The translations under genes and the position numbers were made by a program. From Scenedesmus sp. PABB004 (lineage: Eukaryota), in NCBI GenBank assembly GCA_014905635.1, contig CM026547.1, positions 1,178,001 through 1,242,000 on the forward strand: a DNA stretch of 64,000 bases, in the 5' to 3' direction. The first letter of the stretch is position 1. Each line of letters opens with the position of its first letter. This document shows, one piece after another, positions 1 to 64,000 of this stretch. Under the pieces are notes generated by a model that was given only the letters and a program-made list of their open reading frames with translations, did not search any database and had not been told where the DNA came from.

Positions 1-54
1 CCCACGCGCGCCGCCGCCCGCCCGCGCGCGTGCGCGTGCGTTGCCGGCGTGCAG

Positions 55-1188
55 GCGACATTGTGTTTTACAACAAGCTCGCCAAGTTCTCCTGCAAGCA
101 GATGGGCGCGACGCGCAGCGGCAGCGCTGTGACGGCCGCGTGGTCGCCGTGCGGGCGCTACCTGCTCACGTCGACCACCGCGCCGCGGCTGCGCGTCGAC
201 AACAACATCCGCGTGTTCACCTACTACGGTGCGCGCGCGAGCGGCAGCAGCAGCAGGGCCGCACGCGCCGCGCCGTGCCGCGCTCCGCCGCGCCGCACCG
301 GCCGCTCAACCCCCGCCGACCCGCGCGCCGACCCGCGCAGGCAAGAAGGTGTGCGAGCGGCCGTTTGAGATCCTGCTGCAGGCGGCGTGGCTGCCGCCGC
401 CGCCGGGCACGACGTACGAGGACCGCCCGCCGTCGCCCGGCCGCGTGGCGGCGGCGGCGGCCACGGGCGGCGTCGCCGGCGCCGTCGCCGCCGCGGCGAA
501 GCAGGCGTACCGCCCGCCCGGCATGCGCTCGCTGCACGCGCACCTCGCGGAGGGCGCGGCGGCGATCAACGCCAACGCGCCGACCTTCAGCCTCGCGTAC
601 GACGCGAGCAGCAAGCCGGGGCGCGTCACCGCGGAGCGCACCGCCGGCGGCAAGCCGCTGCCGCCGGGCGCCGAGTTTGTGAGCAAGGCGGCGAGCAAGA
701 ACGCGAAGAAGCGCGCCAACAAGAAGGCCAAGGCCGGCGGCGAGGGCGGCGACGACGACGGCGCGGCGCCGGAGCAGGAGCAGCAGCAGCAGCAGCCGGC
801 GCAGGCGCAGGCGCAGCCGGCGCAGGCGCAGGCGCAGCCGGCGCAGGCGCAGGCGCAGCAGCAGGTCGCGGGCGTGACGGCGCAGATGGCGGCCGCGAGC
901 GTCGGCGGCGAGGGCGGCGCGGACGCGGCGCAGAAGCGCGTGCGCGCGCTGCAGAAGAAGCTGCGGCAGATACAGCAGCTCAAGGAGCGCCGCGACAAGG
1001 AGGGTGAGTGCGGCGGCCGCGCGCGCGCTGGCGGCTCGCCGATGGGGTGCCCTGCTCACGCACCACGCGCCCGCCCCGCGCGGCGCGGCGCCGCAGGCGC
1101 GGAGGCGCTCGAGTTGGAGCAGCTGCAGAAGATCGAGGCCGAGGCGGCGGTGATCGCGGAGATCAAGGAGCTCGGCGGCGAGGTGTGA
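55..1188 (+). CDS. EIF2A: Translation initiation factor eIF2A, 3' part (5' end lies outside the window); exons about 55-228, 341-1003, 1097-1188
   Basis: WSPCGRYLLTSTTAPRLRVDNNIRVFTYYG (eIF2A propeller end), AYRPP motif, KNAKKRANKK, and C-terminal coiled coil KRVRALQKKLRQIQQLK...LEQLQKI. GT-AG introns restore the frame; stop is TGA 1186-1188. Confidence 0.92.
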
Positions 1189-1480
1189 ACGTCGCACAGG
1201 GGCTGAGAATGCGCGGACGGCGGCGGGCGGCGTCAGTTTTTCGAACGGCGGCCTGAGCTGTCGCGGCCGCCGTGCGCTGCAACCAACGCGCGAGCCCGCC
1301 CGCGCGCACACCCGCCGCTAGCTGAGAGCCTGGCTGGGGCCGCCGACGGAGGGGAGGCTGAGGCCGATAAACGCAACGCGGCGGCCGCTGCTCCTGTGGG
1401 GTGGGGGGCTCGCCGGCCGGGTCGCCAGCGGCCAGCGGCAGGGCGCTCCGTGATAGCCCAGCCGCGGCAGACGGAGCAGC

Positions 1481-3100
1481 ATGTGCTTCACCGCCACGCA
1501 CAGCGCCGTGTTCGCCGGCCTCGGCGCCGCGGCGACCGCGCTGCTGCTCTACCGCGGCCGGTCGTGGAAGTACTGCGGCCTGACCATCTACTTTACCATC
1601 ATGGAGGTGCGCGGCGGCCCGGCGCGGCGCCGAGGGCCGGCTGCTGCTGCGCGGCACTGGCTGCTGCCGCCCCGGTGCGTGAGCGGCGCCCAGTGGCGTC
1701 CAGCAGCTCACCAGCCTCCCCCCACGCGCAGGTGCTGCAGCTGCTCCAGTACCAGGTCATCGACCAGTGCGAGAGCAAGGCGAACCAGCTGCTCACGTGG
1801 GTGGCGTACGTCCACGTCGCGCTGCAGCCGGTCGTGTTCAACGAGTTTGTCTTCGGTGAGCGCCCCACCGCCCCGCACCGCACCGTGCGCCCGCGCGCCC
1901 CGCCCACGCGCCGCCCGCCCCGCGCGCCGCGCAGGCCAGCCACAGCCGGCGTTCAACTCGCCCGCGATCAGCAGGGAGGCCGACCTCATCGTGCACTGGA
2001 CCGTGCGCCGCCTCGCCGCCGCGGCGTCGGCGATGCTGGTGCTCAAGGGCCTGCCCGCGCTGCTGCAGCTGCTCTCGCTCGCCGAGTCGCCGGCCCTCGC
2101 CGCGCTGCTCGGCCCGCGCCTCGCGGCGCACGTCATGACCCCGCCGCCGTGCTGCGGCACCAACCCCGAGATGCTCTGCGGCGCGCAGCTCTGCAGCTTC
2201 TCTGGTGCGCGCCGCCGCCGCGGCCGCGCCGGCTTGGGCTGAGTCTCGGCGCACTGAGCCCTGCTCGTTCAACCCACCCCGCGCGCGCGCAGGCAAGTAT
2301 CACCTGGGCTGGAGCGTGCCCTCGCTGCCCCACTCCTACTACATCCCGACGGCCTTCCTGCACGGCTTCTGGTGCGACCGCGCGCGCGGCGCGAGGCGCG
2401 CGGCCGGAAGCGCGCTTTGTGCGCCGCCCGGCCGCCGCCCGGCCGACGCCCGCCGCCGCCGCCGCTGCCCGCCGCTGCCCGCCGCCGCAGGTTCTTCCTG
2501 CCCGCGCTGGTCGTCGGTGCGTGGCGGCCGCCGGCCCGGGCGGCGCGCCCGCGCGCGGCGCCGGCCGCCGCGCGCCCACGCGGCGCCGCCGCCCCGCGCG
2601 CGCGCAGGCAACACGGGCGCGCGCGTGCTCGGCGCCGCGGCGTTTGTCACCGGCCCGCTGTTGACCGAGTGGGTGCTCGGCGGCGACGCGGACGCGCGGC
2701 GCTTTGAGTGGGCCTCCATCTGGTGCATGTTCTCCCTCGGCCAGGTGCGCGCGAGCGCGCGCGGTCGACTGCGCCAGCGCCGCCAGGCGCTGCGCGCGTC
2801 ACCCAACCACCGCCGCCGCCGCCGCACGCGCAGGTGCTGCTGCTCTTTGCCGTCGAGCTCGGCGGCGCGCGGGCGATCGTGGGCCGCTACCACATCCCGC
2901 CCCGCGCCGACGACGCCAGGCCCGGGGGCCTCTTCACCGACCTGCTCGCCCACACGCGCAAGGCGGGGCGCCGCGGCGGCGGCGCCGGCGCCAGCGCGCC
3001 GCGCGCCGCGCCCGCGCCCGCGACCGCCACGCCGACGCGGCGCAGCTCGCGCATTGCGCAGCGCACGCCCGCGGCGGTGTCGCGCCTGCAGCTCGACTGA
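1481..3100 (+). CDS. Multi-pass membrane protein, DUF5765-like; 7 exons (about 1481-1606, 1732-1855, 1935-2204, 2293-2371, 2491-2516, 2608-2744, 2834-3100)
   Basis: Spliced product reads MCFTATHS...YFTIMEVLQLLQYQVIDQCESKANQLLTWVAYVHVALQP...LCGAQLCSFSGKYHLGW...EWASIWCMFS, matching the DUF5765 pattern as I recall it (MC..S, ME.LQ...Y.VID.C...NQ.LT...Y.HI..QP, C..SG.WH.AW, E.PA.WCLFS). TGTAA follows at 3152. Confidence 0.75.
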
Positions 3101-3151
3101 ACTCTATTGCGGGTTGAACCTCGGGGTTGATTTCAAACCCAACCGTTAGAA

Positions 3152-3156
3152 TGTAA
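3152..3156 (+). promoter_or_regulatory. TGTAA chlorophyte-type polyadenylation signal for the DUF5765-like gene
   Basis: TGTAA 52 nt after the stop codon, in an AT-richer patch. Confidence 0.5.
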
Positions 3157-3312
3157 CCACCGGCGTGCGACTTTGGGCCAGGCCCGGTGTAGAATCCACA
3201 CAGTTTGCGTCCCGCTCGCCACCGCCGGCGGCCCCGGCAGCGATGGGCTAGCGGCGGCGCCGCGCGCTGCCGCTGCTGCGCCGCGCGGGGCAGCTGCCGC
3301 GGCCGGCCGGCC

Positions 3313-6300
3313 ATGGCGTCGTCGCAGGAGGGCCGCCTCTTCGCGGTGCGCCTGGTCGCGATCGACCACTACATGGCGCCGCCGCTGCCGGGCGTGGACG
3401 CCTGCTTCTCCAGCCTGGAGGGCGCGGCCGTGGACCTGGTGCCCGTGGTGCGCGTCTTCGGCTCCACGCCCGCGGGCCAGCGCGTCTGCCTGCACCTGCA
3501 CCAGGTACGGAGGCGCGCGCCGGCTTGGCTCCGAGCGCTGCTGCTGTTCGCCGCCGCCGCTGCATGCGGCCGCCCAGCAGCGCTGCCGGCCGGCGCGGGC
3601 GCGCAGGCGTACCCCTACTTTTACGTGCCCTACGCAGACGACCTGCCCAGCGAGCCGGCGGAAGGTGCGCCGCGCCGCGCCCAGCACGCGCAGCGCGGCG
3701 CAGCACGCTCAGCCGTGGCCGCTGCCGCCGCAGCGGGCCGCTTCCTGCGCCGCATGGCACTCGCCATCAACACTGCCATGCGCATGAGCGGCCCCCTGTC
3801 CGCGGCAGCAGCGGGCGCCGCCGCGCCGCCCGGCCCCGCTGCCGGCGCGCCGCCGCCCGGCCCTGCCGCGGCCGGCCGCCCCGGCCCCGGCGGCGGCGGG
3901 AAGCAGCACGTCGCCGACCTGGCGCTGGTCAAGGCGCGGCCGATGTATGGCTTCTACGCTGAGGAGAGCCTCTTCGTCAAAGTGGTGCTGTGAGTGGCGC
4001 GGACGCCGGGCCGCGCACGCCGACCTGGGCCGCACGCGCCGGCAGAGCCCCCGCCGCCGCCCTTACCAACCAGCCAGCTGAGTGCGCGCCGACGCCGCCG
4101 CCGCCGACGCCGCCAACCCCGCCGCAGGTACAACCCCGCCGACGTGTCGCGCGCCGCGCTGCTGCTCGGCTCGGGCGCGGTGCTGGGGCGGCGCTTCCAG
4201 CCCTTTGAGGCGCACGTGCCCTTCCTGCTGCAGCTCAAGGTGTGGCGGCCTCAAACCCTGCCCCAGGCGCTGCACGGCGGCCCGCGCCTGCCGCCGCTGC
4301 TAGCTCGGCTGACCCGCCGCCGCGGCCGCGCGCGGCGGCCACCTTGCGGCGTCACACGTGCTGCTGCGTCAGATCGACTTAAACCTCGGCGGCATGGACT
4401 GGGTGAGGCTGCGCCGCGTGCTGTTCAGGGAGCCGCCCCGCGGGGCGGGCGCGGCGCCGTCCCAGGACGACGAGGCCTGGGACCCCTGGCGCGCGAGCAG
4501 CGCCGCGCACGTGTCGCGCGAGGCCGCGCGCCAGGGCCAGGGCTCGGCGGGCGCGTCGAGCCTGCTCGGCAGCACGCCGGGCAGCCAGGCGCCTGAGGGC
4601 GCGGGGGCGGTGTGGGACGCCGGCACCATCCCGCGCGAGTGGACATGGGACGCGCTCGCCGCCGCAGAGGGCCTCAGGTGGGCTGCGCGCCCCGCCGGCG
4701 TCCCCGCGCCGCCGACGGCGCCGCCTGGTGCGCGCCGTGCTGAGCCGCCGTCGCCGCCGCCGCGCCGCCGCCAGGTCGGTGCCGCCGCGGCAGAGCACGT
4801 GCGCGCTGGAGGCAGACGCCGTCACGCCCGACATTCTCAACCGCGGAGACGCGGTGCAGGTGTCCCTGCAGGCGGCCACGCCCGACCAGCAGCTCGTGGC
4901 GAGCCTCGCGCCGATGTGGCGCCAGGAGCGCTGGCGCCTCGGCGGCGGCAGCATCCCGCCGCCGCCCGGCTCGCCGCCGCGGCGCCCCGCGCCGCTGTGC
5001 CCTGCGGTCGAGGCGGTGCGGGAGGAGTTTGAGGTGGGCTCACGACAAGGGCTGGCGCCTGGCCGGCGGCGCAGCCAGGTCCACCGCCGCGCCCGCGGCA
5101 GCCGCCGACGCCGCGCGCACTGCTTTGCGCCGCCGCAGGCTGTCGCGCGCCAGCACGCCGCCCAGGTGGAGGCCACCGCCGCGGCTCTCGCCGCGCTGCA
5201 GTCGCAGCAGCCGCCCGCGCAGCCGAGCTCGGCCCCCAGTCCGGCGCCCTCGCCGCCGGGCAGTCAGCAGGCGGGGGGCACGCCGCTGGGGACACCACAG
5301 GCAACGCCAGCCGCGGCGGCGGGCAGCCAGGCGGCGGCGACGCCTGGGCGGCTGGCGCGGCTGCTGGCAGCGAGCCAGCCCGCCAACCAGGCGGTCAGCA
5401 CTGTGAGGCGGCCCGGTGTTGCAAGCCGGCTTGGCGGCGAGGCGCCGCAGCAGGACGGGCTGCCCAGCCTCTCGCCGTGCGCAGCCCCGGACTTTGTGCC
5501 GGCCAGCCCGCTGGAGGGCGCTGCGCTCACGCCCGCAGCGGCGGCGGCAGCGGCGGCGGTGGCGGCAGGAGCTGAGGCTGCGGTCGGTGCGACGCCTGCG
5601 CGCACGCCCGTGCCCGTGTTTGCGGTGCCAGCCACGCCCGCCACGGCGCCCGCGGAGCAGGAGCACCCGCTGGTGGATGAGGCGGTGCTGAGCCAGCTAC
5701 AGAGCCAGCATGGCACCATGCGCCTCAGCCGCCTCGCGGCGGCCAGCCAGGGCGGCGCCGGCGGCGCCGAGAGCGCCGGGCGGCCGCAGCGGGCGCCCTC
5801 GGCGAGCAAGCTGCAGCGTCGCACCGCGACGGCGCTGGCAGCGGCGGCGGCGGCGCTCGCGTCGTCAGGCGACGGGAGTGGCAGTGGCCCAGCGGGGCCG
5901 GGGCTTGCGTCTCTGGGTTCGTTCGGCGGCAGCGCCGGCGCGCTGGGGGCTGCCACCAACGCAGGCGAGCGCGGGGCCAGCCAGGCGGCGCACGAGGAGG
6001 ACGACACCGGCAGCGGCGACGAGAGCGACGGCCTGCACGGCGAGGGCGGCAGCAACGCCGGGGCCGGCAGCGAGCACGACGACGACGACCTGCTGCTGCA
6101 CCTCGCCGAGCTCGCAGGTGCGGCGCCGAGCGAGCGGGCAGGTCCCTCGCTGAGCGACCTGCTGTGCGTCGCGGCCTCTGACGCCGCCGCCGCTGCGCGC
6201 AGATGAGGGCGCCGCGTCGCCGACGCCCTCGCCCTCGCCCTCGCCTGGCGCCAAGCGGCAGCGGCTGGAGGGCAGCAGCCAGGCGACGCCAGCGCAGCAG

Positions 6301-7172
6301 CGCGCCCGCGGCGGCGCTGGCGACGCGGCAGGCGGCAGCCCGGCAGGGGACTGGTGCGAGGGCCGCGGTGCTGCGGGTGGGATGGAGGCGGATGACGCAC
6401 AGCCCATGGAGATTAAGCAGCAGCCTGGCGGCGGTCACGCTGGCGCAGGCGCCACACCCCGCGCCGCGGCCGAGGTCGCAGCGGCAGGCCGCACCCCGGG
6501 CTCCGCGGCTGCCTCCCAGGAGGACGCTGCAGCCTACATCGCCCTGCTGGAGGCGGTGGAGGTGCAGCGGCGCCAGCAGGCGCAGCAGGCGCCGCCGCCG
6601 CCGCCGCCGCCGCCGCAACAGGAGCAGCGGTGGCAGGCGAGCCCCGAGGCCGCGCCACCGCCCGCCGGCGCGGCCACGCGCAGCGGCAGCGAGGGCGGCG
6701 GCACGGGCGAGCGCGGCCGCAGCAGCGGCGGCGCCGCGGAGGGCCTCAGTGACAGGGCGGAGGCGGGAACGGCTGGCGAGGCAGCGGCAGCAGCAGAGGC
6801 CTGGCACCGTGGCCCTTGGCGGGCCGGCTCACAGCCGCGCGACGCGCGCTCCCCCGCCTGGCCTGCGCGCTCGCTAGGTTCAGCCTCACCCGCTGCTCCC
6901 TCTGTGCAGCGGGGCAGGGAGCTCAGCCTGACGCCCTCCGGGCAGGCGTCGGGGCTCCGCCAGCCGGCGTTCAGCAGCCCCGACGCCCGCTTGGATGCGC
7001 CAGAGGCGCTGGAACGCGCAGGCGCTGCCAGCGGTGCGTGGGCTGACACGCCGGTCACCCCGGCACCAGGCGAGCATGCAGACGGCGGCAGCGGGCTGCA
7101 GCTGCAGTCGGCGTTTGAGCTTTTGCACGGCGGCCAAACGCCACCGAAGCGGGGAGCAGCGCCGCTGCCGAC

Positions 7173-7226
<54 letters not shown>

Positions 7227-10200
7227 CCCGCCGCGGGGCGGCGGCACCATCCCCCAGGTCGACGGCGCCGCAGACAGCGACACCGATGACGATTGGGGCT
7301 GCGGCGACGACGTGAGCGCCCAGCTCGGCGCCTCTAGCAGCAGTGACGGCGGCAGCGCGGAGCGCTCGCAGGGTCTGGCGGCGGGGCTGAGCAGCGAGGA
7401 GGAGCTGCCGCCAACTCAGCCAGCGGACGCGGCTGCCGCAGGCTGCGCGGAGCAGGGCGGGGGCGACGAGGAGGACGCGGCGCCGACCCAGGAGCTGCCG
7501 GCGGCGCTGGCGGGCGCTGCCAGGCCCGCGCCTGGGCCTGGCCCGCGCGTGGTGTCGGGCTTGTTCAGACCCGCCCGGCAGGCATCAGAGCCGGCGGCCC
7601 TCGCAGGTGCGGAGGCAGCTGCGGAGGTAGCTGCGGAGGCGGTGGGAGTCACAGCGGCGGCGGCGGCGCAGGAGCAGCAGCCAGCAGCGCAGCACAGCCC
7701 AGACGCAGGGGCGCTTGCCAGCCCCAGTGCAGGCAGCCCCTGTGTGCCGCTGAGCCTTCGCATGCTCGAGGTGCTGGGCGTGTCTGACAACCCCAGCAGC
7801 GGCGACGGCAGCGGCGACGGGGCCGACGGGGGCGTGGACGCGGCGGCGCAGGCTCGGCCGTCTCAGCCGCCGGCGTCCGCGGGCGAGGGGCGGCCGAGCC
7901 AGCGGGAGCAGCAGCAGTGGCAGGCGTGGCAGCAACAGTATGGGCAGCCGGCAGAGCTGGCGGGCAGCGCGCAGCTGCTGCTGCGGCTCTCGGGGAGCAG
8001 CGGCGCTGGTGGGACCTCGCAGCTGGCCCCTGGCGAGCCGGGTGTTAGTAGTGGCACGCCGGCAGCAGCGCCCGCAGACGCGGCTGGCCTCGCCGTGCCG
8101 GGCTCGCGGCCGCCGCAATCTGCGGGAACCGCTGCCGGCGCCATCGACCTGACCTCCGACACGCCCGCCACTGGGGCGGCAGCAACAGCGGCGGCTGGCG
8201 GGCACACGCAGAGCCAACCGGACCCGCCCGAGGCCCCCCTGGCCCGCGTGCTCAGCTTTGAGCTGCCAAGCAGCCAGGTGACGCTCACGCCGCCGGCGCC
8301 CGGTGGCGGGGGCGCGCGGACGGCGGCCGCACAGCAGCTGGCGCCGTTGGGGCTCGAGCAGCAGCAGCCCGACGCCATGGACGTGGACGGCGAGCAGCTG
8401 TCAAGTGGCTGGCCGGGCAGCAGCGCCGCGCACGGCGCGCGGGAGCAGCCGTCGCTGCGCCTGCAGCTGTCGCCGCCCTCGCAGGCGGCCCAGCCGTGGC
8501 AGCAGGGCGGCGGGCAGGCGCTGCCACCGTCGCCGGAGCAGCTGCCTGGCGCCGGCGCCGCAGCCTCCAGCCTCGCCATCGCTCGGCTGGTCGTGCTGCG
8601 GCCGCGGGCCAGGCCGCCAGACCCAGCGACCGCGGCGGAGGGCATGGCTGCGCTGGGGCTGCTGCCGGTGGCCCACCAGGAGCCGTTCTATGGCCGGCCG
8701 GCGGACAAGCCACACCAGCCCGTGGTCTTTGCGGGGCGCGAGTTCAAGTGCGGCGGCGCGCGCGGCAGCCGCGCGCCTGTGGGCCCGGCGGCGCTGGCTG
8801 ACCCCGGCCGACCCCCGCCCCCGCAGGATCCCTTCGTCCGCGGACGTGCCCGACTTTGTCTCTCACGTGCCGCCCAGCGCCGGCAACGCCGCCGACGGAC
8901 GCGGCGCGCTGGCGCGGCTCCGTGCGGCGCTGCGGCAGCCCGGCGAGCCGGGCGCGGATGCCGACGCGGACGCGGATGAGCTGCCGCGCTCGCCGCGGCG
9001 CGAGCAGCGGCACGCGCTGCTGCGCCGGCAGCTGGACGCCGCGCGCGCGGCCGACGCAGCGCTGCCGCAGCGCTATCGCGGCGTCGTGGTGCTTCAACTG
9101 CCGGTCAAGCCGCCCAGCCGCGCCCAGACAGAGGCGTGGCTGGCCGCGGAGGCGGCCAAGGCCGCGGCGCGGCGCAGCGGGCGCGGCGCGGCGGGCGCCC
9201 GCGTGCGGCCGTTTGCTGCGGCGGCCGCGCGCGGCGCGCCGGCGCCGGCGCCGGCAGCAGCGGTGGAGGCAGCGGGCGCGCTGGCGGCTGGGCGGGCGGG
9301 CGGCAGCGGGCTGGTGATGGATGCCAACAGCGGCAGGCTCGTCCCCGCCACGCCAGCCGCTCATCCCGGCAGCAGCTCCGGCGCGGCGAGCGGGGTGACG
9401 CCGCGCGGCAGCGCCGCGGCGGGCTGGAGCGGCGCGTTCCCCGCCGCCGCGCTGCGCGCCGCGGCCACGCCAAGCGGCGCGGCGCGCGGCGCCACGGCGG
9501 GCGCCGGCAGTCAGGCGAGCGACGACCCCGACGGCGAGCTCGGCCTGCTGGCCACGCCCAACCTGCTGCTGTCGCTGCCCGCGGCGTCGCAGCACGAGGA
9601 CGGCTCGCGCCGCTGCTCCGCCCCGGCCGGCGGCCGCAGCCAGCTGCCCGGCCAGCCGCAGCAGGATGACGAGGAGGGCGCCAGCGAGGGCGGCAGCGAG
9701 GGCGAGGAGGAGCTGGAGGCGCCGGCGTCGCCAAAGTATGACGAGCGCACGTTCTTCTTCTCAGAGCCCAAGCGCAGCAGCACGCGCGGCACGGCGCGGC
9801 GGCGGCGCTCGGGCAGCGCCGGTGGCGGTGCCGGTGGCGGTGCTGGCGGCGGCGGCGGCGGCGGCAGCGGCGCGGACACCGCGGCTGGGCCAGGCGCGGC
9901 GGTGGCGGGCGCCGCCCTAGCGGGCGGCGCGGCACCGACCCCCAGCTCGCGCGGGACGGCGGTGTCGCCGCTGGCGCTGGCGGGGCACGGGGAGCACATC
10001 ACCCCGCCGGCGCCGCCGGGCGGCTCGGCCGCGGCGGGCTCCAAGGCCGGCGCCGGCGGGAAGACGCCGCCGAGCCAGCTCGGCTTCAAGCAGGCGCAGC
10101 AGGGCTCGCGGCGGGCGCCGCAGCTGGAGCTGAGCATCCTCGCTGTCGAGGTGCACGCGGACAGCAGGGGCGCCCTGCTGCCCGACCCGCGGTGCGCGGG

Positions 10201-13200
10201 CGCGGCCGCCGGCGGCGCCGCGCGGCCGCGGGCGCCGCGGCCCGCGCCCACGCTCACGCCGGCCGCCGCCCTCGTCCCGCCGTCGCCGCCGCAGGTACGA
10301 CGCGGTGCGCGTGGCCGCGCTCGTGCTGCTGGCGCCGCCGCCGCCGGGCGGCGCCGCGTCGCGGCAGTCCTGCAAGGTGGTGCGGTACCTGGTGTGGGAC
10401 CCCAAGCACCCGGCGGCGGCCGCGGCGGCGGCGGACGCCGCTGCGCGGGCCGCTGCAGCTGGCGCGCCGGCGCCAGCGCCGCCGCACCAGCAGCACGCGC
10501 ACCAGAACCAGCATCAGCAGCAGCACCAGCAGCAGCACCAGCAGCACTACCCCGCTGGCGCGCCGCCGCTCGCGCCCGCCGCCGCGGCGACGGGCGCGCG
10601 CGATGCGGACGCCGCCGCCGCTGCGCGGCAGATGCTGCGGCTGCCGACGCTGCCGCCGGTGGACGCGCCAGTCGCGCGCGTGCCGCCGGGGCGCGACTGG
10701 GACGGCCTGCTGCGCTGCCTCACCCTCGGCGGCGCCGTGCCGCGCGCGGCGCAGGCGGCCGGCGCGGCCGACGCCGGCGGGGGCGGGCCGGGCTCCGGCC
10801 CCGCCGGCGGCCCCTCGCCCGCGCCGCCGCCGCCGGCGGCGCCGCCGCCGGCGCCGGCGCCCGTCCAGCTGGCCTACTATGACAGCGAGCTGGCGCTGCT
10901 GCAGGGCTTTGCGGGCGTGGTTCAGGCGCTCGACCCGGACGTGATCGTCGGCTGGGACCTGCAGACCGGCAGCCTCGGCTACCTGGCGGACCGCGGCGCG
11001 CAGCTGGGCTTCAACCTCCTGCGCGCCGCGTCGCGCACGCCCGAGGTGCGCGGCACGGCGCCCCCCGTCCCGGTGGCGGCGCCGCGGCGCACGTACGAGC
11101 GCCCGCCCGCCCGCCCGCCGCGCCGCGCAGCTGCCCGGCCTGCGCGAGGGCTCCGACGACGCGTGGGGCCGGCAGCACGGCAGCGGGCTGCACTCGACCG
11201 GCCGCATCCTGCTCAACTGCTGGCGGTGCGCGGCTGGGGGCGGGGGCCGGCGCGGGCGGGCGGGGACCGGGCTGGGCCGGCGCCGCAGCCAGCCGGCCGC
11301 GCGCCGCCGCCGCGGCGCCCCGACCTGGCCCCGCGCGCCCTGGTAGGCTGATGGTCGGCGAGCTCAAGCTGGCGCACTATTCGCTTGAGGCCTGCGTGGC
11401 GGCGGTCCTGCGGCGCCGCGTGCCGCTCGTGGCCCAGCCCACGATGGCCGCGTGGTTCGCCGGCGGGCACGCCTGCGGGCGCTGGCGCTGCCTGTCGCGC
11501 CTCGCGTGGCGCGCCGCGCTCGTGCTGGACCTGCTCGACACGCTCGACCTGCCGGGGCGCACCGCCGAGCTCGCGCGCACGTACGGCATCGACTTTTTCA
11601 GCGTCATCAACCGCGGCAGCCAGTACCGCGTGGAGAGCATGCTGCTCCGCCTCGCGCACAGCCAGAACTATCTCGCCGTCTCGCCCACTAAGGAGCAGGC
11701 GCGCACGGCGCACCGCCTGCCCCGCGGCCGCACACTCCGCGGCCGGAGGCGCGCCCTTTGACCCCCGACGCCGCCGCCGCCGCCGCTGCACGCCGCGCGC
11801 CGCAGGTGGGGTCGCAGCCCGCGACCGAGGCGCTGCCGCTGGTGATGGAGCCCGAGTCGCGCCTGTACAGCTGCCCCGTGGTGGTGCTGGACTTCCAGAG
11901 CCTCTACCCCAGCCTGGTCATCGCCTACAACCTCTGCTACTCCACCTGCGTCGGCCGCCCCGCGCACGCCGCGGCAGCGGCCGCGGCTGCCGCGGCCGAG
12001 GCGCGCGCCGCGCTCGCGGCCGCGGCCGCGGCCGGCGGCAGCGGCGGCGACGGTGGCGGCGCGGAGCAGGCGCCCGGCGCGGGCGTGCGGCTCGGCGTGA
12101 CGAGCTACGCGCCGCCCGCGAGCGCGCTGCTGCGGGGCGGGCCGTGCGAACCGGCGCGCCTCGTGCTCGCGCCCAACGGCGTGGGCTTTGTGCCGCCGGG
12201 CGTGCGGCCGGGCGTGCTGCCGCGGCTGCTGCACGAAATCCTCGCCACGCGCGTCATGGTCAAGGCGGCGATGAAGCGAAACAAGGCAGACAAGGCGCGC
12301 CCCGCGCCCGCCAACCCAAGGGCTGGGGGCGCAGCTGCGGGACGCGGCCGGCGGCTGCGGCGGCGCCGGCTAGAGAGCGTGCGCGACCAGCGCCCGCGCC
12401 CCGCCGCACGCCGCACGCCGCGCGCCGCGGTGCGCGCAGGTGCTGCAGCGCTGCCTCAACGCGCGCCAGTTTGGGCTCAAAATGATCGCCAACGTGAGCT
12501 ACGGCTACACGAGCGCCGGCTTCAGCGGCCGCATGCCCTGCGCGGAGCTGGCCGACGCGATCGTGCAGGCACGCGCCGCGGGGCACAGGGCGCGGGGCGC
12601 GGGGCGGTTTGCAGCCGCCGCCCGCGCGCGGCGCGCGCCCACGCGCCACGCCCACGCGCCGTGCCGCGCCCTCGCCTTCTCTCGCCCCCCCCCCCCAGTC
12701 GGGGCGGCAGACGCTGGAGAACGCGATCCGCCTGGTCGAGGGCAGCGCCGCGTGGCGCGCGCGCGTCGTGTACGGCGACACCGACAGCCTCTTCGTCGCG
12801 CTGCCGGGGCGCAGCCGCGCCGAGGCGCACGCGATCGGGTGCGGACCCGCGGGGCGGCGCCGCCGCCCACCGCCGCGCGTCGCGGGCGCCCGCCAGCGCA
12901 CGCGGCGGCCCGCCGCCCGCCGTGACCCGCCGCGCCCGCATGCGCGCCGCAGCGCGGAGATTGCGGCGGCGGTGACGGCGGCCAACCCGCGGCCGGTGAC
13001 GCTGAAGCTGGAGAAGGTCTACCACCCCTGCCTGCTGCAGACCAAGAAGCGCTACGTGGGCTACGCCTACGAGTCCCCCGAGCAGCGGCTGCCGGTCTTT
13101 GACGCCAAGGGCATCGAGACCGTCAGGCGCGCGGCAGGGAGGGGGGCTGCGCGCGGCGGGCGGAGCGGGGCGGCGGCGCGCGAGCGCGCGCGTGCCGCGC

Positions 13201-14680
13201 GCCAACCAACGCCCGCGGCGCCGCGCCGGCCGCGCGCAGGCGCGACAGCTGCCCCGCGGTCGCCAAGATGCTGGAGGCCTGCCTGCGCCTGCTGTTTGCG
13301 TCCAAGGACCTCAGCCAGGTCAAGGACTACTGCGCCCGCCAGTGGGCCAAGATCCTCGGCAGCCGCGTGTCGGTGCAGGCGCGCGCCGCGCCGCGCCGCG
13401 CGCCGACCCGCTCCCGCCCCGGCGCCGCCCGCGGCCGGCCGCTTGGCTCAACCGAAGGACCCCTCCCCCCCCCCCCTCCCCTCACACCCCCCCCCCCCCA
13501 GGACTTTGTGTTTTGCAAGGAGGTCCGCCTCGGCAGCTACGCGCCGACCGCGGCCACGCTGCCGCCGGCGGCCATCGTTGCGGCCAAGGCCATGGCCGCC
13601 GACCCGCGCGCGGAGCCGCGCTACGGCGAGCGCGTGCCCTACGTGGTGCGCCGCGACGCATCCCGCCACATCCGCACCTGCGCACGCCGCCGCGCCCGCC
13701 AGCTTGCCGCGCGGCCCGCCGCCGCACCCGCCAGCGCGCCGCACCACCGCGCCGCCGCGCCGCCGCCGCCGGCGCCGGCGCGGCAGGTCGTGGCGGGCGC
13801 GCCGGGGTCGCGCCTGGTCGACCTGGTGGTCAGCCCCGGCGCGCTGGTGCAGCAGGAGGGCGGCGGCCGCGGCGCGCTGCGCCTGCACGGCACCTACTAC
13901 ATCACAAAGCAGGCGCGCCCCGCGCCGGCGCGCTGCTGTGCCGCCCGGCCGTGCTGCGCCGCGCTGCGCGGCTGCGCTGCGCGGCCGGCGCCGCGCGCGA
14001 GGTGCCGCCGCCGTCGCCGCCGGCCCGCCGCGCCGGCGCCGCGGCGCAGATCATCCCCGCGCTGGAGCGCGTGCTGTCGCTCGTGGGCGCCGACGTGCGC
14101 GCGTGGTACGCGGCCATGCGCAAGCCCACGCGCCTGCTGCCCCAGAAGCGCCCCAGCGCCGCGCTCGCGCTGCCCGCCGCGCCGCCGGCGGCGGCGGCGC
14201 CGGCTTTGCGCTCGCCGCGGCGCTGGCGGGCTTTGACGCCGCGGGCGGCCGCGCGCCCGGCGGCGCCGGCGCGGGCGCGGGCCCCCTGGCGCCGCCGGGC
14301 CGCCGGCGCCGGCGCCGCACGGCGGCGGGCCGCCGGGCGCGTCCAGCGCGACGATCGACACCTATTACCTGTCCCGCCACTGCGCGGTGTGCGACGAGCT
14401 CACGCGCGCCGCCGACACGCTGTGCGAGCGCTGCCGCGGCGCGCCGTCGGTGTCGGCCGCCGCGCTCGCAGCGCGCGCCGCGCGGCTCGAGCGGCAGCAC
14501 CAGCACCTCGTGCGCCTGTGCCAGAGCTGCGGCGGCGGCGGCGGCTGGGACGGGCGGCAGGGCGGTGTCGTGTGCACCTCGCTCGACTGCGGCGTGTTCT
14601 ATGAGCGCTGGAAGGCGCGCGGCGAGCTGCGCAGCATGGCCGCGCTCGCGGCAGCGGGCCTGGCGCTGCTGTCGGGGTGA
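3313..14680 (+). CDS. REV3: DNA polymerase zeta catalytic subunit (family B), about 20+ introns, long low-complexity middle region
   Basis: N-terminus VRLVAIDHYMAPP...[91 protein letters not shown]; C-terminal CAVC..CERC and CQSC..CTSLDCGVFY; stop TGA 14678-14680. Confidence 0.97.
7174..7224 (+). repeat. (CAG)17 polyglutamine tract in REV3
   Basis: Uninterrupted CAG run. Confidence 0.95.
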
Positions 14681-14980
14681 TGGTGTTGATGTAGAGGCAG
14701 GGGCGGCCGGGCTGAGAGGGGCTGAGGGGCTGAGGGGCCCGGGAAGCTCGGCAGACGGGCGGCGCAACGCCCGCCGTCTGTGGGTCGCGCTCGGCAACCA
14801 CGCACGCTCGCTCAACCTTGCCGTCGCTCGCCCTCGCGCTCTCAGAGTCCGCTCGTGCGTCCTGTGCACGCGAACAGCGGCCTGGCTTGCCGGGGCAGCG
14901 CAGTCAAGGTCAAGGTGCGCCAGCGCCGGCCGGCAGGCCCCGCCGCTCGCCGCGGCGAGCTTCCGACCCGTGAGGGCACG

Positions 14981-17493
14981 ATGATCAGCCCGCCCGCGGC
15001 TCATGAGCAGGCGGCCATGGCCAGCAGCGCGGCTGCCGACGCGGGCGCGAGCTGCGACGACTTTGCTCGTGAGGCGGCCGCTGGCGGGCGCCCCCGGGCG
15101 GCTCACAGCCCGGCCAGGCCCGCTCACTCACGGCCGCCGCCGCTCGCAGTCTATCGCAGCATCGCCGCCGCGCTCCGCGCGGACGACGACGCTGAGTGCG
15201 CCGCGCCGCCGCAAGCGCGCTCCGCCGACCTCGAGGTGGTCATCCCTGGCGACGGCGCGGGCGAGCCGCCGCCGCCGCCCGGCGCGGGCGCGGCGGCAGC
15301 CGCGGCACAGCCGCGCGCGGTCAAGGCGTGCACGCCCGACTTCACGCGGCGCCAGATCCGTTCGCTGCGCCGCCTCTGGCCGATCGCGGCGCCAGAGGTG
15401 AGGACGTCGTCACGCCTGCAGGTGCGCGCAGCCGCGCGCGGGCGCGGCGCGTCGCGCACGGCGCCAGCAGCGCCCGCGCCCTGCGGCACCGTGACGCCGC
15501 GCTGGTGCTGCCACCTTCAACAGGGCGACTACCAGCTGCTGGATGAGCTCGGCCGCGGCGCGTTCGGCACGGCGTGGCGTGCGCGGCACGCCGCCAGCGG
15601 CCGCCTCGTGTGCGTGAAGCAGGTGTCCGCCGGCCGCGCCGCGGCGGAGCTCGCGGCCGAGGTGGCCGTGCTTGCGTCGCTGCGCAGCCACCCCAACATC
15701 ATATCGTACGAAGACAGCTTCATGGCGGCGGGGCGGCTGCACATCGTGATGGAGCTCGCCGACGGCGGCGACCTCGCCGCCCTGCTCGCCGCGCGCCGCC
15801 GCGCCGGCGCGCACCTCACCGAGGATGAGGTTCTCGGCTACCTGGTCCAGGTGCGGGAGGCCGCTGCCGCTGGCGAGCTGGCCACCTGCGTGATCGATCT
15901 CGCGCGGCGGCGGGGCTCCTGTGCCTAACGCTGCCGCGCCGCGCAGGTGTTGTCGGCCCTGGCCTTCAGCCACGCGGCGGGCGTGCTGCACCGGGACGTC
16001 AAGCCCGCCAACCTGCTGCTGGGCGGCGGCGGGCTGCTCAAGCTGGCAGACTGGGGGCTGAGCAAGGTCCTCAGCGCGGGCCCGACGAGCGACGGCGGCG
16101 CCGCGCGGCAGCCAAGCGGCGGCGGCGGCACGCTGCCGGACGCGCGCGCGGGCCCGCTCGCGACGAGCTTCGTCGGCACGCCGGCCTGCATCGCGCCGGA
16201 GCTGCTCGCGGCGGCGCCGACCGGCTACAACATGCGCGCGGACGTGTGGGCGGCGGGGTGCCTGCTGTTCGAGATGGCCGCGCTGCGGCCGCCGTTTGCG
16301 GCGGAGCGCGTGGCCGCGCTGTACCGGCTCATTCGGCGCGGCCACGCGCTGGCGCTGCCGCCGCGCTGCAGCGCCGCGCTGCGCGGCCTCGTGGCGCGCA
16401 TGCTGGCGCCCGACCCCGCGGCGCGGCCGAGCAGCGCGGAGCTGCTGCAGGACGAGCTGCTCGCGCCGCACCTCACGCGCCACCAGCAGCGCCTGCGCGA
16501 GCTCGGCCTGGAGCTGCCGCCGCTGCCGTGCGCGCCGCCGGGGGGCGCCTCGGCCGCCGGCAGCCTCAGCGCCGGCGGCGGCGCCAGCGCCGCGGGCGCG
16601 GCGCGCGGCGCTGGCGACAGCGCAGCGGGCAGCTGCAGGGCAGCGAGCTGCAGCGGCAGCGGCGCGGGCTCGGCGCTCTCCTTTCGACGCGCCGCGCCGC
16701 TCGCCAGCGCGCCAGCTGCAGGCGCAGCGGCCGACCCGCTGCCCGCGCCGGGCGGGAGGCCAACCGGCCCGCTCCAGCGCCTGGTGCGCAGGTGGCTGGG
16801 GCGAGCCGCCAAGCCCGCGGCGCCCGCCGGCGGCGGGCCTGGCCAGGCGGGGCAGCGCGCCGCTGCGCAGGCGGCGGCGCCGCGGGAGCTGCGCTGCTTC
16901 GCGCCGCCCGGGCACGCGCTCAGCACCGTGGTCAGCGGCGGCAGCAGCCAGCACAGCGCAAGCCCCCGCGCGTGCGACAGCAGCGCGGGCGGCGGCGGCA
17001 GCGCGGCCAGGGTGCCGGCCGCAGCAGCAGCTGCAGCAGCAGCACCGAGCAGCGCAGCCCCAGCCGCCGCCGGCGGCGCGGCGCCTCCCTCGCGCTGGTC
17101 CAAGATGCTGGCGGCGTCCGGTCTGGCCGCGGCGGTCGGCTGCGGCGATGGCGCCGCGCCAGCACCCCCAGCACGCCGGCCCAGCCGGAGCAGCAGCAGC
17201 AGCAGCAGGGCGAGGTCCAGCCGCTGCGGACCATCAGCGAGCGCAGCGAGGGCTGTGCGGCGCCACGGTCGGCGGCGGCCAGCCCCGCGTCCTGCGCCTC
17301 GCAGCCAGCGCCGCCCGAGCTACGGCTGTGGCAGGAGCAGGTGGCGGCGGCGGAGGCGGTGCGGGGGCTGCGCGAGCGCCTGGGCGCGCGGCGCGGCGCG
17401 GCGGCCAGCCCTGGCTGCCGCAGCTGGGGCAGCCGCAGCGAGGCGTCGCCGACCGGCAGCGCGGCGCCGCTGGCAGCGAGTCCAGGGACGTGA
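14981..17493 (+). CDS. NEK/NIMA-like Ser/Thr kinase (start and 3' end uncertain; introns about 15422-15523 and 15851-15946)
   Basis: LGRGAFG, VCVKQV, HPNIISYEDSF, LHIVMELADGGDL, HRDVKPANLLL, DWG, FVGTPACIAPE, YNMRADVWAAGCLLFEMAALRPPF. Confidence 0.85.
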
Positions 17494-17829
17494 GGCAGGG
17501 GATTGGGGCTGTGGGGAGGCATGCATTTCAGCCGAAACTCCCGGCGGCCTGCGGCCGAAACTCGCCGTCACGCCCCGCCAAAACGACGCTCCCGCAAAAA
17601 GCCCAGCGCGCCACACACCCACGCTGAGGTCCTCCCGCCGCGCGGGCGCATTCCGCGCAGCTCCGGGACCCGCTAGCCGCACCCTTGACAGCCTCTCACG
17701 CCGCGCGACAGCGCCGCGAGCAGCAACCGCCGCGCCGCGCCGCACGGCCCGCCGCCGCGCGCCTGAGCGGCGAGCCTGACCCACGAGCGCGCCTGAGCCG
17801 CCCTCCGCTCCGCCGGCCCGGCGCCGGGC

Positions 17830-20403
17830 ATGGCCGCCTTCCCGCCCGGCGCGCCGGCGCCGCTGCAGCTCGTGAGCGTCGACCCCGACAGCGGCGCGGT
17901 CTCGTGCGGCGCGGAGGCGCTGGCGGCGCTGCGCGCGATCAGGACGCCCGTGGCGGTGGTGGCCGTCTGCGGGCGCGCGCGGACGGGCAAGAGCTACATC
18001 CTCAACCAGCTCCTCGGGCAGAGCACGGGCTTCCGGCTCGCGCACAGCCACCGGCCGTGCACCAAGGGGCTGTGGATCTGGAGCCAGCCCTTCAAGCGCG
18101 TGGGGCCCGACGGCAACGAGTTCCACGTGGTGCGCGCGCGCGCGCAGGGGGGCGGGCGGCCGCGCGCCGCCGCGCGCGCCAGCCAGGCGCCAGCACCCGC
18201 GCACGACTCCACCACCCCCGCCGCCGCCGCCGCCGCGCGCAGGTGCTGCTCGACTCGGAGGGCATCGACGCGTACGACCAGCGCGCGCAGGACGGCGTGC
18301 AGCTGCTCTCGCTCGCGGTGCTGCTCGCGAGCAGCTTTGTGTTCAACCAGATGGGCCCCATCGACGAGGCAGCGCTCGACCGGCTCAGCCTGGTCACGCA
18401 GATCACCAAGCACATCCGCGTGCGCGCGACCGGCCCCGCCGCGGGTGCGGGCACCAACGGCGCCGTCGCCTGGCAGCGGTCGGGGCGCGCCGCGGCAGCG
18501 CGCCGCCGGGCGAGCGGACGGACGCCCACCGCCCCCTCCGCCGCGCCGCCCGCGTGCGCGCGCAGAGGACGCGAGCGAGCTGTGCTCGTTCACGCCGTCC
18601 TTCATCTGGCTGCTGCGTGACTTCTACCTAGACCTCGAAGAGGACGGACGCAAGGTGGGGCTGTGACGCCGCGGCGCCGCAGGGCGACGCGCGCCCGCGC
18701 CGGCGCCCTCACGCTGCAGCAGCACACCGGCAGGCGCAGCGGCCCCGCGGCGGCGCTCGACGGCGGCGCCCGCGCCGGCCGCGCGGGGCGCAGGTGTCGC
18801 CGCGCGAGTACCTGGAGACGGCGCTGTCGCCGTCGGCGGGCGCGGGCGCGGCGGTGGAGGCGAAGAACCACGTGCGCGCGCCTGCGCCCGCCCGCGGCCC
18901 GCCGCCCCGCGCCGACCCCCCAGCCGCGGCGGCGCCACGGCGGCGCCGCGCTGCTGCTGCGACACAGGCCGTCGGCCGCCGCCGCCGCCGCCGCCGCGCG
19001 CAGATCCGTGGCAGCATCAAGTCGCTCTTCCCCGACCGCGACTGCTTCACGCTGGTGCGCCCGATGCACGACGAGCGCGCGCTGAACCACCTCGACGCGC
19101 TCAGCCCCGACCAGCTGCGCCCCGAGTTCCAGGAGGTGCGGCGACGGCGGCGGCGGCGGCGGCGACGGTGGCGACGGCGGCGGGGCCTGCGCCAGCGGCA
19201 GGCCGAGCGGCCGCAACCCCCGCCCCGCCGACCGCCGCCGCAGGGCGTGGCGCGCCTCACGCGGCTGCTGCTGGCGCGCGCGCAGCCGAAGCGCGTCGGG
19301 CTCGCGCCCGTGAGCGGCGCGGTGCTCGCGGGCCTGGCCGAGGCCTACTGCGCCGCGATCAACGCCGGGGCCGTGCCCACCATCGCGACCGCGTGGCAGG
19401 TGCGGCGCCGCGCCGCGCGGCCGCCGCCGCCGCGCTGCGCAGGTCGCCGCGCGGCCGCCCACCGCGCGCGCGCCGCCCGCCCCGGCCGGCCGGCGTTGCA
19501 GGGCGTGGCCGAGGCGGAGTGCCGGCGCGCCGCGGCCGCCGCGGAGGAGACGTACCGGCAGGAGTTTCAGCTCGACGGCGCGGCGGCGGAGCCCGAGTCG
19601 CTGCTGCTGGAGCACCTGGTGCGCGCGCGGGGCGGGCGTGGGTGGGGGGCGGGCGCCGGCGGGCGCGCCTCACGCGCGCGACCGCCCGCATGCGCCCGCG
19701 GCGCAGCGCTGCGTGGCGGCGGCCAAGAGCACGTTCAAGGCGATCGCGGTCGCGGAGCCGCGCGCGCGCGCGGCGGCCAAGGCCGGCCTGCTGGAGGCGC
19801 TGGAGGCGCGCTACGCGCTGATACGGGAGGGCGCGCTCGCGCGCGCGGCGGCGGGCGTGGACGCCGCGCTGCTCACCGCGGCGCAGCAGATCAGCACGGT
19901 GCGCGGCGGCGGCGCGCCCGCCCCAGGGGGGGGTGCTCTCGTCTCGCCCTCGCCGCGCCCTCACCGCGCCCACGCCGCGCCTCTCCTCACCGCGCCCGCG
20001 CCCGCGCCAGGCGGTGCGGCTGCACAGGAGCTGGGCGGACGTGCAGGCGCAGGTCGGCCGCACGACCGCCGAGTATGACGCCGCGACGGCGGGGCCGACC
20101 AAGTGGCCGCGGCTCACCGCGTTCCTGCAAGCCCACTACGGCCACATGGTCGCCGACTTTGTGCAGCGCTGCGAGGCCGACGCCGACAGGCGCGTCGCCG
20201 AGGCGCGCGCCGCGGCGCGCGAGGCCGAGGCGCGGCTCGGCCGCGCGGAGAGCCTGGCGGCCAAGGCCGAGACGCACGCGCGCGACCTCGCGACGGCCGA
20301 GGCGGCGCTCAAGCAGCAGCTCGCGCTCGAGCGCGACCGGCGGTCGTCGAGCTTCGGCGGGTTTGGCTTTGAGAGCTGCTGCAAGGCGCCCGCGGCGCTG
20401 TGA
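17830..20403 (+). CDS. Guanylate-binding protein (GBP/atlastin-family large GTPase), about 10 exons
   Basis: P-loop VAVCGRARTGKSYILNQLLG, CTKGLWIWS, LLDSEG, FIWLLRDF, IKSLFPDRDCFTLVRP, AINAGAVPTIATAWQ, helical C-terminus; stop TGA 20401-20403. Confidence 0.93.
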
Positions 20404-20971
20404 CCGCGGCCGTGGTTTTTGTCGCGCGGGCGCTGCGATTGCCGCCCCCGCCATTTCATGCTCGCGGCGGCGCAGGGAGGGCGACCCTGGTGAAACGTCC
20501 TCTCCCAGCTGCCCGCGCTCCAGCCCTCCACGCCCCTGCCGTCGCCGCCGCTCCTGCCGCCGCCCTTGGCGCTGCCGGCCCTCACGATCGCGGGGGGCGC
20601 GGGGACGCGGCGCGGCGGCGCGCACCAGGTCCACACTGCCCAGATCCACGCCCCCGTCTGTGCGGCCCCCACCCCAGCTCGTGGCGGCCTGCGGTTGTGT
20701 GTTACACAAAACCCCCGGCCGTGCACAGCCGCGCGCGCTCGCAACAGCGTAATCACCTGACCTGACGGCGCGGTGCACGTGTGCGGCGCGCCGCGCGACC
20801 GCACCGGCGCCCCCCCCCCCCTCACGCGCTTCCCGCCGCCGGCAGCGCGCGGCGCGCCCTGCCGAGCGCGTTGATCGCGTTGATCGCCGCGCGGCGCCCC
20901 CCCCCCCAGCTGGGTGCGGCAGCGACCTGCAGGTCGCGGCGCCGCGCCGCCACGCCCGCCTCAGCCCAGTC

Positions 20972-21050
20972 GGGCACGGCCTCGCCCCCGTCCAGCACGA
21001 CGGTGGCCAAACTTGGCATCGTCGTGCTCGACGAGGGCGACGCCGTGCCC
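20972..21050 (+). ncRNA. Stem-loop 1 (pre-miRNA-like)
   Basis: GGGCACGGC/GCCGTGCCC, TCGCCC/GGGCGA, CGTC/GACG, AGCACGACG/CGTCGTGCT, GCCA/TGGC, separated mostly by single mismatches. Confidence 0.55.
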
Positions 21051-21158
21051 TTGAGCGCCCAGCCGGGCTCGCGCCGGCCGTGCTGGTTGAAAGGCTGGCG
21101 CTGGCCAGCGACAGCGCTCCAACAAGCACGGCCGGCGCGAGCCCGGCTGGACGTTCAG
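21051..21158 (+). ncRNA. Stem-loop 2 with a perfect 26-bp inverted repeat (pre-miRNA-like)
   Basis: 21059-21084 CCAGCCGGGCTCGCGCCGGCCGTGCT is the exact reverse complement of 21125-21150. The stem extends by GTTG/CAAC inside and TGAGCG/CGTTCA outside. Confidence 0.6.
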
Positions 21159-21415
21159 GTTTGGCACCGTCGTGCCGGACGGGGGCGAGGTGAGGGTGAA
21201 ACGCGAGTGAGAAGCAGCGCCTCAACCTGCGCGCGGCGGCGGCGCGGCGCGCGGCGCGGCCGCGCGCGCCAGAGGCGGGGCAGCGCAGCGCAGCGGGCAG
21301 GGGGCGGCCACCCGCGCCCTGCGCCCGCCGAGCCCACCAGGCAGAGCCAGCGGGGGGAGGTGGCTGGCTGGCTGGGCCTGGTGGAGTCGGCGACGAGCGC
21401 CACAAACGCGGCTGC

Positions 21416-21533
21416 CTGCTGCCGCCCGCGGCGCGCTCACGTCGCCCATCACGTCGGACCAGGAGCTCTTGTCGGCACGCTGACAAGAGGTTCTGGTCGG
21501 ACGTGGTGGGCGGCTGAGCGCGCCACGCAGCAG
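21416..21533 (+). ncRNA. Stem-loop 3 (pre-miRNA-like, stem of about 43 bp)
   Basis: GGCGCGCTCA/TGAGCGCGCC, GTCGCCCATCACGTC/GACGTGGTGGGCGGC, GACCAGGA/TTCTGGTC, CTCTTGTCGG/CTGACAAGAG; 4 G-U pairs and no A-C mismatches on the + strand. Confidence 0.6.
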
Positions 21534-21589
21534 CTGGTGCTGCAGCGGAGCCGCCCCCCGCCGCCGCTCCTGCGCGCGTTTCGATGGGG

Positions 21590-21687
21590 CAGCGTGCCAC
21601 GGATCTTGGCGCTCCGAGCAGGCGTTGTACACCGCGCCCAGGCGGTGTTCAACCACAGCCTGGAGCGCCAAGATGCGCGGGCAGCTG
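21590..21687 (+). ncRNA. Stem-loop 4
   Basis: ATCTTGGCGCTCC (21603-21615)/GGAGCGCCAAGAT (21662-21674) is perfect; inner GTTG/CAAC and ACACCGC/GCGGTGT; outer TGCC/GGCA and CAGC/GCTG. Confidence 0.55.
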
Positions 21688-21703
21688 GAGCTCCTCGCGC
21701 GTG

Positions 21704-21791
21704 CCGTGGCGGCGTGGCACCTCGTGCTGGTTGATGTTCAGGAAGCCAGGCTTCTTCAACTTCAAACACCACGAGTTGCTAGGCACTGCGG
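21704..21791 (+). ncRNA. Stem-loop 5
   Basis: TGGCA/TGCTA, CTCGTG/CACGAG, TG/CA, TTGA/TCAA, GTT/AAC, AGGAAGC/GCTTCTT, with regular 1x1 mismatches. Confidence 0.5.
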
Positions 21792-22025
21792 CGGAGCAGC
21801 AGCAGCAGCGGTGCTCGGCGGCCGCGCGGCGGCGCCGCGTGCCCCTGCCCGGGCGTGGAGTGGGCCCGCTGAGCGAGGGCAGGGGAGGTGCGCCGCCCGC
21901 GGCCGTGCGCCGCCCGCGGCCGCGCGCCCGCCGCGCCGCAGGGCCCCAGAACCCAGGCGGCGGCGCAACTTTCGCCAAGGTCGCGGCGCCGCGCCGCCAG
22001 GCGGGGCAGCCGCCTCTCGGCCGCC

Positions 22026-22080
22026 CGCCGCGTTTGTGCGTGGAGAGCAGGATCCCTGCTGACCAAGCGCCAACGCGGCG
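22026..22080 (+). ncRNA. Stem-loop 6 (shorter)
   Basis: CGCCGCGTT/AACGCGGCG, GTGC/GCGC, TGG/CCA, AGCAGG/CCTGCT. Confidence 0.4.
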
Positions 22081-22557
22081 CGCAGAGGTCATCCCTGCCC
22101 CCGACGCGCGCGGGGGGTCGTCGATCATGATCTTGGTGTGCAAGGGCGCGCCGTGCTGAGCGGGCCGCCGGGCGGCGCGGCGGCGGCGGCCCAGCGCGCG
22201 CCGCGAGGCTGGTGTGCCGTCGCGGGCGGTCGAGGAGATGAGGCCAGGGCGGTGCAGTGGCGGCAGCGCGTCTGCGGTGCGGTGCGGCGTCGAGGCGGCG
22301 CGCGGCGCGAGCTGGCGCAGGTGGGGGGGGGGGGCGCGGGAGGCGCGCGCGGGAGGTGAGCGCGTGCGCACGCGCCGCGCCTGCGCCGGTCAAAGCTGCT
22401 GGCGACCCGGCGCCGCCTGCGTCGGCGCTCCCAAAGCGGCTCGGCACCGCCATGAGCGGCGGGCGGCAGGGGAGGGCGCTCGGCGCTCGAAGAGGGGCGG
22501 TCAACGTGGCGCGCGTTGCCGCCCGGTGCGCCGCAGGGGGCATGCGGCTTCCTCGTC

Positions 22558-22666
22558 ATCCTCGCTGCCGCCGGGGGTCGTGGCGCTTCGGCGGGTTCGG
22601 CTGCAGCTCTCGCAGCTGCACGGCCAGCGGCGCCTGTGTGACGGCCGCGCTTTTGGCACCGAGGGT
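22558..22666 (+). ncRNA. Imperfect long stem-loop (weak)
   Basis: ATCCTCG/CGAGGGT, TGCCG/TGGCA, GGTCGT/ACGGCC, GGCGCT/GGCGCC, TGCAGCT/AGCTGCA. Confidence 0.3.
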
Positions 22667-22891
22667 CACCGATTGCCGCCCGCCCTGTTCACCCTCGCGG
22701 CCCTGGTGACACGTCCTCTCACATATCGCACGCTCCAGCACGCGACAGGGCCCTGCCGCCGCCGCCGCGCCGCTCCTGCTGCTGCCGCCGCTCTCGCCGC
22801 CGCCCCTCGCGCCGCCGCCCTGCTTCGTGCTCGCGCCCGCGGGTAGCTCGCGGCATCCCCTTGCCGCCCGGGTGGCGAGGCGGGCGTCAGC

Positions 22892-23545
22892 ATGCCGCAG
22901 AAGCCGCTCAAGGTGGGGAAGAAGATTGCGAAAGCGCCCGCCGCCAACCGGCATGGCAAGACGCCCAAGATGAAGAAGGGTGAGCGCTCGCGACACGCGC
23001 ACGACGCGTGGGCGGCGACGCGGCGGCTGCGGGCGCCGGCGCGGCGCGGCGCGGGGCGCCGCTGCTCACGGCGGCCGCCCGCCGCTGCCGCCTCGCGTGC
23101 GCAGGCAAGTTCGACCTCAAGCCCAAGAAGGCCGCCCTCGTGGCCAAGTGGAAGGACGAGAAGGTCCGGGGCCAGCGGCGGGCCGGTGGCGGGCCAGCGG
23201 CGGCCCGAGCGCTTGCGCGAGCAGCAGCCCGCGCCCGCGCGCCGCCCCACCGCGCGGCGGCGCCGCCCGGCACATGCCCGCGCAGGACCTGACCAAGATG
23301 ATCAACGCCAACAACGAGTCCAACGCCGCAGCCAAGGCGCAGCAGTCGGGCGGGCACCTCACGGTGGTGCGCGACGCGCGCCCAGCGGCGCGCTGGCCGG
23401 GCAGCAGCCGGGGCGCAACGAGCTCAGGCGCGCGCCGCCGCCGCCGCCGGTGCCGCGGCCGCAGGTCAAGGCCGCGCCCGTGCTGGCGCCGGCGGACGCC
23501 AAGCAGAAGGCCAAGGCCGCCAAGGCGGGCGCGGCGCCGAGCTGA
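22892..23545 (+). CDS. Small basic protein, Leydig cell tumor 10 kDa (C19orf53)/UPF0390-like; exons 22892-22979, 23105-23163, 23286-23366, 23465-23545
   Basis: MPQKPLKVGKK...KKGKFDLKPKKAALV...KDLTKMINANNESNAAAKA...GGHLTVVKA; clean GT-AG introns. Confidence 0.8.
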   Translation: MPQKPLKVGKKIAKAPAANRHGKTPKMKKGERSRHAHDAWAATRRLRAPARRGAGRRCSRRPPAAAASRAQASSTSSPRRPPSWPSGRTRRSGASGGPVAGQRRPERLREQQPAPARRPTARRRRPAHARAGPDQDDQRQQRVQRRSQGAAVGRAPHGGARRAPSGALAGQQPGRNELRRAPPPPPVPRPQVKAAPVLAPADAKQKAKAAKAGAAPS

Positions 23546-24228
23546 CCGCCGGCGGCGGGCCGAGAGCAGCAGCAGCAGCTGGTTTGGCGGCGCCCACTGC
23601 GCCCGCCCCCATGGGCCGCGCCGAAGGCGCGCGACCCGGGGCGCGCGTCGCGCGCAGCGCGCGACAGCGCCGGCGGCGGAGCTCGCCGCCGCAGGCTTGC
23701 GGCGCCCGCGCGCCGCGTTGTGGGGCGCCGAGTGGCGGCGTCGATGGCGACCGCGCAGGGCAACGGCCGCGCCGCGCGTGGGGTGATTTTCCTGCGAGGC
23801 AGCTGGCCGGTCAGCCCAGCGACGCGCGCCTCCCCGCGCTCTGGCGCCGCGCCCAGAGCCCCTCCCAAGCTCCGCCCAGGCTCTTCGAACGCAGCGCCGC
23901 GCCAGCAGACCGGCGGGCCGCGCCCAGGCTCGCCCGCGCTCGCCCGCGCTCTTTTCAGCTCGCCCGCCGCGCCGCGGGTGCGGGGCTGGCGCTAAACCTG
24001 AGCGGCTGCGCCGTACCAGGCACGTGAAGGCAGGCGAGGCGCGTGGGGGCGGCCGGGCGGGCAGCGGGCCGCGGCAGCAGCGAGCGCCGCGGCAGCAGCG
24101 CCCCCGTGCCGGCAGCGCCGCTAGGCACGCGGCGCTGCGGTCCGTTCGGCTATAATGGATCTTTCCATGCTAGTCCCCGCCCGCCACGCAGCCGAAGGGC
24201 TTCACGGAGCGGCGCGAGCGCCGGCAGC

Positions 24229-25498
24229 ATGAGCTCCTCGCCGGGCGGCGGCGACGGCCGCAGCAGGGGCGGCGGCGGCCGCGCGCCGCGCCCCGCGGAT
24301 GGAGGTGGCACCGGGCTGACGGCGGCCGCGCCGGCGCAGCCGTCCGGCGCGCAGCTGCCGGCGGTCAGCGCGGCGGCGCTCGCCGCGGCCGCGGCGGCGG
24401 CGCTGCTGCAGTCGGCCCAGCTGGGCAGCGGGGGGCACGCCACCGGCGACGGCGAGGCCACCGACGGCGAGGCTGACGACGGCGAGGCAGAGGCGGCGCA
24501 GCCGGAGCTGTTCGTGGTGACCAGGGCGCGCGCCAACGGGGCGGTGCCGCTGGAGCCGCAGGGCGAGGACAAGCGGTGCGCGGTGCGCGCGGGGCGCTGC
24601 GCGGCGCGGCCGCAGGCGGGGCGCGAGCGTTTCCCACGTGGGTGTACACACGTCCGCGCCGCGCCGCCGCGCCCGCCCGCCAGCGACCGCGCCGCCGTCG
24701 CACGGCGCGCCATGGTGGCGGTGGGCAAGAAGCCGACCTCCAGGTTCCGCGGCGTCACGCACCACGTCCGCACCGGGCGCTACGAGGGACACTTCTGGCT
24801 GGAGGGCAAGCAGGCGCGTAGAGAACGCGCGCACGCGCGGCGCGCCCCCTGCCGCCGGCGCTGAGCTTGACCAGGGGCTGCTCGCGCGCGCGCCGCCCGC
24901 CAGGTGTACCTGGGCGGCTTTGACAGCGAGGCCGAGGCGGCGATGGCCTACGACCTGGCGGGTGCGCTCGCGCGTGGGCGGGCCGCGGTCGCCGGGCGCG
25001 CGGCGCGCGCGCCGGCCGCGGCGCCGCGGCTCACACGCCCGCCGCGCCGCGCAGCCGTCAAGTTCCGCGGCACCGCCGCGAAGACCAACTTCAGGTGCTG
25101 CGCCAGCACCTGCGCCCGCGGCGGCGCACAGCACGAGCGCACCCCGGCGGGCCTGCCCCCCGGCCGGCGCCGAGGCGGCCGCGCGCCCGACCCTGCTGCG
25201 CGCACACTGCCGCGCCCGCGCCCGCTGCCGCAGCATCACCAACTACGAGGCCGAGCTGGACGTGCGCGACCAGGTGGGCGCACGGCGCCGTGCCTGCAGC
25301 GCCGCCGTGCTGCGCCCCCGCGCGGCGCCGCCGGCTCACGGCCGCGCCGCGCCGTGCGCCGTGCCGCGGCAGGTCGACGGCGACGAGCTCATCGCGGCGC
25401 TGCGCCGCGGCAGCCGGGGCCGTTCACCGCGAGCTCGCAGTACCGCGGCGTGACGCGGCACGCCAAGGGCCGCTGGGAGGCGCGCATCGGCGGCCCGC

Positions 25499-25535
<37 letters not shown>

Positions 25536-28014
25536 GGCGGGCGGCGGCGCGCCGCCCGCCCGGCGCAGAAAGTACACCTACCTCGGGCTCTTTGACACCG
25601 AGGTCGAGGCGGCGCAGGCGTACGACCGGTGCGCTGCAGCGCCGGCTGGCGTGCTGCGCGCAGCGGCGGCCGGACCGCCGCCGAGGCCGCGTGGGCGCCC
25701 GCCGAGGCCGCGTGGGCGCGCGCGCACGCACAGGGCGGCGGTGCAGCTCAAGGGCCTGGCGGCGATCACCAACTTTGACCTGTCGGCGTACGCGGACGAG
25801 CTCGGCGCGGGTGCGGGGCCCGCGGCGCGGCCGGGAGCTGCGTGGCCGCGAGCCCGCGGCCCGGCCCGCACGCGGGCACGCTGGCGGGGCCGCCGCGGCG
25901 CGCGGCCGAGCCGCCGCCGCCGCGCCCGCCGCCGCCGCTGCCGCAGACGCGCTGGCGCGGGCCGCCGCCGCGCGCGAGGCGGCGCACGAGGGCGTCGAGG
26001 CCGAGCCGGTGCTCAACCGCTTTGGGCGCGCGACACGCAAGACCGCCGCCGCCGCGCCGGCGGCGTGGGCGGAGGGCGGCTCGCCCACCAGCAGCGGCGG
26101 CACGGGCGAGGCGCCGGGCGAGGCGCCGGGCGCGGCCGGCGCGCCCAGCAAGGCACGCAGCGGCGGCCGGCGCAGCGGCGCGTCGGGCAGCCGGCGCAGC
26201 AGCGCGTCGGGCGGCAGGCGCCCCAGCGGCTCCTCGGGCAGGCGCGGTGGCGGCACTGCCGCCGCCGCCGCCGCCGCCGCCGCGGCCGCGGGCCCGGGCG
26301 CCGCCGGCAGCCTGGCTGCGCTGGCACCGGCGCATCTCATGGTGGCGGCCGCGTTTGGCGGCCGCGGCGCGGCGGCGGCGGCGGCCAGCGCGGCGGAGCT
26401 GGAGCTGCTGGCCGAGCAGCGGGCCTTCCAGGCGCAGCTGCTGGAGGCGGAGCAGCAGATGCAGCAGTGGCGGCTGCGGCAGGCGCAGCTCGCGCAGCAG
26501 ATCCAGCAACACTCGGAGCACCAGTCCCTGCTGCAGCAGCTGCAGGCCCAGGCGCTGGGCGCGCGCGCCGCCGCGGCGGGCGGCCCCGGCCTCGGCCGCG
26601 CGGCCAGCCTGCACGCGCACGGCCCGCCCGCCGCGCCGGCGGGGGGCGCCGGCCGCGCCAGCCTCGGCGGCCGCGCCAGCCTCGGCGGCCCGCCGGCCGC
26701 GGCGGCGCGCCGGGCAGCCCCGTGCTGCCGGGCCTGCCGCCGCTGCGCCGCGTGCACACGGCGCCGCCGGTGCCGACCGCGCTGCTCGGCGAGCTGGAGG
26801 GCGCGGGGCTGCTCGGCGGGCGGGGCTTTGACTTTGCGCTCCCCTGCGACGACCCGCTGGACGACGGCGGGCTGCTCACCGGCCTCGCCGTCCCCGAGGC
26901 GGTGACGCCGCGCCTCGCAGGGTTTGCGCCGCCGCCGGGCCGCACGATCACGACCGCGCTCGGCGGCGGCGGCGGCGGCAGCGGCGCGCCGGGCGGCGGC
27001 GGCCCGCTGTCGCCGCAGCTGCTGTGCACGAGCGGCCCCGCCGGGCCCAAGTTTGTGCTGGCCGCGCCGGCCGGCGGCGGCGCCGTGGGTGCCGGGGCCG
27101 GCGCGGCGGCGCAGCTGCAGCAGCTGCTGGTGGACTGCTGGGGCGGCTACGCCGCTTCCCCCTCCGACTCTGACGTCCACTCGAGCGACGACGAGGGCAG
27201 CCTGCTCCAGGCCAGCCTGGGCGGCGGTGCCCCGGGCAGCACCCCGGGCAGCGCCACGCCCGGCGCCGCGGCCGTCGTCGCCACCGCCGGGCTGCAGTGG
27301 TGCACGGGCGGCCCGCTGCAGCTGGGCGACGCCGGCGGCAGGCGCGGCGCGATGGAGTGGGAGGCTGGCGCCGCGCCTCGGCTGGGGCTGGGGCTGGGCG
27401 CCGGGGGCGGCTTTGACGCGCCCGCCGCGCCCGCGGCGCCGCGCCCGATGATCCCCGCGCCGGCGCTCAACCCCGGTGGCGCGCCGCCCGGCGCCGCGCC
27501 CGCCGCGGCCGCGCCGACCGCGGTGGCGCAGCCGTCGGCGGCGTGGCAGCAGCTCGGCAGCCTGCTCACTGGCGGCGCGGCACCGCCGCGGCCGGCGGCA
27601 CTGGAGTTTGCCTTTGCCCCGCGCGACGGCGCCTCACCGGCCGCGGCGCTGCCGCCGGTGCAGCAGCCGCAGCCGCCGGCCGCGGCGCTGCGCCCCATCA
27701 GGACCGGCGCCGCGGCCGGGGGCGGCGCGCGCGACGGCGCGGGCCTGCGCACGGCGAGCGCCGCCGCCAACGACCTGCTCGCGGCGGCCGCCGCCGCGGG
27801 CGCCGGCCGCGCGGTGACGACCGTCGGCGGCGGCGTGGTGCGGCTGGGCAGCCACGAGGCCAACAACAACGCGCAGGCGGCGGCGGCCGGCGGCGGCGAG
27901 CACTGCGAGGGCGCCGGCGGCGAGGGCGGCGGCGACGAGCGTGGCATCAGGCAGCTCCCGCCCGACGCGGCGCTGCCGCCCAAGAAGCGCCGGTGCGTGA
28001 CGGCGACGCCGTGA
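24229..28014 (+). CDS. Double-AP2-domain transcription factor (AP2/ANT/WRI1-like); apparent frameshifts near 25420 and 26700
   Basis: TSRFRGVTHHVRTGRYEGHFW...KQ|VYLGGFDSEAEAAMAYDLAAVKFRG..AKTNF; linker LIAALRR; SSQYRGVTRHAKGRWEARIG...[42 protein letters not shown] nuclear-localisation-like tail. Confidence 0.9.
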
Positions 28015-28456
28015 CAGCTGCCGGCGTCTAGCGCGGTGGTCCAGAGTTGTTGCGCGCACGCGCGTGGCGCGGGCAGAATAAGCCCCGCGCGGCTGGCTGG
28101 GTGAAGTCACAGTTGCGTGATCAGCAGGCGTGTGCAGGAGGCTCGCAGGAAACACGCAGAGTTGCCTGGCTGGCTGCCAGCGCGCCGCCGCGCCGCGAGC
28201 CAGCCGCCGCTGCGGCCGCCAGCACGACGCCTGGGGCGCTGCACACTTTCACGAGCGCTGCCGCAGCTCCGCGTGACTCCCCGCGCGCTCGGGAGGCCGA
28301 TTGTGAGCGGTTGACGCGGCGGCGGTTTGGGGCGCCGTCGCGCCGCGTCAACCGCGGCGCCCCAGCCGCCCTGCGCGCCTGCTCGCCCCGCACGCCTCGC
28401 CCCGGCACATTCGCGACGGCCTGCGCCGTCGACGACGCCGCAGGGGCCCCGCCGGC

Positions 28457-29535
28457 ATGAGCAGCAGCAGCGCGCGCGCACTCGCTGCCGCACCGCCGCC
28501 GCCAAGCCGCGCCGCGCGCCGCCGTGCCTGCCCCAGCCAGAGCTCCCAGCTCGCATCTCGCTCCCGGGTCGCCGCCTGGCTGGGCGTGCGGCCGCCGTCG
28601 CCGCCGCCCACGCAGCCAGCGCAGCAGCAGGACCCCGCCGCGGGGGCGCCGCCGCCGCCTGCTCCGGCGCAGCCGCCAGCTCTGGCGCGGCAGCGCGCGC
28701 CCGGCGCCTGGGCTGGCATGGACGTCAAGGAGCTCTCCGCGACGGCGGAGCTCATCGCGGCGTTTGAGGCCGACGAGGCGGCGGCGCACGTCGAGGAGCC
28801 GCCGAGCAGCCTCGCGCGCGAGCCCTGGGTCGCGCAGCTGCTGGCCGCGCCCGACGCGAAGCTCGTGTTCAGCGCGCACGGCGACGGGCACGCGATGCAC
28901 CTCAGCACGGGGCTCTCCGGCGACCACCTGTTCCTGGCGCTGCTGCAGTCGGACCTCATCCGAGACATGGTGGTCATCTTCACGCCCTGCGCCGCCGCGG
29001 CCGCGGCCGAGGGCACCGCCGCCGCGCCCGGGCCCCGCCTGGACACCGCGCTCGCGCTCGGCGAGCCCGTTTGCGGGCACCCGACCATTGTGCACGGCGG
29101 CCTCATCTCGGCGTGCTTCGACGAGACGGTGCGCCGGCGGCGCCGCGACCGCCGGGCGCGCTGCTCCGCGTCGCCGGCGCCGCTGGCGCGACGCGCCGCG
29201 GCCGCCGCGCCGCGCGGCGCCGCGCGCAGTTTGGCGTGCTGCTCTACGCGGCGGGGCGCTGGGGCCACCTCGAGCTGGAGCACGGCGTTTTTACCGCGCG
29301 GCTCGAGGTCGACTACAAGGCGCCGCTGCCGGCAGCATCTACGATCGTGTGCTCCGCCGAGCTCGAGAGCGTGGAGGGTCGCAAGATCTGGGTGGCCGCA
29401 CGGATCACAGACGCGTCGCGGCAGACCGTGTACGCCGCGAGCCGGGCGCTGTTCATCAAGCCCCGCACGCAGATCCCCAGCCTCGCGCCGCCGCCGCCCG
29501 CGGTGCGGTGCTGCGCCCGCGGTGCTGCGCCATGA
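28457..29535 (+). CDS. Hot-dog fold acyl-CoA thioesterase (PaaI/THEM4-like); intron 29129-29229; possible organellar presequence
   Basis: CGHPTIVHGGLISACFDET|FG, FTARLEVDYKAPLP, VEGRKIWV, ALFIKPR. Confidence 0.88.
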
Positions 29536-29726
29536 GCGCGCGCGCACCGCGCGCACCCGCGCCTGTGCGCCCTGCAGCACTTGACGGCGGCAGCGCACCT
29601 GCATTGGGCGGCGCAGCAGCGGCGGCGGCAGCGGAGTTGCGGGGCACGCTGGCAAGCTGGTAACGAGCACCAGAGCGGGCTCCACGAATGGCGCGCGCGA
29701 GAGAGCGACGTTACTCCAGCCGCGCC

Positions 29727-30855
29727 TCACGCCCGTCGCGCCCGCAGCGTGCGCTGCGGCGGCGTGCGCGCAGGCGACACTGCCGGCACCGCCTCCGCGC
29801 CCGCCGCCTTGCGCTTCCGGCCGGCGCCCGCGCGGCCGCGCGGGGGGCTGGCCTGCTGCGGCGCCTGCTGCTGCGCGCCGCGCGCCGTGGCTCGCGCCCT
29901 CGGCTGCCGCGTGGCCGGGGCGGCAGCCGCCGGCGCTGCGGGCGCAGCGGCCGGCCGGCGCCGCGACCTGGGCGCGGGCGCCGGCTCGGGAGCTGGCTCC
30001 TCGCTCTCCTCCCCCTCGCCCTCGTCGCCCTCGTCGCCCTCGCCCTCCTCGCTGGCGCTGCCGCTGCCGCCCGCTGCTTGCGGCCTGTCCTCCTCGCCGT
30101 CGCCGCTGCTGCTGCTGCCGGGCTCGCTGCCGCCTGCAGCGCCCTCGTCGCTGCCATCGCCGCTGCTGTCGTCGTCGCTGCCGCTGGCGCCCGCGTCCGC
30201 ATCGCCGTCGGCGGCCGGCTCGTCGCCGTCGCTGCCCCAGCCGTTGCTGGCGCCGCCGCCCCAGCCTGGCAGCTCGGCGCTGCCATCCAGCTCCGCGTCT
30301 TTGCCGCTGCTGCTGCCGTCGCCGCTGCCGTCGTCGCCGCTGCCGTCCTGCTCTGCTGCGTCATCATCGTCGTCGTCCTGCTGCATGCTGCTGCCGCCGC
30401 TGCCGCTGCCGCCGTCCTCGCCGCCGGCGCTGCCCGACGCCCAGTCGTCGTCCAGGTCGTCGCCGCCGGCATGGCCGTTTATCTTCAGCAGCCCCGACAG
30501 CTGCTGCTGCTGCCGCTGCTGCTGCTGCTGCTGCTGCTGCGGCGAGCCGGGCGCGCCGTCCGCCTCCGCGTCGCTGCCGCCCCCGCCGGCCTGCGGCTCG
30601 CCGCCGCCCGCCGCGTCGGCGGGCAGCAGCACCTGGCTCGCGGCGAGCGTGTAGTCGAGCAGAAAGGTGCTGCGCAGCAGGCGGTCCAGGCGGCTCGCGT
30701 GGCGCAGGCTGTACGCGAGCAGGCCGTCCAGCAGCTCGCGCGCGCCCGGGACCGCCAGGATCGCCTCAGGGCCGTGGCTCCGCAGCACCGCCTGCAGCAG
30801 CACCTGCGCCAGGTGCGCGTTGCGGCTGGTGGTGTTCCACTCCCTGCGAGGCGGC

Positions 30856-30886
<31 letters not shown>

Positions 30887-33800
30887 GCGGCGGCGGCGGC
30901 GTCGGCGGCTCGTCAGCAGCAGCGCGCCCACGCGCGCCTCCCGCTTCCACCTCCCCCGCACGCGCCGTTGCCGCACCTGCAGTAGCTGAGCGCCGTGGCC
31001 AGCTCCGCCGGCGAGAGGCGCCCCACGAGGCCCTGCAGCGCGCCGAGCGCCGCGGTCGGCCCGCCCGGCTGGCGCCGCAGCACCTCGAGCAGCTTGCCAG
31101 GGTGCTGCAGCTTGAACGCCAGCCGCGCGGCGGACGCGTAGTCGCCGTCCTGCGTGGCAGCGGGGCCGCGCGGCCGGGCGGGTGAGCGGGGGCGCAGCGA
31201 GCGGCGCGCCCGTGGCGTGCGCGCGCTCGCGCGGGCCGACCGGCGCCGCTGCCGCCGCCCGCCGCTCACCGCCAGCGCGTTGGACAGCTCCTGCTGCTGC
31301 AGCACCAGCCCCTCCTCCGCCGCCTCCGCCTCTGCCGCCTTGGCGGCGGTGGCGTCGCGCCAGACCACCACGCGCGCGTCGCCGCCGCCGGTCGCCACCA
31401 GCGCCTCGGCGGGGCCCGACGAGGCTGGGCGCGCGGTCCGCGAGGCGCGGAGCGCCGCGGGTGAGCACGCCAGGCACCACGCAGCAATGAGGTGCGGGAC
31501 ATGCCCCGCGCGGCGCACCTGTCAGGCCCCACACGCGGTCGTCGTGCCCCTCAAACGTGGCCGTGTTGACGCCCGTGCGCGCGTCCCACAGCTTCAGCAG
31601 CCCGTCGGCGCCTGGCGCGGGGCGCGGGGTGTTGGCGGCGTGGGCGCGCGGCACCGCGCGCCGCGCCGCGCCGCGGCGGCGTCCCCCTCCGCACCTGCTG
31701 ACAGGACCTGCGTGCCGGCGGTGGCGAACATGCAGCGCAGCACGCCCGCTGTGTGGCCCTCAAACGTGCGCAGGCACGTCCCCTCGCCCACGCTCCACAT
31801 CTTGACCAGGCGGTCGCCCGACGCCGAGAGTAGCACCTGGTCAACGGGGCTGAACGCGACGCTCCACACCGCGCGCTTGTGCCCGCGCAGCGTCGCGGCG
31901 AGCACCAGGTGGGGCAGGCGCCAGAGCTTGATGACCTTGTCCTGCCCCCCGCTCGCGAGCAGGGCGTCGTTGGGGCTGAACGCGAGCGCCGCGACCTCCT
32001 TGTCGTGCCCCGCGACCGCCGCGAGCGCGGAGAGCGGCGCCGCGGCGCCGGGCGCGCCTGCGCGGGCGCGCGGCGCGCGCGGCGCGCGGCGCGGGCGTGG
32101 GCGCGGCGGGCGGGCGGCCGCGCGCGGGCCGCCGGGGGCCGCCGCCCTGCAGCCCGCCCCGTGGCGCACGCGCGCACCTGCGCCGTCCGCGTCCACGTCC
32201 GCCGTGACGAGCTTGGAGGTGTCCCACACCTTGAGCAGCTTGTCCGCGCCGCCCGTGGCCAGCAGGCGGCCGCCCTTGGCCTTGGACTTGGACCACGCGA
32301 CCGCGGTGATCGCGCCGACGTGCCCCGCCGCGGCCGCGAGGCACGCGCCGCTCGCCGCGTCCCACACGCGCGCCTCGCAGTCCTTGCCGCCCGACGCGAG
32401 CAGCTCGCGCCCGCCCGCGGGGCGCACGGCGTCGAGGCAGAGCACAATGTCGGTGTGCCCCGCGCACGCGCCGACGCAGCTCGCGGTCGCCACGTCAAAC
32501 AGGCGTATGTCGTGGCTGTTCGTCGCGACCGCGAGGCGCCGCGGCTCGTCGGCCGCCAGCGCCAGCCCGTCGCCGCCGCCGGCCGGCGCGGCGCCCGCGT
32601 CGCCGGCGCCGGCGGCGGCGTCGCCGTCGTCGTCGCCGCCGCCGCTGCTGCTGCTGCCGGTGTTGTAGAGGAACGCCAGGTCAGTGATCTCATCCTGGTT
32701 GCCGATCAGCTGCCGCGTGAGGCGCAGCGCGCCGCCGCCGCCGCCGCCGTCGGCGCCCGCCTGCGGCGCGCGCGGCGTCGTCGGCGGCGGTGGGCGCGGC
32801 GGAGTGGCGGCGCTCCCATGCACGCGCGCGCGGGGCGGCGGTCCCGGCCCCGAGCGCCTGCCCTTTGGGGCTGAGCTGAGCTCACCGCGTCGCCGTCGGG
32901 GTGGTAGAACAGCAGCCGCGCGTCGCCCGTCGCCGCGAGGAGGCCCCGGCCGCCGGGCAGCAGCAGCAGCTCCACAAACTCGCTGCCCGGCGCGGCGGCG
33001 GCGCCGTCGTCCGCGCCCGCGGCGGCCGCCGCCCGCTTGCCGGCCTTGCCGCCCTTCTTGGCGGCGCCGCCGGCCGCGAGCAGGCTGCTGCTGCTGCCGG
33101 CGTGCGTGTAGGTGCAGCGCCCCGTGTCGGAGCGCCAGACGCGCAGCACGCCGCGCTCGCCGGCGGTGGCAAAGAAGAGCGGCGCCTTCCCGCCCGCCGC
33201 GGTCGCGGCGGCGGGCGCCACGCCGGGAAAGGCCGACCCCAGCGGCAGCACCGCCAGCCCTGCGCCGGCGGGCGCGCGGGCGGCCGCGCGGGCGGTGAGG
33301 CGCGCGCGCGCGCCCAGCGGCGCCAGCGCCGGCGCATCGCGCGGCGGTGTGCTGTGCCGCCCCGCGGCGCGCGCCGCGGCCGGTGGCGCCGGCCGCAGCG
33401 GTCCGTGCGCGCAGCGGCGGAGTGCTGCTGTGGGCCGGCCGTGAAAGTGAGCACGCGCGTGTAGCAGACGTGACACTGCAGAGCCGGCCCGCTGCGACGC
33501 CTGTGCGGTGGCGCCGCCCGCGCCGCCCCGCGCAGCGCCCCGCGCTGCCCAGTGCCGCTGCCCCGCGCTGCCCAGTGCCGCGCCCCGCGCTGCGCCGCCG
33601 CGCCTCACCCTCGAGTGACTCATACACGGGTATGGTCGCCACGCGCGCGCCGCTGCGCACGTCCCACACGCAGACCACGCGGTCGCGCCCGCCGCTGAGC
33701 AGGTGCCAGCCGTCGGGGCTGAGCGCGAGCGCCGGCACCGCGCTCATGTGGCCGCCGCTGAGCGCAAACGCGCACGACTTGGTCACCAGGTCCCACACGC

Positions 33801-34372
33801 GCACCTCGCCGTCGTCGGCGGCGCTGAACAGCAGCAGCTGCTTGGGGTGGAACAGCACGCGCAGCACGATGCCGCTGCGTGGGGGTGGCGGCGGCGCGGG
33901 GTCGGCGGCAGGCCGCGGGCGGGCGCGCGCGGCCGCGGCAGCCGCCGGTCGCCTGCGCGCGGCGGGCGCATGCCGTCCGCTCCGCGCGCACCCGTGGCCG
34001 GTGAAGTGGTGCGTCACGTAGCCGCCCGCCAGGTCGGTGACCTTGATGGACCGGTCGGCGCTGCCGCTCGCGACGTACCCGCCCGAAGCGTCAACCGCGA
34101 GGTCGGCCACGGGCGCGCGGTGCGGCTGCGGCGCGCGGCGCACGGCGCGCGCGGGGCCGTGTCGGTGTGGGGTGTCGAGCGGCGCGCGGCAGGGCCGCGG
34201 CGCGCGGGCGGCGCAACGCGGTGCGGCCCGCGCGACGGCGGCCGCACCTTCCACGTCCGCTTGCACTCGCCGCTCGCCCAGTCCCAAAGCCGCACCGACA
34301 GGCTGCGGCTCGCCGCCACCAGGCTCTTGCAGTCGGGGCTGATCGCGACGGCAGTGATGGGCTCAGAGTCCT

Positions 34373-34404
<32 letters not shown>

Positions 34405-34833
34405 AGCGGCCACGCGTCGGCGGCAGCGGCGCCGGCCGCCGCCGCCGTGCTCGTCGCAGCAGCTGCCCTCCGGCACCGCGCTCACCCCGGGCAGCGTCTT
34501 GGCCACCGTGCCGGTGGCCACGTCCACCACCTGCGCGCGGGCGCAGCCGGGCGGCGGTCGGCGGGGCAGCAGTGGCGGCTGCGGGCGGCGCCGCGCGCCG
34601 CGGGCGCCGCCGGCACCCGCCGCCCCGCGCCGGGCGGGTGGTGCTGCCGTCCGCCGCCCGCCGCGCCCCGCGCCGCCCTGCTGCGGCGCCCCTGGCGGGC
34701 GCACCTTGACCTCGTCGCCGCACGCGCAGGCCAGGTGCCGCTGGTCGCGCGCGACGCGCACCGCGCCGCCCGTGAAGAAGGCCTCCAGCCGGCTCACGGG
34801 CTCGTAGACGGCCTTGGCCGCCAGACCCGCCAT
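29727..34833 (-). CDS. UTP13: U3 snoRNA-associated WD40 protein UTP13/TBL3, about 13 exons
   Basis: N-terminus VYEPVSRLEAFFTGG; WD repeats (GHTDIVLCLD, GHKRAVWSVAFSPVDQVLLSASGD, LRTFEGHTAGVLR); LIGNQDEITDL; Utp13 C-terminal domain QQELSNAL...EWNTTSRNAHLAQ. Confidence 0.93.
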
Positions 34834-35115
34834 GGCGGCGAGGGCCGCCCAGCAGCGGCGCGCGGGCACGCAGCGGGGACGCCACGCGTCGCGGTGAGCG
34901 GCTGGCGTGGCCGGACAGCTTTTGGAGGCGGTCGCGGGGTGCTGTGCCTCTTTCTGGCGCTGGCAGCGCGGCGGGCGCCTGTCGCGAGGTCCAAACTCAG
35001 CGGCCCGGCACCCGCGCGCCGCGCCCTGCATCCCCCCACTGTTCGCCCGCATCGATCAACGCCTGAAGCGTGCCAGCCCGTCCTCAGCGCGCTGCGTCGC
35101 GCGGCAGGAGCCAAA

Positions 35116-37668
35116 ATGGCGCCGAAGCTTGGCCTGAAGCAGGCGCGCGCTCCCGCGGCCGCCGCAGCACTTCCGGACCTGCCCAATGCCGCTCCCACAC
35201 CGCTGCCGCTCGGCCGCGGCGCGGTGACGCAGGAGGAGTTCGATGAGGCCGTGAAGACAAACGTCGACGATTTTGGCATGGAGGCGCGTCCCCGGGCTGC
35301 CGCACGCCCTCCACCCGGCGTCCCCTGAGGCCCCCGCCCGCCCCCGCGCGCCGCAGGCGGAGGAGGCGGTCGCGGCGGCGATCGAGGAGTTTGAGCTGCA
35401 GGCGCGCGCCGCTGCTGCCGCGGGCGCCCGCACGCGCGCCGGCCCCCGCGGCCGAGCCGCGCCGCGCGCTCCCGCAGGGCTACAGCCTGGAGGGCATCAT
35501 CAAGACCAGCGCCGGCGGCAACACCGACAGGTGCGCGCGCGGCCGCGCGCGACGGCGCGTGCTGCGCCGCCGTCCGCTGCCCCGCCGACCCACCGCCGCG
35601 CGGCGCGGACCCGCACGCAGCCACCCCGTGGCCCTGGCCTCGCGCGAGCTGGCGGAGCTGGCCAACAACTGCGTGCCGGGCGCGGCGCAGCAGCCGGCGC
35701 AGCTGGCGGGCCTGCTGGAGCGCGTCGGCGCGCTCGCGGCGGCGCTGAAGGCGGGCGACGTGCAGCAGGCGGTCGCAGGTGCGCGCGGCGCGGCGCGAGT
35801 TCGAGGCCAGTCGGTGCAGCAGCAGCGGCGGCGGCGGCGGTGGCGGCATGCGCGCGGCCGCGCCTGACGCGTGACCCCTGCGCCTGCCCGCCTGTCACCC
35901 TCGCCTTGCTCCCTCGCCGCCGGCCACGCGCCTCCGCAGTCGCGGCCAAGGAGGGCAGCGTCGCGGCGCTGCTGGCGGCCGCAAAGTCGGGCGCGCCGGG
36001 CGCCGACGGCGCCGATGCGTCGCCCGAGCAGCGCGCGCTGCTGCTCCCCTGCCTGCGCGCGCTGCGGCTTCTCATGCAGTCGCCGGCCTGCCGCGCGGCG
36101 CTGCTCGCGGAGGGCGGCCCCGAGCTGCTGCAGGCTCTCCTGAGGGGCGCCGCCGCCGCGATGGCGGCGGAGCCCGAGCGCGGCGCCGAGGCGGCGGCGG
36201 CGACGCAGCAGCTGGCGGGCGCGGCGGCCGCGCTCGTGGAGGCGGCGAGCTGGCAGGACGAGGACGGCAAGTGCAGGTGGGCGCCGAGGGACCGCCGGGG
36301 CGGCGCGCTGCGCTGCGCGGGGCGGGCGAGCCGCAGCAGGCGAGCGGCCGCGGGCGAGCCCCCGCGGCGCCCGCGCGCGCAGGTTTGTTGACATGGGCGT
36401 CGCCGCCGACCTGCTCTCGCTGCTCTCCCTGCTCGCCGCGCCCGGCGCCGCCGACCCCGCGGCCGGGCTCGCGGCGGCGCCCGCGGCTGCGGCCGCGGCC
36501 GGCGCGGCGGCGGGCGCGCTGCGCGCGTTTGCGACCGCCGACGACGAGCGGCCGCCGGCGAGCAAGGCGTTCATGCACGCGCGCCTGCTCGCCGGCAAGC
36601 CCAACCACGCGCTGCGCGTGCTGCTGCCCGCGCTGCGCCAGCTGCAGGCGGGCCCGGAGCGCCCGCTCGGGCGCTCGTCGCGGTGCTGGGCGCCGTGCGC
36701 CAGGTGTGTGTGCGCGCGTGTGCGCGCGCGGGGGGCCGGCCGCCGGCGGCCCGGGCGCTGGCAGTCGTCGGCCCGGCCGCGCCGTGGCGCGCCGCGCCGG
36801 CGCCCGGCTGCCGCGCCGCGCCGCGCGCGCGAACGGCGGCGCCCGCCCGCGGCGTCGGCGCAGATCGCCGCCAACGACGAGATCTGCAAGGCCTTTGGCG
36901 AGGCCGGCGGCGTGGCGGCGCTGCGCGAGCTGCTCGCGTGCGCGACCGAGGAGGGCCCGCCGGAGCTCGTGCGCGCGGCCGCCGCGGCGCTGCGGCAGCT
37001 GGCCAACAGCGACGCGGTGAAGAGCGAGCTCGCAGAGGCCGGCGCGCTGGCCACGCTGCTGCGGTGAGCCCGCCGCCCGGGCCGCGGCCGCGCCGGCGGG
37101 GGCGCGCGGTCGCGCGGCTGGCTGCCGCGCGCGAGCGACGGCCGCCTCTACCCGCCGCAGGGCGGTGCGCGTGTACGCGGGGCATGCGGGCGTGCAGGAG
37201 CAGCTGCTGGGCACGCTCGTCGCGCTCGTGCTGCGCATGCCGAGCATCGCCGCGGCGGCGGCCGAGGCGGGCGCGGTGGACGTGCTGGCCGAGGTGCTCG
37301 GCGCCGCGCCGGTGATGGCGGCGGCGGCCAAGGCCGCTGCCGCGCCGAGCGGCGAGCCCGCCGCGCCCGCGGCGCCCGCCGGCGGCGGCGATGACGACGA
37401 GGACGCCGAGCAAGAGGTGGCGAGCAAGGTGTTTGGCGTCGGCGGCGGCGGCGCCGGCGGCGGCGCCGGCGCCGGCGCCGCGGTGCAGCGCCAGGCGTGC
37501 ATGGCGGTGCGCAACATGGCGGTGCGCAACCCGGAGCTGCGCCCGGCCTTCCTCGCGGCGGGCGTGGAGGAGCTGCTGCGCGGCGCGCGCGCGGCCTTCC
37601 CGGGCGCCTGCAAGGACGTCGCCGCCGCCGCGCTGCGGGACCTGGGCCTGGACAACTACAACAACTGA
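35116..37668 (+). CDS. ARMC6: Armadillo repeat-containing protein 6 homolog; first three introns have GC donors
   Basis: KQ|EEFDEAVKTNVDDFGME|AEEAVAAAIEEFELQ|GYSLEGII; ADDERPPASKAFMHAR; VQRQACMAVRNMAVRN; CKDVAAAALRDLG. Confidence 0.9.
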
Positions 37669-37803
37669 GCCCCCCGAGAGGGAGGGAGGGGCAGGCAGGC
37701 AGGCACGGCGCGGACCACGCGGTGCAGCCGCCGCGCAGGTTAACCGCGGCCGCGGCGATCCACCTGGGCGGCGCGGAGGCTCGCCCCGCCAACGCTCGCG
37801 CGC

Positions 37804-38951
37804 TCACGTGAGCGGCGCGCGCAGCACGCCGGCGACGTGCGGCGCGATCAGGCCCATGCCCTCGACCTCAAACGCCAGCAGCCCCTCGCCCGCGGGCCCG
37901 CCGCCCGCGACCGCCGCCGTCGCGCCCGCGACGCCGTCCACGCGCGTCTGCGGCACGGCGGCGCCGCCGCCGCCGGCCGAGCTCGGCCCAAAGCCGCTGC
38001 TCCGCAGCAGCGCGTCCGTCCTCCGCGTGAGATGGCAGCCGTCCGCCAGCAGCTGCTGCAGCGGGTCCAGGAGCGCCTGCTGAGCGCGCAGCCAGCCCAG
38101 CTCCGGTGCGGCGACGTGCTCCACGACCAGCAGCTGCCCGCCCGGCCGCAGCACGCGCAGCACCTCGTCCAGCGCGCGCCGCGGGCCCTCGCCCGGGAGC
38201 GAGCAGAGCACCTAGCTCGGCGAGGGTCAGGGCGCCGGCGAGGGTGAGGCGCCGGCGCGCGCGCGCGCGCGCGTGGAGAGCCGGCCAGAGCGCGCCGCGC
38301 GCTGCGCTGCCGCGCGCACCAGCGTGATGACGGCAACGTCGAAACGCCCGGCCTCAAACGGCAGCGCCGTCGCGTCGCCCGCCACGAGCGCGAGCTGCTG
38401 CTCGCCCAGCCCCGCCGCGGCAGCCGCCTCCCGCGCGTACGGCCACATCGCCGGGTTCGGCTCGAGCCCCGTCACCGCGACGCTCCCGCCGAGGTGGCGC
38501 AGGTGGCGCAGGTTGGGGCCTGCGGGCGCGGCGACCGCGCTCGGCCGGCGGCGGCGGTGGCGCCGTGCCGCTGACGCGCGTCCCGTTCAGCCCGCGCACC
38601 GGTCCCTATGCCGACCTCCAGCAGCTGCAACGGGACGTCGGCTGCGCTGTCGGCGCGCGCGCCGCGCAGCAGGCGCTCGAAAAGCGCGGCCTTGAGCGGC
38701 GCGACCGCGTGCTCGTAGTCCGCCATGCCGGCGGCCATGTTGAGCGCAAACCACGAGTCGTACCACGCCCACCGCCGGCCGCAGCCCGCGCAGCAGCAGG
38801 GCGCCGCGGCGAGGCCGAGCACCGCGCGCCGGCCGAGCGCTGCCGCTGCGGGCGCCGCCGCCGCCGCGCGAGCATCGCGCCGGCGGGGCGCGCTGAGCTG
38901 CGCCGGGCGGTGCGGCCGTGCCGGCACGTGGCGTGGCGCGCTGAGCTGCAT
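37804..38951 (-). CDS. Class I SAM methyltransferase, METTL7/TMT1-like, probably plastid-targeted
   Basis: LLEVGIGTGPNL, VTGLEPNPAM, GDATALPFEAGRFDVAVITLVLCS, EVLRVLRPGG..LVVEHV, LADGCHLTR; Arg/Ala-rich N-terminus. Confidence 0.9.
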
Positions 38952-39209
38952 GGCGGGAGGCTGCGGCGGCGGTGGGAGGCTGCGGCAGCGTTGGCGGCGT
39001 CGGCGGTGCCGCGGGTGACCGCGATCGGTTTCTGGAGTGAGGGGTGATGGGAGGGGCGGCGGGCTCAGCCGATGCGCACGCTTGCGGCGCCGCGACAGCG
39101 CCGTCGGTTTCGGCGACTGACCGTCAGTCGCTGACGGGTCTGGTCGTGCCCGCACACGTCGCCGCTCTGCCCAAGTCCCTGCATCGCAGCCGCCCGCTCC
39201 TGCACAGGC

Positions 39210-40746
39210 ATGCTACGACCCAGCCCCCGCGCCGCCGGCGGCGCGGCAGCGGCGGCGCCCGCTGCTGCGCCGTCGCCGCTCCTGCTGCGTCGCGCGCAGC
39301 GCTGCCGGCCGCGCTGCGTCGCCGACAACATGACGCCGCAGCCGGGCGTCGTAGCGGCAGCAGGAGCAGCGGCGCCGGCGCCGCAGCCGGGCGCCGCAGC
39401 GGCAGCAGGCGCAGCGGCGCCGGCGCCGCAGCCGGGCGCCGCAGCGGCAGCAGGCGCAGCGGCGCCGGCGCCAGCCGCGCCGGTCACGCGCAGCGCGTGG
39501 GTCATCCGCCGCCAGGGCGACATGGGCAGCCTGGACCTGGCGTTGGAACAGCTGCCGCCGCTGGGGCCGGGGCAGGTCCTGGTGGAGGTGCGGGCGTGGG
39601 GCCTCAACTTTGCGGACGTATTCTGTTGCCTGGGGCTCTACAAGGCCGCCCCACGGGGCGCGTTCACGCCGGGGCTGGAGCTCAGCGGCGTCGTGCTCGC
39701 GCTCGGGCCGCAGCAGGAGCAGCAGCACCAGCAGCAGCCCGGCGGCGGCGGGGCGCCCCCGCTCGCGCCCGGCGACCGCGTCCTCGGCGTCGTGCGCTTC
39801 GGCGGCTTCGTGTCGCACGCCGTGCTGGGGGCAGAGGTGCGGCGCCGGCAGCGCGCGGCCGGCGCGAGCGCAGCCGGCGCGACGGTCCAACTCACCCCGC
39901 CCACCGCTGCCCGCCGCTGCCGCAGTACCTCCGGCGCATCCCGGACGCGTGGAGCTTGGAGCAGGCCGCCGCGTTCCCTGTGCAGACGCTCACGGCGGCG
40001 TACGGGCTATGGGAGTGCGGCGGCCTCGTCCCCGGCGCGGCCGTGCTCGTGCACTCGGCCGCGGGCGGCGTGGGCATGCAGGCGCTCGCCATCCTCGCGG
40101 CGTCGGGCTCGCCCGCGCTGGGGCTGGTGGGGAGCGCCGACAAGGTGGCGCTGCTGCAGGGCCTGTACGGCGAGGCGGCCGGCGGCGGCGCGGCGCGGCC
40201 GCGCATGGAGTTTGCGGTGCGCGAGCGCGACGAGGCGGGCGCGCGCGCGCAGCTGGCGGCCTACCTCGGCCGCGCGGGGGTGGAGGGCTTTGAAGTTATC
40301 CTCGACAGCCTCGGCCCGGGGCCCTACTTCTGGCCCGCGTGGGACGCCCTGCGCGCGTGCGGCCGGCATGTGGTCTTCGGCGCCGGGTCGCTCACCCCGC
40401 GCCGGGGCGCGCCCTGCGCCCCGCGTCGCTCGCGGACACGCCGGCGGCGGTCGCCGCGCTCGCGCGGCTGGCGTGGGGCTGGCTGACGCGGCCGCGGATC
40501 GATGCAATCTCGTTACCAGGCGCAAACAAGGGCGTGGTCGGCTTCAATCTCATCCATCTTTACAAAAGGCTTGACCTGCTGGCGAGCCTGTACGATCGCG
40601 TCGAGGCCCTCGGCCTGCCGCCGCCGCACGTCGGGCGCGCGTTCGAGGGCGCCGGCGCGCTGCCCGAGGCGCTCGCGTTCCTGCAGTCGGGGCGCAGCAC
40701 CGGCAAGGTCGTCGTCAGCTTGCCAGCGCGCGGCGGCGAGCTTTGA
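39210..40746 (+). CDS. Zn-independent MDR quinone oxidoreductase/VAT-1-like; one intron; apparent frameshift near 40400
   Basis: GQVLVEVRAWGLNFAD...GLY, TPGLELSGVV, PGDRV, AAAFPVQTLTA, VLVHSAAGGVG, NKGVVGFNL, LQSGRSTGKVVV. Confidence 0.9.
39336..39470 (+). repeat. 45-bp tandem repeat x3 encoding PQPG(VV/AA)AAAGAAAPA
   Basis: Three near-identical 45-nt units. Confidence 0.9.
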
Positions 40747-40958
40747 ACCGCGCGGTTTCGTCATGCAGCTTCCCGCCTTGCCTTGAGCTCGCGACAGCTC
40801 TCCCTGCGCCTCCGCCGAGCTCAGCAGCGCGCACAGATTCGCCAGAAGCTGCCGCTGCTGCCGCGCCGCACCCGCCGCTCGGCGCCGCGCCGCTGTCCGC
40901 CTGCCCCCCGCGCCACGCCACGCCCCGGCCCCGACGCTGGCAGCCGCAGCAGTGGCTC

Positions 40959-42322
40959 ATGCTGCGCGCGAGCGCGGCGGCGTTCGTGCCGTCCGCTCCG
41001 GCGCAGCAGGAGCAGCAGCAGCAGCAGGATGAGCAGCACCCGGAGCTGGAGCAGCCCTGGTGGGGTGGCGAGGACGGCGACGACGACGCCTGCGCGGCGG
41101 GCTGGTCGAGCGCCGCCGGCGACTGGGCCGACGCGGCGGTCGCCGACGCGCGAGCTGGCTGGGGCAGTGGCGGCGGCGACGACGACGCGGGCGGCGACGC
41201 GGCCGCCACAGGCGACTGGGCGGGGCTCGTCTCGAGCAACGCCGGCGCCGGCGCCGCGAACGCGCTCGCGCTGCTGCGCGAGTGGTTCCCCACGCAGCCG
41301 GCGCCGCTGTTGGCGCAGCTGCTCGACGCGTGCGGCGGCGACGTCCTAGAGACGCTGGGCATCCTGGGACAGCTGGAGCAGGAGCAGGAGCAGGCCGCGG
41401 ACGCCGAGCGCGCCGCCGCGGAGGCGCGGAGCGCCGCGGCGGCGGCCGCCGCAGCGGCGGCGGAGGCCGCACCGGCCGCACCGGCCGCGCCGGCCCCGCG
41501 CGCGCCGCCGCCGGGGTTCACGCTGCAGACAGAGGGCTTCCCCGACCTCGCGGCGGCCGCGCAGCAGCAGCAGTCGAAGCGCGCGCAGCGCGCTGTGGCC
41601 GCCGGCGGCGGCGGCGGCACGTACGGCAGCCCCGGCGCGCCGCCGCCCGGCAGCTGGGCGGCGGTCGCGGGCAGGGCGGCCGCGGCCGCTGCCGCGGCGG
41701 CGGCGGCCGGGGCGAGCGCGGCGGCGGGCCGGCCCGCGTCCGCCGCCGGCGGCGCGCGCGTGGCAGGCCCGCGCCAGCCGCGGGCGGCGGCCGCGCCGCC
41801 GCCGCGGGCGTGCCGTGGGTGTCGACGGGCGAGGCCGTCGCGGCCGAGTATGCCCGCGCGCGCGCCGAGGCGCGGGACTACGCCCGCCTGCGCAACGTGT
41901 GCTTCGAGCAGGCCACGCGCGCGTTCCTGGCGGGCGACAAGGCGCTCGCACGCGAGCTCAGCCGCAAGGGCAAGGCCGCCGCGGAGCGCATGTTTGCCGC
42001 GCACGAGGCCGCCGCGGCGCGGCTGTTCGCCGAGCGCAACGCGCCGCTCGCACGGCGGCGCGGGGCGGCGCGGGGCGCGCCGCCGGTGGTCGACCTGCAC
42101 GGCCTGCACGTGCGCGAGGCCTGCGCGATGCTGCCGCCGCGCCTGGCCGAGCTCGCCGCGGGCGGCGCGGCCACGGCGATGGTGATCGTCGGCACGGGGC
42201 ACCACACCAAGGGCCCGCCGACGGCGCGCATCGCGCCGGCGGTCGAGGCCGCGCTCGACGCGGCCGGCCTCCGCTGGCGCGTGGTGCAGCAGGGCCTGCT
42301 GTGCGTGGAGCTGCAGCGGTGA
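40959..42322 (+). CDS. PAM2 + CUE-like + DUF1771 + Smr domain protein (CID7/Cue2-like); apparent frameshift near 41780
   Basis: N-terminal MLRASAAAFVPS (PAM2), LLREWFP...LLDACGGDV (CUE-like), VPWVSTGEAVAAEYARARAEARDYARLRNVCFEQA, VDLHGLHVREA, VIVGTGHHT. Confidence 0.88.
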
Positions 42323-42879
42323 GCATCGCAGCCGCTCGCAACTCAAGCCCCGGCCGCGTACCGCCAGCCGGCGCTGCACCGCCGCCGCCGGCGACCGCCA
42401 GACCGCCGCCCCGCCTCCGCCGCGCCGCTCGCATCCCGGCTCTTCGCTTCACGCCGCACAAGCCGGCAGCTCCCGCGCAGCCCCACGACGCTTCTGGGCG
42501 CGGGCGCTGCCGCAGCTCCCGGCATCCCGCCCCGCACGCGCGCGCCCGGCCGCCAGTGACGGCCCCGCGGCTCGCCGACACCGAGAGCATCCAGCGTCAG
42601 GCCGCCGCGCGCGTGGGGGCCGCGGTTGGTCCGTGCTGCTGCTGCGGCGCCGGCGCCGGCGCCGCCACGGGTGCGCTGCGCTGCGTCCCGCAGCGCGGAA
42701 AGGCGCTGTGCGGGCCACGTGCGGGCCACCTGCGGGCTGTCGGCACCGCGGCGGCACGCCCGCGCCGCTGCCCGATGCCGCCGCGCCGCCGCTCCTGCCG
42801 CTGCTGCTGCTGCCGCGCCCGCCGCGCCCGCCGACGCGACCGCGACCGCAACCGCGACTGCCGCCGCGCCCGCAGCCAG

Positions 42880-45275
42880 ATGGGCAACACCACCAGCGTC
42901 GCGGAGCGCGTGCACCGCGCGGCCAAGCTCAATGACGCGACAGAGCTGCGCGGCCTCGTGGCCGACATGCGCGCCAACCCGCGCCTCGACGCGCGCGCCA
43001 AGCGCGCGCTGCTCAACTGGACCGACGCCGAGGGCCGCACCGCGCTGCACTGGGCCGCGCAGCGCGGCTACCTGACTGTGGCGCAGCTGGTGCGCGGCGC
43101 GCGGCGCGCGGCGCGCGGCGCGCGGCGCACGGCGGGTGCGCGGCGCACGGCGTGCGGCGGGTGCGCGGCGTGCGGCTCACCCTGCCCGCCGTGTGCTGCC
43201 GCCCGCAGCTGCTGGAGGAGGGCGCGGACGTGCACGCCATCGCGCCCAAGCGCCCCGCGGGCGGCTCGGCGCTGGCCGAGGCGGTCGTAGGTGCGCACGC
43301 GCGCTGCCGCCCGCAGCGGCGCCGCGCCGCACGCCCGCCAGCGCCCCGCGCCCCGCGCCGCGTGCGCACCTCTCTCGCCACACACCACCCCCGCGCAGGC
43401 CGGCACGAGGCGCTCGCGGAGCTGCTGCTGCGCTTCGGGGCGGACCCGTTCACCGAGAACGGCGCGGGGCGGTGCCCGCTGGACCTGGCGCTTGAGGCCA
43501 AGGCCATCAACCTGCTGCGCGCGTTTGAGCGCCTCGCCCTCTTCAGCGGCTACGTGGGCATGAAGGCGCGTGCCGGCAGCGGCCACGGCACGCGCCCTGG
43601 CAGCAGCAGCAGCGACGCGCGGCGGCGGCGGCGGGCCACGCGTGGCGCGGGCCTGACCGCCGCGGGCGGTGCGGTGCGCAGGTGCTGCAGCTCAAGGGGT
43701 TTAGCAACACGACCAAGGACCGCTGGGTCGTCATCGCGCCGCGCTTCACGCCGCCGACGCAGCGCAGCGGCGGCGTGGGCCTGGTGCGGGTGATGATGCT
43801 CATCTACCGGTGAGACTCCCTAAACCCCTAAACCCTTTGACCCCTGAGCCCCGGCCCAGCGCTGCGCGGCGGCGGGGAGGCTGGGAGCGGGGGAGCGGGG
43901 TGCGGCGGCCCGCGCACGCGCGCGCGCCCCGACGCGCCGCGCCGCGCCCGGCGCCGCCCGCAGCAACGCGGGCGAGGCGGAGCCGCGCACGCGCGTGTGG
44001 CTCGACGGCGCGACGCTGCACCGCGCGGGCGGCGAGGCGGTGCTGCGGCTGCACCCCAACCACGAGCAGCCGCGCAACGCGTACACCAAGTTTGACGGCG
44101 GCTGGCTGATGTTCTTCCGCCAGGCCAGCGCCGGCGCGGGCTCGCCCGCCGCCGCCGGCGCGCCCGGCTCGGCGGCGGCGAGCGCGGCCGCGGCCTTCGC
44201 AGCGCTCATGGCGGTGTGCACCCGCCCGCTGGACCACCTGCAGGCGCAGCAGCAGCTGCGCGCGAGCGGCGCGGCGCCGCTGCCGCCGCCGCTCGACCCC
44301 TTTGGCGCCGCGGCGGCGGTGGCCGCCGTCGCCGCAGGGCCCACGGGCGGCGTGCCCGCGCCCAACCCCTGGCACCAGCAGCAGCAGCAGCAGCACCAGC
44401 AGCAGCAGCAGCAGCACCAGCACCAGCACCAGCACCAGCACCAGCACCAGCACCAGCAGCAGCACCAGCAGCCACAGCAGCAGCGGCCGGCCGTGTTCAG
44501 CGTCTCGGGCGGCAGCGGCGCAGCCAGCCCGGCGGCCAGCACCCCCGGCTTTGCCGGCGGCATGTCGCCGCTGCGCCAGCAGCAGCAGCAGCTGCAGCAG
44601 CAGCAGTCGCCGCAGCCGCCGCCGCAGCCCTACCCCAACGCGGGCTGGCAGGTGCGGCCGGCGGGCGCGCCGCCGCCCGCGGCGCAGGGCGCGCCGCCCG
44701 TCGCAGCGGCGGCGGCGAGCGGCGAGCTGGCGCTGACGGCGGCGCCAGGCGAGAGCGACGAGGCGTTTGCCGCTCGCCTCGCCAGCATGCTCGCCGGGGG
44801 CACCCCGCCCGCGTCGGCAGCGCCGAGCGCGCTCGGCAGCCGGTCCGGCAGCCGCGTGGGCAGCGCCCTGGGCCCGCTCGCGGCGGGCCGCGTGGGCAGC
44901 AGCGTGGCCGAGGCCTCGCCGCCGCCGTCCGGCGCCGCCACGCCGTCCGCGCCGCCCGCCGGGCTGCCGGCGCCCGCCGACAACCCCTTCTCAGCAGCAC
45001 GGCCCGCGGCGGTGCCCGCACCTGCGCTCGCGCCCCCGCCCGCGCTCGCGCCGCCCGCGGCGTCCGCGCCGAGCGCAGCGGGCGACGCCGGCGCCGCTGA
45101 GGGGTCGGACGCGGAGCTGTGCGTGATCTGCCTGAGCAGCGCGCGCGAGGTGGGCTTCCTGCACGGCGCGAGTGTGCACAAGTGCGTGTGCCGCGAGTGC
45201 GCGGCGCTCGTGCGCGTCGGCGCGCCCTGCCCGATGTGCCGGCAGTCCATTGAGCGCGTCATCGGCGTGTATTGA
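42880..45275 (+). CDS. Ankyrin-repeat + C-terminal RING E3 ligase (XBAT34/35-like) with an N-myristoylation motif
   Basis: MGNTTS; EGRTALHWAAQRGY, LLEEGADV, LLLRFGADPF; FSGYV..RWVVIAP; CVICL...HGASVHKCVCRECA...CPMCRQSIERVIGVY. Confidence 0.87.
43818..43852 (+). repeat. Degenerate plant-type telomere repeats (CCCTAAA) inside an intron
   Basis: CCCTAAA-C-CCCTAAA-CCCTTTGA-CCCCTGAG-CCCC. Confidence 0.55.
44373..44483 (+). repeat. CAG/CAC microsatellite encoding a Gln/His tract
   Basis: (CAG)n and (CACCAG)n runs. Confidence 0.9.
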
Positions 45276-45553
45276 AGCGAGCGCGTGTGTGTGGGGTGGG
45301 TGCGGGCCTGCATCCTGTCGCGGCGGCGCACGGCGCGCCAGCCGCATCATGACGCGGCGCGCTCGGCCGCCTGCCAGGAGCGAGCGGTGCTTGCGCGCGC
45401 GTTGACCTCGCGCTGCGGTCGCGGCCGAGCCCCGTTGCAACCGCCTCGGCGACTCCGTGTTACCCGTCGCCGCGAGTGCGCGCCCGCGCCGCCGCCGCTG
45501 CGGGCTCGCGCGCTGGCCCGGCAGCCTGCCGGGCCGCGTGCACGCCTGCGCGC

Positions 45554-46417
45554 TCACAGGCTCTGGCGGTACATGTCCTCCATGTCCAGCTTCACGCCGC
45601 TCAGCCGGATGTGCCGCCGCGCGCGGTCCATCGCGGCGACGTAAAACGGCTGCAGCGTCCCGATCTGACGCGCCGTCTCGGGCAGCGCGTGGCCGTGCTC
45701 CAGCAGCGCGACGTAGCCCGCCACGCCCACGGCGTAGCCCTTGACCGTGGCGTTGAGCACGCGGCCCATGACCAGCCGGCCGCCGCGCATGCGCGCCGCG
45801 AGCTCCTCCCACACCAGCTTGGCGCGCACGTCGTGCGGCACGCCCACGGGGTCGAGCTGCGCGTCGCCGTACGGCGTCGACAGCGCGGAGAGGCGCAGCT
45901 TCACGTAGTCCCCCGGCCGCAGCTCGCCCGCGCCGGCGCCGGCGCGGCCGCGCCACGCCGCGGGCCGCCCGTCGGCGTCGAGCGGCGCCGCGGTGCCGAG
46001 CTCGGAGCGCGGCACCCAGTTGAGCCCGTGATACCCCGGGTCCACGAGCACCTGCTTCGGCGCGACACGCAGCACGCGTGCGAGCACGACCTGGCCGCCC
46101 AGCCCCGGCTGGCTGATGTTGAAGCGGCGAAAGATCGCGAGCGACTCGAGCTGCGCCGCGTCGAGCGCGCGGTCGCCGCATGTGGTGCTGCGCGGCAGCA
46201 TGTCCGCGTCGCCCGGCGGCGGCTGCACCACCGAGCCCGCCAGGTCGGCCGCCGTCGCGGCGCCGCCGTAGGCGCGGCGGCCGGCCGCCGCCGCCGCCGC
46301 TGCTGCTGCTGCCGCTGCTGCCGCGGCGCCGCCGCCGCCGCCGGCTCGCTGCGGGCAGCAGCAGCCCAGCAGCAGCGCCGCCGTGGCCTGCCGGCCCGCC
46401 AGCAGCGCAGGCAGCAT
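45554..46417 (-). CDS. S1-domain protein, probable mitochondrial ribosomal protein bS1m; intronless
   Basis: Presequence ending ...RRAY; S1 repeats GQVVLARVLRVAPKQVLVDPG, TPYGD, VWEEL...VMGRVLNATVKGYAVGVAGYVALL. Confidence 0.78.
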   Translation of the reverse strand: MLPALLAGRQATAALLLGCCCPQRAGGGGGAAAAAAAAAAAAAAAGRRAYGGAATAADLAGSVVQPPPGDADMLPRSTTCGDRALDAAQLESLAIFRRFNISQPGLGGQVVLARVLRVAPKQVLVDPGYHGLNWVPRSELGTAAPLDADGRPAAWRGRAGAGAGELRPGDYVKLRLSALSTPYGDAQLDPVGVPHDVRAKLVWEELAARMRGGRLVMGRVLNATVKGYAVGVAGYVALLEHGHALPETARQIGTLQPFYVAAMDRARRHIRLSGVKLDMEDMYRQSL

Positions 46418-46721
46418 GGCGCGCGCGCGGACGGCTCGGGGGGCGACGCAATCTGCGCACACAGGCGATGGCGCGGCCCACGCGCGATTCTCTCGAACAG
46501 GCGGCCTGGCTGCTGCGCGGTGTGCACAACGCGGTGCACGGCCGTGCGCTGAGAACGAGCAGGGCATCGACTCGCGAGGGGCGCGTCCGCGGGGCTTCGC
46601 CTGCCGCCGCTGCGCCGCAGCTGGTGCGCCGCCGTCCACGCGGCCCTCACACACACGCCAGGCCCGCCGCCCCGTGCTGCCGCTGCCGATCCAAACCAGC
46701 AGCCGCCGGATCGCACACAGC

Positions 46722-48194
46722 ATGCTCCTACGCCGCGCGGGCGCCGCGCGCGGCCCGCCGCCGAGCGGCGCGGCGCCGCCGGGCGGGAAGGGCTTCGGCA
46801 GCCCCGCCAAGCCCAGCAGCGGCAAGGGTGCTGGCAAGCAGCCTGGCCAACAGGTTGGGCCGCGCCGGCGCGCGCCGCCGCCGCCGCCCGCCGCCGCCCG
46901 CGCCCCACCTCACCTCGCCCGCCCGCCGCGGGCTGCGCAGCCCGACGCGGCCGCGGCCGCCGCGGCCGCGGCCGCCGCCAAGGCGCCGCGCGTGCGCCCG
47001 GTGGACCGGCGCGAGGCGGCGCGCGGCAAGGTCGATTACGTCCAGGTGCGCCGGCGCGCGCGAGGGCCAGCGCCGCCGCCCCCGCCCGATGCGCCGCGGC
47101 ACCGACCGACCGCCGCCCCGCCCCCGCGGCCCGCAGGTCAAGGACTGGGTGGGCGGCAACGCGGCCGACCTGGGGGAGCTGCAGGTCGTGCCGGACAGCT
47201 ACGCGCCGGCGGTGTACGCGGCGGGTGGCGGCGCCGCCGCCGGCGCGCCAGCGCGGGCGCAGCAGCCCGGCGGCGACGACGCGGGGCCCTTTTACCAGCA
47301 GCTCGCGCGCCACGCGCAGTACCTGGAGGTGCGGCGCGGCGGCGCCTGCGCGGCGGCCCGCTCGCGCGCCCCGTCGTTCACCCGCACGCGCGCCGCCGCC
47401 GCCGCCTCCGCCGCCGCCGCGCGCAGTCGCAGGGCGCGCTGAGCCTCGCGCACGAGCCCGGCGCGCCGCCGTACCGGCCGTTTGAGGCGTGGCGGTACGA
47501 GCTGCCGGCCTATTGCAGCTACCTGGCCGGCCTCGCGGCGGCGCACGGCGCGCTGGAGGCGGCGCTGACGCGCGCGCTCGGCCCCGGCGCCGGCGACGCG
47601 GCGCGGCCGGGCACGCGCGCGGCGCTCGCGGCGCTCGCGTGCTTCGCCGAGCCGTGCGGCCTCTGGCGCGGCGCGGCGGCGGCGGCCGACCTCGCGGCGC
47701 TGTGCCAGCTCGCCGACGCGCAGCAGCAGGCGGCGGCGCGGCAGGCGAGCCAGGACGTGGCCGCGTACGCGAGCTACCTGGAGCAGCTGGGCCGCGCCGC
47801 GGCGGCGGCGCGGCAGCCGGGCGGCGGCGGGCGGCTCGCGGCCGAGGCGGAGGCCGAGGGTGCGTCCGCGGCGCTGCGCCTGGTCGCGCACGCGTACGCG
47901 CTGCACGTGCAGCAGCAGGCGCTCGGCACACGCATCGGCGCCGCCGCCAGCGACGCGCTCGGGCTGCTGGAGCGCGGCGGGCGCGGACGCGGCGGTCGCG
48001 GCGGCGTGCCGCCCGGGTGCGCGCTGTACCTGAGCTACCCCGCCCACGTGGGCGAGCCGGTGCAGCAGCTCGTGCGCGCGACGGACGGCGCGGGCGCCGC
48101 GCTCGACGCCGCCGGGCGGCAGGCGGTGCTGGACGAGCTGCCGCGCGCGCTGCGCAAGGCGACGCTGGTCCTGGCGCCGCTCGCGGCGGCCTGA
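46722..48194 (+). CDS. Heme oxygenase-fold protein, plastid-type, divergent (possibly inactive)
   Basis: GKGFG transit-like N-terminus; W..ELPAYCSYL...HGALE, GLWR..AAAADL, AYASYLEQL, LVAHAYALHVQQQALGTRIG, RQAVLDELPRAL parallel the helices of plant HO1. Confidence 0.7.
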   Translation: MLLRRAGAARGPPPSGAAPPGGKGFGSPAKPSSGKGAGKQPGQQVGPRRRAPPPPPAAARAPPHLARPPRAAQPDAAAAAAAAAAAKAPRVRPVDRREAARGKVDYVQVRRRARGPAPPPPPDAPRHRPTAAPPPRPAGQGLGGRQRGRPGGAAGRAGQLRAGGVRGGWRRRRRRASAGAAARRRRRGALLPAARAPRAVPGGAARRRLRGGPLARPVVHPHARRRRRLRRRRAQSQGALSLAHEPGAPPYRPFEAWRYELPAYCSYLAGLAAAHGALEAALTRALGPGAGDAARPGTRAALAALACFAEPCGLWRGAAAAADLAALCQLADAQQQAAARQASQDVAAYASYLEQLGRAAAAARQPGGGGRLAAEAEAEGASAALRLVAHAYALHVQQQALGTRIGAAASDALGLLERGGRGRGGRGGVPPGCALYLSYPAHVGEPVQQLVRATDGAGAALDAAGRQAVLDELPRALRKATLVLAPLAAA

Positions 48195-48415
48195 GGCGGG
48201 GCGCACGGGGGGCTGCGGCGGGCGCCCCGCCTGGGGCGCCAACACCAGCCCGGGCGCGGCGCAGGTCGGCAGGCCACGCAGCGTAACACGGCGCCGCCCG
48301 CTCGTCGCTCGCCCGCCACCAAACGCACGTGCACCGCCGCCACACCGACGCCCAAGCGGGCGCGATACCGCACCGCCACCGCCCCGGCCCTTCTCAGGGC
48401 CGGGCCGTCCGCCCC

Positions 48416-48476
48416 GCTGCTGCTGCTGCAGCAGCTGCTGCTGCTGCTGCTGCTGCTGCTATTGGCTGCTGCTGCT
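48416..48476. repeat. (CTG/CAG)n microsatellite between two convergent gene ends
   Basis: Interrupted GCT run. Confidence 0.85.
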
Positions 48477-48495
48477 TTTGGCTGCTCGCGAGCGC

Positions 48496-48728
48496 TCAGC
48501 TCAGAATCAACACGGCGCAAGGGCTGAACTCAGCCAGCTGGTTGGCGTCGACGGCCTTGGTGTGAACCGCCTCGCTCGACAGCAGCACGAGGTCTGCGGC
48601 GAGCTCGTCTGCCACGTCGCCGACGAGCACCGCGCCGCCGGCCTCCATCGCCTTCTCCAGGATGTCGGCGCCCTCGCACCCCGCGTCGTGCAGCGACCTG
48701 CGCCCGCGCCGGCGCGGCGGCGGCGGCG

Positions 48729-48769
<41 letters not shown>

Positions 48770-49503
48770 CGTGGGCGGCGGGGCCCGGCGCTGCTGCGGG
48801 GCGGCGGCCGGCGACCGCGCGGGCGCGCGCCGCGCGCAGGCTGGCCTCAGCCGCTCACTTGTTGATGACCTGCAGCTTGACCGCGGGGTCGGGCGGGCTG
48901 CCGCCCTCGGCGCCGGGCTGGTCCACCACCAGCACCGTCACCTTGCTCTTGTGGATGCGCGCGAGGTCGGCGGCCGCGCCGATGGCCTGCGCGGCGCGGC
49001 GGCGGCCGGCGCGGTCGGCGCGGTCGGCGCGGCGGCGCAGCGCGATCGCCGCCGCGGGCTGCTGCTCCGCTCCCCTGCCCCGCCCCGCGCGCCTGGCGGC
49101 TGCCGTCGCTGAGGTAGGGGTTGGGGTCGAAGAGCGCGAGGACGATGCGGTCGTAGGCCAGGCGCTCCAGGCTGCCCTGCTCCGCGCGCACCGCGACCGA
49201 CCGGCGGCGGCGGGGGGCTGCGACGCGGGCGGCGCGCGCTCGGCCTCGTCAGCGGCCGCGGCCGCGGCCGCGCGCGCGCCGGCGCGGCCGCCGCCATCGC
49301 GCAGATCGCGGCCACGACCTCCCCGGGCGCGGGGGCCGGGCACCCGGAAGCAGCGGGCCGCGGGCCGGGCTCTGGAAGGCGCCGCCGCGGAGCGCCGCTG
49401 CTGCGCGCCGCCCCGCACCCGCTGGCGTCCGGCGCGGCGCAGCGCCGCGCGTGGAGGCAAACGCGTGGGCGGCGGAGCGCGAGCGGCAGGTGGCGCGCTG
49501 CAT
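48496..49503 (-). CDS. Universal-stress-protein-like (adenine nucleotide alpha-hydrolase fold) plastid protein
   Basis: IVLALFDPNPYLSDGSRQ|AIGAAADLA...KVTVLVVD; VGDVADELAADLVLLSSEAVHTKAVDANQLAEFSPCAVLIL; transit-like N-terminus. Confidence 0.82.
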
Positions 49504-50236
49504 TGCGTGTCGTCTGCTGCCGGTCGATGCTGCTGCTGCTGCCCTGCTGCTGCCGCGAGCGTGGGTTGCCTCCCGGGAGCGAGATAGCACTCAGAACCGG
49601 GTCCGGGGGAGTGGAGACGGGCCTTTTTGGAGGCACGACGATCGGGGTCGCTGCAGCAGCTTGTTTTTTTGCCCGTACGCCGCGGTTCTCCTTCTCACGA
49701 CGAGCCCGGCATCGCGAACCACTCGACACAGCCGCTGCGCGCGCACACGCGCACAGCACGCCTCGGCCCGCCTGCCCGAGCGGTCGGCAGCTGCTGGACC
49801 ACCACGACGCGAGGCCGGCGTGCAGTGCGAGCGTTCACTTCGCCCCCGCGCGTGCGGGGCCGAGCTGGCGGTGCGCCCCCGCGCGCCGTTGTCAGCAGGC
49901 TCGCGCGGCCGTGCCAGCGCGCCAGGCGGCCGCCCCAGGCCCGCTCCGCCGCCCCACGCCGTGCACGCGCCCGCCCTCGGCGCGGGCCCGGCCCGGCGGG
50001 CGAGCGCTTGCGGGCGCCCCGCGCGGCCCGCGCAGCGCGGCGCGCCGCTGCTGCCGCCCACGCCGCGCCACGCGTGCACCGCAGGGCGCCCCCGCGCGGG
50101 TGGGCAGCCGCGGCAGCGGCATGCCGCTGACCGGGGCGTAGCGGCCGGCGGGCGGCGGCAGGCGTGAGGCCGCCGGCGGCGCGGCGCCGGCAGCAGCAGC
50201 GGCTGCGGCAGCGGCCGGGCGGCGCGGCGCGCAGCC

Positions 50237-53200
50237 ATGGACTTTGACGTGCAGGAGCTCGACAAGCTCGCCAAGGCCAAGCCCTCGGCCTTCAGGCCCA
50301 CCGCGCGCGCACGGCCCAGCCGGCCCGCGCCGGGCGCGGCGGCGGCGCCGGCGCCGGCGCCCGCGCCGCCCGCAGCGCCCAGCAGGGCACCGGCGGCGGC
50401 GCCCGCCGGGCGGCCGCGGGGGCGACCGGCGGCCGCCAAGCCCGCGCCGGCGGCGGCAGGAGCTGCCGCACCGGCGCCCGCAGCGGGCAGGGCGGCGCCG
50501 GCGGGCGCCGCAGCGGCGGCGCGCCCCGCGGCGCAGCGCCAGCCCGCGGCGGCGCCTGCTGCGCCTGATGGCGCGCCCGACGGCGGCGCGGCCGCCGCGG
50601 AGGCGGCGCCCGCGCTGGTGCCCGCGCTGGACGTGTCGGGGCTCGTGGCGGCGCCGCGGCGCAGCAGGTTTGCGCCGGCCGCGCCGGCGCGCGGCAGGCC
50701 GCCCGCGGCAGCGGCGGGCGCTGCCGAGCGCCCCGTGGCAGCGGGGGCGCGCCAGGCGGCGCAGCAGCCGAGCGCGACGGCGGCGCAGGCGCTGCCGGCG
50801 ACGCAGCTGCCTGGCACGCCGCGCAGCGCCGAGCGCGCGCCCGCCGCGGCGGCGGCGAGCCAGCCGGCGCTGACGCAGACGCAGGCCAGCCAGGAGGGCG
50901 CGGCCGCGTCGCAGCAGGAGCAGCCGCAGCAGCGGCGGAAGCGGCAGCTCGCAGAGCCGGCGCAGCCGCAGCAGGCGCCGTCGCAGCAGGCACAGCGGCA
51001 GGCGCAGCAGCAGGCGCCGCCGGTGGCGCCTGCGGCGGAGCCAGCAGCGGCGGCAGAGGCGGCGGCGGCGGCGGCGCCGCGGGGCGAGGCGCCGCGGGCG
51101 CCCCGGCTGTCGCGCAAGGAGCGCCTGGCGGGGCGGGGCATCGTGACGGCCTCCGACTCGGAGCGCGACGTGCGCGGCACGCGGCCCCGCGCGCCGCGCG
51201 GCAGGCAGGCGTCCGCCGCGGCGGAGCGGGGCCGCAGGGGCGGCCTGGCGCGCGCGGCCGCGGCGGCGTCCAGCAGCGACGAGGAGGAGACGGAGGCCGC
51301 CGAGGACGGCAGCGCGCGCAAGCGCCCGCGCCGCGCCGCCGCCATGCGCGGCCGCAGCCGCGTGGCGGCCGCCAGCCGCGCCATGGCGCGCGGCGAGTGG
51401 GAAAGCAGCGGCGACGAGTGGGCGGCCGCGGCGGCGGCGACGGCGGCGCCGGCGCCGCGGCGCCGCAGCGGCGCGGGCGCGGCAGCAGCGACGGCGGCGG
51501 CGGGGCGGCGACAGCGCGGCGCGGCGGTCGCCGCGACGGCCGGCAGCAGCAGCAGCAGCGAGGGCGACGACGCGCTGAGCGACGGCGGCGCGGGCGTGGC
51601 GGAGCTGGCGGCGGGCGGCCGCGGGCGCGGCCGCCCGCGCGGCGGCGCGGCGGCGGGCCGCAAGCGCGGCGCCGCGGCCGCCGCCGGCGGCGCGCCGCCC
51701 GAGAAGCGCGGCGCCGCTGCGCCGCCGTCGCCGCGCGCGTCTGCCGGCGGCGGCGGCGCGTCGCCGGGCGAGACGGACGGCGAGGCCGACGACGAGGCCG
51801 ACACCGACACCGACGAGCTGCTGAACAACCCGGCCGCGCTCGCCGAGCGCCAGCAGCGGCGCCTCACCAAGCGCGGCAAGGGGCGGCGCGTCGACATCAT
51901 CGACATGAACGCGCAGGCGCGCCGCGCCGCACCCGCCGCACCCGCCGCCGCCGCCGCCGCGCTTGTCCGCCCGCCTCGCGCGTGCCGGCGCCCACGCGCG
52001 CACGCGCGCGCGCGGCCGCGCCGCCGCGGCGCAGATCGACCTGCAGCACTGGACGCTCCGCAACATCAACAAGCGCGGGGAGCTGTGGGAGCGCCAGCAG
52101 GCCGAGGCCGCGCGCAAGGCCGCGGAGGCGGCGGCCGAGGCGGCGGAGGCCGCGGGCGAGGGCGACGACGGCGCGGGCGCGGACGCCGGCGCCGCCGCGG
52201 GCGGCGGGGGCGCGGGCAGCTCGGCAGCCGCCGCCGCGGCGGCGCCGGGCGCCGGCGGCGCCGCGCCGGCGGCGGCCCGCGGCGGCGGGCGCCGCGGCGG
52301 CGGCGGGCGCGGCGGCGGCGGCGGCGCAGCGATGGCGCCGCAGCTGCGCATCGCGGAGGACGGCACCGTCATCCTGGACGAGGCGAGCCTCACGGTGCAG
52401 GCGCAGGCGACCGAGCTCGCAAGCTTCCAGCGGGTCGACGAGCAGGTGCGCCGCGGCGGCGCGCCCCCGCCCCACGCAGCGCCCGCGGCCCGCTCGGCGC
52501 GGCCTTGCTGAGCGCGGCGTGGCGCGGCGCGGCACGCGGCGCGGCCCGCAGAGCCGCCTGCTGAACAGCATGAGCTACAGCACCAAGCGCAGCGCCGAGC
52601 GCTGGAGCAAGGCCGACACGGAGCTGTTCTACAAGGCGCTGACCATGTTTGGCACCGACTTCACCGCCATCGCCACGCTCTTCCCCGGCCGCGACAGGCG
52701 AGACCGCGGCGCGGCGGGCGCGGGCGCGCGGCAGGGGGTGGGCGGGCGCTGGGCAGGCCCTGGGCTGGCGGCGCGCGCGGGCGCGGCGCGCGGCGGCGGC
52801 ACCGCCGCCGCCCGACCGCGCCGCGCCTTTGACCGTGCCGCGCGCGCTCGTCGTCGCCGCTCGTCCAGGCGGCACCTGAAGACCAAGTTCAACCGCGAGA
52901 GCCGCGCCGACCAGGCGCGCGTGAGCAAGGCGATGGCGGCGAACGACCTGGACGAGCAGGAGATGGCAGACCTGACCGCCGCGGTGCAGCAGGCGCTCGC
53001 GGGCGAGCGCGACGGCGCGGCCGAGGCCGCCGAGGCCGCAGGCGAGGACGGCACGGCGACGTTCGAGACGTTCAGCGACGGCGGCGGCGGCGACCGCGAC
53101 GCCGGCGCTGCGCCGACAGACGCGCCGGCGGATGCGCCGGCAGACGCGGCGCCCGCGGCGCCTGCCGCGGGCAGCCCGACGCGGCGGCGCCGGCGCGGCG

Positions 53201-53307
53201 GCGGCGGCGGCGGGGCGGCGGAGCCCGGCGAGCGCCGGGGGACGCGCGGCGGGGGCGGCGATCCCGCCGCTGCAGCCGCGGCCGCAGCGGCGGGCGGGCG
53301 GGCGTAG
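50237..53307 (+). CDS. BDP1: TFIIIB B'' subunit (SANT/Myb domain)
   Basis: APQLRIAEDGTVILDEASLTV; LNSMSY...RWSKADTELFYKALTMFGTDFTAIATLFPGRDR|RHLKTKFNRESR; stop TAG 53305-53307. Confidence 0.92.
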
Positions 53308-53313
53308 CTGCTG

Positions 53314-53354
53314 CACTGACCATGGCCGCTGCTTCACTGACCATGGCCGCTGCT
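53314..53354. repeat. 21-bp tandem duplication just after the BDP1 stop codon
   Basis: CACTGACCATGGCCGCTGCT(T) x2. Confidence 0.9.
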
Positions 53355-53754
53355 GAACAAGCAGCGGCGGGCGCGACAGGGGTTGGCAATTGCTTGCAAG
53401 CGCGCGGCCGCGTCGCCGCCGGTGTCCGGTGCCCCGCCGCGCCCAACTCGCTCGCCGCCTGGCCGCCAGGGTTCCGCCAGGGGTCAGCCGGCCGCTAGCT
53501 CGGCGGCACATCAACTGCCGCGCGCGCGCGCCGCGGCTCCAGTGCGGGCGCCGGCGCGGCGCCCTGCTGCAATGACCAATCAATCAATCTGCCGCCCGCC
53601 CGCCGAACAGGCCCGCATCCTGCGCCCCGCTGCCGCCCGCTGCATCCTGCTGCGCCGCTGCCGCTGCCGCTGCCGCTGCTATGAACACGCGCGCCAGCGC
53701 GCCCGCCCTCCGCCCCACTGCCGGCCTGCCAACAACAAAACACACGGCACGCCC

Positions 53755-54339
53755 CTAGGAGCAGCTATAGAGGTGGCAGGAGAGCAGGAGCTGCTGCTTG
53801 TCCGTCATAAACTTGCTCCACAGGCTGCTGTCGGCGTAGACCTCGGGGCCAAAGAAGTCGTCCCACCCCCAGCACGTGCCCGCCTTGATGACCACGGGGC
53901 CCTCACTGCTCGTGGGGTCCTCCTCGTGCAGCAGGAAGTCCCACGTCGCGATGTCAAAGTCGACCTGGCGCGCGCGCGCGTGCGCAGCACGCAGCACGCA
54001 GCACGCAGCACGCAAAGTGCGGCGACGGCGGCGGCGTTGCTGCGGCGCGCGCGCGCGAGGGAGAGGGGGAGGGAGGGGGCGCGTGCCGTGCGTCGCCGGT
54101 CCCCGGCTCCGCGCGGCGCACCTGCACCATCGCCGACTCTGCGAGCGGGAGCGGCCCCTCGCCCTCGACCTCGATGCCCCAGCAGAGACCGACGTGGATG
54201 TTCATCTCGTGACCGCTGCCCGCGTCGGGCGGCTTGACCGTGAGCTTCAGCCGCCATGTGAAGCCGTTGTAAAAGTGGCCCGCTGCGGCGCGACCGCGAC
54301 CGGCCGCGTGCGCGCGGCGGGGCGGCGCGGCGCGTCGGC

Positions 54340-54370
<31 letters not shown>

Positions 54371-56170
54371 GCGCGCCCTCCAGCCCCGCGCCAAGGCCAC
54401 GACTCCCGCGCGGCCCCGCGCCAGCCCCAGCGCCCCACACACACACACACAGCCCAGCCCAGGCCCCCGCCCCGCACCCGTGAGGAGGTAGTATGCCTCC
54501 GCGCAGCCGCTGCCCCTGTACTTGGTGATCGCCTGCTGCAGGTCGGACGCCGCGATGTAGCTCGTGAACGCGCTGCCGCCCCGCGCCGCGCCGCCGGCCT
54601 CGGGCGCCGCGCCGACGCGCTGCGCAAAGCGCGCGTGCCCCGCCATCGCCTGGGCGCGGGCGGCGGCGCGGGCGCGGGCGGCGCGTGGCAGACGTGGGCG
54701 CGCCGCCGCGCGGCTGCGGGCCCCTTGTGCGCCTGCGCCCCCGCTGCCGCGCCGCCGCCGCCTCCGCCGTGCGGCCGCACCAGCATCTCCTCGCGCTGCG
54801 CCTCGAGCGCGCGGCCCCACTGCATCGCCTCGAGCAGCCAGCGCGGCAGCTCGGGCTGCGCGGCGAGGAGGCCGTGGTGCGCCGCGACGGCGGCGAGGAA
54901 GTTGCACGACATGTGCGCGTAGCGCATGTCGCACAGCAGCGCGCGCGCCGCCGCCTGCACGCCCGCGAGCGCGTGCGGCTCCGACGCGTGCTGCCTGCGC
55001 GGCGCGCGGCGCGGGCAGCGGGCAGCGGGCGTCAGCGGGGGTCGGCGGCGGGGGTCGGCGGCGCCGGCGTCGGCGGCGTCGGCGGCGGGGCGCCCCGCCC
55101 GCGCACGGGCCGCGCGGCGACGCGGCGCGGCGCGCGCACTTGAGCTGCGCCGCGAGCCAGCTGGCGGCGAGGACATAGACCACATTCTCGCTCGCCGCGG
55201 CCAGGCCCTTGCCGCGCAGCACGCGCTCGACCGCCTCGCCCGGCAGCGCGAGCCACTGCGCGCGCAGCGCGCGGTTCGTCCACGCCTCGTCGAGGTTGTT
55301 GAACGCCTCCCACACGCGCGCGTGCGCTTTCTGCGCGGACGCGGGCGGCCGCGCGCGGCGCGGCGCGGCGGCGGCGCGGCGGCGGTGAGCGGCTCGGGGC
55401 GCGCCTGCTGCGCGGGCGCGGGCGCGCCGCGCGCCGCGGGGGCCGCGCCGCGCACCTCTGCGAGCGCGGCAAAGGGCTCCGACTCGCGCAGCCCCGGCGG
55501 CAGGTGCAGCATGGCGAGCGCGGTGCTCCAGGCGATGGCGCCTGGCTCCAGCCCCAGCAGGTGCGCCTTGCACGCCTCCACGCAGCTGCGCAGCTGGTAC
55601 CTGTGTTACAGGTTGTGGGGCACCGCGGGCGGGGGCGGCCCGGCGCGCCGGCGCGGGGCGGCATGGGGCGCCGCACGCTGCGCGCCAGGGCCCCGCGCCG
55701 CGCGCCGCGCGCCGCACGCGAGGGCCCCCGCCGCGCCGCCGCGCCGCCGCGCCGCCGCGCCTGTCCGCGAGGACCATCGTCGCGAGGAGCTGGTCGGGGT
55801 CGGCGTCGCGCGGCACCGCGTGCGCGTACGCGGCACGCAGCATCGCCTCGGCCGGGCCCGCCTCCTCCTCGGGCACGGTCAGGTCAAACGTGCGGCCGCC
55901 GCCGCCCATCCAGTTGCGCAGCAGCGACTTGAAGTAGCCGCTCTGCCCCGCGAGCACGATGCCGTGGACGTGGAAGCGCGAGAACTCCTTGCCGCCGGGC
56001 GCGACGAGGCGCAGCGTGAAGTCGCTGAGGAAGGGGTCGTCAAAGTGGCCGGACAGGTCCGGCCCGCCCCCCGGGGCGGGCGGCTCCGTGATGGCTGCGC
56101 CGGCACCACCGCCACCAGGGGGCTGCTGCTTGCTCGGCGCGTCGTCCGCGCCGGCGCCGCCCGTCGTCAT
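53755..56170 (-). CDS. BTB/POZ-BACK domain protein (CUL3 adaptor, plant POB1/LRB-like)
   Basis: FLSDFTLRL...FHVHGIVLAGQSGYFKSLL, LADR|YQLRSCVEAC, WLALP...LAAASENVVY, MRYAHMS..FL, CWGWDDFFG. Confidence 0.87.
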
Positions 56171-56261
56171 CGGCGGCACGCCGCGCGCGCCAGCGGCGCC
56201 GCGCCCGGCCCGGCCCGGCGGCGGGCGCCCAGCCGCTGCTCGTGCGCCTGCGCCTGAGCCC

Positions 56262-56307
<46 letters not shown>

Positions 56308-56981
56308 GTGAGCAGGCCAACGCCCGCCAGCGCCGCGCCCGCTGCTGCCGCAGCCTGGCGCGGGAAAGCGGCGCCCCCATGGCGCTCGCGGGCGCGCGAT
56401 AGCCTGGTGGTAACTGTGCCGCGCCCAAGCCGCGCCCCGCGGGCGCTGCGCACGCCCCAGCGCGCTGGGCAGCTCGCCACTGCGCGCATGCCGCGGCCTA
56501 CCTGAGCGCGCAGGCGCCGCCTCGCCGCGGCGCGCTCACGGGCGTCCCAACAGACTTGTGGCGAGCAGTCCGCGCGTGCTGCGCCCGCGTTTGCGCTGTT
56601 CGCGCGCTCGAGAGCAGCAAGGAGTGTGCTCAAAGCAGCTGCACGCGGTCTCGGGAGGCCGGGGTAATGAAGTTAATGTCGTTCACGAAATGAGCGCGGC
56701 GGCGAGGCGGGTGGGTGAGCGACCAGGGCGCGGGGTCTGGGGCAGGTGGCGCGCCACCGCCACCGCCAACTGCCGGTCTTTTGCGCGCCGCCTCCCGCGC
56801 GACATCGGCCTCGATCCCCCGAGCTCTGAGCTCCAATCGCGCGCCGCGCCGATCTGCGGCGCCGAGCCCGGCGGCAGCGGCAGCGGCGGCGCTCGCGCCG
56901 GATCGATTAATGCCGCGCAGCAGGCCCTGCAGCCTCAGGCATAGCAGCGTCGTGATTGTCCGACAGCGGCGCGCCGCGGCG

Positions 56982-57086
56982 ATGCTGCTGCGCCACGGCG
57001 CGGCGCCGCCACCGCGCGCCGCCCTCTGCCGCTGCGCCCACGGCGCCCACCGCCGGCGCCGCACGCGCGCCAGCGCCGCCGCGACG

Positions 57087-57118
<32 letters not shown>

Positions 57119-58058
57119 GCTGCGCGCGCGGCAGGCCGAGCTCGCCGCAGACCTGGCCGCGCTGCTCGCCGGCCCGGGCAGCGACGACGACGCGACCGCC
57201 GCGGCGGCCGCGCAGATCGTGGAGGCGGGCGCGGCGGCGCTCCTGGCGTCGCCCGACTGGGCAGGCCTGCAGGCGGCGCTCGCGGCGGCGGCGCGGGAGG
57301 CCGGCGGCGGCCGCGCCGCGGCCGCCGCTGCCGCCGCAGCCGGCGGCGCTGGCGGCGGCAGCCCCTGGGGCTTTGCGCTGCGGCAGCCGGGGCAGCCGCG
57401 GCCGGCGCGGCCGCCGCTGGTGCAGCAGGCGCAGCAGGCGCAGCAGGCGCAGCTGCAGGAGCAGGCGTGGGACTGGGGCGCCGTGCGGCGCATGACGGTG
57501 CTCGGCCTCGGCTCCCTCGGCGCGGCGCGGCGCCCGGCGCGCCCGCCCGCGCCGCCGCCGCGGCTGGCCTTCCGGCTCGGGCAGCTCTCGCTCGCGACGG
57601 CGCTGCGCCGCGCGGTGCTGCGCGGCCTCGACGCGCCGCCGGGTGCGTTTGACCCCGACGCCGACGCGTGGGACGCCGCGCTGCTGCGCCGCCTGGGCTT
57701 TGAGCCGCTCGAGGCCGAGCCGAGCCACCGCGTCGCCGCGGCCGCGTCGCCGGCGCTGCTCTACTTGCCCTGCTGCCCGCGCGCGCTCGTCGGCACGGTC
57801 CTGGCGGCAAACGCGGACCAGCTGCACCGCCTCGCGGTGCTCGGCACGTCGCTGCGCAGCCTCGCGGAGACGGAGGGCCTGCTGGACGCGCTGCTGGATG
57901 GCGGCGCGGGGGACGGCGGCGGCGGCGGCGGCGGCGCCGCCGCCGCGCTGGCCGACGCGTGCCGCGGCGGGCGGCTCGTCGAGGTCGCGGCGCCCGACTG
58001 CGCGGCGCACGGCGTGGGCGTCGCGGTCCACCTCTGGCGCCGCGCTGCGGGGGCGTGA
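56982..58058 (+). CDS. SRR1-domain protein (sensitivity to red light reduced 1-like); intronless; start uncertain
   Basis: MTVLGLGSL, QLSLA, AFDP...DAALLRRLG, LLYLPCCPRAL...LAAN...LAVLGTS. Confidence 0.72.
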
Positions 58059-58098
58059 GCTGCTGCTGAGCTGCTGCTGAGCTGCTGCTGAGCTGCTG
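58056..58098 (+). repeat. 11-bp tandem repeat TGAGCTGCTGC x~4 starting at the stop codon
   Basis: TGA at 58056, 58067, 58078 and 58089. Confidence 0.9.
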
Positions 58099-58411
58099 GA
58101 GCTGCCAGCCGGCGGCGTGCAAAGTTAACGCCGGCCTGGCCCTGACGCAGCGCCGCGCCGCGCCATGTGGGGCGAGTGCGCCCGGGTCCGGGGAGCAGTG
58201 CCGCGCCGCGCCCGTGCGGCTGCGCAGCGGCCGGCGGCCCCAAAAGAAAACACGCGCGGCGCACGCACGCCGCGCATCATCGACAGTGCCGCCGCCACCC
58301 GCGCGCCTGGGCGGCATCGCTGCCGCCACTTGCCCCTCCCCCTCCCCCCGCCCCGCACACGCACACATGCCGCACTCGCTGTCTGCCCGTCTGCCCCTGC
58401 GTCCGCCCCCC

Positions 58412-60085
58412 TCACCAGCCGTGGTGACCGCCGTGCGCGGCCGGCTGCGCGGCCGCCATCATCGCCGCCGCGGGGCCCGGGCCCCCGGGCCCCGCAAAGG
58501 GCAGGCCGCCGAGCGGCGCCATGCCGCCGGGCAGGGCCATCGGCAGCGGCGGCGCGCCGCACAGGCCGCCGCCCCATCCGCCGTCGGGCGCGCCAAAGTC
58601 GGCGACGGCCGGCAGGCCGCCAAACGCGGCGACGCCCTCCGGCGCGGCCGCGGCCGCGGCCTCCGCGCGCGCCTTGGCCGCCGCGTCGGCGCGCGCCTGC
58701 GCGACGAGCACCTCCGCGCCGGGCAGCGCATAGAACGCTCCGTCGCCGGCGCGCTGCGCAAACACGCCGGGGCGCTGCTGCATGAAGAGCGCCGGGCTGC
58801 CGTGCATGGGCGCGTAGTGCACGCCCCAGCGCAGCGGGCTCAGCACGCCGTCCAGCGCCGCGTCGTCGGCGGGGCCCCACGCGCGCGCGGCCCGCTGGTC
58901 CGCCGGCAGCAGGTCCAGCAGCGTGAGCACCAGCTCGTGCTCGTCCTTGAGCACCGCGCCGCCGCCGCCGCCCGCCGGGGGCGACGCGCCGCCGTCGCCG
59001 GGCGGCGCAAAGCCGGGCGGCGGCGCCTTCGCGGCCGGCGGCGCGAGCGCGCCGCCGCCCTGCCAGTACTGGGCGCCGTCGCTGTAGCCGAGCTGCTGCT
59101 GGAGCGCGTCGGCGAGCCGGCCCTGCAGCGCCGCGGCCTCGGCCGCCGCCGCGTCGCGCTCGTGCGCGACCGCCGCGAGCTGCGCCTCCAGCTCGGCGGC
59201 GCGGCGCTGCTGCGCGTCGAGCTCCCGCGCCAGCGCCGCCGCGCGGTCCTCGGCAGCGACGCGCGCCGCGCGCGCCGCCTCGAGCGCTGCCAGCTGGCGG
59301 CGCTCGCGCTCGGCCGCCTCGCCGGCGGCCGCCGCGCGCGCGGCCTCCTCGCGCTCCAGCTGCTCTGCCAGCTCGCGCAGCACCCGGGGGGCAGCCGGCA
59401 CGGCGCCGGCCGCGCCGCGCGCGCCGGCGGCGGCGGACGGCCGCGCGCCCGGCGCCGCCGCCGGCGCGTGCGCCGAGGCGTCAGACACGGCGCTGCCGGG
59501 GCGGGAGCCCGCGCTCGCCTGGGGGGGCGGCAGGCTGAACGACGGCGCGTCCGCCGAGAGGCGGCGCTGCACGCCGCCGGCCGCGTGCTGCGGCGCCGCC
59601 GCCGGGGCCGGGCCGCCCACGGCCGCCGGCGGCGCCGCCACGTCGGTGTCGCCGCCGTCCCCCTTGCTGGCCTGCTCCTGCTGGTCGAGGCACGGCACCG
59701 CGCCTGCGTTGCCCGCTGCGCCCAGCGCCGCGCCGGCCGGCGCCGCCGGCGCTGGAGCCGCGCTGGCAGCTCCCGCCTGCGAGGCCGCCGCCGGCGGCGG
59801 CGCCGCGCGCGCGCGCGCCGGCGCCGGCACGGGCTGCTGCGCGGGCTGCGGCTGCTGCGGCGCCGGCGCGGCGCGGCTCGCGCGGTGGTCGTCGGTGCGG
59901 CTGGCGGGCGCGAACGCCGCGCCAAAGCTGTCGGCGCCACTGACGTCCTCAAACGTGTCGGGCGTGGGCCAGGCGCTCGCGCTGCCAAAGCTGCTGCCGC
60001 GGCTGCTGCCGTGGCCCGTCACCGCCGCCATGTTGACCGCCTGACTGGACGGCAGCTGCACGTGCTTGGCGACGGGCGCCGGCTG

Positions 60086-60117
<32 letters not shown>

Positions 60118-61313
60118 CCGCCCCGCCGGACGCGGCCTTGGCCGCCAGCGCGGAGCTGGGGTTGGGCGGCAGCGCGGCGGGCGCGGCGGCGATGGGCACC
60201 GCCGCGGGCGCCGCGCCGCTGCCGCCCGGCCTCAGCGTGGAGGGCCCCGCGCCGCGGCGGCCGCCGCCGCCGCCGGCCCGCCCGCGGCCGGGGACGCGGC
60301 CGCGCGGTCGCGGCCGCCGCTCGCATCGCCAGAGTCGCCAGAGCCGGTGCGGCCGACCTGGGGCCGCGGCACGTAGCGCGCGGCGCCGCGCTGCTCCGCG
60401 GCGCCCGCCGCGGGCCTGTCGGCGCCGCCGGCGCCGCCGTCCCGGTGGTCGCTGGGCGCCTTGGGCTGGCCCGCGCCGGGCGCGGCCGCCTGCTTGGCCG
60501 TGGCCGTGGCCGCCAGGCAGCTCGGCCCCGCCGCCGCCTCGCCGCCGCCGGGCTGCGGGGCGTCGCCGGTCTGCTTGCCCGCCGCCGCGTCGCCGGGCTG
60601 GCCGCCGGTGCCCGGGCCGCTGCCGCGGCGCCTGCCTGGGCCGCGGCGCTCCCTGGGCGCCGCGCCCCGGCGGCCGCGCCGCCGCCGCCGCCCGACTGCC
60701 CGGTGCAGACGCCCAGCTCCTGCTGCCACCGCCGCGGGTTCTGCGCGCGGTCCTTGTCCGCGGGCCGCTCCGCGCGGCGGCGGCCCCGCGGGCGCCGCAG
60801 CGGCGGCGCCCAGCGCCTTGCCGCCCGGCGGCGAGCGATCGCCGCGCCGCGCCGCGCCGCCCGGCGCCTCACCGCCGGCCTTGCCCGGCTCAGGCGCCAC
60901 GCCGTGGCGCGGCCGCGGCGGCGCGTCGCGGGCGGGGCCAGCGGTGCCCCCCGGCAGCACAGGTGCGGCCTGCTGGTCCCGCGCCTCGCCGCTGGCGCTG
61001 CCGCCCAGGCCGCCACCCTGCTTGTTGTGCTGCTTCCCGCGACCGGCCCGGCCGCCCTCCTGCGGGCGGCGGGCGCCGGCGGCGCCGGGGCGCACGCGCA
61101 GCAGCAGTTCAATCGCGCGCCCCGGCCGGCGGAGGGGCCGCGGCCCGCGCGCCCGGCGCCGTCGGGCAGAGGGGCGTGCCAGGCACACCGCCAGAGGGCC
61201 AGACGCCGCCCATGCGCTGCGCAGGCGCGCCGCGGGCCCGCCGCGAATCGCGCGCGCACCGTCCCGCCGACCCGGCCGCCCTGGCTCATGAGCGTCGCCG
61301 GGTCCACCACCAT
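58412..61313 (-). CDS. Uncharacterised protein with a PAM2-like motif, coiled coil and C-terminal LOTUS/OST-HTH-like domain (5' structure uncertain)
   Basis: 595-aa ORF 58412-60199; RLSADAPSFSLP; E/A/R coiled coil; VLSPLRWGVHYAPMHGSPALFMQQRPGVF; probable start MVVDPATLMSQGG at 61313. Confidence 0.6.
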
Positions 61314-61599
61314 GGGGCGGTGTGTAATCTCTGAGAGCGGCGGCGGCCCCGTTTCCCTGCGAGTTGAGCGCGCAGCTTGAGTTCGCGCGCTCGGGTCGAA
61401 CAAGCGCTCCCTGCACGGTTCGCCGACCTGCGGCGCGTCGGCGGTGTGTGCTACGGCGTTGTGTGTGTGCGCGCGCCGGCCGGGAGTGGACGTGCGCGGC
61501 GGCGCGGCGTTGGACCGCGCCGCAAAAACTCGCCGCCACCGCCGGCGGCGGCGGCGGCAGATTCTGGCGTCCCGAGCCCGCGCCACCCACAGCCCCGTG

Positions 61600-63486
61600 A
61601 TGATGGCGGGGCAGCCGCAGCAGCGCCGCGGCGCGCCCGAGGGCGGCGGCGACGGCGACGCCGCCGCCGCCCGCTCGTCAGCGTGAGCCTGCTCGTGTCC
61701 GAGAGCAGCGAGGCCGCACCCGTGCGCCTCTTCCTGCACGGCCTCGCGCCCGGTGCGCGCGCGGCGCGGCGCGGCGGCGCGTCCGCTGCCGCAGCGGCGG
61801 CGCCCGAGCGCGGCGCGCGCCCTGCGCCGCAGGCCCGGAGCCGCGCGCGCCCGAGGCCGCGCCCGAGGCCGCGCCCGAGGCGGCGCCCGAGGCGGCGCCG
61901 TCGCCGCTCGCGGGCGCGGCGGCCCTGCTGGTGGCGGCCGGGCCTCGCCGCTCGTCGCCGAGGCCGCCGCCGCGCTGGCGGGGCGCGGCGCGCGCGTGCG
62001 CGTGGCGCTGCGGCACAGCGGCGACGCGGAGCGCCTCTGCGCCGCCGTGCACGCGCGCGAGCTGCCGCGCGCGGCGCCGGCCGTCGACCTGGGCGACCCC
62101 CGCTCGGTCGCTGAGTTTGCGGCCGGCCTCACCGGCTCGCCCGACCCGCTCGACCTGCTCGTGCTGCACGCCGGGGAGCCGGCGCGGCGCGGCCGCCGCT
62201 GGTACACCCAGCAGGGCGTGGCCGGCACCGCGCAGGCCGGCTTCCTGGGCCCCGCGACCCTGCTGCACCGCTTGCGCGGCAAGCTCGCCGACGGCGGCGG
62301 CGCGGTGCTGCTGACCGCGTCGCCGCTGCACCGCCTGGGCCGCGTCGACGACGCGGATGTGAGTGTGGAGGGGGGAGAGGGGAGGGGGCAGCGCAGCGCG
62401 CGTGCAGCGCCGACCACGGCCAGCGCAGCCACCTGACGCTCGCGCCCGCCCGCACGCCGCAGGAGCTGGCGACGGTGTGGGGCGCCAGCAGCGCGCCCAA
62501 CGCGCAGGCCGCGCTGCTTGCGTACGCGCGCCAGCTGGCGCTGCGCGAGGGCGTCGACGTCGCGGCGGCGGACCTTGGCCTGCTGCGCGAGCAGCCGCTG
62601 GCGGGCTCGGTGCTGCGCAAGCTGCCGCCGGTTCACCTGCTGCTGCAGCTGCTGCTGCCCCCGGCGGCCGACGCCGCGCGCCTGCTGGCCGGCTGCGCGG
62701 AGCAGCTGCTGCGCGCCGGCGAGGGCGGCGGCCTGCAGGCGGAAGGCGGGCCGGGCGGCGCGGCGGGGCCAGGGGCCGCGACGGCCGCGCCCGGCCGGGC
62801 GCCGCGCGGCGCCGATGCGGAGCCCCTTGACCAGGGCCGCGCGCGCGGGGCGACCGAGCCCGGCGCCCGCCCCGCCGAGGCGCCGGCGGGCGAGGCCGAG
62901 GCGGGGAGCGCGGCGCGGGCCACGGAGGCCGATCGTCCCCTGCCGGAGGGCCGCGAGCGCACGCGCGGCGCCGCCGCGCCGCCGCGCCCCGCCAGGGAGG
63001 CGTTCAGGTGCGGCAGGCGCCGCGGCGCAGTGGCTCGCACACAGAGACTCTCTCGGCGCCTCGCGCGCGTCGCTCTCACCACGCGCGCGCCGCCCAGCGC
63101 TGCCCGGCGCCCGCAGCTACCAGTCGCGCGGACTGCTCGCGACGCCGCTGCTGACCCAGCTGGACCTCGCGGCGCGCGGGAGCTGGGCCACGCGCGCGCT
63201 CGCGGGGCTCGCCGCACCCTGGTGGGACCTGGCCGCCTTGGCGCTCATGCACGGCGCGCTGCTGGCGGACTGGCCCCTGCGCGGGCTGCTCGCGCCCGGC
63301 GTGGCGCTCGCGCCGGGCGCCGCCGCGCGCCTGCAGCGTGCCATGCCGGGCGTTCACGGCGCGGGGCGCGGCACGGGCTCGATCGGCGTCGCGCCGGCGG
63401 CGGTCGTGGTCAGCGAGCGCACGGGCGACGCGCTGTGGCGCCTGGTCGACCGCGCGGCGGGCGGCGAGCCTGAGGCGGGCGCGTGA
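61600..63486 (+). CDS. Degenerate SDR (retinol dehydrogenase/WWOX-like fold) protein; start uncertain, apparent frameshifts
   Basis: AAALAGRGARVRVA, DLGDPRSVAEFA, PLDLLVLHAG, GFLGPATLLHRL...VLLTASPLHRLG, GDALWRL. Confidence 0.6.
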
Positions 63487-63828
63487 GGCGAGCGCGTGAG
63501 GCGAGCGGAGTTGGCGCTCTCGAGTTGCGTCCTCGTTTGTCACAATTGAGCGTGACCCCGACGCGCGTCCCCGATCGCCGCAGCCCCGCCCCGCCAATCA
63601 GGGGAGGCATCAAATGCACAGTGTGTGTGTGTTGGGTTTTGGGGTTTCACACGCGCCAGCCAGACAGCCTGCAGGTGACAAGGGCCGCCCCGGGCCGTCG
63701 CGTGCTGGCGCGAGGGCACCGGCGCGCGAGGCACCGCGGGCGGCGGTGCAGCAGGCCTGCGGCCCCAGCGCGGCACGGCAATTGCCGACGCACACGACGC
63801 AACGCACAACGCAGCACACACACAGAGA

Positions 63829-63852
63829 TACATACATACATACATACATACA
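63829..63852 (+). repeat. (TACA)6 microsatellite with flanking CA repeats
   Basis: Direct reading of the sequence. Confidence 0.9.
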
Positions 63853-63910
63853 CACACAGACGCGGGCCGCGTGGGTTGGGTTTTTCTTGCGCGGCCGCCT
63901 GACGGCACAG

Positions 63911-63922
63911 GACAAGTACAAG
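63911..63922 (+). other. Possible 12-nt micro-exon (GAC AAG TAC AAG, DKYK) of a gene continuing past the window
   Basis: CTGAC branch-like site, CAG acceptor, then AAG|GTGCGC donor. Confidence 0.35.
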
Positions 63923-64000
63923 GTGCGCGCAGGCGTGCCGAAGAGTGCGCGCAGCGCGGCGGCGCGCTCGCGCAGCGGCGCCCGCCGCCGCCGGCGCGCG

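Follow-up and report, generated by a model that had tools for sequence, protein, structure and literature searches.

A dense cluster of discrete hairpins in a gene-free interval of Scenedesmus sp. PABB004, a candidate small-RNA precursor locus

We analyzed a GC-rich stretch of 64 kb from contig CM026547.1 of the alga Scenedesmus sp. PABB004, referred to below as the window. Between the stop codon of the GBP gene (20403) and the ATG of the next gene (22892), it contains a gene-free gap that is bracketed by a diverged direct repeat. One copy of this repeat (20337–20586, plus strand) covers the end of the last GBP exon together with the start of its 3' UTR, and the other, a non-coding second copy of the GBP 3' end (22571–22811, plus strand), lies directly upstream of the next ATG; the two are 67% identical over 267 columns (E = 3.6e-15). 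A shorter direct repeat of 25 nt, matching at 24/25 positions, occupies 20931–20955 and 21978–22002. Tandem repeats with periods of 17 and 15 were found in spacer and in the flanking repeat, outside every hairpin described below. The ORF of the neighboring UTP13 gene was 65% identical to a chlorophyte entry, which puts the window in the chlorophycean algae.

A sequence-only reading of this DNA had described six well-formed stem-loops in the gap, together with weaker ones and a 16-bp perfect palindrome. We calculated RNA-folding z-scores against 200 dinucleotide shuffles on both strands. The six stem-loops (H1–H6, 20972–22080) proved to be real, with z-scores of −4.5 to −12.1 on the plus strand, where 0/200 shuffles were as stable for each hairpin, and of −2.5 to −12.2 on the minus strand. 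Both weaker hairpins fell to chance level (22085–22134, z +0.5 and +0.9 on the two strands; 22558–22666, z −1.4 and −1.7). The palindrome (20922–20937) is present, but the window contains 49 spacer-less palindromes of 16 bp or more, this one included, which is the level expected by chance.

H1 (20972–21050; z −11.1 on the plus and −11.9 on the minus strand) is formed by arms at 20972–21008 and 21014–21050 that are complementary at 32/36 aligned positions, with 1 gap, and H2 (21051–21158; z −12.1 and −12.2, respectively) is a spacer-less palindrome centered at 21104/21105, complementary at 44/51 positions including a perfect 26-bp run. A third copy of the H1 arm, copy C (21157–21190), pairs with 20980–21013 at 31/33 positions and is a direct repeat of 21013–21040, which shows H1, H2 and C to be inverted duplications nested in one another; the plus-strand fold of 1251 nt uses the pairing between copies A and C. 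A seventh, weaker hairpin lies at 21326–21392 (z −3.5 and −3.7; 0/200 shuffles as stable). H3 (21416–21533; z −11.8 and −9.8) is complementary at 40/47 positions with 1 gap, and its minus-strand arm ends in GAC/GTGAGC (the slash marks the junction), where the mirror copy has CTGAGC. Complementarity is 35/46 in H4 (21590–21687; z −6.1 and −6.9), 30/41 with 1 gap in H5 (21704–21791; z −4.5 and −2.5), which has the lowest GC content and the most codon-like arms of all the hairpins, and 20/25 in H6 (22026–22080; z −7.3 and −5.4). These elements, 55–118 nt long, are almost wholly self-complementary and have a GC content of 61–73%, compared with ∼80% in the surrounding DNA.

The window was then scanned in 3196 overlapping 100-nt segments, with the minimum free energy (MFE) regressed on GC content. 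The five most over-stable of the 3196 segments all start within 20961–21601 (span 20961–21700), and when inverted repeats with a limited spacer were sought across the whole window, only GC-rich low-complexity pairs turned up elsewhere. The hairpins were retained when 1251 nt were folded on either strand, and the sequence between them (z +0.3 to −1.7) showed no structure beyond chance. The probability of the observed placement of the six hairpins was ∼1e-8 if they were random over the 64 kb, and ∼7e-7 if only the non-coding DNA, assumed to total 27 kb, was permissive. So uneven a placement must have some local cause, whether selection, a hotspot or a single complex event. These results demonstrated that discrete hairpins are densely clustered in a gene-free interval, and that the cluster is statistically exceptional.

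The absence of a recognizable gene, also part of the sequence-only reading, was borne out. A simple spliced-gene model for 20650–22900 scored 20.4 bits on the minus strand and 16.4 bits on the plus strand, whereas among 28 control tiles of 2250 nt the gene-carrying strands scored 48–222 bits and the opposite strands 1–36 bits. The 20 stop-to-stop ORFs that lie within the interval or overlap it had no Pfam match at or near the gathering score; neither did the last GBP exon or the first-exon region of the next gene, and a tRNA scan returned no tRNA. These data support the view that the hairpin interval lacks a credible protein gene.

All of the hairpins are local inverted duplications, with spacers of 0–11 nt and arms that are 73–89% identical. 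This explains why the A/T-bearing stems, as had been supposed, do not result from chance pairing, and has no bearing on function. The hairpins are mutually unrelated and single-copy within the window: blastn with the arms and tblastn with their translations found no other copy in the 64 kb beyond each arm's own mirror partner and GC-rich low-complexity sequence. The reverse-complement copy beside its source with a short spacer, the arrangement left by template switching, was found, as were the nested A/B/C copies. Stretches of 25–86 nt would have been copied as reverse complements directly beside their sources to give six or seven separate foldbacks, the product expected of replication template switching or snap-back synthesis, and the duplicate arms would have subsequently diverged to 73–89% identity.

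Arm differences amounted to 45 substitutions (26 transversions and 19 transitions) and 3 gaps. Because transversions exceed transitions, pairing is lost on both strands at most mismatches. An excess of G-U over A-C positions on the plus strand, claimed earlier, was numerically correct (12 versus 7) but did not reach significance (binomial p = 0.36), and the mismatches neither favored one strand nor pointed to selection for RNA pairing. Divergence was uniform from hairpin to hairpin (chi-square p = 0.38), consistent with a single complex rearrangement long ago and neutral decay since then. A related locus for a covariation analysis was sought in metagenomes and none was found: a query with the GBP C-terminal exon hit 597 pattern stretches, 0 of which were confirmed by tblastn, and an exact search with a 29-nt apical piece of H3 yielded 0 matches.

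We examined the hairpins as possible small-RNA precursors. The best 21-nt duplex window in each of the six hairpins had 0–5 unpaired positions per side, symmetrically placed, on both strands. The MIRNA criteria of Axtell and Meyers (2018) reportedly allow a foldback of <300 nt with at most 5 duplex mismatches and at most 3 positions in asymmetric bulges, and all six hairpins have such a duplex on both strands. Just 3 gaps against 45 substitutions, together with the continuous stems, indicate that every hairpin is Dicer-competent. A search of Rfam at E ≤ 1 gave 7 matches, all under the gathering score (best, mir-4672, 37.1 bits versus 98); these are generic hairpin hits, to models of unrelated miRNAs from animals and plants, and none places the hairpins in a described miRNA family. 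Annotation of miRNAs in this lineage rests mainly on Chlamydomonas and Volvox. Scanning the rest of the window for targets of the stem 21-mers with ≤3 mismatches produced 31 matches, all GC-rich and of low complexity and none convincing; coding control segments gave 439 matches in the same scan. We also considered an H/ACA snoRNA pair, which consists of a hairpin, an H box (ANANNA), a second hairpin and an ACA, with internal pseudouridylation pockets. This candidate was rejected: no Rfam snoRNA family matched, the stems are without large internal loops, and neither the 16-nt spacer between H4 and H5 nor the 3' flanks carry H/ACA boxes on either strand.

The strand of a possible transcript was considered next. 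The plus strand had been chosen in the sequence-only reading, a choice that our data did not uphold, as the summed MFEs were alike on the two strands and the sole TGTAA of the interval (20702–20706) is on the minus strand, downstream of the cluster for a minus-strand transcript; TGTTA occurs on the plus strand at 20699–20703. This TGTAA is a possible polyadenylation signal for a minus-strand transcript through the cluster, and may possibly serve the convergent GBP gene as well. The motif occurs 7 times in the 64-kb window against 2.56 expected, a count reached by 0/100 shuffles, and ∼0.1 would be expected in the interval by chance, which makes it weak evidence. On account of this motif the minus strand is slightly favored for a putative transcript, and plus-strand transcription by readthrough is also possible.

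A minus-strand gene was our initial preference and was rejected on the basis of the tile controls. The corresponding alternative, a small coding or decayed minus-strand gene with partly palindromised exons, would have H5, H3, H2 and H1 each consist of one exon arm and a mirror arm in the preceding intron. Several arms are indeed exon-like in codon usage (0.55–0.8 bits/codon, compared with 0.4–0.7 for verified exons), the GAC/GTGAGC end of the H3 minus-strand arm is preceded in the loop by TGTCAG, and a model with 5 exons and 145 codons can be built, ending at a stop at 20822 with TGTAA 116 nt downstream. Segments of at least 11 bits also numbered 3 in 1.7 strand-kb versus 0.29 per strand-kb on null strands, but this codon-like enrichment is marginal because the two mirror copies of H5 are counted separately. 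Against the gene, its 20.4 bits fall within the range of the non-gene strands and far under that of the gene strands, the plus-strand model is nearly as good, the ORFs of the interval have no Pfam match, and arm differences show no third-position excess (14, 11 and 11 over the codon positions). The 110-amino acid terminal ORF (20825–21154, minus strand), the most gene-like one, had no match at E ≤ 10 in a word-index search of proteins of 60–193 residues (538 candidates), and HMMER against 1.84 billion cluster representatives returned one, P0001, rejected as a homologue because the match is spurious, a translated tandem repeat with 16 weak matched stretches. We therefore regard such a gene as very improbable.

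The strong rival to a small-RNA locus is neutral rearrangement debris, functionless and decaying, left by one complex repair or replication event or by a local hotspot. Fold-backs or template switches occurring repeatedly at a break, in the sole sizeable gene-free gap of the region, would account for the homogeneous divergence of the arms, the lack of a G-U excess over A-C, the surplus of transversions (26 versus 19) and the even spread of differences over codon positions. Past structural upheaval is marked by the ∼250-nt duplication of the GBP 3' end, the nested A/B/C copies and the 25-nt direct repeat, and no conserved relative or family was found in the Rfam, protein-cluster and metagenome searches. 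Seven snap-back products in 1.1 kb and 0 in the other ∼62 kb are, however, hard to obtain without a local cause, and so few gaps among the substitutions, with all stems unbroken and all hairpins Dicer-competent, also count against mere debris. Moreover, in the alga in which this has been examined, transcribed hairpins of such kind undergo processing, selected or not (PMC4817775). Overall we consider debris doubtful, yet a serious contender. Stacked short palindromic foldback transposons of the MITE type, in a gene-free landing zone, appear rather improbable. The length, the nearly full self-complementarity and the lower GC content of the elements and their position in the one intergenic gap would suit such insertions, and MITEs are reported to be a source of plant miRNA hairpins (PMC9641971). 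Nevertheless, no second arm copy occurred elsewhere in the 64 kb at the DNA level or in a six-frame peptide comparison, inspection of the flanks by eye revealed no target-site duplications, the seven hairpins are mutually unrelated, and nested duplication of local sequence, not insertion, accounts for H1, H2 and C.

Taken together, we tentatively propose, at slightly less than an even chance, that the cluster is a non-coding locus of hairpin small-RNA precursors, created by inverted duplications of the template-switch type. The interval would be transcribed as non-coding RNA, and a Dicer-like enzyme would cut the long, nearly perfect stems into ∼21-nt hairpin siRNAs or miRNA-like RNAs. A bolder form, which we think unlikely, is a young polycistronic small-RNA gene seen at the moment of its origin, a non-coding transcription unit of a Sphaeropleales-like green alga with seven unrelated Dicer-competent hairpins formed by serial template-switch duplications of gene-like fragments, H3 carrying an exon-intron junction, and siRNAs or miRNAs acting on the source genes. 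If the stems yield small RNAs, the locus would be a compact case of hairpin RNA genes arising de novo whose duplication anatomy is still readable in nested copies, zero-length spacers and the copied splice junction of H3, and would offer a naturally occurring polycistronic scaffold with seven hairpins from an alga of extreme GC content. Should none be made, the locus would be the local scar of a complex rearrangement and of limited interest.

The candidate locus can be compared with several known systems. The hpRNA endo-siRNA loci of Drosophila produce long inverted-repeat transcripts, sometimes with several hairpins per locus, that Dicer converts to siRNAs; in these loci the hairpins are paralogues arranged in tandem and stem from a known target, unlike the mutually unrelated hairpins found here. 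Plant MIR genes are said to arise by inverted duplication of their target genes, as proposed by Allen et al. in 2004. The present foldback arms agree with that model in resembling gene fragments, with codon-like periodicity and the copied exon-intron junction of H3, but differ from it in that our searches found no parent or target gene and the coding-like signal is marginally above the null. Template switching has been reported to generate stems of 30–55 nt in one step, some of which become miRNA genes (Mönttinen et al., 2023; PMC10710096). The present locus resembles those cases in that a reverse-complement copy adjoins its source, with stems of 25–53 nt and short loops (PMC10710096). The copies in H1, H2 and C indicate successive nested events. 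The events in that account were single, occurred in mammals and were inferred from outgroup genomes, whereas the present ones form a cluster whose arms are already 11–27% diverged (PMC10710096).

In a further comparable system, that of Chlamydomonas reinhardtii, the hairpins cut by DCL3 are located in non-coding RNAs, introns, UTRs and even in coding exons (Valli et al., 2016; PMC4817775). Those precursors share with the present candidate hairpins a chlorophycean host and long, nearly perfect, lineage-specific stem-loops of no conserved family; they lie in non-coding RNA or in the non-coding portions of transcripts, as the present hairpins would if transcribed (PMC4817775). The present locus has seven unrelated hairpins within 1.1 kb of a gene-free gap.

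The folding claims of the sequence-only reading were examined first against shuffled controls. All six of the stem-loops that it had named (H1, 20972-21050; H2, 21051-21158; H3, 21416-21533; H4, 21590-21687; H5, 21704-21791; and H6, 22026-22080) are real and far more stable than their dinucleotide shuffles, with z of -11.1, -12.1, -11.8, -6.1, -4.5, and -7.3, respectively, on the + strand (0 of 200 shuffles equally stable in each case) and -11.9, -12.2, -9.8, -6.9, -2.5, and -5.4 on the - strand. When 3196 overlapping 100-nt windows covering the whole 64 kb were folded and their minimum free energies (MFE) were regressed on GC, the top five for excess stability were those starting at 21421, 21441, 21061, 20961, and 21601. 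The hairpins were kept when 1251 nt were folded as a single molecule, on either strand. The stretches separating them gained no stability over shuffles (z +0.3 to -1.7), and the folding of these stretches brought to light one more hairpin, the seventh, at 21326-21392 (+ strand z -3.5, - strand z -3.7). Two hairpins that had been described as weaker, 22085-22134 (z +0.5 and +0.9) and 22558-22666 (z -1.4 and -1.7), are at chance level, and the 16-bp palindrome at 20922-20937 is present, but the window holds 49 palindromes in all that have no spacer and are 16 bp or longer. In a window-wide search for inverted repeats with arms at most 40 nt apart, only GC low-complexity pairs were found outside the cluster.

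The window is nuclear eukaryotic DNA with introns, and its GC content is 73-84% in 500-nt bins. Pfam matches on long ORFs placed a REV3-type DNA polymerase (about 3193-14677), a protein kinase (14726-17776), and a guanylate-binding protein (GBP, 17797-20403) on the + strand and a UTP13/WD40 gene (29730-34362) on the - strand; a small basic protein starts at ATG 22892 (+), its first exon followed by a GTGAGC donor. The UTP13 ORF shares 65% identity with a UniRef entry from a taxon whose name starts with "Tet" and 40% with a protein of Sanguina aurantia; the organism is accordingly a chlorophycean green alga, as the sequence-only reading had guessed. No row of this search was marked as encoded by the window, so a missing annotated protein for the interval is weak evidence.

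The gap between GBP and ATG 22892 had been said to hold no recognisable codon-biased ORF, and this was borne out by a simple spliced-gene scorer built on codon log-odds, with GT-AG introns allowed at a penalty. The best models in 20650-22900 reached 20.4 bits (-) and 16.4 bits (+), compared with 48-222 bits on gene strands and 1-36 bits on opposite strands of 28 tiles of 2250 nt, some of which overlap the scorer's training exons, with many high-scoring tiles free of such overlap. On both strands, then, the interval behaves as non-gene DNA does, and nowhere else in the window does a stretch the size of a tile lack a strong gene model. Pfam gave no match on its ORFs, and a search of proteins 60-193 residues long yielded no homologue for the most gene-like of them, 20825-21154 (-). 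The sole HMMER match of the - strand ORF among 1.84 billion representatives, a 1078-aa library protein (P0001), was regarded as spurious: it consists of ∼16 copies of a ∼66-residue unit, evidently a translated tandem DNA repeat, and 16 weak stretches summed to an E of 5.9e-11, showing that repeat-inflated scores can mislead. Gene density is otherwise very high, with a strong model on at least one strand in every tile except 20251-22500, whose 41-bit + score probably reflects the last GBP exon inside it; tiles 33751-36000, 38251-40500, 47251-49500, and 51751-54000 score well on both strands. The foldback cluster is real and statistically exceptional, and the gap that holds it truly lacks a gene.

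All the hairpins are local inverted duplications whose arms lie 0-11 nt apart, and arm identities are 32/36 (H1), 44/51 (H2), 40/47 (H3), 35/46 (H4), 30/41 (H5), and 20/25 (H6), with only 3 gaps over all six alignments. H1 and H2 form a nested pair: the 86-nt unit at 21105-21190 recurs as its reverse complement at 20972-21104, and this left copy is longer by a 38-nt piece (21014-21050) that is the reverse complement of its neighbour. This arrangement yields three copies of one segment (A, B, and C), of which A and C match at 31/33. On the - strand, the exon-like arm of H3 is preceded by TGTCAG and ends in GAC followed by GTGAGC; the duplication took in its last codons together with 11 nt past GTGAGC, the mirror copy reading CTGAGC, which points to DNA-level copying. 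Hairpin-bearing 100-nt windows have 61-73% GC, versus ∼80% in the DNA around them. Homopolymer runs of ∼10-13 C or G lie on both sides of the cluster (20813-20825, 20899-20908, and 22325-22337), and a 17-nt tandem repeat (21888-21939; 2.4-3 copies, 88-95% matches) occupies part of the GC-rich DNA that separates H5 from H6.

The region was clearly restructured in the past. A diverged direct repeat (67% identity across 267 columns, reaching 88-89% in blocks) brackets the interval: one copy, 20337-20586, spans the tail of the final GBP exon and the first part of the 3' UTR, and the other, 22571-22811, lies 2.2 kb downstream, has lost the reading frame, and is directly upstream of ATG 22892, the expected site of a promoter or 5' UTR. 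A 25-nt direct repeat (24/25; 20931-20955 and 21978-22002) flanks H1-H5, with weaker similarity running beyond; because it is GC-rich, it may be due to chance.

The cluster was built through local inverted duplications. Replication template switching or snap-back synthesis would leave reverse-complement copies adjoining their source with almost no spacer. Independent formation at one rate along the window cannot account for seven foldbacks within 1.1 kb when the other ∼62 kb has none: for six hairpins, chance placement would give such clustering with a probability of about 1e-8, or about 7e-7 where foldbacks are tolerated in non-coding DNA alone, assumed to total 27 kb. The cause of the clustering must be a hotspot, one complex event, or retention for usefulness. 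Arm divergence is homogeneous across hairpins (chi-square p=0.38), which fits a single burst without proving it.

A putative transcript could run on either strand. The summed MFE of the six hairpins is -404.8 kcal/mol (+) and -383.4 kcal/mol (-). The sole TGTAA of the interval, in which ∼0.1 would be expected by chance, is on the - strand and forms part of TGTTACA (20699-20706), which reads TGTTA on the + strand (20699-20703) ∼300 nt past the GBP stop. TGTTACA could be a polyadenylation signal shared by convergent transcripts, and TGTTA may signal where the GBP mRNA ends; if so, the hairpins would lie outside the GBP 3' UTR. With only 7 TGTAA in 64 kb, most genes of the window appear to use other signals.

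A - strand gene in the interval was suspected first. Several arms score 0.55-0.8 bits/codon, versus 0.4-0.7 in four verified coding segments outside the training set, the - strand arm of H3 lies between TGTCAG and GTGAGC, and a - strand ORF ends at 20822 with TGTAA 116 nt downstream on the same strand. Segments of at least 11 bits are mildly enriched in the hairpin region, with 3 in 1.7 strand-kb, two of which mirror each other, versus 11 in 38.25 strand-kb of null strands. The tile controls led to the rejection of such a gene as a leading reading, its score falling within those of non-gene strands, and arm differences are even across codon positions (14, 11, and 11). Gene fragments may be the source of the arms, but nothing in them is now conserved as protein; a decayed or orphan - strand gene ranks fourth and is very improbable. 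A stack of MITEs is ranked third, and we consider it improbable; in DNA and translated comparisons, no hairpin shared sequence with another or with any other part of the window.

The second-ranked explanation, functionless rearrangement debris, is somewhat unlikely in our estimation. Arm mismatches comprise 19 transitions versus 26 transversions, and the G-U excess claimed for the + strand holds in number (12 versus 7 A-C) but is not significant (p=0.36). Mismatches of these kinds speak against strong selection for pairing, and the cluster shows no sequence-level sign of selection on structure. No targets of the stem sequences were found within the window, metagenome searches with the GBP C-terminal exon and an exact 29-nt apical piece of H3 found no related locus, and the hairpin locus belongs to no described family. 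All six stems are still structurally fit, as predicted duplexes, to be Dicer substrates on either strand. Template switching, as a study of primates describes it, is a one-step source of 30-55-nt stems and new miRNA genes (PMC10710096). Because the stems are Dicer-competent and have a precedent in Chlamydomonas, a non-coding hairpin RNA precursor yielding small RNAs is ranked first, tentatively and at slightly less than even chances, and the locus is a reasonable but unproven candidate. In that precedent, as described in PMC4817775, DCL3 cuts hairpins not only in non-coding RNAs, introns, and UTRs but also in coding exons.

Follow-up and report, generated by a model that had tools for sequence, protein, structure and literature searches.

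Template-switch hairpins have been described by Monttinen et al. (2023; PMC10710096) and by Monttinen & Loytynoja (PMC8794818). According to the former, template switching makes a whole hairpin or inverted repeat in one single event, later events modify the product, and point mutations follow. In Chlamydomonas reinhardtii, the nuclease DCL3 cleaves hairpins located in 3' UTRs, in introns and in non-coding RNAs, as reported by Valli et al. (2016; PMC4817775). According to the same report, cleavage yields miRNAs or siRNAs and lowers the level of the host mRNAs.

A palindromic module of DNA from Scenedesmus sp. PABB004 was analysed within a stretch of 64 kb (hereafter the window), and it would belong to these known kinds, i.e. 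template-switch hairpins and algal non-coding hairpin loci. With the hairpins presented in PMC10710096 it shares the presence of a reverse-complement copy beside its source with a loop of few bases (A/A' and B/B'), the possible alteration of an existing hairpin by successive events, the size of a pre-miRNA, and mismatches acquired afterwards. Those cases were deduced via ancestral reconstruction in primates and rodents, while the present one was deduced from anatomy alone; six hairpins in a row together with a triple-copy arm are also more elaborate than the single events presented there. With the DCL3 hairpins of Chlamydomonas, as characterised in PMC4817775, the module has in common the class Chlorophyceae, long near-perfect stem-loops and a non-coding position, here in a putative transcript. 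The Chlamydomonas hairpins are processed, whereas processing of those in the window is putative. The best overall explanation, which is put forward tentatively, is a non-coding compound palindrome that would have arisen by serial inverted duplication and that may act as a substrate of a Dicer-like nuclease.

The window represents eukaryotic nuclear DNA of about 80% GC, the content being 76–86% in each 2-kb bin. It is densely genic apart from a gap of about 2.5 kb without detectable coding gene, which lies between a GBP-like GTPase gene and the next clear gene downstream, which encodes a small basic protein (ATG at 22893, plus strand). Proteins matching the last exon of the GBP-like gene measure 554–558 aa and display 62–67% identity; those with a species name belong to Tetradesmus obliquus, which points to a chlorophycean alga near Sphaeropleales as the probable source. 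The C-termini of four GBP homologues (554–556 aa) align within a few residues of the stop at 20403, and the module starts 567 nt downstream of it. Coordinates of the features are collected in Table 1.

Table 1. Features of the hairpin locus and its surroundings, with predicted pairing probabilities (P) of the two alternative folds for segments of different length. Positions refer to the 64-kb window and energies are in kcal/mol.
Feature	Position	Strand	Evidence or value
GBP-like GTPase gene, last exon and stop (TGA 20401-20403)	20011..20403	+	Pfam PF02263, PF02841; tblastn; homologue C-termini
TGTAA, candidate polyadenylation signal for a minus-strand transcript through the hairpin chain	20702..20706	-	motif count
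H1, A/A' pairing extended into left flank and B start	20954..21068		-80.5 on + (z -8.86), -96.4 on - (z -11.11)
CCCAG, acceptor-like, uninformative	20965..20969	+	CCCAG 96 times on + strand of window
A, outer left arm; partner A' or A''	20980..21011		30/31 bases match reverse complement of 21160-21190, one 1-nt indel
A', 38-nt fold-back insertion	21012..21049		reverse-complement copy of ~38 nt immediately upstream (about 20972-21011)
H2 (B/B'), zero-spacer palindrome, perfect 26-bp core 21059-21084 / 21125-21150	21050..21159		-95.2 on + (z -10.97), -96.7 on - (z -12.79)
A'', outer right arm, second reverse copy of A	21157..21190		repeat finder, pairwise alignment
GTGAGGG, donor-like, abutting A'' end	21190..21196	+	AGGTGAG 3 times on +, once on - in window
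H3, 26-nt arms, 15-nt loop	21326..21392		z -4.49 on +, -5.30 on -
H4, ~47-bp stem, 4-nt loop	21427..21527		-89.6 on + (z -12.41), -73.4 on - (z -9.69)
H5, 46-nt arms, 76% complementary, 6-nt loop	21590..21687		z -6.07 on +, -6.23 on -
H6, shorter, more AT-rich stem	21716..21780		-29.0 on both strands, z -4.85 and -5.40
Pairing probability	20950-21200	+	P(A:A') 0.87, P(A:A'') 0.007
Pairing probability	20970-21191	+	P(A:A') 0.00, P(A:A'') 0.93
Pairing probability	20900-21300	+	P(A:A') 0.15, P(A:A'') 0.76
Pairing probability	20700-21500	+	P(A:A') 0.44, P(A:A'') 0.46
Pairing probability	20700-21500	-	P(A:A') 0.66, P(A:A'') 0.22

The coding potential of the gap was investigated at several levels. 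No Pfam family was obtained for the ORFs between 20404 and 22893 that were included in two tested sets, one of 29 ORFs at E ≤ 0.01 and one of 150 ORFs at E ≤ 1e-4. The codon-usage score was mostly below 8 in the gap compared to 10–23 in the GBP-like gene and in the downstream gene. The palindrome arms themselves are moderately codon-like with a score of about 11, an observation that counts against a non-coding explanation. For the minus-strand ORF 20825–21154, no credible homologue was found among 1.84 billion representative proteins; its sole match, a tandem-repeat translation of 1078 aa with 16 weak matched stretches, was treated as spurious. The plus-strand ORF 20766–21734 and the minus-strand ORF 21652–22389 had no homologue among proteins of near length. 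A decayed duplicate of the GBP gene was also looked for in the gap: tblastn of the GBP frames against 20404–22900 delivered only low-complexity Arg/Ala/Pro alignments, which are uninformative.

The module forms one single zero-spacer palindrome that extends from 20980 to 21190, each arm being about 86 nt long and the centre lying at 21104/21105; its left arm is interrupted by A'. Alignment of 20960–21104 with the reverse complement of 21105–21215 gave three blocks (24/25, 6/6 and 47/55 matching bases) and a lone gap of 38 nt at 21012–21049, the arms of the large palindrome matching at 77 of 86 aligned bases. The repeat finder delivered B/B' as 21052–21104 / 21105–21157 (53 nt, 87% complementary, 0 nt between the arms), A/A'' as 20980–21013 / 21157–21190 (34 nt, 88% complementary) and an extended A/A' pair as 20954–21005 / 21017–21068 (52 nt, 77% complementary); the region 20972–21050 is 85% self-complementary over 80 nt. 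A, A' and A'' represent one forward and two reverse copies of about 33 nt. In pairwise alignment, one mismatch and one 1-nt indel separate A from the reverse complement of A'', and A' differs at several positions. Each strand of the window contains exactly one copy of the 26-nt core of B, both copies being free of mismatches, and likewise one copy of the 26-nt core of A, here with 0 mismatches in one copy and 1 in the other; for both cores, 0.00 copies were expected from 100 shuffles.

Repeat finder and alignment thus agree on the arms A, A' and A'' and on the perfect 26-bp B/B' pairing as they were located in the preliminary description. The nested arrangement A-A'-B-B'-A'' given there is real, but it is better described as one palindrome carrying the 38-nt insertion A'. 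An assembly artefact in the form of a palindromic chimera was rejected, because the arms have diverged (77/86 match) and because the module is located in the middle of the contig.

The proposal that a hairpin was born here by inverted duplication fits this anatomy well, since A' repeats in reverse complement the sequence adjoining it on the left and the remainder is a zero-spacer palindrome. Both A/A' and B/B' consist of an inverted copy beside its source with a short spacer or none, which is the arrangement expected from template switching or fold-back synthesis. The architecture and its origin by inverted duplication are considered highly probable from these alignments. The palindromes would have arisen by repeated local inverted duplication, either through template switching during replication or through fold-back synthesis, and point mutation would then have diverged the arms to 77–88% complementarity. 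As to the order of events, A and A'' (one mismatch and one indel in 32 nt) are more alike than A and A' (about 85%). Therefore, either A' would predate the large palindrome, or a later homogenisation would have affected the outer arms. The same relation goes against the simplest scenario, where the large palindrome came first and A' was inserted afterwards.

Partition-function folding found both of the mutually exclusive folds that had been claimed for the module, A:A' and A:A''. They are nearly isoenergetic, and the dominant one varies with the length of the flanks (Table 1). With DNA parameters, the minimum-energy fold of 20950–21200 uses A:A''. The best A:A' and the best A:A'' structures were separated by an energy gap of 0.1–5.5 kcal/mol only, so that two exclusive helices of similar free energy were obtained, as in a bistable switch. 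In silico, the module is predicted to be bistable. One forward and two reverse copies of about 33 nt automatically produce two mutually exclusive folds. The barrier between the two was estimated with findpath at 33–43 kcal/mol, which suggests kinetic trapping and not a reversible fast switch. The first helix to form, i.e. the local A/A' hairpin, would then be trapped kinetically.

The module resembles bistable RNA switches and helices that occlude splice sites, as these are generally understood, in that A has two exclusive partners and in that one of the helices ends at a donor-like GT. It differs from riboswitch expression platforms by being devoid of a ligand-binding domain, and with helices of about 33 bp its barrier is far above that of known bistable switches.

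The strength of the fold was evaluated against shuffled sequences. The 251-nt segment 20950–21200 folds with -199.2 kcal/mol on the plus strand (z -12.79) and with -202.7 kcal/mol on the minus strand (z -14.69), and none of 200 shuffles was as good on either strand. The surrounding 901 nt (20900–21800) fold into successive hairpins, the z-scores from 20 shuffles being -16.1 for the plus and -18.2 for the minus strand. When the entire 64 kb were scanned in 120-nt windows with a correction for GC (about 2,130 windows, a figure derived from the script settings), the seven most extreme windows were all located inside 20971–21720. The most extreme one, at 21421–21540 around H4, showed a residual z of -5.41. 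Six significant hairpins lie between 20954 and 21780, and the module comes first in this row; their z ranges from -4.5 to -12.8 on both strands, with 0/200 shuffles as good for each of them. The copies of A excepted, the six hairpins are mutually unrelated in sequence, and they have no further copies in the window. Several hairpins of 65–115 nt within less than 1 kb are reminiscent of polycistronic miRNA or hairpin-RNA clusters in their usual form; the difference lies in the lack of relationship between the hairpins apart from the A copies, and in co-transcription being putative here.

Selection at the RNA level is expected to leave a strand preference, and no consistent one was detected in the fold energies or in the G-U counts of the hairpins. 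For H1 the minus strand is favoured by 16–17 kcal/mol, for H4 the plus strand by about 16 kcal/mol. The G-U pairs of H1 to H5 amount to 10 on the plus and 11 on the minus strand.

A real role as hairpin RNA or Dicer substrate is possible, albeit doubtful. If transcribed, the stems of 26–47 bp would be substrates for a Dicer-like nuclease, and cleavage would give small RNAs and/or destabilise the host transcript. Stems of at least about 20 bp, as looked for in miRNA or hairpin precursors, are present in H2 (26 perfect bp in arms of about 50 nt) and in H4 (about 47 bp). The stems could be transcribed as part of a long 3' UTR of the GBP-like gene, or within a non-coding RNA of the minus strand whose end would lie near the TGTAA at 20702. 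Seven copies of this motif, which we take to be the chlorophyte polyadenylation signal, are present in the window where 2.56 were expected, and 0 of 100 shuffles reached 7. As one copy is located on the minus strand just beyond the chain, a minus-strand transcript appears as plausible as a long GBP 3' UTR. The hairpins lie a few hundred nt past the stop codon, a position that would also suit a 3' UTR hairpin of the type presented for Chlamydomonas in PMC4817775. A search of the literature brought up nothing specific on the RNAi machinery of Sphaeropleales.

The search against Rfam gave 0 matches at gathering score in the 64-kb window. At E ≤ 1, only seven families were obtained for 20300–22900; they are all miRNA precursors and all remained under their gathering scores, the top match being mir-4672 with 37.1 bits against a gathering score of 98. 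Such sub-threshold matches therefore point to a pre-miRNA-like shape only.

A more far-reaching form of the hairpin-RNA reading can be formulated, where 20954–21780 would be a young and growing polycistronic hairpin-RNA gene, possibly transcribed from the minus strand with the TGTAA at 20702 as its end. Template-switch events would keep adding Dicer substrates to it, and the A/A'/A'' arrangement would provide a single precursor with two kinetically selected folds, which would offer the nuclease different stems and hence give different small RNAs depending on the direction and speed of transcription. This form is unlikely.

The alternative that survives best regards the six hairpins as neutral debris of template-switch or fold-back events, accumulated in the sole sizeable unconstrained tract of the window, with transcription either absent or without consequence. 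Neutral palindromes and a role as hairpin RNA or Dicer substrate are considered about equally likely, both being doubtful when taken individually. Several of the results given above agree with neutrality: fold energies and G-U counts favour neither strand, none of the arms recurs elsewhere in the window, and no Rfam family was reached. The dense genes elsewhere in the window could moreover confine such events to the gap. Against neutrality speaks the distribution of the palindromes, all six being found within about 830 bp of the 2.5-kb gap while the remaining 1.6 kb or so has none. Palindromes that are long and have a short spacer are prone to deletion; given this usual fate, survival up to an arm divergence of 12–23% is not obviously neutral. 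The preservation of a gene-free gap of 2.5 kb in a compact genome also hints at a non-coding gene.

A remnant of a foldback or MITE-like transposon was considered as well. In such an element, A and A'' would represent the terminal inverted repeats and enclose a palindrome, and more elements of the same kind would make up the neighbouring hairpins. In favour of this, the two repeats of 33 nt share 94% of their sequence, and the tract is palindrome-rich and non-coding. No target-site duplication is present, though, the left flank reading ...GGGCACGG and the right flank TGAGGGTG..., and a second copy of any arm was not found within the 64-kb window. Taken together, a transposon origin is quite improbable. 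Outside of the window, the exact B-arm pattern was found in 0 metagenome contigs and 0 prokaryote contigs, and a degenerate A-arm pattern in 0 viral contigs, all of these being weak tests with the organism probably absent from the collections. The last exon of the GBP-like gene was also run against the metagenome contigs, where 597 stretches matched the pattern and none was confirmed by tblastn.

The palindromes may alternatively act at the level of DNA, as cruciform-prone intergenic elements that pause or terminate transcription or replication, or that mark a fragile site. Folding of the zero-spacer palindrome with DNA parameters (-119.8 kcal/mol, z -13.25) and its position between the 3' end of a plus-strand gene and the possible end of a minus-strand transcript are in line with such an action. 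Nothing specific was obtained in its support, however, no known motif was found, and the extrusion of a cruciform in chromatin needs supercoiling. This alternative is very improbable.

The preliminary description had further noted that the module is bracketed by splice-like sites, and had suggested that it could be an exon with its folding linked to splicing. The bracket as such does exist on the plus strand, with a CCCAG ending at 20969 and AG|GTGAGG with its GT at 21190, but the motifs carry little information. CAG occurs 1772 times on the plus strand of the 64-kb window, i.e. about once per 36 nt, and because of this frequency the acceptor-like site is without information. The donor-like site at 21190 is only moderately unusual, GTGAG being counted 46 times on the plus strand of the window. 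In order to compare with sites of the neighbourhood, eight introns of the GBP-like gene were deduced from tblastn of a homologue and from the sequence. Their donors read GTGCG in seven cases and GTGGG in one, with GTGAG in none of the eight, and their acceptors end in GCAG in seven of eight and in CCAG in the remaining one. GTGAGG and CCCAG are thus minority types compared to the GBP introns; the first donor of the downstream gene reads GTGAGC. Two of the three plus-strand frames are open across 20970–21189. Open frames are ordinary in this DNA because of a GC content of about 78%, and 64 stop-free frames of at least 150 codons overlap 14000–28000. Since the GBP protein is complete at 20403 and since the frames of the module gave neither a Pfam family nor a credible homologue, nothing supports the exon with splicing-coupled fold. 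The module is very probably not a coding exon, as judged from its reading frames and neighbouring gene.

The weakest reading, where 20970–21189 would be a plus-strand exon and the choice between A/A' and A/A'' would hide or expose the 5' splice site at 21190, draws on the exact bracketing by CCCAG| and AG|GTGAGG, on the rarity of AGGTGAG in the 64 kb (three on plus, one on minus), on the coincidence of the A/A'' helix end with the donor-like site, on the small energy difference between the A:A' and A:A'' folds and on the two open frames, and it is hardly credible in view of the upstream GBP protein stopping at 20403 as in its homologues, of the ORFs 20766–21734 (plus) and 20825–21154 (minus) having given no credible homologue and no Pfam family, of the different donors and acceptors deduced for the GBP gene, of a CAG every 36 nt or so, of open frames being usual at this GC content, and of a barrier of 33–43 kcal/mol that argues against a reversible switch.

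As the splice-switch idea is without support, the present value of the finding is modest. For the compound palindrome with a possible Dicer-substrate role, what it means depends on processing. If the hairpins are not processed, the anatomy of the locus would still document cleanly how fold-back or template-switch mutations follow one another in a nuclear genome of extreme GC content. If they are processed, it would offer a compact natural case of inverted duplication enlarging a small-RNA locus in a lineage of green algae other than Chlamydomonas, and the triple-copy arm would show how alternative precursor folds originate.

A tRNA gene, tRNA-Gly (GCC), was predicted by ARAGORN within the region of a gene resembling REV3 (DNA polymerase zeta). 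The call is enclosed in an ORF at 10134-11348 that matches DNA_pol_B_exo1. The predicted tRNA could lie in an intron or be a spurious prediction in GC-rich DNA.

Coordinates of the predicted tRNA gene, the homopolymer runs and the direct repeat
Feature	Position	Strand	Remark
tRNA-Gly (GCC)	10731-10814	+	ARAGORN prediction
C (or G) runs, 10-13 nt	20808-20820, 20896-20908, 22326-22335		gene-free gap
Direct repeat, copy 1	20337-20586		GBP-like gene: final ~22 codons, stop and initial ~180 nt 3' of the stop
Direct repeat, copy 2	22571-22811		shortly 5' of the next plus-strand gene (ATG at 22893)

In the gene-free gap downstream of the GBP-like GTPase gene, a 9-nt unit, CGCGTTGAT, is repeated 2.3 times in tandem at 20867-20887, with two of the homopolymer runs on its flanks. 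Elsewhere in the window, the 2-kb bin with the highest GC content (0.856) was found at 50001-52000, where the AT skew is strong (0.41).

A quasi-palindrome, TGTGTTACACA, is located at 20695-20712, approximately 300 nt 3' of the GBP-like stop codon. Its minus strand reads TGTAA, a candidate polyadenylation signal, and its plus strand TGTTA. This site could represent a transcript-end region common to convergent transcripts.

The arms of the palindrome in the hairpin chain displayed a codon-like pattern, scoring about 11 per 25 codons compared to 10-23 in real exons, when read at 20825-21154 on the minus strand (...VVLDGGEAVP...) and at 21105-21190 on the plus strand (...GTVVPDGGE). Derivation of the arms from a coding fragment is possible but unsupported, as no homologue was found.

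The 2-kb tract carrying the hairpin chain (H1-H6) is flanked on both sides by the copies of a diverged direct repeat, which are 67% identical across 267 alignment columns (E ~6e-16). Given this bracketing by the two copies, the tract may be an old insertion or a piece of a segmental duplication.
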